From Macrostomum lignano (taxonomy: Eukaryota), in NCBI GenBank assembly GCA_002269645.1, contig NIVC01001730.1, positions 124,001 to 188,000 on the forward strand: DNA of 64,000 nt, in the 5' to 3' direction. Shown in pieces: positions 1 to 64,000 of this stretch. The position numbers were made by a program, and so were the translations under genes. Below the pieces are notes generated by a model. That model saw only the letters and a list, made by a program, of their open reading frames with translations, ran no database searches and was not told the DNA's origin. Every line of letters begins with the position of its first letter. Position 1 is the first letter of the stretch.

Positions 1-44
1 AGCCACACGTCTATGGCCTTCACGTAGGACACTCGGGGCAGCTT
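1..44 (-). CDS. Cys-loop ligand-gated anion channel, exon 4 (partial; M2-M3 linker and start of M3)
   Basis: Not in the ORF track. The minus strand reads ccccag|AAG CTG CCC CGA GTG TCC TAC GTG AAG GCC ATA GAC GTG TGG = KLPRVSYVKAIDVW, the canonical post-M2 motif, in phase 0 with exon 3. Confidence 0.93.
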
Positions 45-54
45 CTGGGGTGGG

Positions 55-673
<619 letters not shown>

Positions 674-1477
674 AGGCAGGAGAGGGAGAGAGACGGAAGC
701 CAGCAGGAAAATCTACATGGTATAAATTAGTGCAGTGGCTACAGTATTAACACGCAATGCGTCCCCATGCACCGAGCTTGAGCACTGCTCGGCGAGAGGA
801 TCACAGATCGGGGGGAGGGGACGCGAAGAGAGGAACAGAGGAGAACAAGCTGATCTTCATTTAATTGCTCCAGAGCCGCAATTCCGGTTGCTCCAGTGCA
901 GCCCGCAGTCCAGCCTCTGATGTAGCTAGTCAGCAGCCATTCGGGCCCCGAGCTCGCAGACTGTCCATTCGATCAGCATGCGCTCAGCCTCAGTTTGACA
1001 ATTTTACACGATTAAGGGCTGGAATTGGCATACAAACCCGCGCCTTGCAGCTGAGGGCACCTGAGCAGGCGCATGACTCGGCCTGCTCATTTAGTTTTCA
1101 GAGACCCCAGCTGTGCTCACGCCCGAGGCAAGAGCTGTCTGGTGAATAATTGACAGCATTCACAGATATCGTTGAGCAGCTGCTGGCCAGCAAAAAATTC
1201 ACTTTGTGACTGAAGAATCCAGTGCTCCTATCCAGTCGTAATTCATTGATGAAGCTAGAACAGCTTCTCGGTTTTAGTCGATTTTTGCCTCCTCAACTGA
1301 GCTTCTTCTCCTAGCAACTGCGAGTTATAAAGCTCTGCGAGCATATTAGGGCCAGGCAAATTCTGATCACGTCAGCAGCTCGGGATAATCGGATTAAATT
1401 TTTGCTTAAACTTCAGATGAACCCCAAAAAATGATTGGGGCAGATTCTGGATGGTAAAGAGGTCCCTTTCTTCGCTC

Positions 1478-1985
1478 ACCCGACCTACCCAGCCTATCCA
1501 ACCAACCAACCTACTCAACTTACCCAACCTATCCAACCAACCAACCTACCCAACATGCCAAACCTATCTAACCTACCTAACCTACCCAACATACCCAACC
1601 TACCCAACAGATCACACCTACCCACGCAACCTACGCAACATACTCAACCTACTCAACCTACTCAACCTACCCAACCTACCCAACCTTCCTAACCTACCCA
1701 ACCTACTCAACCTACTTAACCTACTCAGCCTACCCAACCTACCCAACTTACTTAACCTACTCGGCCTACCCAACCTACCCAACCTACTTACTCGGCCTAC
1801 CCAACCTACTCATCCTACCGAACCCATCCAACCCACTCAACCTACCACTCCTGCCCAACCTACTTAACCTACCAACCTACATAGCCTACTAGCCTATATG
1901 TACTTAACTTACCCAGTCAACCCAACCTTACCCAACCCAAACTATCTACCAATCGATCTAGCCTACCCAAGTCCACCTATCCCGA
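1478..1985. repeat. Degenerate ~9-nt CAACCTACC tandem array (intron)
   Basis: Directly visible; produces spurious PTQ/LPN ORFs. Confidence 0.9.
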
Positions 1986-2068
1986 TTAACTAGCTAAAAC
2001 CATCCCCTAGCCACAGCCCAGCATGCACCCAGATCGTACCAATTTGTAAATTACGCAACCTGACCCAC

Positions 2069-2464
2069 CTGCACAGTGGCTGAAGCCTGAGTCATGAGCG
2101 CCAGCACCGACAGCAGTCCCAGGGTAATCCTGGCTGGTACAGCTTTGTAATCAATCCAGAATGAGATCCAGGAGATGGCCACGATCAAAATTGACGGCAA
2201 ATAGGTGTAAATCAGATAGAAGCCAAATTTTCTTTCGAGTTTAAACTCAACAAATAAGCAAGCGAATTGGCCTGTAGTGTTGTACGCCTTGTTGCAGCTG
2301 CCGGCTCGCACTTCGGGTATTTCGAATTCGTTCAGCATCATCTGCTTGTTGAGCGACACCGGGGCCCGGTCGGTCATCCAGACGAATTCCAAGTCGGACA
2401 GGGCGAACCCGTAGCTGCCAATCTCCAGAGGGCACAGTTGCGTGTCCATTGGGAAATTCCATAG
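2069..2464 (-). CDS. Cys-loop ligand-gated anion channel, exon 3 (Cys-loop second half, loops B/C, M1, M2)
   Basis: tttttcag|CTA...GTG CAG|gtgggt. Encodes LWNFPMDTQLC, loop C CNKAYNTTGQFAC, M1 YLPSILIVAISWISFWI and M2 with the PAR anion-selectivity motif. Confidence 0.95.
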
Positions 2465-2552
2465 CTGAAAAAATGAGCGGTGAAAGTTTTTATACAATTG
2501 CTGTTTCTTTCTTGTGTCATACGTAATCCATAACTAGTTAGGAACTCAAGCC

Positions 2553-3230
2553 TCCCTGCCTCTCAAACCCCATTGACTATCAGCCACCACACTCCCTGCC
2601 CCTCAAACCCCATTGACTATCAGCCACCCACTCCCTGCCCCTCAAACCCCATTGACTATCAGCCACCTCACTCCCTGCCCCTCAAACCCCATTGACTATC
2701 AGCCACCTCACTCCCTGCCCCTCAAACCCCATTGACTATCAGCCACCCACTCCCTGCCCCTCAAACCCCATTGACTATCAGCCACCCACTCCCTGCCCCT
2801 CAAACCCCATTGACTATCAGCCACCACACTCCCTGCCCCTCAAACCCCATTGACTATCAGCCACCTCACTCCCTGCCCCTCAAACCCCATTGACTATCAG
2901 CCACCTCACTCCCTGCCCCTCAAACCCCATTGACTATCAGCCACCCACTCCCTGCCCCTCAAACCCCATTGACTATCAGCCACCTCACTCCCTGCCCCTC
3001 AAACCCCATTGACTATCAGCCAACACACTCCCTGCCCCTCAAACCCCATTGACTATCAGCCGCCTCGCTCCCTGCCCCACAAACCCCATTGAATATCAAG
3101 CGCCTCACTCCCTGCCCCTCAAACACCATTAAATAAATATCAAGCGCCTCACTCCCTGCCCCTCAAACCCCATTGAATAGCAAGCGCCTCACTCCCTGCC
3201 CCTCAAACCACATGGACTATCAGCCATCTC
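2553..3230. repeat. ~40-41-bp minisatellite (intron)
   Basis: Unit ctccctgcccctcaaaccccattgactatcagccacctca. Confidence 0.95.
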
Positions 3231-3760
3231 ACCCATTATATTTCTAATTGCAAACAATACTGAGAAAAGTGGACAGCTGGAGAGAAAGTGCATATAGAAC
3301 AGAACCAATCCGTTTGCTTTTGTGTCATGCAAAAGAGTGAGTTGAGATGAGATTAGGCTATGCGATGGAAACACTTTTCAGACACTCTCCAATATAAGTG
3401 TCACAAATATGTCAAGTATTGTACTTAACGGAGAGCAGAGAGACCCACAGAGTCACAATGCAAATTTTCCCACGAACTCTATCAGCCAAATTCTATATTA
3501 ATCCGATTACTGCACGGAAGAGAATGAAAAGACAGTCCCACTGGGACTTGAGTAATGTTTACAAAGCTGCACATTATTTATGTTTTGGGAATTGAGAAGC
3601 CCAGAAGCCCAGAAGCCCAGATGATGTCGCAGATCATCTCGGACTGGGATGCAAAAAATGAGTACCTTATTGTGTCGGATAGCCTGAGATATTTTGGCAA
3701 AATCCCTCACTAGCTGATTGAAGCTGGGTACGTGGGATAACTACTGAACCAATCCAGACA

Positions 3761-4083
3761 GGCGAGTCACTCTGTCCCCTAGAGGTGAGTCACTCTGCCC
3801 CCTACAGGTGAGTCACTCCGTCCCCCTACAAGTGAGTCACTCTGTCCCCCTAAAGATGAGTCACTCTGTCCCCCTACAAGTGAGTCACTCTGTCCCCCTA
3901 CAAGTGAGTCACTCTGTCCCCTACAAGTGAGTCACTCTGTCCCCTACAAGTGAGTCACTCTGTCCCCTACAAGTGAGTCACTCTGCCCCCTACAGGTGAG
4001 TCACTCTGTCCCCCTACAGGTGAGTCACTCTGTCCCCCTACAGGTGAGTCACTCTGTCCCCCTACAGGTGAGTCACTCTGTCC
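3761..4083. repeat. 23-24-bp minisatellite adjacent to the exon 2 donor
   Basis: Unit gtgagtcactctgtcccc(c)taca(a/g), about 14 copies. Confidence 0.95.
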
Positions 4084-4102
4084 CGACCATCCGCGAACTC
4101 AC

Positions 4103-4433
4103 CTGCATCGGACAGGCCAGCCGGACCGTGAGCTTTTGAGAGAAGGTGACCAGCCCATTGGGATCCAGCCAGATCAGGTAGTTAGGCGTGGTGATCTCGT
4201 GCAAAAAGCCGTACTTGGCATTGCGAAAGAACAGATCCGGGATCCATAGCTTCTGCTTGAGATAGCTGAGACTCAAGCTCCTGTTGTAGCCCTTGAACCT
4301 GAGCCTGGGATCGGTCCACTTCTGCCGCAGCAGGATGTCGATGCTGTAGTCCATGTCTATGACGCTGATGCTGCCGAAGCTCTGCACGAACAAGTTAATC
4401 TCTACCCTGGTGGCGGCGCCAGAATAACCGGGC
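4103..4433 (-). CDS. Cys-loop ligand-gated anion channel, exon 2 (extracellular domain)
   Basis: gaag|G CCC...ATG CAG|gtgagt. Encodes RPGY, INLFVQSFGSI, LRQKWTDPRL, WIPDLFF and CPMQ. Completes the phase-2 codon from exon 1 to give YHRP. Confidence 0.95.
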
Positions 4434-4617
4434 CTTCGGGACGGATGGGGATTCGGAAAAGGGGGATTTGAACTGTGTTTATTCAGCACAGGGTCAGGGG
4501 CGGAAATTGTTTATTTTCATAGCTGTCATCTGTCGAGTGGACAGAGAAAGCCATCAGGGTTTTGTCTATCATTACAAAGGGAGAGTACTTGCCTTGGATT
4601 CAAGCTGCATGGATTCT

Positions 4618-4900
4618 TCACAATCCTCATTCACAATCCTCATTCACAATCCTCATTCACAATCCTCATTCACTATCCTCATTCACAATCCTCATTCACA
4701 ATCCTCATTCATAAATCCTCATTCACAATCCTCACTCATAATCCTCATTAACAATCCTCATTCACAATCCTCATTAACAATCCTCATTCACAATCCTCAT
4801 TCACAACAACCTTCATTCACAACCCTCATTCACAAAAACCTTCATTCACAACCCTCAATCACAACCCTCATTCACAACCCTCATTCACAACCCTTATTCA
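4618..4900. repeat. 13-bp tandem array (intron)
   Basis: Unit acaatcctcattc. Confidence 0.9.
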
Positions 4901-5014
4901 CACAATTATTTTCCCTAATTTCTTCCAAAAGTCCTATACGATTCTCATCAAGCACATTACTCAGTCACATACCTTAGTTACATACAGTCAAATCGAATTT
5001 ATTCATACAGTCAC

Positions 5015-5570
5015 ATCCCCAGTCAGAAATTCTCATCCACAGACACAGTCACATCTGTGTCACACCCCCAGTCACACAGTCACATCCCCCAGTCACACAG
5101 TCACATCCCCCAGTCACACAGTCACATCCCCAGTCACACAGTCACATCACCAGTCACACAGTCACATCACCAGTCACACAGTCACATCCCCCAGTCACAC
5201 AGTCACATCACCAGTCACACAGTCACATCCCCCAGTCACACAGTCACATCACCAGTCACACAGTCACATCACCAGTCACACAGTCACATCCCCCAGTCAC
5301 ACAGTCACATCCCCCAGTCACACAGTCACATCCCCCAGTCACACAGTCACATCACCAGTCACACAGTCACATCCCCCAGTCACACAGTCGCATCACCAGT
5401 CACACAGTCACATCCCCCAGTCACACAGTCACATCACCAGTCACACAGTCACATTACCAGTCACACAGTCACATCCCCCAGTCACACAGTCACATCACCA
5501 GTCACAGTCACATCCCCCAGTCACACAGTCACATGCCCCAGTCTCACAGTCACACCCTACAGTCACACAG
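5015..5570. repeat. ~21-bp tandem array (intron)
   Basis: Unit cagtcacacagtcacatc(a/c)c(c). Confidence 0.93.
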
Positions 5571-5674
5571 CTAAGTCAAGTCACATTAGTCAGGCAACAC
5601 CAGCCCCTCACTTCTCCATGTCTCTGTTCCTCATTTCACACCAGTACGATCAGTTGGTCACATCAATTAATTAC

Positions 5675-5862
5675 CTGTGATAATTGTCATAGTTAAACAG
5701 CAGCATGTTGGCAATCTGTTCAATGGTAAGATTGGCACTGATATCCAGAGGTTTGACAAAAATTTGTCGCAGATCCGATTCCGTGTCATCGGCTCCGGCT
5801 TTGCATAGCAACGGCAGCAGCAGCAGCATCGATAACAGCTGGTTCAATTGAACTTTTGGCAT
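5675..5862 (-). CDS. Cys-loop ligand-gated anion channel, exon 1 (signal peptide, N-terminal helix)
   Basis: ATG at 5862, hydrophobic signal peptide LLSMLLLLPLLC, LLFNYDNYH typical of pLGIC N-termini, donor CAC AG|gtaatt. Confidence 0.9.
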
Positions 5863-6309
5863 TCTTTGGATAAAACTTGGGATCTAATTTGTCGAAATGA
5901 ATTTCTTTGCTCGCAGAACCGTTTTGCCTTGACGCGAGTCTCTACGTGGGACTAAAGTTTATTAAGTTCAACTGGGACGGACTGGGCGGCGGGTTGTGGG
6001 GCTGACGGTCGCTCCCTGCTCCTTGTCAGGGATTTCCTGACCCGTCAAATCCTAGATAAGGGGAGAGAGGAAAGGAGGGCAGAGAGGGAGAATGGATGAA
6101 GATGATGACTCTCATTGGATACACGGAGTTGAGGGGCGGTATAGAAATGCTGTTCGCATTAACATACATTTTTCATTTTTTTATAGCGAGTAAATTGTCG
6201 AGGGATACTACTGCAATTGAGTAGCCATTCTGGGTGTAAGAGCTTACATGCCACTTATTTGATACTGCCCAGAAATGGGTTTAATTGGTTTAAAGAAAGG
6301 CGAGACAGA

Positions 6310-6960
6310 AAGTAGACCCAAGGCGTATCAGGGGTAGAGAATATAGAGAGGGGTAGACAAGGAGTAGATTTATAGGTAGAGAATGTAGAGAGGGGTAGAC
6401 AAGGAGTAGATTTATAGGTAGAGAGTGTAGAGAGGGGTAGACAAGGAGTAGATTTATAGGTAGAGAGTGTAAAGAGGGGTAGACAAGGAGTAGATTTATA
6501 GGTAGAGAATGTAGAGAGGGGTAGACAAGGAGTAGATTTATAGGTAGAGAGTGTAAAGAGGGGTAGACAAGGAGTAGATTTATAGGTAGAGAGTGTAAAG
6601 AGGGGTAGACAAGGAGTAGATTTATAGGTAGAGAGTGTAAAGAGGGGTAGACAAGGAGTAGATTTATAGGTAGAGAGTGTAAAGAGGGATAGACAAGGAG
6701 AATATTTATGGGTAAAGAGTGTGAAGAGGGATAGACAAGGAGAATATTTATGGGTAGAGAGTGTGAAGAGGGATAGACAAGGAGAATATTTATGGGTAAA
6801 GAGTGTGAAGAGGGGTAGACAAGGAGTAGACAAGGAGTAGATTTAGGGTAGAGAGTGTAGAGAGGGGTAGACAAGGATTAGATTAAGGGTAGAGAGTGTA
6901 GAGAGGGGTAGACAAGGAGTAGATTTATTGGTAGACAGAAAGTAGAGAGAGGTAGACAAG
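6310..6960. repeat. 42-bp minisatellite
   Basis: Unit gtagagagtgtaaagaggggtagacaaggagtagatttatag. Confidence 0.93.
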
Positions 6961-7403
6961 GAATAAACTTTGCCAGCAACTCCATTCTAAAGTACATAAA
7001 ACGCCCCAGATTTATAACCAATTTAATCACTGAAAACATAATCTGGTAATAAAGATGTTAATGCAAAGCAACGGTAGGAATGCACCAAAATTGATAATCG
7101 CCAAAGCTCTTCAGTGCAGCCAGCGGATAAATTGAATTGCATATTTGCTACAATTTTAGCGCTTAAAAATGATACAAGAGTGCAAGAGAAAAATGTTATT
7201 TCTTATTATGGAGCTGGCCACTTGGACCTCTCTGGGTTTATTCCACTCTGACGAATAGATAACAACAATCGGTACCACTGGACTGAAGGTAGCTCGTGAC
7301 TCAAATGTGATACTTTGCAACTGAAGGTGTCTAAGTAATTAATTAGCATTCTGTTTGTTTACTTGGTGCTACCATTGGGACTTCATTTCTTATAGCTCTG
7401 GGT

Positions 7404-10150
7404 TAGACTAGCAATCCATCCTGTTCCTGCATCCGTGTATTGGCTAGGTGTATTGGCTAGATTAGCAATCCATTCTATTCCTGCACCCGTGTATTGGCTA
7501 GATTAGCAATCCATTCTATTCCTGCATTCCGTGTATTGGCTAGATTAGCAATCCATTCTATTCCTGCATTCGTGTATTGGCTAGATTAGCAATCCATTCT
7601 ATTCCTGCATCCATGTATTGGCTAGATTAGCAATCCATTCTATTCCTGCATCCGTGTATTGGCTAGATTAGCAATCCATTCTATTCCTGCATCCGTGTAT
7701 TGGCTAGATTAGCAATCCATTCTATTCCTGCATTCGTGTATTGGCTAGATTAGCAATCCATTCTATTCCTGCATCCATGTATTGGCTAGATTAGCAATCC
7801 ATTCTATTCCTGCATTCGTGTATTGGCTAGATTAGCAATCCATTCTATTCCTGCACCCGTGTATAGGCTAGATTAGCAATCCATTCTATTCCTGCATTCG
7901 TGTATTGGCTAGATTAGCAATCCATTCTATTCCTGCATCCGTGTATTGGCTAGATTAGCAATCCATTCTATTCCTGCATTCGTGTATTGGCTAGATTAGC
8001 AATCCATTCTATTCCTGCATCCATGTATTGGCTAGATTAGCAATCCATTCTATTCCTGCATCTATGTATTGGCTAGATTAGCAATCCATTCTATTCCTGC
8101 ACCCGTGTATAGGCTAGATTAGCAATCCATTCTATTCCTGCATTCGTGTATTGGCTAGATTAGCAATCCATTCTATTCCTGCATCCGTGTATTGGCTAGA
8201 TTAGCAATCCATTCTATTCCTGCATCCGTGTATTGACTAGATTAGCAATCCATTCTATTCCTGCATCCGTGTATTGGCTAGATTAGCAATCCATTCTATT
8301 CCTGCATCCATGCATTGGCTAGATTAGCAATCCATTCTATTCCTGCATCCGTGTATTGGCTAGATTAGCAATCCATTCTATTCCTGCATCCATGCATTGG
8401 CTAGATTAGCAATCCATTCTATTCCTGCATCCGTGTATTGGCTAGATTAGCAATCCATTCTATTCCTGCATCCATGCATTGGCTAGATTAGCAATCCATT
8501 CTATTCCTGCATCCGTGTATTGGCTAGATTAGCAATCCATTCTATTCCTGCATCCATGCATTGGCTAGATTAGCAATCCATTCTATTCCTGCATCCGTGT
8601 ATTGGCTAGATTAGCAATCCATTCTATTCCTGCATCCGTGTATTGGCTAGATTAGCAATCCAATCTATTCCTGCATCCGTGCATTGGCTAGATTAGCAAT
8701 CCATTCTATTCCTGCATCCATGCATTGGCTAGATTAGCAATCCATTCTATTCCTGCATCCGTGTATTGGCTAGATTAGCAATCCATTCTATTCCTGCATC
8801 CATGCATTGGCTAGATTAGCAATCCATTCTATTCCTGCATCCGTGTATTGGCTAGATTAGCAATCCATTCTATTCCTGCATCCGTGTATTGGCTAGATTA
8901 GCAATCCATTCTATTCCTGCATCCGTGCATTGGCTAGATTAGCAATCCATTCTATTCCTGCATCCATGCATTGGCTAGATTAGCAATCCATTCTATTCCT
9001 GCATCCGTGTATTGGCTAGATTAGCAATCCATTCTATTCCTGCATCCATGCATTGGCTAGATTAGCAATCCATTCTATTCCTGCATCCGTGTATTGGCTA
9101 GATTAGCAATCCATTCTATTCCTGCATCCGTGTATTGGCTAGATTAGCAATCCAATCTATTCCTGCATCCGTGCATTGGCTAGATTAGCAATCCATTCTA
9201 TTCCTGCATCCATGCATTGGCTAGATTAGCAATCCATTCTATTCCTGCATCCGTGTATTGGCTAGATTAGCAATCCATTCTATTCCTGCATCCATGCATT
9301 GGCTAGATTAGCAATCCATTCTATTCCTGCATCCGTGTATTGGCTAGATTAGCAATCCATTCTATTCCTGCATCCGTGTATTGGCTAGATTAGCAATCCA
9401 TTCTATTCCTGCATCCGTGCATTGGCTAGATTAGCAATCCATTCTATTCCTGCATCCATGCATTGGCTAGATTAGCAATCCATTCTATTCCTGCATTCCG
9501 TGTATTGGCTAGATTAGCAATCCATTCTATTCCTGCATCTATGTATTGGCTAGATTAGCAATCCATTCTATTCCTGCATTCCGTGTATTGGCTAGACTAG
9601 CAATCCATTCTATTCCTGCACCCGTGTATTGGCTAGATTAGCAATCCATTCTATTCCTGCATCCGTGTATTGGCTAGATTAGCAATCCATTCTATTCCTG
9701 CATCCATGCATTGGCTAGATTAGCAATCCATTCTATTCCTGCATTCCGTGTATTGGCTAGATTAGCAATCCATTCTATTCCTGCATCCGTGTATTGGCTA
9801 GATTAGCAATCCATTCTATTCCTGCATTCCGTGTATTGGCTACATTAGCAATCCATTCTATTCCTGCATCCATGTATTGGCTAGATTAGCAATCCATTCT
9901 ATTCCTGCATTCCGTGTATTGGCTAGATTAGCAATCCATTCTATTCCTGCATCCATGCATTGGCTAGATTAGCAATCCATTCTATTCCTGCACCCGTGTA
10001 TTGGCTAGATTAGCAATCCATTCTATTCCTGCACCCGTGTATTGGCTAGATTAGCAATCCATTCTATTCCTGCACCCGTGTATTGGCTAGATTAGCAATC
10101 CATTCTATTCCTGCACTCATGCATTGGCTAGATTAGCAATCCATTCTATT
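7404..10150. repeat. 41-bp satellite array, about 67 copies
   Basis: Unit gtgtattggctagattagcaatccattctattcctgcatcc; the same family occurs inverted at 44455-45118. Confidence 0.98.
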
Positions 10151-10345
10151 TTCCGTTTCACTAAGCGCTATTGGTGATTTATAATACCATCTGCTTCTTA
10201 ACAGTAATTTAGTAACACAATAGTTTTTTTATATTTAAATTACAATAATTTTGTAATGTTAAAAGAGTTGAGTCGCAAGTATCAGACTACAGTGGTTTAT
10301 TTACAGCTCATCAGAAGTACAATATGTATTCTCTTTCAGAGTTGA

Positions 10346-11095
10346 TCAGCCAAGGCCGGCAGGCAGCGCCGACTCCAAAACGGCATGCTGGTAGCCGAGC
10401 ACCGACGCGGGCTCTCCATCGGTTGTTGCCTTCAAGTCTCTTAGCAGCTTCTTCGTCGCTGCGTCCACCGCCAGAGCAACCTGGTTAGCGAACTGGCTGT
10501 CCTGCAGCTCCTTGATCGCCGTCTGGACTCTCTGCTCGCCGACGTTGATCTTAAACAGCCTGCGGATGCCGTAAGCCGCTCGGACACCACCGGCAGCTGG
10601 CGGAAATTCGGCCATGCAAACTGAGCAGACTGTTCGAGCTTGGCGAATCACCGCGGCCTTGACAGCCTCCAGTTGGTCGGCATCCTTCGAAGTCCAGCTG
10701 GTTCGATTGAACAGCTCCGGACTTGGCAGGCTGAGTCGGGTCAGTGGTATCAGACTCAACCTTAATAGGCCCCTCGGAGCAGTGGTTTGAAAGAATACGA
10801 ACTCAACTGGCTGGTTGGCACTGTAGCAACAGGGCAGGTCGCCAGTCAGGAAGGCAGACTGGACCAGTTGTCGAGCCTCGCGCGGGGTGGCGACCCGCCT
10901 AGCAGCCAGGCAGTGGGCGCAGCCCTCGCATCCGGCATGCGACAGGGCAAAGTCTCGCTTTTCGACGCAAATTATCGCCGTTATTAGGTAGGACAGCCGG
11001 TTCAAGCGGCTATTCGTAGCTTGAATAGCGGCAGCTTGATGAAGCCATTCAGACTCCTTGTAGCTGGGCGGATTGGCAACGTTTAGCCCCTGCAT
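10346..11095 (-). CDS. Uncharacterised Cys-containing ORF (249 aa), probably a terminal exon of an unidentified gene
   Basis: Non-repetitive, GC-rich 750-nt open frame preceded by an acceptor-like ttctctgttcacag|cgATG; contains CEGCAHC and CSVC motifs. No family recognised with confidence. Confidence 0.55.
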   Translation of the reverse strand: MQGLNVANPPSYKESEWLHQAAAIQATNSRLNRLSYLITAIICVEKRDFALSHAGCEGCAHCLAARRVATPREARQLVQSAFLTGDLPCCYSANQPVEFVFFQTTAPRGLLRLSLIPLTRLSLPSPELFNRTSWTSKDADQLEAVKAAVIRQARTVCSVCMAEFPPAAGGVRAAYGIRRLFKINVGEQRVQTAIKELQDSQFANQVALAVDAATKKLLRDLKATTDGEPASVLGYQHAVLESALPAGLG

Positions 11096-11547
11096 CGCTG
11101 TGAACAGAGAACTGCATGCAGCTGCAATTGGGTTGTTGGGCTTTATTTTTATGGTTGCTGGAAAACTACGGTCTTATTATCAGGAACAAAACTAGTCATT
11201 GACCAAAATAGCGCAGTGGACCGCGGTGTGGAGCGTTGCAGGAATGTTTCCTATTGGCTCCTGCCTCGCTTCATCTCTTTCTCTCTCCCTCTGAAGAAAC
11301 CAAAAACAATTGGTATCCATGTTTGTCCAATGAAATCTGTCTTTTGGAAACATTGGCACAACTATGGAAAAGACGGAATTCTCAAATTGGTTGCTCCAAG
11401 GGACCCCCTTTTTGGGCCATAGACAATGAAAGCAAGTCCTCAATGGCTGGGCTACTTGCTTGCTCCTAGGCTGGATCAAGCCAGGAAAATGCTATAATCG
11501 GTTTTAAAATGGAATATCCCAGCAATCTCATGATGACTTATTTACAC

Positions 11548-11867
11548 TCAGCAATATTGAAAAGTTTCCACCCTAGCGCGCGAAGGGTCAACGTGGATTT
11601 TAGACTCCTGTAAGCTGCTGCTGTCTGCTCCATGTAACTGTTTCCTTCGACCTGTCTGGCGTCTATGATCCAAGTTTTTGTCTATGGCCCAAGTGCGTGT
11701 TGACGAAATCATCAATCGTCTATGGCACAAGTCTGGCGACAAAAACCAGCTTTGAAACTCTACACGGCGCGAAAGTGGAAACTTTTCAATGTTGCCAGTG
11801 TATACTGACTGCACTTTTTTCCCATGGCCAGGATGGTAATCAACGGAGACTGACAGGTTCAGTGTAA
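11548..11867 (-). CDS. Candidate exon of the unidentified gene, downstream of the LINE insertion
   Basis: Acceptor ttaattcag|TT at 11869-11868 is in phase 1 with the donor at 13473. Open frame VTLNLSVSVDYHPGHGKK... The 3' boundary is uncertain. Confidence 0.4.
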
Positions 11868-11908
11868 CTGAATTAACGAAATGGAATAAAACTATAGAAC
11901 TACCTGCT

Positions 11909-13465
11909 TGACTTACTTGACTTAGCTGCAGGGCTGTCCCGGGGGTACACAGCGGGAAGGCGCGAACGCCCATTCCGCTAATCCCTGAACGGCCGACGCG
12001 TCGCTATGGACGAAGGGTTGGCGCCGCCCAGGGAGGTCCCCCAGTGTCGCCAGCAGCTATAGTGCTCTCTGGAAAGGAGAGTTCAGCCCTGCGGGTGGCC
12101 CGGAGGTAGCGCATGAGCTGATTAAAGTTTTTCGGGTTTGCACGCTTCAGTAATAGATGTGTGTGGCCCGAGGTCAGTGAGTCTGGCTCGCGTAAAGGCG
12201 GGACAGATGCTGACGAAATGATCAGCGGTTTCGTCACCTGAGTTACAGAAACTGCAGATGGCGTTGGTGGCGTTGCCCTGCAGGTACTGGTGCCTAGAGA
12301 AGCAGCCGTGACCTGAGAGGGTCATGGTGGCAGCCCGGATGTCTCTGCGCGAGAGGCGCAAGAAGATCTTCCGGAGCTGGTGAGAGGGCTGAGGGACAGC
12401 GCCTCTGGATTGCCTGCAGGTAGTGCAGTTCGCCCAAGTCGAGCGGTGCTGGGTCCTGATCCACGCTTTGATGCGCAAGTCGATGACACAGCCAGGAATT
12501 GGGACAAAGGGTTCGGGACCGAGAGAGGAGCCGGAGGCGCCAACTTTTGCAAGGGCGTCAGCCAACTCATTTCCTCGGATCCCCACATGCCCCGGAACCC
12601 ACTTAAGGGTGATTTTGTTGGCGGAGCCCAACTTGTTGAGGAGTTTGATACAGTCGAGGACTGTATCAGAATACAGCCACTGATGGCGTGCAAGGCAGTT
12701 TGGTTGTCCCAATGGAAAATGATGTTCTTACCGGTTCTTACCGGGTTGCGATGACCCTCCCGTTCAGGAAGATTCCAACACCAAAGCCGGTGTTGGCTGA
12801 CTGCTTTGAACCGTCGGTGTAGCAATGAAGCTCACCGGGGTTCCAGTGGTCATTGATGATATCGCGCGAATCGATAGCTACGGAGTAGCGTTGTCTCAGG
12901 TTGAGCGTTGAGGCAATGCCATCGGTGAAGACGCGATTGGCCTGACACTCGTTGAGAATGTTGAGCCACAGCTGGTCGCTATGCGGGACGAGGTTCCGCT
13001 TAGCAGGTGCCCTCATGTAAAGGAATTTGACCCCGGCATCAAGTAAACGCCGCGTCGTTCTAGCCGCCTCACCCCTGACGAAGAGGTCGAGAGGCGGTAG
13101 ATTAAGAAAGGCCCCCATGCCGGCAAAGGGCGTGGACCTGGTGGCGTTGCAGATAAGCCTACACGCTCTGCCCTGGATCGTGTTGAGCAAATCTGCATGG
13201 CTTTTGACCTGGGTAGCGCTAACCCAGACAACCGAGGCGCACGTAATGGTAGGTCTAACTACGGAAGTGTAGATCCACCAAAGCCGCTTTGGGGAAAGAC
13301 CCCAAGAGGTGCCAAGTGCCCGTCGGAGCTGGGCCAGGATGGCTGAGGCACGCTTGGCTTTTGCTTTCACGTGGAAGGACCAGTTGAGCCGGTGGTCAAG
13401 TATGACCCCGAGACATCTGGTCTGGTGCGCGAAGGCAATATCTCTGCCGTATAGCTGCAGAGGTC
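11909..13465 (-). mobile_element. 5'-truncated non-LTR retrotransposon (LOA/Lian-like; RT C-terminus, RNase H, CCHC knuckle), defective
   Basis: LGVILDHRLNW, WGLSPKRLWWIYTSVVRP, RNase H YTDGSK and WVPGH..GNELADALAK, C-terminal CSFC..H....C. Frame break and internal deletion in RNase H near 12710-12750. Short TAAGTCAAG tail. Flanked by direct repeats GAACTACCTGCT at 11897-11908 and 13466-13477. Confidence 0.9.
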
Positions 13466-13472
13466 GAACTAC

Positions 13473-13640
13473 CTGCTGTACGCAGTGATTCTCGGGTCTG
13501 AAAATTTCGAAAGAGGTAGTGACACCTCGCAGTGGTGCACCTCTCCGATGAAGTGCTCCGTATTCTCAACACTGCGGAGACGCAGAATGGGCGTTCCTCA
13601 GTGCGGAGTTCTGAAGATAGCGATGCATAAGGCAAAGCAG
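13473..13640 (-). CDS. Candidate exon of the unidentified gene, upstream of the LINE insertion
   Basis: Acceptor ggtcacag| at 13642-13641, open frame ALPYASLSSELRTEERPFCVSAVLRIR...RESLRTA, donor GCA G|gtagtt inside the TSD. Confidence 0.4.
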
Positions 13641-14064
13641 CTGTGACCTTAGAGGGCCATGGTGTCCAAATGGTATTTATAAATATAAATATTTATACGA
13701 CTTGCGTACCAGTATGAAGAATTTACATATCGAACATGTGTGCGTTGATGATTCAGTTCTAACCATCAGTCTACCAATAGTCTACCAATATTTCACGCTT
13801 ATTATAGCTGCATAAACCCAGGGACTACTCAAACACCGGGACGGGAAACTAGGAATTTTTTACGAGGCTGGTCTTTTATCAGCAGTAGAAAATAACCATA
13901 GACAACAAAGTAACACAGCATCTCTCTAATGTGTTTGAGGTAGTCCCTGCATAAACCATTTCGTGTACGAGCCGGCGTTTGTTTATTATACACTCGTACG
14001 AAGTACAAGTCCGGCAAACTGACTAAAAATGACTTTTGACTGGTTTTTGATTTTCAAGATTAAA

Positions 14065-14390
14065 ACCATTTTAGCGCCGCAGGCACTCATTTTAGCACCG
14101 CAGGTACTCATTTTAGCGCCGCAGACACTCATTTTAGCACCGCAGGTACTCATTTTAGCGCCGCATGAACTCATTTTAGCACCGCAGGCACTCATTTTAG
14201 CGCCGCAGGCACTCATTTTAGCGCCGCAGCAACTCATTTTAGCGCCGCAGCAACTCATTTTAGCACCGCAGGCACTCATTTTAGCGCCGCAGGCACTCAT
14301 TTTAGCGCCGCATGAACTCATTTTAGCGTCCCAGGCACTCATTTTGGCAACGCAGGCACTCATTTTAGCGCCGAAGGCACTATATTTTGG
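14065..14390. repeat. 21-bp tandem array
   Basis: Unit cattttagcgccgcaggcact. Confidence 0.93.
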
Positions 14391-15317
14391 CGCCCTGAAG
14401 AAAAATGATTGATTACCACAATGGGTCACAAAGTGGGTTACGTGGGTTGTGGGGACAAAGCATTTGCATGCCCCCCATAGCTTTTACTGAGGGGGGGGAC
14501 ATGTCCTCCCTGTCCCCCCCCCGGTGGCGACGCGCCTGGCTGTGCATGAGTACACGCTGTGTAGGCGTCTGTATGACTGTATGAGTGCATGCCAGGGTGC
14601 CTCTCAGTGTTGCAGGTGGCAAGACCATGGCGCGAGTGTCCTGGGAATAGTTATTTTTATTTATGAGTAACTTCGTTGGCTGACTGCCCATCTATTTTGT
14701 TTTGCTGGTCTTGGCAGGCGGCCAAAAGCATCAAATATTTGGTTAGTAATAAAGCCTATTTTCAGATGCCGAAATACGATAACAAAACTGGGCAACTTGG
14801 CGCTTGCACTTTAACATTTGTTGCTAAGAGCAGCTAGAAGTCAGTCGGCTTTAGGAAACCGCCCTTGAAGACTAAATTCAGTATTCAGGAAGTGCAGCAT
14901 TGATCGTAGAAAGCCTTTTTGAGGTCTGGCCGTATTGCTCAATAGAGGCGGCACAGAACCGCAAGGCAGAATCGGCATGCTGTCAAAAAACCAAAAAAGA
15001 TGCCCCGCGCAAGGATTCATTGCTGATGCAAAATAGAAGCAGACAAGAATGTTGCTTGAACTCTTCCAAACGTAAACCTCATTTTAGTACATGTTGATAG
15101 TTAGGAACTATGGCATCACTACACTATCTTCCGCCTACTATAACTGTATGTTGCAGGATGAGTTACAACAGGCTATTTTTTATGCGCAATTAACAAGCGC
15201 AGAGCTGCGCAGAACGAATTCGGGGATAAGTTGTTAAGAGAAAAATAACGAGTCAGTCATAATTATGGAAATCGAAAGTTGCAACCTTGCAATTTTTGGC
15301 AGCTAGACGAAGATCTA

Positions 15318-16125
15318 GACTGAGGATCTGGGAAGGGGGTGACACTGGTCCAGCAACTGAGGAACTGGGAAGGGGGGTGACACTGGTCCAGCAACTGAGG
15401 ATCTGGGAAGGGGGTGACACTGGTCCAGCAACTGAGGAACTGGGAAGGGGGGTGACACTGGTCCAGCAACTGAGGATCTGGGAAGGGGGTGACACTGGTC
15501 CAGCAACTGAGGAACTGGGAAGGGGGGTGACACTGGTCCAGCAACTGAGGATCTGGGAAGGGGGTGACACTGGTCCAGCAACTGAGGATCTGGGAAGGGG
15601 GTGACACTGGTCCAGCAACTGAGGATCTGGGAAGGGGGTGACACTGGTCCAGCAACTGAGGAACTGGGAAGGGGGTGACACTGGTCCAGCAACTGAGGAA
15701 CTGGGAAGGGGGTGACACTGGTCCAGCAACTGAGGATCTGGGAAGGGGGTGACACTGGTCCAGCAACTGAGGATCTGGGAGCCTAGCTCAGCAACTGAGG
15801 ATCTGAGAGGCTGGCTCAGGAACTGAGGATCCGGGAGGCTGGCCCAGCAACTGGGGATCTGAGAGGCTGGCCCAGCAACTGAGGATCTGGGAAGGTGGCC
15901 CAGCAACTAAGGATCTTGGAGGCTGGCCCAGCAACTGGGGATCTGGGAAGGTGGTCTAGCAACTAAGTATTTGGAAGCTGGCCCATCAACTATGGATCTG
16001 GGAAGGTGGCCCAGCAACTGAGGATTTGGGAGGCTGGCCCAGCAACTGGGGATCTGAGAGGTTGGCCCAACAACTGAGGATTTGGGAGGCTGGCCCAGCA
16101 ACTAAGGATCTTGGAGGCTGGCGGT
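15318..16125. repeat. 37-bp minisatellite grading into a related 28-bp unit
   Basis: gaggatctgggaagggggtgacactggtccagcaact, then ggggatctgagaggctggcccagcaact. Confidence 0.93.
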
Positions 16126-16889
16126 ATCTGCATACGCATAAGTCTAGAATCAGCTACTTAGTATCTCTTACTTAACATCTCTGTAAGCGCTCAAAGTGTG
16201 TTTGTCTGGCGCAGTGAGATGACGCAGTGAAGGCAGTCTCGTGATGCAGCACGTGACCGCAGAATGCCTACTTGGTGACACACAGCCGCAGTGTCACAGT
16301 ATCAAATGAAAATAAGTACAAAAAACAACTGACTAAAAGGTCTATTTATATGATACGCTGCTGATCGAGGCAAGTAAGTTAATTTCTTATATATTTTGGA
16401 AAAACTACAATAAGTCGATAACGCCAGACGTACATTTCTATTATAGAGTTACGATCTTCAAGCTTAATTCAGCTGCAGAAAATCCATGGCGCTAAACAAT
16501 ATACCGCGAATGTGTATTTTTTTACAGTCGAAAGACTATTTTATCTATATATAATTTTTATACTACTTATCAATAAGTAGTTTAACAGTAGTAATAACAA
16601 AATTAGAGAGGTTACATCCTACTGATTGCGGCTAGTAGGTTTAAAAATACAGTCAGCTGTCAAGAACGCGAGTGAATTGGGGCGGATAGGAAGAAGCAGA
16701 TAAAGTAGGGCCAGAAATCTATTTATGGGAAAATCAATTCGTGATGTAGTTGCTCACTCTTCCGCACAATGGGCGATACCTGCCCTAGTGCTGCATAAAG
16801 TATTTAATAGCTTCATTGTTAAGATAAAAAACAAAATAAACTAGCTAACACGAAACACGAAATATGCCTATTTTGTGCTACTGATACTA

Positions 16890-17122
16890 TAAACCTAGGT
16901 CTCAATTATGATAAGAGCCAATATGAACCTGGGCCTCAATTATGATAAGAACCAATATAAACCCAGGTCTCAATTATGATAAGAGCCAATATGAACCTAG
17001 GCTTCAATTATGATAAGAGCCAATATGAACCTAGGCTTCAATTATGATAAGAACCAATATAAACCCAGGTCTCAATCAAGATAAGAGCCCATAAGAACCT
17101 GGGCCTCAATTATGATAAGAAC
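16890..17122. repeat. 34-bp tandem array
   Basis: Unit tcaattatgataagagccaatatgaacctaggct. Confidence 0.88.
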
Positions 17123-17227
17123 AAAGAATTCGGAATTCCCAGAAACAGCAATTCTAGGAAATATCTCCAGCAGTTTCGCCCTACTAAGAGTTAAAGCCAC
17201 TTCCAAATCCACAGTAAAGCAGGCAGA

Positions 17228-17668
17228 CTACATCTCAGCTGTCTCATTCTCCTTAGCCAGTTCGTCAGACTCCAGCTTCTGCTGACGCCACATGCCAGCA
17301 TAGAGACCGCCAGACTGCACCAGAGCATCGTGCGAGCCGCGTTCAACAATCTCGCCGTCATGCAACACCAAGATGACATCGGCGCCAACTATGGTGGACA
17401 GTCGGTGAGCAACTACCAGAGTGGTGCGGCCTGAGCAGACCCGATCTAGACTAGCTTGAATATTCCTCTCCGTTGCCGTGTCCAATGCGCTAGTGGCCTC
17501 ATCTAGCAGCACAATTCTCGGCCCCTTGAGCAGTGTTCGAGCTATAGCTACTCGCTGTTTCTCGCCGCCGCTGAGCTTGAGACCTCGCTCGCCAACTACG
17601 GTATCGTAGCCGCTTGGAAAGCTCAGAATGCGGCTGTGAATGTCCGCTAGGGTGGCCGCCTGCTCCAC
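17228..17668 (-). CDS. ABCB6: ABCB6/HMT-1 half ABC transporter, exon 6 (NBD C-half, stop)
   Basis: ctctcag|[11 protein letters not shown] signature, Walker [13 protein letters not shown]-loop VAHRLST. Confidence 0.96.
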
Positions 17669-17696
17669 CTGAGAGTTGAGTTGATAGCAGAGGACA

Positions 17697-18530
17697 TGGT
17701 AGATGATGGGTAGTTTCGGATAGATGATGGGTAGTTTCGGGTAGATGATGGGCAGTTTCGGATAGATGATGGGTAGTTTCGGGTAGATGATGGGCAGTTT
17801 CGGGTAGATGATGGGTAGCTTCGGGTAGATGATGGGCAGTTTCGGATAGATGATGGGCAGTTTCGGATAGATGATGGGTAGTTTCGGGTAGATGATGGGC
17901 AGTTTCGGATAGATGATGGGTAGTTTCGGGTAGATGATGGGCAGTTTCGGATAGATGATGGGTAGTTTCGGGTAGATGATGGGCAGTTTCGGATAGATGA
18001 TGGGTAGTTTCGGGTAGATGATGGGCAGTTTTGGGTAGATGATGGGTAGCTTCGGGTAGATGATGGGTAGTTTTGGGTAGATGATGGGCAGTTTTGGGTA
18101 GATGATGGGTAGTTTCGGGTAGATGATGGGCAGTTTTGTGTAGATGATGGGTAGTTTCGGGTAGATGATGGGTAGTTTTGGGTAGATGATGGGTAGTTTT
18201 GGGTAGATGATGCTTAGTTTTGGGTAGATGATGGGTAGCTTCGGGTAGATAATGGGTAGTTTCGGATAGATTGGCAGTTTGGATAGATGATGGGTAGTTT
18301 CGGGTAGATGATGGGCAGTTTTGGGTAGATGATGGGTAGCTTCGGGTAGATGATGGGTAGTTTTGGGTAGATGATGGGCAGTTTTGGGTAGATGATGGGT
18401 AGTTTCGGGTAGATGATGGGTAGCTTCGGGTAGATAATGGGTAGTTTCGGATAGATTGGCAGTTTGGATAGATGATGGGTAGTTTGGGTAGATAGGCAGT
18501 TTCTAGTAGATCATTAGCAGTTTCGTGTAG
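17697..18530. repeat. 21-bp minisatellite (ABCB6 intron 5)
   Basis: Unit gggtagatgatggg(c/t)agtttc. Confidence 0.95.
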
Positions 18531-18800
18531 ATGATAGATAGTTACATTGTCATAATGGGTAGCTTCGGATAAATAGTGTAGCTTTAATCCAATAAGGGTG
18601 GATGAAGTCCTATAAGGGTTAGCTGCAGTCAGCGAGGAGACAGGAGGCAGTCATGCCCATTCCGCATACTCAACACATGGTGTACAGCAGCCCAGACTGT
18701 CTTGATGGGTGTTGGCCTTCAGTTGGCTACGAGTAGTTTAAGTCAGTATGTAGTTTCTGTCAAGAAATAATGATATAATAAATAAAATAAAAGTACAAAC

Positions 18801-19118
18801 CTCGGCATCGCTAGCGTCGGGCCTCCCGTATCGAATATTATAGCGAATATCGGCATTGAACAGCGCCGTGTCCTGCGGCACAACCCCGATCGCCTGTCTG
18901 AGACTGTTCTGAGTCACACGGCGAATATCTTTGCCGTCGATGAGAATCTGGCCGGATTGCACATCGTAGAATCGGAACAGCAGGCGAAGGATTGACGATT
19001 TGCCAGCGCCTGACTGGCCGACCAGAGCCACGGTCTGGCCCGGCTCCACTGTGAAGGTCACGGATTTCAGCACCGGCTTGGCCGGCTCGTAGTGAAAGCT
19101 CACGTCCCGGAATTCCAC
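18801..19118 (-). CDS. ABCB6: ABCB6/HMT-1 exon 5 (NBD N-half)
   Basis: ctccag|GTG GAA TTC...GAG|gtttgt. Walker [10 protein letters not shown]-loop VVPQD. Confidence 0.96.
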
Positions 19119-19149
19119 CTGGAGCAGTGGTGGGGTCACCGGTTGTTGA

Positions 19150-19715
19150 AAGATCAAAGGGGGTTCACAGGAAGCAGACAAGAGGGAAACACACTGAAGG
19201 ATCAGGAAAGCACTGAAGTTTCAGGAAGCAGGCAAGAGGGAAACACACTGAAGGATCAGGAAAGCACTGAAGGATCAGGAAGCAGGCAGAGGGGAACACA
19301 CTGAAGGATCAGGAAGCAGGCAGAGGGGAACACACTGAAGGATCAGGAAGCAGGCAGAGGGGAACATACTGAAGGATCAGGAAGCAGGCAGAGGGGAACA
19401 CACTGAAGGATCAGGAAGCAGGCAGAGGGGAACACACTGAAGGATCAGGAAGCAGGCAGAGGGGAACACACTGAAGGATCAGGAAGCAGGCAGAGGGGAA
19501 CACACTGAAGGATCAGGAAGCAGGCAGAGGGGAACACACTGAAGGATCAGGAAGCAGGCAGAGGGGAACACACTGAAGGATCAGGAAGCAGGCAGAGGGG
19601 AACACACTGAAGGATCAGGAAGCAGGCAGAGGGGAACACGCTGAAGGATCAGGAAGCAGGCAGAGGGGAACACACTGAAGGATCAGGAAGCAGGCAGAGG
19701 GGAACACACTGAAGG
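19150..19715. repeat. 34-bp minisatellite (ABCB6 intron 4)
   Basis: Unit gaaggatcaggaagcaggcagaggggaacacact. Confidence 0.95.
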
Positions 19716-19773
19716 AACAGAAAGTTTTCTCAAACTTTAAATCCCAGATCCACGAGAACGGCAAGCTGCTCAC

Positions 19774-20112
19774 CGTGGCTTCGCCTAAGTTCAAATCCAC
19801 GGCGTCTGGGTGATCGGCAACTTCTGCCTTAGTGTCTAGCAGTTCAAACATATTCTCCATATCGATAAACTGTTGCTGAATCATTCTATAGTAGGTGGCG
19901 AACCAATTCAACGGCACGTACAGCTGCATTATGTAGGTGCTGAACAGTACATAGTCGCCAACTGTAAGCGCCGGCACCTCCGGATTTCCATTGGCCCGTT
20001 GGACAATATAATAGGCGCATAGCAGGGCCCCGCCTGTGAAGCCGATGTTGATAATGAAGTTTTGCACGCTGTTTAACAGATTCAGCGTCTGACTGCTGAT
20101 GTAGTCGGCCTC
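19774..20112 (-). CDS. ABCB6: ABCB6/HMT-1 exon 4
   Basis: attcag|GAG GCC...ACG|gtgagc. TVGDYVLFSTYIMQLYVPLNWF..YRMIQ..FIDMENMFELL. Confidence 0.95.
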
Positions 20113-20372
20113 CTGAATATAGTGGTCGAGTGAGATTTTGGCGCGTTAACAATAAGTAGATTGTGGTAGGTTATTGGAAGAAATTGAGTTTAGGCAAAGG
20201 TAGACAGATACAAGGACCACTAAACAACGCACGACAACCCATAGGGCCAATTTTCTTGCACATACAAGCCCCAAATGAATGTGGAAATCGAACCCAGGGA
20301 GGCTACTCTGCCCCCTAAACAATGTAGGATAGCGCCTATGGATAATGAAAGTGTGGTAAGCAATGATAGGAC

Positions 20373-20760
20373 CTGATAGTCCACCGTAGCCTTGCGGAAT
20401 CGCTCGGTCTCGTATCCCTCGGCAGCGTAATATTTGACAGTCTCAAAGTTGAGCAGTGAATCAACCGCGCGAGCGTTCCGCTCATTATCCAGCGCGTTCA
20501 TTCGGCGCCTGAACTTTGTGCGCCATTCGGTGATGACAATGGACAGGTACAGGAACAGGGCCATGGTGGCGAATACCATGATGCCGAACCAGGCGTTAAA
20601 CCAGCTAGTGAGGTACACAATGCCGATGCTAATGTCGAATAGAGTAGGCGCAATGTTGAATAGAATATAGCTGAGCAGCTGGTTGATGGAGTTTACGCCG
20701 CGATCGACTATGCGCAATACTTCTCCGGTTTTCTTGGACAGGTGCCAACGGAGCGACAGT
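20373..20760 (-). CDS. ABCB6: ABCB6/HMT-1 exon 3
   Basis: atgcag|A CTG...CAG|gtccta. [31 protein letters not shown]. Confidence 0.95.
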
Positions 20761-20849
20761 CTGCATGGGGACAGATTAGAAGAATTTGACGAGATAATCT
20801 AATACAAATCTTAATGTGCTTTGAGACTGTTCTCGGACGGTTTAAAGAC

Positions 20850-21605
20850 AATTCTCATGGCTTCATGGGCGATTCTCGTAGCCCAGAGAAAATTCTCATG
20901 GCTTTATGGGCGATTCTCGTAGCCCAGAGAAAATTCTCATGGCTTTATGGGCGATTCTCGTAGCCCAGAGAAAATTCTCATGGCTTTATGGGCGATTCTC
21001 GTAGCCCAGAGAAAATTCTCATGGCTTTATGGGCGATTCTCGTAGCCCAGAGAAAATTCTCATGGCTTTATGGGCGATTCTCGTAGCCCAGAGAAAATTC
21101 TCATGGCTTTATGGGCGATTCTCGTAGCCTAGAGACAATTCTCATGGCTTTATGGGCGATTCTCGTAGCCTAGAGAAAATTCTCATGGCTTTATGGGCGA
21201 TTCTCGTAGCCTAGAGAAAAGTCTCATGGCTTTATGGGCGATTCTCGTAGCCCAGAGAACATTCTCATGGCTTTATGGGCGATTCTCGTAGCCCAGAGAA
21301 CATTCTCATGGCTTTATGGGCGATTCTCGTAGCCTAGAGACAATTCTCATGGCTTTATGGGCGATTCTCGTAGCCTAGAGACAATTCTCATGGCTTTATG
21401 GGCGATTCTCGTAGCCTAGAGACAATTCTCATGGCTTTATGGGCGATTCTCGTAGCCTAAAGACAATTCTCATGGCTTTATGGGCGATTCTCGTAGCCTA
21501 GAGACAATTCTCATGGCTTTATGGGCGATTCTCGTAGCCTAGAGAAAATTCTCATGGCTTTATGGGCGATTCTCGTAGCCTAAAGGCAATTCTCATGGCT
21601 TAGTA
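20850..21605. repeat. 41-bp minisatellite (ABCB6 intron 2)
   Basis: Unit ctcatggctttatgggcgattctcgtagcccagagaaaatt. Confidence 0.95.
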
Positions 21606-21776
21606 ACAATTTTCATCTCTTAGTAATAGTAACAATTACGACGATTTGACGATTATAAAAGCTTATGAACAATTCTCGCAGTCTAAATATGACTTTTCAA
21701 GGAGTTTAAGGACTTAAGGTCCAGACGATTCTCGCAGTGAACTTTAGGATACGAATCATCAGGGCAACCAACTTAC

Positions 21777-22086
21777 AGGTGCAAGTGATTAAAGAGCTTA
21801 AGCGAAGCCTCCCGCATAGTGAACTGGTCCACCCGGATCCACAGATAGAATCGTACAACGCCAATGAGACCGGAGCTGCCAGTGCCAATGCCTTGCAGTG
21901 TTTTCAGCGCCACAAATATCAATATGAGATCCCAGCGGAATTCCAGCATCACTGTCGACCCTCCTCTCGGCGACGGGGTCAGCGGCGGCTCGGACTTCAG
22001 TCGGAGAATGTAGAATGGCGCCGATCGCCGCGCCAGGCTGCTCGAGTTGGCGGCGCCGTTGGCTGCGCCCGGGGTCAGCGAGTCCA
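21777..22086 (-). CDS. ABCB6: ABCB6/HMT-1 exon 2
   Basis: ttccag|TG GAC...CAC CT|gtaagt. LKTLQGIGTGSSG, LWIRVDQFT. Confidence 0.93.
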
Positions 22087-22239
22087 CTGGAAGTGCGTGC
22101 AATTTTTTTATATCTAAGTCTTTTACAATTGAAATATTTTGAATTCTACTGAAAGTAGCATGATAAGTAAAACCCATTTGATTTGTCCGAATAGTAAACA
22201 GTTTTTGGTCCCGTACAGTCTCGCAACAGTGAGCCTTGT

Positions 22240-22600
22240 AGTGCTAATAGTCCCAGTGCAGTCCAGCCCCAGGTATGGGTCCCGATGGTAGTACTACAGT
22301 CCAGATAGGGGTCCCGATAGTCCCACAGACTCCCACTACAGACCAGATAGGGGTCCCGATAGTCCCAGTGCAGTCCAGGTGTGGGTCCCGATAGTCCCAC
22401 TACAGTCCAGATATGGGTCCGATAGTCCTATTACAGTGCAGATAGGGATCCCGATAATCCCACAGACTCCCACTACAGACCAGATATGGATCCCGATAGT
22501 CCCACTGCAGTCCAGATATGGGGTCCCGATCGTCCCACTACAGTCCAGATTAGGGTCCCGATAGTCCCATTACAATACAGATAGGGTCCCAATAGTCCTA
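22240..22600. repeat. Degenerate ~30-bp array (ABCB6 intron 1)
   Basis: Recurrent ggtcccgatagtccca..acag..cagatag. Confidence 0.8.
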
Positions 22601-22627
22601 CTGTACGTTACAAAGGCAATTAAATTC

Positions 22628-24480
22628 TACGCAAACACAAATACAACCCTACTCAAACAAAAACATGATCCTACTCAAACAAAAACATGACCCTACTCAA
22701 ACACAAACATGACCCTACTCAAACAAAAACATGATCCTACTCAAACACAAATACAACCCTACTCAAACACAAACATGATCCTACTCAAACACAAACATGA
22801 CCCTACTCAAACAAAAACATGATCCTACTCAAACACAAATACAACCCTACTCAAACACAAACATGATCCTACTCAAACACAAACATGACCCTACTCAAAC
22901 AAAAACATGATCCTACTCAAACACAAATACAACCCTACTCAAACACAAACATGATCCTACTCAAACACAAACATGACCCTACTCAAACAAAAACATGACC
23001 CTACTCAAACACAAATACAACCCTACTCAAACAAAAACATGATCCTACTCAAACAAAAACATGATCCTACTCAAACAAAAACATGATCCTACTCAAACAC
23101 AAATACAACCCTACTCAAACAAAAACATGATCCTACTCAAACACAAATACAACCCTACTCAAACAAAAACATGATCCTACTCAAACACAAACATGACCCT
23201 ACTCAAACACAAACATGACCCTACTCAAACACAAACATGACCCAACTCAAACACAAACATGACCCTACTCAAACACAAACATGACCCTACTCAAACACAA
23301 ACATGACCCTACTCAAACACAAACATGACCCCACTCAAACAAAAACATGATCCTACTCAAACAAAAACATGATCCTACTCAAACACAAACATGACCCTAC
23401 TCAAACACAAATACAACCTTACTCAAACAAAAACATGATCCTACTCAAACACAAATACAACCCTACTCAAACAAAAACATGATCCTACTCAAACACAAAT
23501 ACAACCCTACTCAAACAAAAACATGATCCTACTCAAACACAAATACAACCCTACTCAAACACAAACATGATACTACTCAAACACAAATACAACCCTACTC
23601 AAACAAAAACATGATCCTACTCAAACACAAATACAACCCTACTCAAACAAAAACATGATCCTACTCAAACACAAATACAACCCTACTCAAACAAAAACAT
23701 GATCCTACTCAAACACAAATACAACCCTACTCAAACAAAAACATGATCCTACTCAAACACAAATACAACCCTACTCAAACACAACCCTACTCAAACACAA
23801 AATTGACCCTACTCAAACACAAACATGACCCTACTCAAACAAAAACATGACCCTACTCAAACACAAACATGACCCTACTCAAACACAAACATGACCCTAC
23901 TCAAACACAAACATGACCCTACTCAAACACAAACATGACCCTACTCAAAAACAACCCTACTCAAACACAAAATTGACCCTACTCAAACAAAAACATGATC
24001 CTATTCAAACACAAATACAACCCTACTCAAACAAAAACATGATCCTACTCAAACACAAATACAACCCTACTCAAACAAAAACATGATCCTACTCAAACAC
24101 AAATACAACCCTACTCAAACAAAAACATGATCCTACTCAAACACAAATACAACCCTACTCAAACACAAACATGACCCTACTCAAACACAAACATGACCCT
24201 ACTCAAACACAAATACAACCCTACTCAAACACAAACATGACCCTACTCAAACACAAACATGACCCTACTCAAACACAAACATGACCCTACTCAAACACAA
24301 ACATGACCCTACTCAAACACAAACATGACCCTACTCAAACACAAACATGACCCTACTCAAACACAAACATGACCCTACTCAAACACAAACATGACCCTAC
24401 TCAAACACAACCCTACTCAAACACAAAATTGACCCTACTCAAACACAAACATGACCCTACTCAAACACAAATATGACCCC
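22628..24480. repeat. 22-bp minisatellite (ABCB6 intron 1)
   Basis: Unit accctactcaaacacaaacatg with variants. Confidence 0.97.
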
Positions 24481-24530
24481 AAAATGTCCACATGCCCACA
24501 ATCGCAGCAAAACCGAGAAACAAACCGCAC

Positions 24531-25356
24531 CAATATACTTGGAGTAGATAGGAACCAGCAGGTTAATAACCCGGCCGCAGGCAAGCAGCAGGACGCAAGC
24601 GACGACGCGCAATTGAAGCAAAGGCGAACTACTCGGCCAAACGTATGGCAGCATAAGGCGAAGCTTGTGGCCAAGGCCGAACCAGGCCGACTGTTGCTGC
24701 TGCTGGCGCCGGCGCTGCCTGCCGAGGAACCCCGTCTGGTCCTCGGCCTCGGGCGCCGGCCCATACCGGATATCGGCGGCGCGGCCTCGCAGGCCCAGAC
24801 CGAAGGCTAGCAGGGTGGCAAATAGGCGAGCGGCCCATAGCAACAGCTCGGGTTGGTCGGCAGGCTTAACCAGACGGAACCACCACTGCGGACTACGGCA
24901 GGATAGCAGGCTGAGCAGTTCCCAGGCTAGAGCTTGAGTCCACATGAGCAGTAGGATAGCTCCGTGACCCCGAGTTGGCACGCTGGGCAGCAGGCAGTGT
25001 GCCTCGGTCCACAGTAAGACAAAGCTCAGAAGCCAGGCTAGAGAGTTGGCGCACAGGTAGTATACCTGGTAGCCGTGCAGCGGAGGCGAGTACTGCAGCT
25101 GACAGACGCACCGGGCTATGCACAGCAGCACCATAGCGATTGGCATGAAATACTGCAATCCAGCTGAGCAGGACCTGTTGACTCGATTAGACTCAATCCG
25201 GTTGCCATAGCGACGGTAGAACACTAGCTGACAGGCGCCAAATAGGACAGCAAGGCCTAGCATAGCAGAGGAGGTGACAGTGTCATATAAACAACGACCA
25301 ATGCCTTTGCTGACAAATGGTGCCAGCCCAATGGTGTCATTGGGACAGAACTGCAT
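24531..25356 (-). CDS. ABCB6: ABCB6/HMT-1 exon 1 (TMD0 and first core helix)
   Basis: ctgcag-ccaccATG at 25356. TMD0 with CP...CLYD, PSVPTRGHG and LPYVWP motifs. Donor ATT G|gtgcgg. The six exons sum to 2622 nt with consistent phases. Confidence 0.93.
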
Positions 25357-25986
25357 GGTGGCTGCAGTGCACAATAGAGAATACAGATAAAGAATTTAAT
25401 ACTTTTTTCATGTGCCAAAGAATTAGAAGAAGCCTAAGTTAATTCTATATATATAGCACCTATGCTTATAATTTCTTGCATTTGCTACTGTAAATATTAC
25501 CTACAGGACCTACTTCTTAAGCATTATAGAATTGCAGTGCCAGCAAGATCTTAGACAGGTAAATTTAGGATGCCCCATTCAAAACCAAGATACTAGCTGT
25601 TATAGTGTTATCAGTCAAAAATTTCAAAGCCAAATAAAGCATCAATATACCCCTAGAGAAAATATCTTAGATAAGCTGGCAAAAGTCTATAGACTCATTC
25701 AAAGGTTATTTAAATTTGACAATTAATTGAAGTCTTGAAATTTCAAGAGTCCCACTGATGCTTCAAATGAAAAATAACTTAACTAGATACCAATATTCTA
25801 TAGTCCCAAATATTGTGAATACCAGCTTTTTTACTCTATATATTACATTTAGGAGGTTAGATCATATCTAAACCATGTACACAATGGACTAAAAGGAGGT
25901 CCAATAGATAGACAGACCAGGGGAAAGAAAGATACAGTATTGTTAGCAGAATAGACCCCTCAAGTCTGGACCTCCAGGACCTCAAG

Positions 25987-26910
25987 ACCGGACGGCCTAT
26001 CGGACTTCTTCTTTGAGACATCCTCCGGGGTGCTTCAGAGAGATACGCTTGCGCCGTTCCTGTTCGTTCTGGTGCTTGACTGGGTGCTGCGGACCGCTCT
26101 TCCTACCAACGACGATGGCTTTCTGTTGCGGCGACGCGTGGGTCGACGTCAACCGGAGAGGCGGCTCAGCGTGCTTGGCTACGCTGACGATCTCGCCCTG
26201 CTGTCCACAACTGTCGAGGGCGCCCAGCGACAACTGGACAAGCTAGTTGCTGTTGCGACGAGTGCCGGCCTGGTGGTCAACACGCGGAGGACCGTCGTGC
26301 TCTGCGTGCCGGACGACATCGAGGCTGCGATTTTGTGCCGAGGTGCTGATGGACAGGCGACAGAGCTTCCGCTTTGTCAGCAGTTCGTCTACCTCGGCGG
26401 TCTGGTTCCCGGCGTCCGCGAGGATTTTCGACATCGCCGTGGGCTTGCCTGGGCTGCCTTTCGTTCTGTGAGGGCAGTCCTGCAGTCCGAGGCCTTACCT
26501 GACCGCCAGAGGGCGGCGTTGTTCCAGGTGGTGATAGAGACCATCCTGCTGTACAACGCCGAGACCTGGACGCTGACGGAGTCGCTCGAGCAACAAGTTG
26601 ACGCGGCGCACTCTGGCCTGCTGCGCGCCAGCTTCAAGATCGGCTACGAGCAAGTGACCAACGCGGCTTTGTATCGGCGCGCCGGCCTGGTCCGCCCAAG
26701 CAACTTGTTGCGCCGTCGGCGACTCCAGCTGGCAGGCCACATCATCCGCGCCGAGTTGTACTGCCCAGAGCCGGTGCAGGTGCTGCTGCTAATGCTGCAG
26801 GCACCCTGCCGGCGGGGCAGGCGCGCATTTGGCGTTTCGTTGACTGCCTGCTGGCTGACGCCATCGGCGTGGCGTTCATTCGCGACCTGGCCTTGAGGCG
26901 CACACTATGA
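25987..26910 (+). mobile_element. Truncated RTE-like non-LTR retrotransposon RT fragment
   Basis: GVLQ(R)DTLAPFLF, YADDLALL, FVYLG, LLYNAETWTL, RRLQLAGHIIR. 5' half of the RT absent and a frameshift near the 3' end. No TSD identified. Confidence 0.88.
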
Positions 26911-27394
26911 CTCTAACTGTATTCTGTTGTTGTAGCAAAATGGTAGGCCTATCTCATATATCTTAGTGATAGCTAAATGTTTAGAGTTATTAAACTAGAT
27001 AAGGCCTAATAAATTCTTGTGCTATAGCATTGTGGCACTAAATATACAATATTATTGCCAAAACTATTGGTAGGCTCCCGATTATACTTCAAATACACTG
27101 TGCATATGGCATATGACTAACTACATAGGAACTTTTATATAACAATTTCTCCCAAAATAGCTTCTTTGAAAGTATGACTAAATTTAAAGAAGAAGAATAA
27201 TAGACCACATATTTAAATGAAAGAAATACTAATAGACTACTACTAGATAATTGCAATACACTATTATAATTGCTTTGTAGAAGCAAAAAAATAAACAATA
27301 TAAATGCCTCAAAATAAACTATAACTTTATATAAGATAGGATAATATTATAGCAAATAGACCTAGCAATAGTAAAATTTGTCAAGATACCTCAC

Positions 27395-27780
27395 CATTTG
27401 CCTTTGACCTTGCCTGTGTAGTTCTTGCAGCTTAAGCAATAGCATTTTGCATAGCAGCTCAAAGTAATAGGCCTCCAACTAGATGACATGGCTAGCTAGT
27501 TAAAGTTATCCTCCATATAGTGCAATTCAGAAAGCCATATCAAGTGTGCCATTATGTAGAGCATAACATTGGTCTTGCTATTTAGGCTGACTGAATTTTG
27601 GAAGTTGCACATGTATGTTTAAAAATTCCTGGTATATTGGCATACAAATTTGAATGTTGTTGAGATATGTCCCAGATAAAATTACCTAGTCACACCATTA
27701 CCTAACATTAAAGTACTACCCTCATGTTGTGATATAGCATTATTTATAACAAACAATTTAGCTATTAGTACATGTAAAAA
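27395..27780 (-). pseudogene. Decayed coding exon remnant with in-frame stops
   Basis: Reading frame ...FYLGHISTTFKF...NVMLYIMAHLIWLSELHY...WRPITLSCYAKCYCLSCKNY... broken by TAA/TAG and ending at a TG|gtgagg donor. Family not recognised. Confidence 0.4.
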
Positions 27781-29297
27781 TATTAATTCATTCACTTGTT
27801 TCATATTTTTGGACTCTAAAAATAGAAAGGAATCAAATTCAAGCAAAAAAGAATTTACCAAATTATTCTATAAGATAGCCTCCATTTTTCTAGTCTATAT
27901 AATGCTTGGTTTTTTCAACATAACAAATAGTATACTAGTCTAGTACTCAAGGCCAAGGACCACTTAAGCCACACTCTAGATTATATAGTATATTCATAAA
28001 TTTTTGGGCATGCATTGGCCTTGCATACCAAAAGTTAGACATGCATAGTTGGCATGCATTACTCTTAAAAAGATAAGTGTGTGTGCACACCTGGCATGCA
28101 CTTTATGACATCACGTGGAAGATTGTTGCTAGGCCTAAGTGGAAAAAATTCTAAAAAATATAGAAAAGTTCATTTTTAAGCTTAAAAGCTTTCCAGTTTT
28201 TAAGCTTATAATAAAGCTTCTAAACAAATGTTTATGTGTATGAATTTTCTATTGTAAATAGTATAGGCAAAAAAATGAAATAATAAACCAAGTTATTAGC
28301 CAAAAAGGTCTTTTATGCAATGCAAAAAGGTCATTCACTGTTGCAACACAAAAAGGTCATTCAATGTTGCAACACTGGCCTAGATTTGAGTATGGGTATG
28401 CACTCAATTTTTTTGGCGCATATTTGTAATTATTCATTTTTTGTTTGAGTATGTACCTAGCATGATCTAGACTATGGCACTCAAGGACTATAAAGACTCA
28501 AGCCATTAAGGAGATGCTCATTCTTAGTTTAATGATGGAAAATTTCTGATCGAATGGTGCAAGTTTGCTAAAAATTGGTTGAGATACTTACCTACCTACC
28601 TACAGACAACTCATTTTTAGTATTGGGACTATAACAAAAATGTAATAGAATCTACTTTGTTACTAAAGTGGCTATTACCAAAGTGGATTATATTTGAGTC
28701 AAGTTTTGTTATGTTTTATGATTTTTAAGCATCAAGTACAGATCCATGCAGAAAATTTTGAATAGGGGGCACAGATTACTAAGCCCCTAAGGTACATATA
28801 TATAAAGTATACACAATAAAGTATTTTCCATATAAACAAAAAAAATTCAAACTTAACATTGGCATTGACAGGGGGCACCTTGTGCACCTCCTCCTAAATC
28901 TACGACTACCACTATTAAGCATAAATGATATGTACATAGGATATAAAATTAAACATACATAGATAATATAATCCTAATTTTATTTTATAAACATTTATAA
29001 GCTTATAAATGCCTGTCACCTTTTGCCTATTGCCTTTATGATCTGTAAGCCAAGCCATGAATATCAATCAATAGAGCTAGGCCTATATATAGCCTATAGG
29101 GTTTGTTCTGTAAAGCCATCGTAAGATAAGATCATTCTTAGCTCCTATCTCCACAGTGTAAAAGTTCCAACATATGATTGAACTTATGCTAGGCTAGGGG
29201 GGGGGGGCCTACAACTTAATATAATAGTACGACCTCATATTGTCTAAGCCTACTATACTAGAGCTGGAGCAGGCTGTATAAATAAAGGCAAGACATA

Positions 29298-29708
29298 GGC
29301 CTATCCCATATTGCGGAAGGTTTTCTGTGTACGCCGGACACATTTTTATTGAATTTTCAATTGTACGCCAACAGATTTTAAATGTACGGCAACTTAAAAA
29401 ACTGTAAAAAAAATCAGCGAATATTTAAATTTAAATTTAAACTACAAAAATTGATAACGACATGACGATTGTCGTGACAACTCCGGTAATTAAAATGATT
29501 GGTAGATGAGAAAATAATAGCAGAAAAAATAGTTTTTGAAATAACTTAACACAGAAAAAGCACTAAAAAATTCATTATATTAATTTCTACGCCAGTCACA
29601 TACACCACACTGTACGCCACACTGTACACAGCCAAGAAATGTACGCTGGTGTACGCCACGGAAATCAAGTGTACGCCGGAATTTGGGGCCTATCCGCAAA
29701 ATGGGGCC
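29298..29708. mobile_element. ~400-bp MITE-like insertion inside an older repeat
   Basis: Inverted ends CCCATATTGCGGAAGG and CCCATTTTGCGGATAGG. The flanks match the uninterrupted paralog at 36031-36094 (minus strand). Confidence 0.75.
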
Positions 29709-32057
29709 TATCAAAAGATAACATTGGGTCTTCCTTCTATCGAAGGCAATAACAATTTTTGTGCTGAAAAATGAAAATGTCCTAGCCTATATATCCTTAT
29801 GTATTCTTAATTTCTCTGGTAAAACCTACCTTCTTAAAATTTCCTTAAGACTTAAAATTAAAAATTAAAAATTTTAAGTCTTAAAATGACTTAAACGTAG
29901 TTACCATCCTACGTAAGTAATCCTTGGTGGTGCTCTGGTCACTTCAGAGCAACAAAATGAAACACTTGCAACGAGTTACATTGGAACAGATTATTTTAAG
30001 CGACTAACTCAATGGGCCAGCTGATCAGCACGAAAAACCACATTAGCACGACTGAATGTTCCACCTTCGACAAAGGTTCTTATCATTTTATATCGAGCAC
30101 AGTTGTCAGTGCCAATGCTACAAATTGGTAGCAAGTCAATTCGCCAAAAGTGAAAGACTGTCATTCTGTCATATATTTTGGCATATAATCAGAATAATTG
30201 AACATCAAAAACCTATCTAAAAACATTCGATAGTATCAATCCATGCAGTAAAAGTGATTAAAAACTTTAAAATGGAAGTGACTAACTTGATCAAAAAGAT
30301 TTTATAGTGTCAGTCTATCGTTATTTACGCATTTTGTTGTGTCAACTGTTTTCTAAAAAAAAATGAATGTTTCGTGACTTCAGCCATATTTTTTGTTAAG
30401 AGTAAACAGGTCTCCATGTTTCCTCCTACTAAATAGGCCTAAGCGCCATCTTGGCAGAAAGCCCAAACTGTTCCTAACTGCTGGAAAAACATATGGGACT
30501 TCTAACACTTCTTGAACTACAAAAAATGGGAAGTATTTTATATACCTAAAGTTCAAGAAAACAAAAAAGTCCCTATTCCTAGAAATCCTAGGCCTATCCA
30601 TAATAGCCATTCATTTAAAGGCGTGGCCATCTTGGTCATGCATCGTTGCCCTAGCCTACCAGACAAGAGATATGCTAGTCAATCGTTTATTTATAGGCTA
30701 GTACTTTAGGCTTGATCTAATTCATTGATAAAATAATCATCCCCAATACGGCAATAGGCCTAATCATCCCTACTACTACCATAATCTCATGGAGGCCCTT
30801 TTTAGTGAAAATCTGTGGCATATCCATTTCTACCAACATGTAGGCCTAGCCACATACATAGTGTGCTGTGCACTACTTTTATTGTTGCAACTGCAAAATG
30901 GTCCTTTATTGTTGCAATGCCCAATGGGGCCTTGCATCATCTGCATGGAAAACAGGACTGCTAGCTACGCACTGTGTGCAACTTGTGTGGCAGCCAAAAA
31001 TGTTCTCAAAAATATTCTCCAAAATACTTTAAATGTGTATTTTTAGCATAATTTTATAATTTAGTATGATTTTAATTTTAGTAAACTTCCTCAGTTTTAA
31101 AAAAACATATACATCATTTCTTTATATATTACATATTCTTTTATAGGTAGAAATATTACAATTTGTATTAAAATCTCAGAAAACTCAGAAATTTATAATA
31201 AAATATTGACACAAAGACAAAAAATTCTATGCCTTATAGTTATAAGACTGATAGGCCTAGCAAATAAGGCTTATAGTTTATTAGCTAAATTTTTATATGA
31301 AATGTTTATCTTAAAATTTTTCCTTATGAAAATAGAAAAGCAACAAAATTAATTGACATATTGTATATAATCTTTAAAAGAATCACTTTATATTATATAT
31401 TTACTTGAAGTTGCCTTTTTGTGATGCCTCAATATAAAGATAAGGAAATAGAAGAATCAAACCTTTGAAAAAGAGCCTGCCAGGCATCAGTGAGACCACA
31501 GAGGATTTATAAAAATAGTGCAGCAGGATTTGTAAGTGTTTTAATGGCTAGGCCTATATGTACTTTTTTAGAAACTAGGGGGCCTAATATAGTAAAAAGC
31601 CATAAACAAAGACAAACAATGGATACTCCAGTCTCCAGTAATATCAGTTAAAACTTTTTATTCACTTTTTTTAATTGATGTAGCAATTGCTACACTGTGC
31701 TTGTACTCATTCACTTCTTTGACTTCTTATTCTTGCTAGAGCATTTAGTGTGACTGTCTTTTACAGTTGTTTATTTCTAGTATTAGTATTATAAAACATT
31801 TCTTGTACCAACCTTTGCATTTTGTTGATGGCCTACTACTCTGCAGCTACATTCGTGGCATTTTGCTTCTGCTTTTCAAGCTCTGCAATCTTTGCCCGCT
31901 GCTTCTCTGGTTCCTGATTTAGTCTTTTTAACTCACTCTCTTGTTGCTTTGCCCTAGCACATTCTTCAGCTTTGGCACAGGCATCAAAGCCAAATACCAA
32001 TAAAGATTGATTGATGTTGAAATTGCTTGGTCTGGCACCACTTGACTTTAGCTATAA

Positions 32058-32600
32058 CTTTGCCAAGAGGCTATCTAGTGTAAAATCTAAAAGCTAGTTT
32101 CTCTGTCTAGTTAGGTTTTTTGTAATCCGCTTGATTGCATGCTCACTATCAGTGTTTCTATAAGGAAGACTGCAAACAAACTGCGTGGCCTAGCTAAGAA
32201 TGAAGTGAAAAGCCTTCTAGTGGCAAAATAGCCTAAAGTTTATCTGGCTCATTCATGCCAGCAATTTCAACAACTATTGAGAGTTTGAGACACTAACTTA
32301 GTTATCTCCAGTCAAAGGTCATCTATGCAAGCTGATTTAATTACCTTCAGCAAGGCTTTAGCAGTGTTTAGAATAGTACATTTGGTGTTTAACTGTGAAC
32401 CCAGAAGTTTGCTAGGGTCTAAGAAGCTCAAAACTTGTAGAAATTTGTTCTAGAGTGGTAGATAAGTAAATAGAAGTCACAAACAGCTTAAAAAACCCAA
32501 TTTGATCAAGCTTAGATAACTGGCTAATAGTGCTTCTGGTGGAACTTGAACTAGGTTTTCCAGAACTACTTTATAGTTTCAATTTTTATTTTTAGTGCAG
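32058..32600 (-). pseudogene. Decayed hAT-family transposase C-terminus (dimerisation region)
   Basis: LPYRNTDSEHAIKRITKNLTRQRN*LLDFTLDSLLAK resembles the PHSNA..ER.FS.....T..RN.L...TL.SLL..K pattern; LSFLDP lies upstream. Multiple stops. Confidence 0.55.
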
Positions 32601-33054
32601 AAATGACCAAAAAGTACTGTAAAACCAAAATAGTTGTGCAGTTGAGCAGAAAACTAAAATTGGCAGGTATGGTTGCATTGCTAGCCACTGGATTAGGTAA
32701 AGTTAAATGAGAAAAACGTCAAATACATGAAACAGAATAGAATGAGATCTAATGAAGATGGTCCCAAATTCTTTTGTTGTTAGAGATTGAATGGAACTTT
32801 TTTATATATGCTTAGTAATTAATGATAATAATAAGCAAGTGCTATGAATGTTTAACTTTTTCTATTTTTAATCTATTAAGAATTTGCTTTCAGGTTGGAT
32901 AATCAACACTATTGAATATGCTCAATAGATTTTTATTGTGCTGAATATTTTTGCTTTTTAACACTTTAGAAAAGTATTTGAAGTACATAACATTTTCATG
33001 TATTTCTAATGTCTCCTAATAATAAATTAATTCTTTCCAGATTGTAAGTGGAAA

Positions 33055-33087
33055 ATGTCTAAGCGAAATGTGAGTAACATTGAAAAT
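33055..33087 (+). CDS. WDR76: WDR76 exon 1 (MSKRNVSNIEN)
   Basis: ATG after ttctttccag; AAT|gtaagt donor in phase 0. An alternative phase-0 donor AAT|gtgagt lies at 33070. Confidence 0.6.
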
Positions 33088-33252
33088 GTAAGTTGTTTTT
33101 GTGTTTTGTTTTTGTGGAAGCCATTATGAATTGTATTTTGCCATGTTGCATGTTGCTATTTAAAATAGTTCTATTGTCAAAAAGTTGTATTTTTTATTTG
33201 TAGACAATATTCTACTCTCAGTAGTTAAATAACGGTTCATTTATATACACAG

Positions 33253-33390
33253 GTGCCTGCTCCTGCTGGTCCAAGCGCCAAAGCGCCTCGGATTGCAAGT
33301 GGCGGAAATTCCATGTCGGAATATGAGCGAGCTCGCCTGCAGAGGATTAACGAAAATCAGGCACTACTTGGCAATCTAAATATCGCGCTA
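33253..33390 (+). CDS. WDR76: WDR76 exon 2
   Basis: acacag|GTG...CTA|gtaagt. SEYERARLQRINENQALL matches the WDR76/CMR1 N-terminal YER.RL..I.EN motif. Confidence 0.85.
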
Positions 33391-33462
33391 GTAAGTTTCA
33401 ATAACTGCAATAAATTAGAAACAACAGCAGTACAGGATATGATGCCCCTTTTGACATTGCAG

Positions 33463-33497
33463 CCTCGCTTCAAGCCAACACCTGCGCCAGTAAAACC
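33463..33497 (+). CDS. WDR76: WDR76 exon 3 (35-nt microexon)
   Basis: attgcag|CCT...CC|gtaagt; phase 2 matches the next exon. Confidence 0.7.
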
Positions 33498-34176
33498 GTA
33501 AGTGATATTAAAGTTGGCACCTTTTTAATAACACTTCAATGCAGGCCTTTTCACAACGAATAGTCGAATGTTGCTTAGATATAGTATATACTAGCACACC
33601 TGGACCCATTAACCTATTTTCTCTAACAATTAAACAATCACGTACATCTGGCTGTCGCTTTTTGATGACAGGAAATCCCAGTTGTACATATGTAGCCATA
33701 GCAACTCTCGAGATCCCATCATTAAACACCGCTAGTCCCTTAAAAGTAGGCTGGATCACCATGGGGGTATTCCCTAAATCGAAAACCACCTCCGTTATTC
33801 ACAAAATATCTCGGCATCTAGAGGTCAAAGATCACATTCCTCGCGAATTTGTGTTATATAGACATATAATTATGCTCGTAAAACAAAGCAATCCAGCTAA
33901 AGCGCATGAATGTTTGTTGTTGTTGTCTAATACATTGGTTTTCGTCCTTTAGTTTTACAGTAACTTTGAAAAGTGCATTTCAAAAAAGAAATACCATTGA
34001 TTAGCTAGGAAACGGACCCGTTTTTTGCCCATTTTCACAGGTAAATTTTCTAGGTAGAGATTTCAGAAATGAACCAATTTGCTGAAAAATTTACCAAGCG
34101 GTTCGCTTTTAAATGCATTAGAATCAAACAAATCAGATCGAGCAGATCGAGCTTTAGTATATTGGATAAATGGTAT

Positions 34177-34541
34177 ATATTCCCCATTTATTTTGTTGTC
34201 TAGCGGGCAAAAGCAAGAGGTGTCTCGTTTATTGACCGAGGCGAAGCCGAGGTCAATGATCGAGACACCGAGTGCTTTTGGCCCTAGACAGCTAAATGAG
34301 TGGGGAATATGATATGTATCCCCCGTTCGTTGTCTATGGTTGTTGTCTCGAATTTAGCAGCCCGCGGGGCAGCGGGAAATAAATGATTTATTCACCTAGG
34401 GAAATAAATGAAAACATGCGTCACATAGACACTCGCCCGGGGCAAAAGGGGGATACATAATCAGCGGTCCCAGTACGTGACAACGATTGTCTGGCGAGCG
34501 CCGGTAGACGCGAGCCATAGACAAATCGTTGTCACGTGCTG
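34177..34541. mobile_element. Palindromic non-autonomous element (three consecutive hairpins)
   Basis: Arms 34177-34310 centred on ccgaggcgaagccgagg; 34313-34324 pairs with 34448-34459; a third hairpin at 34476-34537. Confidence 0.65.
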
Positions 34542-34741
34542 CGACTGCTGATTCTTTGCATTGTTTTTCTGTTTGACGATCCTACATACAATGCATTTTT
34601 TGTAGTAATGGATTGTTCTGCATTAAAAATGTGAATAATGATCGTCAAATTGCTAAATAATGTATATTACTTTAGAGATTAAGTATAGGTGGATAATCTG
34701 TGAGAGAAGTTAGCTGTGAGAAAATCACTGACTGAAAGTCT

Positions 34742-35677
34742 TGGCTGAAAGGTTTTTCAGTTTGGCTGAATTCATTTACAGGAGCGGGACAGCCAGCCGG
34801 TGTGTCCTAAATAGTCTATGGTAGAAGCCGCCGAAGTGAAGGCAAAATCTCCATTGGCTGAAAGGTTTTTCAGTTTGGCTGAATTCATTTACAGGAGCGG
34901 GACAGCCAGCCGGTGTGTCCTAAATAGTCTATGGTAGAAGCCGCCGAAGTGAAGGCAAAATCTCCATTGGCTGAAAGGTTTTTCAGTTTGGCTGAATTCA
35001 TTTACAGGAGTGGGACAGCTAGCCGGTGTGTCCTAAATAGTCTATGGTAGAAGCCGCCGAAGTGAAGGCAAAATCTCCATTGGCTGAAAGGTTTTTCAGT
35101 TTGGCTGAATTCATTTACAGGAGCGGGACAGCTAGCCGGTGTGTCCTAAATAGTCTATGGTAGAAGCCGCCTAAGTGAAGGCAAAATCTCCATTGGCTGA
35201 AAGGTTTTTCAGTTTGGCTGAATTCATTTACAGGAGCGGGACAGCTAGCCGGTGTGTCCTAAATAGTCTATGGTAGAAGCCGCCGAAGTGAAGGCAAAAT
35301 CTCCATTGGCTGAAAGGTTTTTCAGTTTGGCTGAATTCATTTACAGGAGCGGGACAGCTAGCCGGTGTGTCCTAAATAGTCTATGGTAGAAGCCGCCGAA
35401 GTGAAGGCAAAATCTCCATTGGCTGAAAGGTTTTTCAGTTTGGCTGAATTCATTTACAGGAGTGGGACAGCTAGCCGGTGTGTCCTAAATAGTCTATGGT
35501 AGAAGCCGCCGAAGTGAAGGCAAAATCTCCATTGGCTGAAAGGTTTTTCAGTTTGGCTGAATTCATTTACAGGAGCGGGACAGCTAGCCGGTGTGTCCTA
35601 AATAGTCTATGGTAGAAGCCGCCTAAGTGAAGGCAAAATCTCCATTGGCTGAAAGGTTTTTCAGTTTGGCTGAATTC
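34742..35677. repeat. 113-bp tandem repeat, about 8.3 near-identical copies (WDR76 intron 3)
   Basis: tggctgaaagg recurs at 34742, 34855, 34968 ... 35646. Confidence 0.97.
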
Positions 35678-36030
35678 AATCACAAAAAGCTATAATTGAG
35701 ACTCAGCAATCTGCATGCATGCAGCAGATAGCCGAATCTCAACTAGATTGGCCAAATTCTCAAATTGATTGCTCCAAAGTCCCTAATTTGAGCCATCACA
35801 AAACACTTTTCGATGATATGATGAAATTTTTAATTAGGGAAGCTTCGCATCATTGAAAAGTTTCCAAGAGTTGGAAGAAACTTCAAAAGTTGAAGAGTTT
35901 CCAAGGTCTAATCAAGTAGAAAGATGGGAAACTACGTTTCTTGGAAAAAATGGAGACCGATTTTACCGAAAAAATACATTATGGAGATAGGTTTCATTTT
36001 CAGCACAATTGTCATTGCTTTTAATAGAAG

Positions 36031-36360
36031 GGAGACCCAATGTTCATCTTTTGATATGACTTGCCTTTCTTATAGCTCTATTGATATTCATAAAGCTTTT
36101 CGTTAAAAAAAACTAGGATTCCATGTTAATTTTATATTCTACTTACATCTATCTATTTTTATGATTCTGAGCTCAATGACTGTGTAACAGTTGTGTAACA
36201 GAATAATAAAATAGATATTCATAAAACCAATGAGCCGGTTTGTGCCTTTTATTTTTTATGCACAGGGCATGTACGTAGGATTTTTGAATATCAATAGAGC
36301 TACAAAAAGGCAAGACATATCGAAAGCAATAACATTTTTTGTGCTGAAAAATGAAAACTT
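36031..36360. repeat. Inverted-repeat (foldback) element; family also present at about 29058-29780
   Basis: 36049-36094 is the reverse complement of about 36281-36325 (gaatatcaatagagcta..aaaggcaag.catatc). Confidence 0.7.
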
Positions 36361-36533
36361 ATTATGCCTGTTAGAACTCCTAAAAAACGTAGTTTCCCGT
36401 CTTTCTACTTGAGTAGTCCTTGAGAGTTTCAAGCTTGCGTAAACGCCTCCCTCACCCCTTCTATTAAGCCGACCGTAGCACTCCAACATGTCTAACTTAT
36501 TACTGATTAATCCGGCCTGCTCCATTTATCCAG

Positions 36534-36862
36534 CCGAGTGCGCCCGCTGCCTACTACTACTAGTAGCAGTTCCAATGTCGGAATTGATGAAGAGTACCAG
36601 CCGCCTAGCGCTAAGCAGCCGCGCCGTGCCTCGGTTAGACGCGCGCCAAAGCGTCGCAGCGCCCGCATCGCCGCCGCCGATAGGATTAAGCGGGCGTCGA
36701 CTAACAGCCTGGACGGCGACGTTCTACTGCCGCCGTCGCCGAAGAGGCGAAGCCGTCGAATTGGCGCGATGGCGCCGAACAGTGCCGCGCTAGGCGAGAC
36801 AGCATCGACGTCGGACAGCGCTGATGAAGCCGAATCGGAATCCGACGATGAACCGGAACGAG
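36534..36862 (+). CDS. WDR76: WDR76 exon 4 (basic and acidic low-complexity region)
   Basis: atccag|C CGA...CGA G|gtatga. RRSARI-type basic motifs followed by an acidic stretch. Confidence 0.82.
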
Positions 36863-38096
36863 GTATGAAGTGTTCTCGTATTCTACTCCTGCAATGTTTC
36901 ATTATCTCTTGTCTTTATTTAATATTTTGAAGACAAATAGGAGTAAAAATACGGTTGGACCGAGTTTTCTTCACTTATTGTACTCCGTTAAAGACGTGAA
37001 ATACTGTAAATAACGGATTGTCGGCATCCTTGCGCAACACCTTCGGCGACGTCGTCTTACAACCAGCGTTGAAACAGGTCGTCTGCCCATTCCGCTGACT
37101 TCTGAGCACATTCACTCACTCATACGCACGCTCACACGAAGTGTACAGCGTTCCTGACTTTCTAATTGCATGACAACCCCCTGGGCCATTTGGTGCACGC
37201 GCAACAGTCGTCTCAGTTGTTGTTTGAGAGTCGTTGTGTTACAGTGAAAATTTCTACTAACTCAATTGCTGCGTCAGTTATTGCGTAGTAAAAAGCCAAT
37301 TAGGCACAAGGCAGCTGATTTACTGCTAAGTGCTAGCCCCAGAGTCTTAGTCTCCCTAGTGAATGCGACTTGTACCGTGACATTTTATCGTTTTGGCGTA
37401 GTTCAGAATAAACCTCTTGGCCTAGGTAACGTATTCCATCGGGTATTGTCTGGTCTCTAAGAGTTCCCAGTTGGAAGAGACTCTGGGGGATTTCGGAGAT
37501 CACTTTATCAACTCTACACTGCTTGTTCATTTTCAAGACATGTCAATCAATGAGCAATCAAAGATCAGCTAATTGCAATCGTTGCTTTTCTAGCAAACTT
37601 TTACCTGAAGCCAGGTGTCCTAGTTGCCATGCCGTCTCAAACAGGAGAACCCATATTTCACTACTTCTCAAGTGCTTTCAAAATACGAATTAAAAAATAA
37701 TTTGAGCAATCAACGATCAGGGGTCGGGAAAAAACTTTTTTACCTCGAGGGCCAGAGTAAAGAAGAGATTAGGGAGGAGACCTTGAGACCTTGATTGCTG
37801 TTGTGAAGTTAAAAAAGGGCCCAAGGGCTGGACTTTGCCGATTTTGTAATAGATGCTTATCAGTGTAGTATCAGATTCGGTAGATTAGGTATAGAAAAGA
37901 GAAGTAGTGACACGCTCCGAAAACAAGTGGCTGACAAGAATACCGACACTCATGGCTTCATACTCAAATATTAACACGATTGGGTTCAGATTTCATGATG
38001 CTATTGGCTGTCTCATATCGGCAGGTCACATCAAATTTTCGCAATGCACTTTAGAATATGCATCCAAGGTGAAACAAATGCCTACATTTCATTCAG

Positions 38097-38663
38097 GTCG
38101 GCTCGATCTGGCATCCGAACTGGCCGACCTGCTGGCCCAGGTGAAACCATTTAGCAGCGATAATGATGAAGAAAATGAAAAGAAGGCAAAAAATAAGACT
38201 AATGACAACGGGTTCACTACAAATAACATGAGATTTCTATGCTCAATGAGGCCGCTGCAAAAGCGCATATTTTCGTTGGCTCTGCGCGACGACGGCACCG
38301 CCCAGCAACCGTTGCTAGGCGCCGCGGGCGACACCAAAGGTACGATAGGCCTGTTCGCGTTGACTAATAATAACGAGTCGGACGCTGTGCTTACTGGTCG
38401 GCTTCACACCGATCGGGTGACCGAACTGGCATTCGGTCCTGGGGATGCTTCGCACCTGCTATTCACGGCTTCGTACGACGGTCTGGTTCGATTCGTTGAT
38501 TTAAACGCCTGCGTTGGTGACGAGATTAGCGATGAGCTGCGCAACGAGCGACTTGGCGTCACGGCGCTCGCCTGCCTGCCATCTGGCGGAGTTGCCCAGG
38601 TTGGCGAGGGTCTCGCCGTAGGCGGCGAGGACGGCCTATTGAGAATCTTGGATAGGCGAACTG
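38097..38663 (+). CDS. WDR76: WDR76 exon 5 (WD40 repeats)
   Basis: cattcag|GT CGG...ACT G|gttagt. RIFSLAL..AAGDTKGTIGLF, LFTASYDGLVR, GGEDGLLRILDRR. Confidence 0.9.
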
Positions 38664-38734
38664 GTTAGTTGATTTCCAGCTTAAATGCCAATCCGACCGC
38701 TTCGCCTTTCGGCTGTTCAATGTTGCCGTTTTTT

Positions 38735-39205
38735 TGTTTTAATCCCGGACATCATTTAGACACCTTTAGTTTTGAGCCTGGATGTCACTCACACACCTTT
38801 AGTTTTGAGCCCGGATGTCACTCAGACACATTTAGTTTTGATCCCGGATGTCACTCAGACACATTTAGTTTTGATCCCGGATGTCACTCAAACACCTTTA
38901 GTTTTGAGCCCGGATGTCACTCAGACACATTTAGTTTTGAGCCCGGATGTCACTCAGACACATTTTGTTTTTACTTTTGATCCCGGATGTCACTCACACA
39001 CCTTTAGTTTTGATCCCGGATGTCACTCAGACACCTTTGGTTTTTAACCCGGAGGTCATTCGGGCACCTTCAGTTTTGATCCTGGATGTCATTCTGGCAC
39101 CAGTTTTGATCCCGGATGTCCTTCAGGCACCTTCAGTTTTGATCCTAAATGTCATTCTGGCACCAGTTTTGATCCCGGATGTCCTTCAAGCACCCTCAGT
39201 TTTGA
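38735..39205. repeat. ~34-bp minisatellite (WDR76 intron 5)
   Basis: Unit ttttgatcccggatgtcactcagacacctttag. Confidence 0.9.
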
Positions 39206-39264
39206 GCAGTTTAGTTCAATTTACATGCAGCAGTGTAAATCCCAATCCCAAATCCCTGCTCTAG

Positions 39265-39545
39265 GCAAATTCAGCGAACTGACTGCCAACTGCTGCCGTC
39301 GCGTGGTGAAGTGCATCGACCCGCATCCCGGACCCGGCCGCGGGCACCTGTGCCTCACCGCCTGTCTAGACGGCAGCGTCAACTTGTGGGATCTGCGCTC
39401 AACCAAGGAGCCGCTTGGCGATTTTAGCCAGGGCCGAAGCGCCGATTCAGCCTATTGGAGCCCAACTGGTGATATGCGCTTCCTCACCACCTCGCTGAAC
39501 GATACTGTGCGGGTGTACGATGCCGACAGCGGCGATGGAGAGCCG
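39265..39545 (+). CDS. WDR76: WDR76 exon 6 (WD40 repeats)
   Basis: ctctag|GC AAA...CCG|gtgagg. LTACLDGSVNLWDLR, SAYWSPTG, LTTSLNDTVRVYD. Confidence 0.9.
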
Positions 39546-39640
39546 GTGAGGCTTGCCTCATTTTGGCTAAGCGTGCCGTGATATCCTATTCTAGCACCCT
39601 GGTTTTCAATAGTCTTCTTGCCAATGTCACCATGTCGTTA

Positions 39641-41680
39641 CCCTCTGGTAAATAAACCAGAAAATACCACAAGATAATTTGCGAATCTTGTCAGATTCAC
39701 TACTGATTTCCTTGTTTGAGGTGCGAAACTGGTGAAACCACCAGATTCGTCACCAGGTAATTTTAGTGTTATCTGTTTTGACTGTTATCTGGTGAGTTAT
39801 CTGAATTTCACCAGATAAGATGGCCCGAATCTTGCTTAGAAATCAGATTACATGACAAGATTCACCACCAGATAATTTTTTGTTTTATTGTTTGACTGTT
39901 ATCTGGTGAGTTATCTGAATTTTACAGGATAACATGGGTCGAATCTTGTTTGAAAAACAGATAAAAGTACAAGATTCGCCACCAGATAATTCTCTGTTAT
40001 CTTGGTTGATCGAATCTTGTTTGAATCAGAATTTTACAGGATAACATGGTGCGCCCTGATTGTGTGCGAGAGGTTTGACTACCACTGGCATGTAGTCTGT
40101 CACAGCTGCTTAGTGTGTCAATGGGCTGAATGATTCTATCGTCATATTTGACGCTTAGAAGCAGAAGTCAGCCAACCATATTGTTTGGCACAGCTGGGTG
40201 TCTAGACGGAGACTGTGGGATAGTTCCAAATAGCTCTAACTGGCCCAGTATGCAAAGCAGCTTTCCTATTAAGATAGACGCTAATCCGATTTTTGTCGGT
40301 GCATGCTCCATTGGTTTGTCTAAGGCGTTTGCAGTTGCACGAGCCGTGAGCAGATCAAGTCAAGAGAGTAGTGTCGGTAATCTTGTCAATGGTTAATAAA
40401 TCCTCGAACAAGTCAAGAGAGTAGTCGTTACAGACCATGAGTGTCGGTATTCTTGTCAGCCACTTGTTTTCCGAGGGTGTCACTGCTTCGAACGACGCAG
40501 TTGATGACGCCGTTGAACGATCGTCCATCGCACTAGCGACATCTGCAACGGCAAGTCGGTTGGATATTACCGTTGGCACACGGGATTGCGAAGACAATCA
40601 GGTAAGAGTTTCCAGCGCAGTCGGCATTTCGTGGACGCAACTGCACGACGAAGCCATCGCCGCGCGAACCGGCGCATCAGATGATACACCATTCACTTTG
40701 TCTCCGGTCTACGAGCAGCCGATCAACGAAAGCCAGTTGATTCCGGATGACGACTATGCTACGAATGACAATTCTATCGACGCAGCTGACATTACTAGTG
40801 AACAGTCGTACAATCTGGCAATGATTGTCGGCGAACCGTCGCTGTCTGTTAGAGCTAGACGATCGAGTGTGTATGTACATTACTGTTTCTTTATAACTGT
40901 GTATATTTCGGAGAAACTGCCTTCCATCGCCATTTAATTTAACTTTAATAATGCAGAGTCGTTCCATTGCGCCGGCATATAATGCAAGCCCCTGTCAGTG
41001 GTCTCATTAATCGCCTTCCGTGCGCGCGACCCGATCTTTCAAACGTCTGGCGCACGCGTCGACTGCCATCAGAGTCGTGTCCGACTATAGCAGGTCCGAC
41101 CTGCGACTCAGCACCAGCTCGAAGCAGATCTCCAATTCAGTAGTATCAATTGGTATCCACAGTATAAGTAGGTCTACATATAACTGGACTCCCGCAACTC
41201 AGACGTATGCCACGCTGTTCTCCAGAAGTTTTCGTTCCTGTTGAGCTACCGTTTAGTTTGTATAAGGCGCTTACAAATGACACCCCGCTGTTAAATATAG
41301 AGATGCTACTCATAAAATCTTGAAGCACCAACTTTTTATACGCTTCTTTACTGCGAAATTTGATGTCAATGCCTTCCGCCTTTTATTATCATGAATTACC
41401 CGACTGTTACTTGGTCAACGAATCTTGTTTGTCAAACAGGATAACAGACAGGATAGCAAACAGAATAACATGATGTTTCCCTGCAGGATTCGCATGAATT
41501 ACCCGACTGTTACCTGGTCAGTGAATCCTATTTGAATCTTGTTTGAAACAAGGAAACGTAAGATTTTGTCACGCAAACAGGATTCATACAAGATAACATT
41601 TCGCATAACCGGAATGGGGCATGTTATCTTGTTTGAGCGAATGTTATCTTGTGGTGTTATCTGGTTTATTTACCAGAGGG
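39641..41680. mobile_element. 2.04-kb non-autonomous TIR DNA transposon with TA target duplication and GC-rich internal cargo
   Basis: 37-bp TIRs CCCTCTGGTAAATAAACCAGA.AA.ACCACAAGATAA (35/37 identical), TA on both flanks, subterminal ccagataa/gaatcttg motifs, no transposase. Confidence 0.85.
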
Positions 41681-41715
41681 TAGTTTATCCATGATGAAAG
41701 TAAAAAAACCGGGTT

Positions 41716-41780
41716 GGGCCGTAGTCTAGTATTCTGGCGCGGCGCTCTCATGTGCCAGCGGCCCAGGCTCGATTCAAAGT
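41716..41780 (+). other. tRNA-like Pol III head (pseudo-tRNA or SINE 5' end)
   Basis: A-box-like TAGTCTAGT..TGG and B-box-like GGCTCGATTC at tRNA spacing; the acceptor stem is not intact. Confidence 0.3.
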
Positions 41781-41849
41781 GCAGTCACATTAATTTGGGG
41801 CTAAATTGAAGTCTTGGCTTAGGCAAGAGCAATAGTGCATTAGAAGAAA

Positions 41850-42325
41850 ACCTAATAGTGCATTAAGGAGACAATCTAATAGTGCATTAGAGATACGATC
41901 TAATAGTGCATTAGGGATACGATCTAATAGTGCATTAGAGACACGATATAATAGTGCATTGGGAAGACAGTCTAATAGTTCATTAAGGGAGACAATCTAA
42001 TTTTGCATTGGGGAGACGATCTGATAGTGCATTAGGGAGACAGTCTAATAGTTCATTAGAGAGACAGTCTAATAGTGCATTGGGGAGACGATCTAATAGT
42101 GCATTAGGGAGACAGTCTAATAGTTCATTAACGGAGACAATCTAATTTTGCATTGGGGAGACGATCTAATAGTGCATTAGGGAGACAGTCTAATAGTTCA
42201 TTAGAGAGACAGTCTAATAGTGCATTGGGGAGCCAGTCTAATAGTGCGTTGGGGAGCCAGTCTAATAGTGCATTGGGGAGACAATCTAATAGTGCATTAG
42301 AGACAATCTAATAGTAAATTAGGGA
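41850..42325. repeat. 24-bp tandem array (WDR76 intron 6)
   Basis: Unit tctaatagtgcattagggagacag. Confidence 0.9.
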
Positions 42326-42438
42326 CACAACACTTGTCTTTATGTTGAACCTCACGTGTACTGTTATGTGAATCGCATCGTTCACAAATTGTTTAACTCA
42401 ATTCACCAAAAGCCCTAACAACCTCCACCTGCCGGCAG

Positions 42439-42729
42439 CTTCTGTCAATCAGTCACGACAATTTCACTACTCGCTACCTGTCGAATTTTCGCGCAATCTG
42501 GTGTCCCAGCGGCGCGGCTGGCGACTCCGGCCCAATCGCAATCGGTTCGATGTACAAGCAGCAGCGCCGTATTGAAATCTACTCGCCGGAGTCTGGCCGC
42601 CTTATCGATTGTGTGTGGGACGAGAATCTGACTACGGTCACTTCGTTGGTCCGCTGGCAGAAAAGTCGGGGCATCCTGTGCGGCGGCAATTCCAGCGGCA
42701 AAGTGTTCGTGTTCGGGCAGGCCGCGTAG
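42439..42729 (+). CDS. WDR76: WDR76 exon 7 (final; absent from the ORF track)
   Basis: ctaac...ggcag|CTT. LLSISHDNFTTRYLSNFRAIW...IGSM...RRIEIY...GGNSSGKVFVF then stop; this is the WDR76 C-terminal signature. Confidence 0.9.
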   Translation, partial: LLSISHDNFTTRYLSNFRAIWCPSGAAGDSGPIAIGSMYKQQRRIEIYSPESGRLIDCVWDENLTTVTSLVRWQKSRGILCGGNSSGKVFVFGQAA

Positions 42730-42904
42730 TGGGGAGGCTGCGGATGATGATGAGGATCATTAATTGAGATGTTTTTCAACAAGAAAATTGCGTTTTTATC
42801 CCGTGTTGAACTCCATTACGATGCGCTCGGTAGGTTTTGGCCAGTCATCTCATTGTTTGCACCTCTGGTTCTATTTAGGCGTAAATAGCCTACTACCTAT
42901 TTCT

Positions 42905-44048
42905 AATTGCTAATCTACATCTGTTCCTCAAATGATTAAAGTGGATTGCTAATCTACATCTGATCCTCAAATGATTAAAGCGGATTGCTAATCTACATCT
43001 GTCCCTCAAATGATTAAAGCGGATTGCTAATCTACATCTGTTCCTCAAATGATTAAAGTGGATTGCTAATCTACATCTGATCCTCAAATGATTAAAGCGG
43101 ATTGCTAATCTACATCTGTCCCTCAAATGATTAAAGCGGATTGCTAATCTACATCTGTTCCTCAAATGATTAAAGTGGATTGCTAATCTACATCTGTTCC
43201 TCAAATGATTAAAGTGGATTGCTAATCTACATCTGATCCTCAAATGATTAAAGCGGATTGCTAATCTACATCTGTCCCTCAAATGATTAAAGCGGATTGC
43301 TAATCTACATCTGTTCCTCAAATGATTAAAGTGGATTGCTAATCTACATCTGATCCTCAAATGATTAAAGCGGATTGCTAATCTACATCTGTTCCTCAAA
43401 TTATTAAAGTGGATTGCTAATCTACATCTGATCCTCAAATGATTAAAGTGGATTGCTAATCTACATCTGTCCCTCAAATGATTAAAGTGGATTGCTAATC
43501 TACATCTGTTCCTCAAATGATTAAAGCGGATTGCTAATCTACATCTGTCCCTCAAATGATTAAAGCGGATTGCTAATCTACATCTGTTCCTCAAATGATT
43601 AAAGCGGATTGCTAATCTACATCTGATCCTCAAATGATTAAAGCGGATTGCTAATCTACATCTGTTCCTCAAATGATTAAAGCGGATTGCTAATCTACAT
43701 CTGTTCCTCAAATTATTAAAGTGGATTGCTAATCTACATCTGTTCCTCAAATTATTAAAGTGGATTGCTAATCTACATCTGTTCCTCAAATGATTAAAGC
43801 GGATTGCTAATCTACATCTGTCCCTCAAATGATTAAAGTGGATTGCTAATCTACATCTGTTCCTCAAATGATTAAAGCGGATTGCTAATCTACATCTGTT
43901 CCTCAAATGATTAAAGTGGATTGCTAATCTACATCTGATCCTCAAATGATTAAAGCGGATTGCTAATCTACATCTGTTCCTCAAATGATTAAAGTGGATT
44001 GCTAATCTACATCTGTCCCTCAAATGATTAAAGTGGATTGCTAATCTA
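42905..44048. repeat. 39-bp satellite, about 29 copies
   Basis: Unit ggattgctaatctacatctgttcctcaaatgattaaagc; shares a 14-nt core with the 41-bp family. Confidence 0.97.
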
Positions 44049-44454
44049 TTGCACCAGTAATCGTAAACTATGCTACGCTTGAACTAGTTTTCAGCTTTTT
44101 TTAAATTCATCTTTCAATTTTCAAGTAACCGATGAAATATTATAGCTATGCATCAAATATTTTCATTGCGCGTTAATCTGCTACTTAGTTTGCATTTGTC
44201 TTTAATATGAGCTCGAAGGCTTCAAGGTCTGTGTGCAATTCTCCAAACAGATTTTAGTCCTTTGTTTAGGAATATTTTTCCTATTTTAGTTTCTATCGTG
44301 CATTGTTCCAGTGCGGAAAGTTCAGGTGATCTGTGCATTCAATTTTTTATTGCTTTGTGGTTTTAATTTGGTTATTCAGGCTTTCTGGTGTCTCCGTCAG
44401 TTCTATCTGTCAGTAGTAACTCACTTTTTCATTTTCTTATGCTTGAATGGATTG

Positions 44455-45118
44455 CTAATCTAGCCAATACATGGGTGCAGGAATAGAATGGATTGCTAAT
44501 CTAGCCAATACACGGATGCAGGAATAGAATGGATTGCTAATCTAGCCAATACATGGGTGCAGGAATAGAATGGATTGCTAATCTAGCCAATACACGGAAG
44601 CAGGAATAGAATGGATTGCTAATCTAGCCAATACACGGATGCAGGAATAGAATGGATTGCTAATCTAGCCAATACACGGATGCAGGAATAGAATGGATTG
44701 CTAATCTAGCCAATACACGGATGCAGGAATAGAATGGATTGCTAATCTAGCCAATACACGGATGCAGGAATAGAATGGATTGCTAATCTAGCCAATACAC
44801 GGATGCAGGAATAGAATGGATTGCTAATCTAGCCAATACACGGATGCAGGAATAGAATGGATTGCTAATCTAGCCAATACACGGATGCAGGAATAGAATG
44901 GATTGCTAATCTAGCCAATACATGGATGCAGGAATAGAATGGATTGCTAATCTAGCCAATACACGGATGCAGGAATAGAATGGATTGCTAATCTAGCCAA
45001 TACATGGATGCAGGAATAGAATGGATTGCTAATCTAGCCAATACACGGATGCAGGAATAGAATGGATTGCTAATCTAGCCAATACACGGATGCAGGAATA
45101 GAATGGATTGCTAATCTA
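44455..45118. repeat. 41-bp satellite, inverted copy of the 7404-10150 family
   Basis: Unit atggattgctaatctagccaatacacggatgcaggaataga. Confidence 0.97.
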
Positions 45119-45564
45119 ACTTAAATGGATCTGGGAGTAGCAATGCATTCATAAGTATAATGTTAGTTAATCGGTGACTGCACACGGCCCCTTATCTGAG
45201 ACACTATCGAGACGTACTCTTAAAGTACTATACCGAGCAGGCCTGTCATGAGCATTTAAGTCCGGCTCGTATTTGAGAACGACATTTATTCTTGCATTAA
45301 TGCTGTCTATCATTTATTATTTTCGAGTATTTTTTGTCTTTGCACTGATTGGCTGCAGGTTTTGCGCCGCATCCTGGATTGCTTGTACCCCTCACAACCG
45401 AACATTTATCTTATTGTCTGATTGCAATAATTTTAGTTGTTTGCAAAAAATTGACTAACTCTCTAAGAGAAGAAGCAACTTCTTCGGCTCGTATTTTTCC
45501 TTTTCATTTTCCTTGTTTGTTTTTAATTTAATACGATTTACGATTTACAGAGTCAGTGGTTGGT

Positions 45565-46170
45565 ATCTAGTGTGAATGATTAGGATCTAGTGTGAATGAT
45601 TAGGATCTAGTGTGAATGGTTAGGATCTAGTGTGAATGGTTTGGATCTAGTCTGAATGATTAGGATCTAGTGTGAATGGTTAGGATCTAGTGTGAATGGT
45701 TAGGATCTATTGTGACTGGTTTGGATCTAGTGTGAATGGTTTGGATCTAGTGTGAATGGTTAGGATCTATTGTGACTGGTTTGGATCTATTGTGACTGGT
45801 TTGGATCTAGTGTGAATGGTTTGGATCTAGTGTGAATGGTTAGGATCTATTGTGACTGGTTTGGATCTAGTGTGAATGGTTAGGATCTATTGTGACTGGT
45901 TTGGATCTAGTGTGAATGGTTTGGATCTAGTGTGAATGGTTTGGATCTATTGTGAATGATTGGGATGTAGTCTATTCTGAATGATTGGGATCTAGTGTGA
46001 ATGATTGGGATCTAGTGTGAATAGTTTGGATCCAGTGTGAATAATTAGGATCTAGTGTGAATGATAATTGTCTAGTGTGAATGATTAGGGTCTAGCGTTA
46101 ATAATTAAGATCTATTGTGAATGATTAGGATCGAGTGTGATTGTGAATAAATAGTATCTAGTGTGAGCAA
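45565..46170. repeat. 20-bp tandem array upstream of ADAM10
   Basis: Unit taggatctagtgtgaatggt. Confidence 0.92.
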
Positions 46171-46337
46171 TTGGGTCTAGTAGGAATGATTTGGAGTTTG
46201 CTGAATAACTGGAATTTTCGAAGGATTGTAATATTAGTACCAGGCTTAGATTGGTTCTTCAATACTGCTTAGATGTTGTGAAGTATGTGAATAACCTCGT
46301 ATCTGCGTAGGCAGGTACGCAGCCTCTCTAACACCCC

Positions 46338-46954
46338 ATGGATGCCTCGCTATTTCAGCCGAATAATTTTGCTCCGTCGTTAGCCGGCGGACCCGGTTCG
46401 CCGTCTCGCCGTCGATTTCAGCGATCCACTTCGCCATTTCTTCTTTCTCTGCTCCTCATCGCGCTCCTATTGGCCAGCGCAGCCGTCCAATCAGCGTCGG
46501 CCGGTAGAGTCTACGGCCCGGTGCCCGGCAGCGAGACAGTGTTAGATCACGATCGATTGAGCTACGCTCCAGTCTCCGAGCGGCATCATCGCCGGGCTAA
46601 AAGATCCGCTCCTCTAGCCGGGCAAGTCGACCTGGCATTCCCTGCTCACGGCAGGCAGTTTCGCCTGCGCCTTGAGCACAATAGCCGGGTTGCGGCGCCG
46701 GGCGCTGTGCTAGAATTCGATGGCCGAGTTGAACCGCTCAGCTTTCCAGAGGCGGTGACGGGTCGGCTGATTGACGATCCGGGCAGCTGGGCGTTCGGCA
46801 GCCTCATTGACGGTGTGTTCCGTGGTTCGATTCACGAGTCCAGTGGGTCGGGCTGGTACATTGAGCCGGCTGCTCATTATTTTAATGGCCGGCGAGAGTT
46901 TCATTCGATTATGTACAACGACTCGCACGTGCAGTGGCCGAAGCGGTATAAACG
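46338..46954 (+). CDS. ADAM10: ADAM10/kuzbanian exon 1 (signal peptide, prodomain)
   Basis: ATG, hydrophobic signal LLSLLLIALLLASAA, prodomain AHGRQFRLRL and DGVFRGSI; donor CG|gtgaga. Confidence 0.92.
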
Positions 46955-47733
46955 GTGAGATGGACGGCTTCCATTCATTGAATTCCATTGAAGCTTTCAA
47001 AAACTACTGGGTGTGTTCAAAACGTATCTGTTATAGCTCTTTGGAATGAATTTATTTATTTTTGGGCCATCAATATCTTAGCTTTCATCTCTGCCAAATA
47101 GCTCGTATCACTTCAAGGCCATCAATGCACAAAATGCACAAAAGTTCTGCTAAGGATCCTCTTTGATATGTCACCATAGACCCACATAACTAGATGGGCC
47201 ACTCAGGCATATATACTCAGCAAAACAGCTTTCTACTTTCGGTTCAGTAGCAAAAAAGAATATATAAGCTATTTTATAAAAAAGCAGCTGTACTGACTGA
47301 TAAGTTTAGAAGCCCAAGCTTGCAGGCGTAAACAACTTGCTAATTGGTTCTGCAGTAATGTACATTAGCCAGTCCACTGAAATGTACATGGCAGCTTTAG
47401 GCTTGAACTCCAAGTGTCAATAAATTGAGCCTTGACTTTAAAAATACGTCAAAGTCCTTCTGTTAAACTTACTACTGAACTGAAAGTAGCTTACACGCAA
47501 ATGTGCTGAGTGGCCTATTTAGTTAGTCTAGTATCTGTGCCATAGGCCAGATCAAAAGCACTTATTGTTAAACTAACATATGCATAAAAGTTTGTAGTCG
47601 AATAAAGGATGAGATTTTACCACTTTCCAATAACTCCAAACTTGCTAAATTCCAGACATGCATTAAGAATCGCTTTCTAAAAATCAGTCTCAAAACATTT
47701 CCGAAATTTATCGAATTGTTAATTGCTCTGCAG

Positions 47734-48408
47734 ATCCGCTCTGCTTCACCCGCCGGCCGTGGCCGACTCCATCGGGCCGCCGTGTGGTCTGGCCGATTCC
47801 AGCATCGCCAACCAGCTGAGTCGCCAGTCGGCCAATCCCAGCCTCCGCCAGATGAAGCAGCAGCCGCCGTCGCGGAGTCGCAGCTCCCGCTGGGCGGATT
47901 CCGGCCGGCCCGACCCGGCCGCTATTTATCGCAGGGACCGCCGAGCGGCCGCCTCAGATCCCAAGGTGTGCTCGCTGTACATGCAGTCGGACACGATGCT
48001 GTGGGAGGCCACCATGGGCTTGAGCAACGTGAACGGCGACCGAGACCGGGCCAAGACCGAAATCAAGGCGCTGTTCCAGCATCACGTTAGCGCCGCTTCG
48101 GCTATCTACTCCGGCACCCGTTTTGTATCTAGGGACCCGCAATTCGATCAGAATGGCATTCAGTTCACTGTTAATCGAGTTCGAATCAACACTACGGCCG
48201 ATTGCAGTCAGCCGCACGTTAATAAATTCTGTAATCGCAATATTGACGTCACTAATTTTCTAAATTTGCACGCCTATAGCAACCATTCTGAGCACTGCCT
48301 GGCCTACCTGTTCACCTATCGGGACTTCAATGGCGGCACGCTCGGCCTGGCCTGGGTTGGCACCAAAGATCAGAATGGCGGCATCTGCGAGAAATATCGC
48401 GAATATGA
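47734..48408 (+). CDS. ADAM10: ADAM10 exon 2 (Cys switch, furin site, catalytic N-half)
   Basis: ctgcag|A TCC. PPCGL, RRDRR furin site, CLAYLFTYRDFNGGTLGLAW; donor GA|gtgagt. Confidence 0.94.
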
Positions 48409-48504
48409 GTGAGTGCAGCCTTGCCATCATTTGTTCACTTACTCGTATATCTGCTATTTTAAAAGTGCTATTCTTCATTTAGCAAGAAATTCTTAGTCAT
48501 TCGC

Positions 48505-48650
48505 CATTTAGCAGTTCAGTAACTTCCCCCAGCAGCTCAGTAATTCCTCCCTCAGCAGATCAGTAATTCCCCCCCTCAGCAGTTCAGTAATTCCCCCTTC
48601 AGCAGTTCAGTAACCCCCTTCAGCAGTTCAGTAACCCCCTTCAGCAGTTG
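48505..48650. repeat. Short ~22-bp array (ADAM10 intron 2)
   Basis: cagcagttcagtaa(tt)ccccct. Confidence 0.8.
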
Positions 48651-49309
48651 TACTGAGAGCTTCCCCGAGAAGTGCAAGATTTACGTTGCCTGCGTAGCTT
48701 TTTCAGGAAGTTTCGCTACTCTACTATGCCTACTTATATAAGTAGAGCAGTTAGCGCATGCTTTTTACTGAAAACACGCAAATCGTCTTTTTTTCTGCGC
48801 ATTTATGGATGGCGAATTCGAAATGTTTGTTGGTTTAGGTTTTTTTAAATACAGTTTGCAAGTGCACTTAAAAAGAGCTTTTTTCTAACCAGATGTGTAC
48901 TAATGTTGAAAATTTTCTTTATAGAAACCACTATTTCTTAGTAGGAAATTAAAACGTTACGTCAAATACTGCGCAATTCGAATCTTCGAAAAAAAACTTC
49001 CAAGCGCAGCCACCATTTATTTGTGGCTCAGTAAATTGAAGCCCAGTTTACTGGATCAGAAAAGCAGCTGCTGCTTGCCATTTGAAAACCTGTGCTTATA
49101 TCTGTCAATTTGATTCGAAATTCTTATAACTGTATATAGATACGGCAAAATTCAGCTGTCTATCTAGTTATAGATTATGGTTAAGGAGCTGCACTAATCT
49201 AATCTATTGCGATCAGACTAGTGTAAGCTAGGCTCTTGATTTATGAAAGTACTAGACCTCATTCATTTTGAGCATTTTTTGTGCATATGTCGTATGTAAT
49301 TGCGCCAGA

Positions 49310-50480
49310 ATGGGAAATGCAGATGGCATGGATGGGAAATGCAGATTAAATGAATGGGAAATGCAGATGGCATGGATAGGAAATGCAGATGGCATGGATA
49401 GGAAATGCAGATGGCATGGATGGGAAATGCAGATTGGATGGATGGGAAATTCAGATTGGATGAATGGGAGATGCAGATGAAATGCATGGGAAATGCAGAT
49501 TGGATGAATGAATGGGAAATGCAGATGGAATGGATGGGAAATGCAGATGGCATGGATGGGAAATGCAGATGACATGGATGGGAAATGCAGATGGCATGGA
49601 TGGGAAATGCAGATTGGATGGATGGGAAATGCAGATTGGATGGATGGGAAATTCAGATTGGATGAATGGGAGATGCAGATGAAATGCATGGGAAATGCAG
49701 ATGACATGGATAGGAAATGCAGATTGGATGGATGGAAAATGCAGATTGGATGGATGGGAAATGCAGATTGGATGGATGGGAAATGCAGATTGGATGGATG
49801 GGAAATGCAGATTGAATGAATGGGAAATGCAGATTGAATGAATGGGAAATGCAGATGGCATGGATGGGAAATGCAGATTGGATGGATGGGAAATGCAGAT
49901 TGGATGGATGGGAAATGCAGATGGCATGGATGGGAAATGCAGATTGGATGGATGGGAAATGCAGATTGGATGGATGGGAAATGCAGATTGGATGGATGGG
50001 AAATGCAGATTGAATGAATGGGAAATGCAGATTGAATGAATGGGAAATGCAGATGGCATGGATGGGAAATGCAGATTGGATGGATGGGAAATGCAGATTG
50101 GATGGATGGGAAATGCAGATGGCATGGATGGGAAATGCAGATGGCATGGATGGGAAATGCAGATGGCATGGATGGGAAATGCAGATGGCATGGATGGGAA
50201 ATGCAGATGGCATGGATGGGAAATGCAGATTGAATGAATGGGAAATGCAGATGGCATGGATGGGAAATGCAGATTAGATGAACGGAAGATGCAGATGGCA
50301 TGGATGGGAAATGCAGATGGCATGGATGGGAAATGCAGATAGGATAGATGGGAAATGCAGATAGGATAGATGGGAATGGTGATGGGGTGGATGGGGAATG
50401 TAGATCGGGTGGATGGGGAATGGAGATCGGGTGGATGGGGAATGGAGATCGGGTGGATGGGGAATGGAGATGGAATGGAT
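49310..50480. repeat. 22-bp minisatellite (ADAM10 intron 2)
   Basis: Unit gatgggaaatgcagat(tggat/ggcat)g; source of many spurious ORFs. Confidence 0.96.
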
Positions 50481-50680
50481 AGGGAATGTATGTGGGGTAT
50501 GTACCGGTAGGTTGGTAAATAGGGAACGCAGGCAAGAGATACCAGAGATGGAATATAAATGAACCATGGATTTTGTTTGGGCAGACATCGGGTGCAGATT
50601 AGATGGCGGATAGATATAGAAGGAATACCCAGATGCGTTGCACACGAGACTGTCCAATTTCCACTATCTCCCTTGTGCAG

Positions 50681-51368
50681 CGATCAGGCGCCCGGCCGTC
50701 GCGCCTGGAAGTCCTTGAACACGGGCATCGTGACCCTGGTGAACTACGGCCGGCGCATCGCCGAGAAAGTCTCCTACCTGACGTTCGCTCACGAGATGGG
50801 TCACAATTTCGGTGCCAACCACGACGACGGCATGACGCCGTCCAGGGCGGAGTGCCAGCCGACGGCCGACCAGGGCAACTACATCATGTTCTCGTCGGCC
50901 ACCACGGGCGACCTACCGAATAACAAGCAGTTCAGCCAGTGCTCCAGGGAGTCCATCGGCACTCTGTTATATTACGTTGTCAACGCTCGCAATGGCAAGC
51001 AGAATTGTCTGCGTCCGAGCGACGACGCCAGCTTCTGCGGCAACAGCCTGCTAGAGCCCGGCGAGGACTGCGACTGCGGCTACGAGGACGAGTGCACGGA
51101 CACCTGCTGCGTGCCGAAAAGCGCCAAAGGCGTCAACGCCAACGCCTGCAGAGTAGCCGCCGGGAAAGCCTGCTCGCCGTCTGGCAATCCGTGCTGCACA
51201 GCGTCGTGCAACTATTCCGATAGCAGCATCCAGTGCCGGGCCGAGACCGACTGCACCTACGCTACAGCCTGCTCTGGCGGCAACCAGACCTGCCCGCCGC
51301 CTCTGAGCAAGCCGGATAATACCACCTGCAATGGCAATACTAAACTGTGCCGCAGTGGCGGCTGCGAG
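50681..51368 (+). CDS. ADAM10: ADAM10 exon 3 (zinc-binding site, Met-turn, disintegrin)
   Basis: gtgcag|C GAT. KSLNTGIVT, HEMGHNFGANHD, NYIM, CGN..LEPGEDCDCG; donor GAG|gtaaac. Confidence 0.96.
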
Positions 51369-51479
51369 GTAAACAGTTCATGCCGCTTGTGATGGCTTTT
51401 AATCGGAGTACCTGAGATGAGGCAACCACAGACTCCTCTTTATCTTTAATGACTCGAGATAGACTTAATATGGACAGTT

Positions 51480-51785
51480 CCAATGAGCATAGAATTACCT
51501 TATGACACATGGGGCCCAATGACCATAGAATTACCTAATGAATAGGCTCAATGACCATAGAATTACCTAATGAATAGGCTCAATGACCATAGAATTACCT
51601 AATGAATAGTCTCAATGACCATAGAATTACCTAATGAATAGGCTCAATGACCATAGAATTACCTAATGAATAGGCTCAATGACCATAGAATTACCTAATG
51701 AATAGTCTCAATGACCATAGAATTACCTAATGAATAGTCTCAATGACCATAGAATTACCTAATAAATAGGCTTAATGACCTAATG
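51480..51785. repeat. 32-bp array (ADAM10 intron 3)
   Basis: Unit aatgaccatagaattacctaatgaataggctc. Confidence 0.92.
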
Positions 51786-51938
51786 ATACACGACCTCAAT
51801 GACCCTAATTTGACCTAAATACAGAAGGTAACTGTGACTATTTATTAACCCAAGACAGGCGGTTCCAATTAATAAGAACTCAAAACTACTTGGAATATAC
51901 ATTTGCATCTTGCCAAATCGATTCTCCCCACGCCTCAG

Positions 51939-52798
51939 CTGAGCATCTGCTCCCTAATCGGCTGGGAGGAGTGCCTGCAGTCGTCAGAGGACACAGACGC
52001 TGACGCCTCATCAATGTGCTACCTGGGCTGCCGGCCTAACAACGCTACGCCGTGCGTGAGCAGCCGGGAGGTAGCCAGTCGGCAGGACCGAACTTCGCCT
52101 CTCTATTCAATTCTGCAGCGCGTCAACCAGACCTATCAAGGCTTGCAGCTGCAGGTCGGCTCGCCGTGCGACAATTACCGAGGCTATTGCAACGCCTATT
52201 ACGAGTGCCGCCGCGTGGATTCTAAAGGGCCGCTGGGCCGACTGCAGGACCTGCTATTCAGTCCGGAGACCCTGGAACTAGTGAAGAACTGGATAGTGGC
52301 GCATTGGTACTATGTCATACTAATCTGCGTCGGTATTGTTGTCGCAATGGGCGTGTTTATTAAAGCCTGCGCCGTGCACACGCCCAGCAGTAATCCGCAG
52401 CGGGCGGCGCATCGCAAGCTCACTTTGCCGCGCCGGCATCACCGACAGCATCAGCACGGCGGCGGCGGCGGCGACGCTGGCGGAGGCCGCAGCGGCGGAG
52501 GGGGCGGCGGCAGGAGCGGCCGAAGCGGCGGAGGCGGCGGCAGTCGGCAAAACCGCCAGTCCGGGATGCCGCCTGGCAGTGTCCCGCTCGGCTGCTACGC
52601 CTACGGAAACTCGGCCGCTGCCGCTCCCGCCGCTCCCGCCGCGGCCTCTTCGTCGTCTGCATCGGTAGGGGCGGCAGCTGCTGCGGCATCTTCGCCGACT
52701 TCGCCGGCAGGCCCTTCGTCTGGTCGGGCCGGTGCTGCCGCCTTGACCGGTGCACCGCCACCACCGCGCAGCGGGGAGCCGCCGCCGCCCTACTATAG
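51939..52798 (+). CDS. ADAM10: ADAM10 exon 4 (Cys-rich domain, TM, cytoplasmic tail)
   Basis: cctcag|CTG. GSPCDNYRGYC, GPLGRL, TM helix, CAVHTPSSNP; ends at the perfect donor AG|gtgagt. Confidence 0.93.
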
Positions 52799-52863
52799 GT
52801 GAGTGAAGTGGATGGCTGTGCTGTTTCTGATTTAGATTAGTTATATTAAATAGGATTAGTTAC

Positions 52864-53834
52864 TAGCTTACTTATTGTCTGTATTGCGCTGTAATTCGCT
52901 ATAGTGTTTAGTGTGCCTTTGTTCTAGTTTAGCTTAGTTTTCTGTTGCTAACTGTAGTTTAACTGTAGTTACCGGTAGTTTACTTTAGCGTACTGTAGTT
53001 GGATCCATTAGGAACTTAGGGGTTACTATTATTAAATTCAAACAACCAATGAAATTCATAGGGGAATATCCCAATTTTTAGAAAGTCTTAGCCATAGACT
53101 CGCTTTCAGATGAGCGATCCTTTCTATTCCTTCATCCATGATCTGACACCGAAAAGCTGCAATAGTCTATGGCCAAAACGTTAACAAGTGAACGAGACTT
53201 AACGGAAACAAACAAAAAGTATTATTGTCTATGGTCAAACTGCTAACGAACAGCAAAAGCTTTACACGCTATAGTAGAGGGAAATCCATAATAGGGTATT
53301 CCTAAATGGCTTCACTGGGTTCAGTTAACGCGACAATTCCTCTAAGTATGTTTCAAATAGGGCTTGTGAAGTCCCATGCATAGCGCGCAGCATAGCCTTG
53401 CTAAATTTAGGACTTTACTTTTAGTTATTTGTTATTTGTCAACTTGTTAAAGATCATTAATGTTTTGACTTGACCATAGACCTTTTTTCAAGTCGAAAAA
53501 TGTTCAAACGTTCTGGCCATAGACTATTGCAGCTTTCCGGTGTCAGATACATTATAACAAGTTTTGAAGCATAAGATTAGTGCTTAATCAGGCTTAATTC
53601 TTTTAAAAGTATTTATTTGTACTTAAAATAGTTCGTAGATTACTTTTCTGAAGTCAAAATAATTTAACGAACGAAACTTGACAATTGCCGCTTATTTATT
53701 AGCTTACTTATTGTCTGCATTGCGCTGTAATTCGCTGTAGTGTTTAGTGTGCCTTTGTTCTAGTTTAGCTTAGTTTTCTGTTGCTAACTGTAGTTTAACT
53801 GTAGTTATCTGTAGTTTACTTTAGCGTACTGTAG
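52864..53834. repeat. 135-bp direct repeats (52864-52998, 53700-53834) enclosing an inverted-repeat element
   Basis: Near-identical copies. Internal 41-bp inverted pair tctgacaccg.aaagctgcaatagtctatggcca.aacgtt at about 53143-53183 and 53506-53546. Confidence 0.85.
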
Positions 53835-53903
53835 AAACTCAAGACTGCTGTTGCCTGTCACTTGCCTAATGCTTCGCTACCCCCCCCCGCCCCCGCTCAC
53901 CAG

Positions 53904-54009
53904 AGAGGACGAGCTGATGACGCAGCCGCCGCCCGCTCACGGCAAAGGCAAGCGGCGAGGCCACCGGCAGGCCATGGAGAGCCAGGCGGCCAAGTACAGA
54001 CAGCCTTGA
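53904..54009 (+). CDS. ADAM10: ADAM10 exon 5 (candidate terminal exon)
   Basis: C-rich tract, then accag|A GAG in phase 2. GC-rich REDELMTQPPPAHGKGKRRGHRQAMESQAAKYRQP then stop. Total CDS 2946 nt. Confidence 0.72.
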
Positions 54010-54284
54010 TTGCAGCTTTAAACTCGCTGGCACACGCGATTGCTGTATAGCATAAATTAACAAACAAACAACTGTACTCGCCTACTCTGTTGTCTCTTCG
54101 CAACTCGTTTTGTTGGCTTTGTAAATTCTGCTCGCTGTTTTTTTAAGCTTTTTCTGCTTTAAATGCTCTTCTTTCGTCTAAATTTTCTTCTCTACCTCAT
54201 TATATCGCTTTCTCTTTCAAATTTGCCTTGGGAGCCTCATTCTGTTCCGCATTTCACCTCTCGTCTTATCATTCACAGTGAATT

Positions 54285-55218
54285 CAGTGGGCAGCTCCTG
54301 ACTCTCCACAGTCCCTCAGTGGGCAGCTCCTGACTCCCCGCAGTCCCTCAGTGGGCAGCTCCTGACTCCCCGCAGTCCCTCAGTGGGCAAATCCTGACTC
54401 TCCACAGTCCCTCAGTAGGCAGCTCCTGACTCCCCGCAGTCCCTCAGTGGGCAGCTCCTGACTCCCCGCAGTCCCTCAGTGGGCAGCTCCTGACTCCCCG
54501 CAGTCCCTCAGTGGGCAAATCCTGACTCTCCACAGTCCCTCAGTGGGCAGCTCCTGACTCCCCGCAGTCCCTCAGTGGGCAGCTCCTGACTCCCCGCAGT
54601 CCCTCAGTGGGCAGCTCCTGACTCCCCGCAGTCCCTCAGTGGGCAGCTCCTGACTCCCCGCAGTCCCTCAGTGGGCAGCTCCTGACTCCCCGCAGTCCCT
54701 CAGTGGGCAGCTCCTGACTCCCCGCAGTCCCTCAGTGGGCAGCTCCTGACTCCCCGCAGTCCCTCAGTGGGCAGCTCCTGACTCCCCGCAGTCCCTCAGT
54801 GGGCAGCTCCTGACTCCCCGCAGTCCCTCAGTGGGCAGCTCCTGACTCCCCGCAGTCCCTCAGTGGGCAGCTCCTGACTCCCCGCAGTCCCTCAGTGGGC
54901 AGCTCCTAACTCCCCGCAGTCCCTCAGTGGGCAGCTCCTGACTCCCCGCAGTCCCTCAGTGGGCAGCTCCTGACTCCCCGCAGTCCCTCAGTGGGCAGCT
55001 CCTGACTCCCCGCAGTCCCTCAGTGGGCAGCTCCTGACTCCCCGCAGTCCCTCAGTGGGCAGCTCCTGACTCCCCGCAGTCCCTCAGTGGGCAGCTCCTG
55101 ACTCCCCGCAGTCCCTCAGTGGGCAGCTCCTGACTCCCCGCAGTCCCTCAGTGGGCAGCTCCTGACTCCCCGCAGTCCCTCAGTGGGCAGCTCCTGACTC
55201 CCCGCAGTCTCTCAGTGT
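54285..55218. repeat. 32-bp minisatellite
   Basis: Unit cagtgggcagctcctgactccccgcagtccct. Confidence 0.97.
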
Positions 55219-56051
55219 GCTGACTCTAAAAGTGCTAATGTTGAAGCAAAGCTCGCAGTAATAGATATAAGCATATTGGTTCCACTGTTCTAATCAGGTA
55301 TTGGCTAGCCGATATTCAGAATAGAGTTAAGCGCTAAACAAAGCAAGTCTCCAGGGCTTAACCCACTGACTGACACTTGGGGCTGGAGTGGCGGGTGGGT
55401 ATTAAATCCAACTGGCTCCTCCCACTGGTCAATAGTTTTGTTTTAAATAAAAGGCTCCCAACTGCAACCCTGTCTCGGACTAACTACCCGTATGAAGTCT
55501 ATATGATTTATGCCATTGTTCTTAGCATTTTCTAGTTCCCGTTCTCTCCCGCTGCCTGAATGCCGGCAGCCCCCTCTCTTCTCTCGCTCTGTTAATCTAG
55601 GCTCTCTGTTTAGTATAACTGAATTCTTAAATTCCACTTTTTTATATTACAATTCATTGGGGTTCTCAAATTTCATCTGGGTCTCCAATATTGCAATGTT
55701 GTTATAAATATATTGCCGTTAATTTATGATTAAAATTTGTATGTAAATATGTATTCCATTTTTTACATTGGTGCTTATAGCATTGCCTGCTGTACACCTT
55801 TAGAGTTTGGACACCTGCTCCCTTCGCATGCCTGTTACATTAGATTAATTTATGTATTTTACTTGCTCCACTGACTACAGGTTTAGAGTAGATTCTGTGA
55901 TTTAGTTAATTAATGTACAAAAAATAAGTGTTGATGCTTCATCTGATTTCTCAACCTTTAGAAGGCGGACATTGGGAATGGAATGCTTGATCGATGAAAA
56001 CCTGTGCAATTTCCCAGTAATTCCCTTCAGTTGCCTTCCTTTTTCTATCTA

Positions 56052-56560
56052 AATGGCACTTCACACATCTGAAATGTCACTTCTCTGTGTCGAAATGGTA
56101 CTTCACACATCTGAAATGGCACTTCTCTGTCGAAATGGCACTTCACACATCTGAAATGGCACTTCTCTGTCGAAATGGCACTTCACACATCTGAAATGGC
56201 ACTTCTCTGTCGAAATGGCACTTCACACATCTGAAATGGCACTTCTCTGTCGAAATGGCACTTCACACATCTGAAATGGCACTTCTCTGTCGAAATGGCA
56301 CTTCACACATCTAAAATGGCACTTCTCTGTGTCGAAATGGCACTTCTCACATCTGAAATGGCATTTCTGTGTCGAAATGGCATTTCTGTGTCGAAATGGC
56401 ATTTCTGTGTCGAAATGGCACTTCTCTGTATCGAAATGGCACTTCTCTGTGTCGAAATGGCACTTCTCACATCTCTGGCACTTCTCTGCGTCGAAATGGC
56501 ACTTCTCACATCTCTGGCACTTCTCGCATCTCTGGCACTTCTCTGTGTCGAAGTGGCACT
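56052..56560. repeat. Composite GAAATGGCACTT-based array
   Basis: Alternating gaaatggcacttctctgtc and gaaatggcacttcacacatct sub-units. Confidence 0.9.
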
Positions 56561-59014
56561 CGAATTTTCATCATTGGCCCGCTCCGCAAGATTCCCACTG
56601 ACCCCTGCCCTACCCATGCCAAAAGTGATCATCGATCGGTTTAGAAGAGTTAAGAAACAAAATTTAAAATCAAACTATAATTTTAATTAATGGTTACGTG
56701 CATATCAGCGCCAAATCGATATTGATTGTCATGTCAGTGTCAGACTTACACTCGTACTGAGTTTCACTGCAGATTTTTCGCGTACAGACTCTTTGATTTT
56801 GCTTTGTTGTTGCGTTGTTTTTTTTGCTATCGTGATGTCCAATCTTAATATAATAATCTATCTTTTCGCACCTGCTTTTCTGCCTCTGTGTCTTGATCAA
56901 TAAACCTTCGAATTTAATTTCTCAAAAAGTGTTAAACGTTTACACAATTATTGAGTTTAGTTGAGCTCTTACTGGAATGAAATTTTTACAGCTCTATTGA
57001 AATTGAGTTGTATACGGGAACTTGTTCAAATGAACTCATCATTAAATGGATTCTGGAATTGTAACTTGCTGAACACATTAATTATTTTTTCTGATCAGCT
57101 TCTCTATCATAAGAAGCGCTGCTCCAACAGCACAGCGCTGTTGTGCGTTATTTTTTATTGTCCGCGATCGTCACGACTAATGCGTCTCACAGCTTACAAT
57201 CCCATTCTGTGCATGCCGCTTTTACACTGTCTTTGTACCTAATCAAGCAGTGTTATCTGGCTAATAACTTGTGTGTGCAAATAATCTCTTACCCTCCTTC
57301 ATTGATTCTGAACTTTTATACGGATTTATTAACTAGCTGTTTATTCACGATTAATAACTATGTACATCATAATAAGCAATTATGTTATCAATGATTTCCT
57401 GTGTCAGATAACTGTGAATTTAAATAGAACATGCAAAATAATGTGTGTGCAACAAATAATTTTCCATCGAGATGTGTTAACTGTTTCACTTTTGGTTATT
57501 TTATTGATTAGCAGGTGAAAGATGGAGGTAAAGCGAGGTGGGCATAACTTCCAGTAATTACGGTTCAATTACGATTCAAAGTTTTTAATAAAATACCTTA
57601 TTAAGGCTTACGATGACAAACTATAGGGCACACTTAATCTGAGAAGCAAACTTATCTTTTAGTCGTTTTAATTGGGACAATTGAGATAATTATAATTGAG
57701 ATAATTATAATTGAGATAATTGTCCATCCTGTCCATCCTGCGCTATAAGTTCTGAAAAGCCTCATAACTAAGATTAGACTACAGATAAAGATAAGGCCGC
57801 AATTACATTTATTGCACCTCTGAAGATAGATAAGTAAAAAAATGCTTGATTGAAGTAGCTAATCAGCCTCGATCAGGTCTTATGAACTTTGCTAGCAGAA
57901 AATCTGCTAGTGGCGATTGTGCTCATGCTCACCGAAATTAGGCATATTTTGCTTAATAACATATAGCTCAAATAGATCACCTGTAGATGAAAGGGTGAAA
58001 GTGCAACACTCTCGGTCCCCAGGCATGCACGAAACAAAAACTGGAACTCTAGCCTGGAAATTTGTGACTTCTTGGAAATCCGGATCCCCTTACAAACAGG
58101 TAGATCGAGCACAGGTAGAGCTCGTAGATTGGTGGAGGGGGTCATGAGACGAGACGACCATTTAAATTTTATTAATCTTAGTTTGTACATTTTTGAAGCA
58201 ATAGTGAGGTGGAAGGGAGGTGGGAAGTTGGGAACACGACATTAAAAGCTACGAGTAATATCTGTGGACGCTCTCGAGAAGTAATGCATAATTTTTTATG
58301 ATTGAGGAACTCCAGAAACTAATTTCTCTAGTTAAAGAGCAGCACTTTTATTCAAAATGAGACGGAGGCCGATTGTCTAAACTGAAAAGTTGGGCAGTAG
58401 CGCATAAGTGAAGCCAAGATTCAGTGATAAAGAAAGAATGTTTGCTTGCAAGTTGCAATTAGCAGTTTTTCCAAATCCAATCTGAAATTATTTTATTGAC
58501 CTGTGTCTGTCTATTTTCGTGTTAATTTGCAATTATTGTCTTGCCAAAGGCAAAGCTAGTAACAAACGCGTGATTTTAAGGAGCGGGCGTAAATAGACTG
58601 TTTAAACTTATAAGGAGTATTATATACTTTTATAATTAAAGTATATATATAATGGGCTCCCGAAGAAAGGACAGAACAGAACCACATAGGAAAATTCCTA
58701 TTGAGTCTTGGTAAAGTTTACGACACTTCTCGTTTGGGACTCGATCCGCGAAATAAAAAGGGGGCAGGGGGCCTATTTCGTCTCCCCTCACTCAAGTCAC
58801 CCACCCCCCGGCGCTCCGGGGGTCTAATCGATAAACTGGCCTCAACCCTAGCTTTTGGTTGGCTGTAGCCCACACCCACCCCCTCCCTAAACTGGTCTGC
58901 TCACTACATTGGCCTGTAAGAAATCAACTGGGACCCCGAGGGAGCCACTACTATTATAACCTTGCAGTTTTCAACCTACCTTTTCTCTTCAGTGTGTAAG
59001 GACATGATTCCATC

Positions 59015-59042
59015 ATGAAGAAAATTGCTATTGTTGTTCTTG
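59015..59042 (+). CDS. Ig-superfamily protein exon 1 (MKKIAIVVL, signal peptide start)
   Basis: ATG...CTT G|gtaagc in phase 1; joins exon 2 to give MKKIAIVVLASLLLLATAAA. Confidence 0.7.
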
Positions 59043-60472
59043 GTAAGCTTTAATTTTTTATTAATTCGCATTGTGCATGCGCATCAAACACCACTGTTAA
59101 TCACACTACAAGAAATTACAATTCTGACCACTAGTGTAGATAGTTATGGTCTCGAGACTTCAATCAAGCATTAAACAGCCCACACACACACTGCACACAC
59201 AAATTCAATACGATTACAACACACACACGATCTTGTGTTTCAATTTTCATGCGCTAAACTTTTCGTCTTTACTTTTTACCAATCCAATTGCCCTGTCCTG
59301 CAAGGCAAGCTCGATTAGCCTTCGGTCGGTTCAGTATTACAATAGTATTATTATTCTATTTGAATTCTAATATAATTATATACTTACTTAGTGTGTTTGC
59401 AAGAAACACAGTGTTCGTGTCAATTGACAATTGTGTATTCGAGACGCGGGAATTAAGACAAGATCACATTCACCTTGTCACACTTCAATTAGTCTTAGAT
59501 ATAAGAAGATCGATTAAACAAAAGTCCAAACCATTGACCGACTTGACTGCTCACGCACACAGCACACTAGAAGACTCAATGGCAGGCCCGATTGGCGAAT
59601 TTTTTAGTTTAAAAAAATGCTATCAAAATCACAATTTCAAGTCTTAGCAATTAAATAGTACATTTTTATAGAATATGCTTCGATTGCGGCTAATTGAATT
59701 CATGTAATATCCATCCATGTACATGCACGCAGAGATGTCTCGATTTTGATCCAGCTTTTGACATGATTGCGCCATCGCCATAATCAGTTTTTGATCAAAG
59801 TCGTGATATAACCGATTCCAAGTATACTTGATCTCAAAGAATCTGAGCATTCACTTTGCCGGTATTTGCCTGCCTGCGTCTAGCACGTAATCATCCAACA
59901 CTGAATTGCCAGGTGCTATCGTGTCGATCGATCTTGTTACCTATGTGGCTGAGCTTGTGAACACAAATTCCCCCTGATTGAGTATCGCTATTGTTGCGTA
60001 TTTTTTTACCCGAATACGGTTGGGTATGTATGGTGGGGGTTTAGCTTTAGTTGCATACCCCATCACCCTTCACACAGGTCGATATTAGATCCGCGGACCA
60101 TATAAAAGCATTAGGGAGGCCCCCTTTGAGCAAGAAAATCTTCGCTACGGCTCCTGGTCTTCGGGCCTCAATTTTATATTTTGCCTTAGTTACTCCAGCA
60201 ATCCGCCTCGATCAACTTTTCTGGCCTTATAAAGCAGCAGTATATCATGTACGAGTATTATTTCTGGGGTAAGAATAAACTTCATTCAACTTTCTTGTGT
60301 GCACAAGCACAACACGTTGTAGAATTTGCTTATTAGCTGGCGAAGCATTGCATATTATAAACAAATAGATAGTTACTCCTGCCGTTTACCTGTATATCAT
60401 GATTATTAGACTTTTTGAGTTTGTGTTGCATTTAACTTTCACAAACCCAAAACCCACCGCTTTCAACTGCAG

Positions 60473-60710
60473 CAAGCCTATTGCTGCTGGCAACAGCAGC
60501 AGCCAGGCAGCCACATCTGGAAGGATGCAGACTCAGAATTACCGAGAATTCATCTTTTGTTAATTATTCAACCAACGCCGCTATTGTTTGCAAAGTGAGG
60601 CGCTGCAGAGTCGGCAAGGAGGCCGTCCGCTGGTCAAAGGATGGAGCGCCGATCCAGTTCGGCTCGGATGGGTCTTCGATGGCGGTTGGCGAAGAAAACA
60701 GCTCGCATTT
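60473..60710 (+). CDS. Ig-superfamily protein exon 2 (Ig1 N-half)
   Basis: actgcag|CA. IVCKV..VRWSKDG; donor TT|gtaagt. Confidence 0.85.
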
Positions 60711-60734
60711 GTAAGTCTGTCACTTTCTGTGTCT

Positions 60735-61105
60735 GACTTTGGGATCTGAACTCGCCCCGGGATCTGGCCTTGGGATCTGAACTCGCCCCGGGATCTTACT
60801 TTGGGATCTGAACTCGCCCGGGATCTTACTTTGGGATCTGAACTCGCCCCAGGATCTGGCCTTGGGATCTGAACTCGCTTCGGGATCTGGCTTTGGGATC
60901 TGAACTCGCTTCGGGATCTGGCCTTGGGATCTGAACTCTCCCCGGGATCTGGCCTTGGGATCTGAACTCGCCCCGGGATCTGGCTTTGGGTTGGGATCTG
61001 AACTCGCCTCGGGATCTGGCTTTGGGTTGGGATCTGAACTCGCCTCGGGATCTGAATGGGATTTGACCTTGCCCTTGGAGATCTGAACTTTCCCCAGGAT
61101 CTGAA
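60735..61105. repeat. ~31-bp array (Ig gene intron 2)
   Basis: gggatctgaactcgccccgggatctggcctt. Confidence 0.9.
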
Positions 61106-61302
61106 TGAGGTCTTATCTTCATTTGCCTCGGCAGTTTAGAAACAGAACTTGCCTATTTTTTATTTATGAAGTATTACTTATTAAAGGCGCCTTTCGCAGG
61201 CAATGAAATTTAAGCCTAAAGCTTGCAAATTAGTTTCCCTGATCCGTATTACAAGCTATATTTGGAATTTTACCTGTGGACCCCCTGTCTCACCCTCCGC
61301 AG

Positions 61303-61905
61303 CTGGAGTCCATATCTCGGGCTGAAGCAGCAAACTCGCAGCAAGAAGAGCGAGCTCATCATGTCTCTAGTAACACCTGAGCTGGCCGGCACCTACACCT
61401 GCAGCCTGTGCCAGCCCGGCCAGCCCCTCCGAGCCTGTCCCGTCCAGGCCAGCACCACCATCGCAGTGGACAGCATGTATCCCGCCACGCGGCGGCTGCT
61501 ACCTGTCCATCCGCCTCTAATCAGGGAATTGTTGCGCCAGGCCAGCTCAGCTGAGATGAAGCAGAGCCCCGGCAGAGCCTACCTGTCTCGCAAAAGTGAT
61601 TTCTATAACCAGCTCGGCTCTCTGAACGCTCCATCGAGGCTAAACTTCAGGCTGCTGGTCCTGAGGCCGTCCTCTGCAGCCACGCCGGCGGCACCCCCGA
61701 GTGTCCGCTGGCTGCAGGAGTCCAACGGGAGGCGCCGTCTGCAGCCGCCAATCGAGCCGGTGGGCCCGAGTTCGATTCTACAGGTGCCCTGCCAGCCAGA
61801 TGATCTGGGAGTGTTCAGCATCCCCAGGGAGCTGCAGAACCGTCTGGAGTGCTACAAATCAAGTGTGCAGATTCAAGTCACCAGGGACACGATTGGGATC
61901 TACAG
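61303..61905 (+). CDS. Ig-superfamily protein exon 3
   Basis: ccgcag|C TGG. LAGTYTCSLC, LQVPCQ; donor AG|gtgagt. Confidence 0.85.
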
Positions 61906-62004
61906 GTGAGTCCATTGTCCAGCCTCTTTAACTAATTCCTTGCATCGATAAGAATTGTATTTAGCAGTTTTCAGTAATCAGGTTGGCCTTAGCTTTAATT
62001 GTGT

Positions 62005-62250
62005 CATATCCTGTCCTGACTGTCCCCTGGTCCCTTGTCCTCTGGTCCTTTATCCCTTGTCCCCTTGTCCATTGTCCCCTGGTCCCTTGTCCTTTGTCTC
62101 CAGGTCCCTTGTCCCCTTGTCCCTTGTCCCCTTGTCCCCTTGTCCCTTGTCCCCTGGTCCTTTGTCCCTTGTCCCCTGATCCCATGTTTCCTGGTGTCTT
62201 GTCACGTAGCCCCTTAGTAACCTGATCCCTTGTCCTCTGATCCTGTGCTG
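62005..62250. repeat. GTCCCTT-type low-complexity array (Ig gene intron 3)
   Basis: Repeated gtcccttgtcccct. Confidence 0.85.
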
Positions 62251-62415
62251 TGGTGTTCCCAGGTTCTTGTTCTCGGTCAACGCCTGCTTGTCTAGATTGT
62301 TAAATTGCTCCTATCTTCCAGTCACTTACTTTCGTCTAGACCAGGCGCGCAAATATCAACTACTATGAGCTGGGGTTTATAACTATGCTCTGCCCAAATC
62401 CTGCCTCGTCTTCAG

Positions 62416-62732
62416 CTGCAAAGTTCGGCTCAACGGCTCGCTGGCTTTTAAGACGCCGCCCTTTCGTGCCCTGTCAGTTCCCTCCGTGTTGGTCCCCTCC
62501 GCCCCGCGCGCCGTCGCCCCGTCCGCCAACGGGCCGGCAACGTCGCCTCCGCTGTCGACGAAGCCGCCTCGGCGCGTGTGGCCCCAGGAGCTGCGGATCC
62601 CGACAATCAGCTTCAGCAGCAACACCAGCAAGTGCGCCGGATCCAGCCTCACCCTGGTGTGCCGCATCAGGCCCAGCTTCGCCAAGATGCAAATCCGATT
62701 CCTGCCCGCTGCTGCTGACTTCGATGCCAACG
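62416..62732 (+). CDS. Ig-superfamily protein exon 4
   Basis: cttcag|C TGC in phase 2 completes DTIGIYSCKV; contains LTLVCRI; donor G|gtaact. Confidence 0.8.
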
Positions 62733-62864
62733 GTAACTGCTGCTGACTGAGTCTCTATCTAAGTACTTTTAGGCCAGGATCCCTTGCTATTCTCTTGTTA
62801 AGTGCCTGAGAATGTCCATCAGATAAGGCCACGCCTTAGCAACTATGCGTCTATAGGGTTCTAA

Positions 62865-63200
62865 TGGGATCCCGAATCTAACCCTGATCGAATCTCATCT
62901 CGGGATTCCACTTCCCATTCTGAGTCTAATCTCGGGATCCCGATTCCCATTGAGTCTAATCTCAGGATCCCGATTCCCATCCTGAGTCTAATCTCAGGAT
63001 CCCGATTCTCATTCTGAGTCTAATCTATCTCAGGATCCCGATTCCCATCCAGAGTCTAGTCTCAGGATCCCGATTCCCATTCTGAGTCTAATCTCAGGAT
63101 CCCAATTCCCATCCTGAGTCTAATCCCGGGATCCCGATTCCCTTGCTGAGTCTAATCCCGGGATCCCGATTCCCTTGCTGAGTCTAATCTCGGGATCCCG
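62865..63200. repeat. ~32-bp array (Ig gene intron 4)
   Basis: gggatcccgattcccattctgagtctaatctc. Confidence 0.9.
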
Positions 63201-63334
63201 ATTTTCATCTCTCAGCATATCATTGTCTCTCATAAATTCACGCAAAGCCGTAAGTCTTAGTCAAAAAGCCCAGGCCGCAAATCCTAAGACCGTTCCGTTG
63301 AAAATCCCATTCTCAATTCTCCCCACCCTGTCAG

Positions 63335-63577
63335 CCACTGTCCTGGGCAGCTACTCCCTGAACAGCAGCTCGGGCCTCTGGATCGGCTCCCGCTTCGTCA
63401 TCGCCTCGGGCCGCAGTCAGGACGGCGTTCTCGAGGTGACGCTGGCCAACCTGACGGTGCTGAACTCTGGCTGGTACAGCTGCAGCGGCGAAGTGCTCGA
63501 CAAGAAGTACGAGCGTTGGCCCGAGGCCAAGGGCATGCACCTGGATGTTGTGCCTCACTGCTTCCGGCAGGAGCGGG
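63335..63577 (+). CDS. Ig-superfamily protein exon 5 (gene continues beyond the window)
   Basis: ctgtcag|CC. LTVLNSGWYSC; donor G|gtgagc in phase 1 with no further exon seen in the window. Confidence 0.82.
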
Positions 63578-64000
63578 GTGAGCTGCTGCTGTCTCATGCT
63601 TTTGGTTGCTGCCAGCTGCCTTTTTGTGTTTTCGTCAGTCAGTCTTCCGTCTGTCATCGCACCCGAATCCTGAACTATTTAGGCTCGGCTACTGGCAGTG
63701 AAATTTCCAGAATTATGCAGACTTGTTGATCGTCAATAAAATTTATTTTTTGTTTTCTTTGAACTTGTTTCGCATGTCTTTCATCTTGTCTCTCCTAGAG
63801 GCAGCAATAAGCCTTGACTTCTATTGATATTACCCTGCGCTCACCTTTTTTGCTTATCGTGGTCATTTATCGTGCCATTGCTGCTTTGCACTGACCAGGC
63901 CCTTGGTTCCACAGTTAAAACTGGAAGGAACCGAAAGACTACAAGAACAGTTGCCTTATCTGTCTCTTTGGCTGTCTTTTATTCTGTCAAACAGCTCGGT

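Follow-up and report, generated by a model that had tools for sequence, protein, structure and literature searches.

A cluster of TAGGCCTA palindromes in an intergenic spacer of Macrostomum lignano: possible junctions of small GGCC-ended elements

We have analyzed a cluster of ten TAGGCCTA palindromes that lies between two divergently oriented genes. The cluster mostly represents insertion marks of small GGCC-ended elements, and is a case of fairly ordinary transposon biology that involves an undescribed element group. On balance we think that TAGGCCTA is mainly a junction signature, made up of a TA target and the conserved left terminus GGCC(TA) of a group of small non-coding elements.

Genomic setting and motif counts

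The window, by which we mean the whole 64 kb stretch of DNA that was analyzed, comes from Macrostomum lignano. The entire cluster is contained in an AT-rich, CpG-depleted spacer (25400-33200; GC 0.33, CpG observed/expected 0.14), which separates an ABCB6-like gene on the minus strand, with its first coding exon at 24457-25356, from a small plus-strand gene that starts near 33050. Most copies of TAGGCCTA are 1.5-6 kb away from either gene start. A 5'-truncated LINE fragment, consisting of a reverse-transcriptase tail (25950-26943, plus strand; GC 0.63, normal CpG), adjoins the first motif site and terminates in ...GCAAAATGG-TA-GGCC. No coding remnant was found in the region, where 26.9-33.2 kb contains no ORF longer than 85 aa and no informative Pfam match; the units described below are therefore judged to be non-autonomous.

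Our recount agrees with the preliminary description of this DNA. Exact copies of TAGGCCTA begin at 26944, 28130, 29078, 29296, 30434, 30589, 30755, 30841, 31252 and 31549 (span 26944-31556), and there are none in the rest of the window. Dinucleotide shuffles served as the null, for the whole window and for 26900-32300 separately. Compared with the 10 copies observed, shuffled versions of the whole window contained 1.2 on average and never more than 4, and those of the region 0.15 on average and never more than 2. The half-site 6-mer GGCCTA/TAGGCC is the real signal and a stronger statistic than the full palindrome, with 29 copies in the region versus 2.1 expected, and 18 of the 25 GGCC in the region directly precede TA. 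One-sided half-sites are distributed 8 versus 1 in orientation (p = 0.04), and half of them are GGGGCCTA, which is two substitutions away from TAGGCCTA and occurs 4 times in the region versus 0.07 expected. Altogether, about 30 exact or degenerate motif copies fall within 5.4 kb. The six 7-mers TAGCCTA/TAGGCTA reported earlier are likewise all present. Their enrichment is only mild (6 versus 1.24 expected in the region) and is not region-specific, there being 17 further copies elsewhere in the window, 10 of which fall in a 41-bp minisatellite (20846-21601). The 7-mers in the region include two inverted pairs, each bounding a TA-GCC...GGC-TA unit.

Occupied sites and the units of the cluster

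Empty-site comparison is available for two sites, 29078 and 29296, the other eight having no paralogue in the window. Both are located in one arm of a repeat, copy W (29058-29777, plus strand), which has a foldback copy at 35985-36362. Because a plain TA is kept at both positions in both foldback arms, these can be used as empty sites, and they read gagcTAtaag and g(a/t)caTAtc. The letters of the paralogue had been quoted correctly, but it had been overlooked that additional sequence, 197 bp and 411 bp respectively, comes after TA-GGCC-TA before the repeat resumes. Once 29080-29276 and 29298-29708 are deleted, together with one TA apiece, W is again colinear with the two arms of 35985-36362. 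At each of these two sites an insertion is still in place, with the duplicated TA on its flanks and TAGGCCTA as its left junction, where both paralogous arms have a single TA. Their interpretation as excision footprints was rejected: both sites remain occupied, and the sequence following the motif is not colinear with the empty paralogue. The consensus of the repeat family contains no GGCC at these sites, and the region contains no CAGGCCTG, CAGGCCTA or TAGGCCTG intermediates of the kind expected from point-mutated precursors; neither of these two origins for the motif is borne out. Two inserts within 30 bp are found in W and none in either arm at 36 kb. Since these arms of the same repeat have no insert, location matters and not local sequence alone. 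The suggested local hopping hotspot can be retained as a place of preferential insertion, though not as a record of excision, of which no instance was shown anywhere in the window.

The 411-bp insertion, E4 (29298-29708, plus strand; empty site in both arms), is non-coding and reads TA-GGCCTATCCCATATTGCGG...CCGCAAAATGGGGCC-TA, in the frame TA-GGCC...GGCC-TA, with perfect TA flanks (duplication at 29296-97 and 29709-10). The predicted kind of element, GGCC-ended and with a TA target-site duplication, is present inside the cluster. In addition to GGCC, E4 has an inverted repeat of 13 nt (29305-29317 and 29693-29705; 92%, 4-nt offset); as the pair was defined independently, its p is about 0.007 relative to random pairs of 30-mers. 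Five repeats similar to GTGTACGCC lie in subterminal positions, the right end carries an 18-bp tandem (29676-29711), and GGCCTATC forms an exact 8/8 direct repeat flush against the inverted repeat. Judged by these features, E4 looks like a MITE. Its normal CpG content (18 observed versus 13.5 expected, in a surrounding block with a CpG observed/expected of 0.14) suggests a young insert.

The 197-bp insertion, ins1 (29080-29276, plus strand; TA at 29078-79 and 29277-78), starts with GGCCTATATATAGCC. Its right end, ...GCAGGCTG, is not GGCC, and it is therefore probably composite. Inside it lies a 130-bp unit, E3 (29080-29209, plus strand), which reads GGCCTATATATA...CTAG(G)11CC followed by TA, and which holds an inner TA-GCC...GGC-TA unit (29092-29194) bounded by the 7-mers at 29090 and 29190. 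A TA-flanked 34-bp unit, E10 (31551-31584, plus strand; GGCCTATATGTAC...AACTAGGGGGCC), is like E3 at both ends, as an internally deleted derivative would be. The candidate 61-bp unit E1 (26946-27006, plus strand; TA-GGCCTATCTCATAT...AGATAAGGCC-TA) has a left end similar to that of E4. In the candidate 249-bp unit E2 (28132-28380, plus strand; TA-GGCCTAAGTGG...GTTGCAACACTGGCC-TA), a 26-bp subterminal tandem repeat (28316-28375) lies ahead of the right end. A similar repeat precedes GGCC at 30928, as the subterminal tandem repeat (30878-30933) of a candidate 89-bp unit, TA-GGCCTAGCCA...CCCAATGGGGCC-TT (30843-30931, plus strand). A 45-bp TA-GCC...GGC-TA unit (30654-30698, plus strand) is bounded by the inverted 7-mer pair 30652/30694. 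The frame TA-GGCCTA...GGCC-TA is common to five units (34, 61, 130, 249 and 411 bp), and copies of GGCCTA in direct orientation bracket each insert.

Origin of the palindromes

We propose that the elements are of a cut-and-paste type that would insert at TA and duplicate it, with a right terminus that would be ...GGCC, often GGGGCC. The GGCCTA bracket would then be formed by the first 6 nt of the left end on one side, and by the right-end GGCC plus the duplicated TA on the other. The AT-rich, TA-rich spacer between the divergent genes may be a preferred landing zone, which would have grown through numerous insertions, with nested ones among them and others shrunk to very short remnants. The putative mover is a TA-specific DDE transposase of Tc1/mariner type that would be encoded elsewhere in the genome; no transposase was found in the window. 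If an insert were lost, whether its self-complementary GGCC ends were joined or slippage took place from one repeat to the other, the product would be precisely TA-GGCC-TA. Stand-alone TAGGCCTA sites, of which there are about five here, could be either true scars or what remains of older, nested elements, namely left ends whose right ends have decayed.

Several observations count against this proposal. An inverted repeat beyond GGCC is present in E4 only, and the best scores over all 79 left/right end pairings are at chance level. There is no internal similarity among the units, which are mutually unrelated, and no second copy of any unit in the 64 kb window, so that their status as a family is unproven. 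Normal MITEs are longer than several of the units (34-61 bp). There is asymmetry between the left ends (GGCCTA) and the right ends (NNGGCC), and almost all have one orientation, a pattern not usually seen when inverted-repeat elements insert independently. At the five consecutive motif sites of 30434-31549, neighbouring segments have one GGCC in common, which complete elements lying side by side cannot produce.

The cluster had originally been attributed to repeated insertion and excision of one element. Because the motif-bounded units are mutually unrelated, ten or more hops of one element within 4.6 kb are unlikely, and they are also unneeded. It is unlikely as well that the majority of the ten are genuine footprints (TA + GGCC + TA) left by the excision of GGCC-ended elements, with a uniform scar produced by the self-complementary GGCC. 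GGCC-ended, TA-flanked elements are indeed present on the spot, E4 among them looking young, and Tc1/mariner footprints retain the TA duplication and a few terminal bases (PMC2874221, PMC4561436). Short remnants that have both ends only, such as the 34-bp E10, look like large footprints, the sizes form a series of 411, 130, 34 and 0 bp, and for about five motif sites neither a partner end nor an inverted repeat can be recognised. However, both testable sites are occupied, the 4-nt stagger that would be needed differs from the 2-3 nt of Tc1/mariner, and about 30 motif copies in 5.4 kb would imply an implausible number of fixed insert-and-excise cycles. The one-sided half-sites show a strong skew, and since every second one reads GGGGCCTA, two substitutions from TAGGCCTA, they are not decayed footprints. 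We also give little credence to the broader proposition that either a GGCC-ended, TA-specific group, of which E4 is a still mobile member, left the stand-alone TAGGCCTA as uniform scars of excision or loss, or a TA-specific class has moved without a classical DDE transposase acting on inverted repeats. Taken as an explanation in itself, a different mover, such as a Crypton-like tyrosine recombinase with a GGCC-TA-GGCC core as its substrate or an HUH-type (single-strand) transposase, appears very unlikely, although it would account for the asymmetric ends, the near-absent inverted repeats and the shared orientation. The left end is unlike the right end, the orientation skew is 8:1, significant inverted repeats are seen nowhere but in E4, and the unrelated segments split by one exact 8-mer at 30434-31549 are like a cassette array; joined ends would be expected to give a perfect palindrome, GGCCTAGGCC. 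Yet inverted repeats are present in E4, the statistic on orientation is weak, the units are not independent, no recombinase or HUH gene was found in the window, and elements of this kind are not known from flatworms.

We regard as slightly more doubtful still the possibility that TAGGCCTA or GGCCTA is a pre-existing target at which other elements insert, duplicating 6-8 bp. E4 would then be a hAT-like MITE whose inverted repeats (CCATATTGCGG/CCGCAAAATGG) lie flush with a duplication of 8 bp, GGCCTATC. Typical hAT elements have subterminal repeats and make 8-bp duplications, GGCCTATC is exact and flush in E4, and all five units are bracketed by GGCCTA. Such a history would require four events instead of two, with an unexplained gain of GGCCTA at both TAs and then two exactly targeted insertions, and several unrelated elements of 24-400 bp would all have to target one hexamer specifically. 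The other four units match at 6-7 of 8 bases and have no flush inverted repeats; given GGCCTA, the two extra matching bases of E4 amount to a 1 in 16 chance. It is barely credible that the palindromes are protein-binding sites kept by selection as a homotypic cluster in a bidirectional promoter or insulator. Their position between divergently oriented genes and the survival of ten exact copies in sequence old enough for near-total CpG loss would suit such a role, but the motif came with the insertion at both testable sites, most copies are kilobases away from the start of either gene, a binding role does not account for the GGGGCCTA ends or the one-sided half-sites, and a literature search returned no known factor linked to the motif.

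Known element groups and significance

Tc1/mariner elements and Stowaway MITEs target and duplicate TA, and their footprints are flanked by the TA duplication (PMC2874221, PMC4561436). The units described here are like Stowaway and Tc1/mariner elements (ITm superfamily) in being small and non-coding (34-411 bp), in the TA insertion and TA duplication found for two insertions, and in the inverted repeats of E4. They are unlike them in their asymmetric ends, in having no linked transposase, and in their termini, GGCC(TA)/(GG)GGCC, where ITm ends are of the CAGT/CCAGG type. Terminal inverted repeats of about 20-30 bp characterize Tc1/mariner-type MITEs. E4 has 13 nt at 92% in addition to GGCC, and most units here have none beyond 4 bp; the ends of ins1 and of the units other than E4 have only GGCC in common, with pairwise scores at chance level. 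The Sleeping Beauty footprint is written TAG(T/A)CTA (PMC2874221). Sleeping Beauty and Mos1 footprints likewise consist of TA, terminal bases and TA, and a palindromic overhang would give one uniform product, but these footprints are of 3 nt with a resolved central mismatch, whereas 4 nt would be needed here.

GGCC-starting termini are found in PIF/Harbinger-Tourist MITEs, of which mPing starts with GGCCAGTCACAATGG (PMC2836001, PMC4561436). These elements are also small, non-coding and gene-proximal, but they have 3-bp TWA duplications and usually excise precisely, in contrast to the 2-bp TA seen here. A TWA duplication is not seen: the three bases left of GGCC are GTA, CTA or ATA, never TTA or TAA, and the empty sites show a 2-bp duplication. 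ISL2EU elements (PHIS superfamily) have a 2-bp AT duplication in an A-AT-T target and inverted repeats that start with GG (PMC4482050). The length of the duplication and the GG start are similar, but the duplication here is TA and the empty sites have no A...T frame. E4 resembles hAT MITEs in its short inverted repeats, its subterminal repeats and its exact 8-bp border repeat. An 8-bp host duplication was nevertheless rejected, since the empty sites hold only TAtc; TA alone is duplicated, and 6/8 bases of GGCCTATC are not host-derived.

M. lignano is a model for regeneration and transgenesis, and its repeats are largely uncatalogued; among the papers found by our literature search, none describes MITEs from Macrostomum. 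The presence of a young non-autonomous element that targets TA and ends in GGCC implies that a transposase is, or was until recently, active in the M. lignano genome, which bears on genome annotation, on insertional instability in the inbred laboratory line and possibly on a native gene-transfer tool. If the stand-alone palindromes are not scars, what the intergenic spacer holds would be a nest of small transposons of an ordinary kind. If they are, earlier cut-and-paste events in M. lignano could be read from them as from a ledger. As 8-bp motifs that are conspicuous in AT-rich DNA, they would make it possible to compare the numbers of excisions and insertions across the genome, which ordinary 5-bp Tc1/mariner footprints rarely permit.

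The motif cluster and its genomic setting

The cluster of the 8-bp palindrome TAGGCCTA (form TA-GGCC-TA) is real and highly non-random. All ten copies listed in a preliminary description of this DNA are present where it placed them, and the remainder of the 64 kb window contains none. Dinucleotide shuffles of the whole window yielded a mean of 1.2 copies and a maximum of 4, and shuffles of 26900-32300 alone yielded 0.15. The half-site, GGCCTA or TAGGCC, is a stronger signal than the full palindrome, with 29 occurrences in the region against 2.1 expected. GGCC occurs 25 times in the region; TA follows 18 of these and precedes 11. The related 7-mers TAGCCTA and TAGGCTA lie at the positions reported for them, but they are not the region-specific footprints they had been taken for: 17 of the 23 in the window are found outside the region, 10 of these in a 41-bp minisatellite (20846-21601). 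Within the region they are mildly enriched (6 observed, 1.24 expected), and four of the six form two inverted pairs that bound small TA|GCC...GGC|TA units, at 29092-29194 and 30654-30698. Neither CAGGCCTG and CGGGCCCG nor CAGGCCTA, TAGGCCTG or similar intermediates occur in the region, which excludes the origin of the motif by point mutation that the preliminary description had named as a possible refutation.

One ORF of the window (10346-11095, minus strand) is identical to a product recorded on NCBI contig NIVC01001283.1 of assembly GCA_002269645.1, and several papers cite this assembly for Macrostomum lignano, a species of recent polyploid origin. The cluster is located in an AT-rich spacer (about 25.4-33.2 kb) that separates two genes in divergent orientation. 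On the minus strand is an ABCB6-like gene, with an MTABC_N exon at 24457-25356 (Pfam E = 5e-59) and downstream exons at 21949-17228; on the plus strand the first exons of a small gene begin near 33050. For the ABCB6-like gene (17228-25356) the annotation gives a product of 552 aa, and a splice reconstruction that begins at the Met of exon 21949-21777 has precisely this length. Since the 299-aa MTABC_N exon falls outside this model, the deposited version seems to be cut short at the N-terminus. The spacer has a GC content of 0.33 and a CpG observed/expected ratio of 0.14, compared with 0.70 in the remaining window; its GpC ratio is 1.7 and thus not depleted. Three islands of normal CpG content interrupt it: the tail of a 5'-truncated LINE (25950-26943), the 411-bp insertion E4 (29298-29708) and the segment 29778-30435. 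The CpG depletion could be due to methylation-driven decay, age or origin.

Minisatellites fill the remaining window, and the spacer has no such density of them. They are 13-113 bp and very dense (e.g. 55-672, 7448-10150, 22627-24479, 42906-44048 and 49310-50486), and introns of the ABCB6-like gene and of an ADAM10-like gene contain many of them; a (TAGA)154 array is also present. The long minus-strand ORFs at 42893-44023 and 49252-50535 are read-throughs of minisatellites and not genes. The ADAM10-like gene (47723-52802, plus strand) has large exons encoding Reprolysin, Disintegrin and ADAM10 Cys-rich domains; its best database relatives are just 47-48% identical, with no M. lignano protein among the matches. 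A retroelement fragment on the minus strand (12122-13370) matches the RNase H domain with E = 5e-7.

Occupied and empty sites in repeat R

Repeat R, at 35985-36362, is a foldback element whose two arms can each serve as an empty site for the copy at 29058-29777. Its arms are ~75-100 bp long and weaker inverted similarity reaches into the flanks (GGGAAACTACGTT / AACGTAGTTTCCC); judged from this pattern, the foldback element may be larger. In the copy at 29058-29777, GGCCTA comes after gagcTA and gacaTA, as had been read previously. Repeat R restarts only after 197 bp (29080-29276, here called ins1) and 411 bp (E4), each time behind a second TA. Each insert was removed by script together with one TA, and the joined flanks were compared with both 36-kb arms. 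They are colinear with both (...caatagagcTAtaa(a/g)... and ...ggcaag(a/t)caTAtc...). The two sites, previously misread as excision footprints, are therefore occupied insertion sites with TA duplication, the inserts of 197 bp and 411 bp being still in place. It also follows that the consensus of the repeat R family is without GGCC at both positions. The 36-kb copy thus does not represent a deletion, a reading rejected by the plain TA in both of its independent arms. Outside 28930-29777 the alignment of repeat R is too weak to yield more empty sites.

Location has an effect as well. The arm of repeat R in the spacer took two inserts within 30 bp, and the two 36-kb arms took none, which agrees with the earlier view of the spacer as an insertion hotspot.

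Structure of the inserts and of related units

The GGCC-ended, TA-duplicating element that had been postulated does exist, in the form of E4. This insertion has the structure TA|GGCCTATCCCATATTGCGG...CCGCAAAATGGGGCC|TA, with TA-only empty sites in the arms of repeat R. It carries a 13-nt inverted repeat (92%; 29305-17 and 29693-705), five subterminal repeats of the GTGTACGCC type and an 18-bp tandem right end. The pair of ends is defined independently by the empty site, and its inverted repeat has p ~0.007 against random 30-mer pairs. CpG is at a normal level in E4 (18 observed, 13.5 expected) inside a block otherwise stripped of it, and we read E4 as a recent arrival on this account. The 9-mer GCAAAATGG adjoins GGCC both at its right end (29696-29710, ...GCAAAATGG-GGCC|TA) and at the LINE 3' tail (26935-26951, ...GCAAAATGG-TA-GGCC|TA), and AATGG precedes GGCC also at 30015, 30928 and 31551. 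Either a common end motif or chance could account for this.

The 197-bp insertion begins with GGCCTATATATAGCC and ends in ...GCAGGCTG. Its first 130 bp (29080-29209), designated E3, have a right end of their own, CTAG(G)11CC, followed by TA. Both ends recur in a 34-bp unit, E10 (31551-31584; GGCCTATATGTAC...AACTAGGGGGCC between TAs), which looks like an E3 relative with an internal deletion. The frame TA|GGCCTA...GGCC|TA is found in two further units, of 61 bp (26946-27006) and 249 bp (28132-28380), and an 89-bp candidate unit (30843-30931) has TT instead of TA as its right flank.

The five successive motif sites between 30434 and 31549 have a single GGCC between neighbouring segments, so these segments are not all complete elements lying side by side. 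Either these sites are stand-alone scars, or they mark the left ends of older elements that became nested progressively; the nesting reading would place the right ends at 30928, 31581, 31830, 32187 and at 32229, which is degenerate. Two neighbouring motif-bounded segments share the 10-mer GCCATCTTGG (30445-30454 and 30626-30635), which is similar to a YY1-type core motif.

Apart from E4, left and right ends have only GGCC in common, with best scores over 79 pairings at chance level, and when inverted-repeat partners were sought for every left and right end, E4 alone stood out. Mutual similarity of the segments between motif sites does not exceed that of shuffled controls, and each of these segments is present only once in the window. 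Ten or more hops of one element within 4.6 kb, as originally proposed, are neither needed nor likely, given that the units are unrelated. The ends are also asymmetric, GGCCTA on the left and NNGGCC on the right; NN is GG in four right ends, and GGGGCCTA is observed 4 times against 0.07 expected. One-sided half-sites favour one orientation by 8 to 1 (binomial p = 0.04).

Origin of the motif and comparison with known families

Every complete insert is bracketed by a direct repeat of GGCCTA: one copy consists of the six bases with which the left end begins, the other of the GGCC at the right end together with the duplicated TA. We slightly favour the interpretation that the motif marks the junctions at which small, non-autonomous elements that target TA were inserted; stand-alone sites (copies of TAGGCCTA with no recognised partner end) may be scars. 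Such a site could be generated in two ways: joining of the ends on the self-complementary GGCC after excision, or slippage between the two bracketing hexamers, would each leave exactly TA-GGCC-TA. The size series of 411, 130, 34 and 0 bp would be compatible with loss along such a route; none of the sites in the window demonstrates loss down to TA-GGCC-TA.

Other interpretations were also weighed. It is formally possible that E4 is hAT-like, as the 8-bp repeat GGCCTATC is flush with its inverted repeats; however, this reading needs an earlier, unexplained GGCCTA at each of the two TA sites and finds no support in the remaining units, which match at 6-7 of the 8 bases and lack flush repeats. If the TAGGCCTA cluster were instead a cluster of regulatory motifs, the arrival of the motif with insertions would be left unexplained. 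A non-DDE mechanism, by a tyrosine recombinase or a single-strand transposase, would account for the asymmetry of the ends and their shared orientation, but has no direct support. Six-frame ORFs of at least 40 aa from 26.9-33.2 kb, and the larger ORFs of the window, contain no transposase remnants, and Rfam gave zero matches. Our literature search brought up no account of TAGGCCTA as a feature of transposons, of MITEs in Macrostomum, or of elements that end in GGCC and duplicate TA.

Among known families, ISL2EU elements have GG termini and a 2-bp duplication (PMC4482050), but this is AT in an A|AT|T target, which is not what is seen here. The GGCC termini recall mPing of the PIF/Harbinger-Tourist group, whose terminus begins GGCCAGTCACAATGG (PMC2836001, PMC4561436), although the TWA 3-bp duplications of that family are not seen here. 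Tc1/mariner elements and Stowaway MITEs are defined by TA targeting, TA duplication and TA-flanked footprints (PMC2874221, PMC4561436); the TA target and its duplication are found here, and an inverted repeat beyond GGCC is found in E4 only, where it is 13 nt long. Without claiming membership of a superfamily, we describe the units as MITE-like elements that target TA, end in GGCC and work in the manner of MITEs mobilised by Tc1/mariner transposons.
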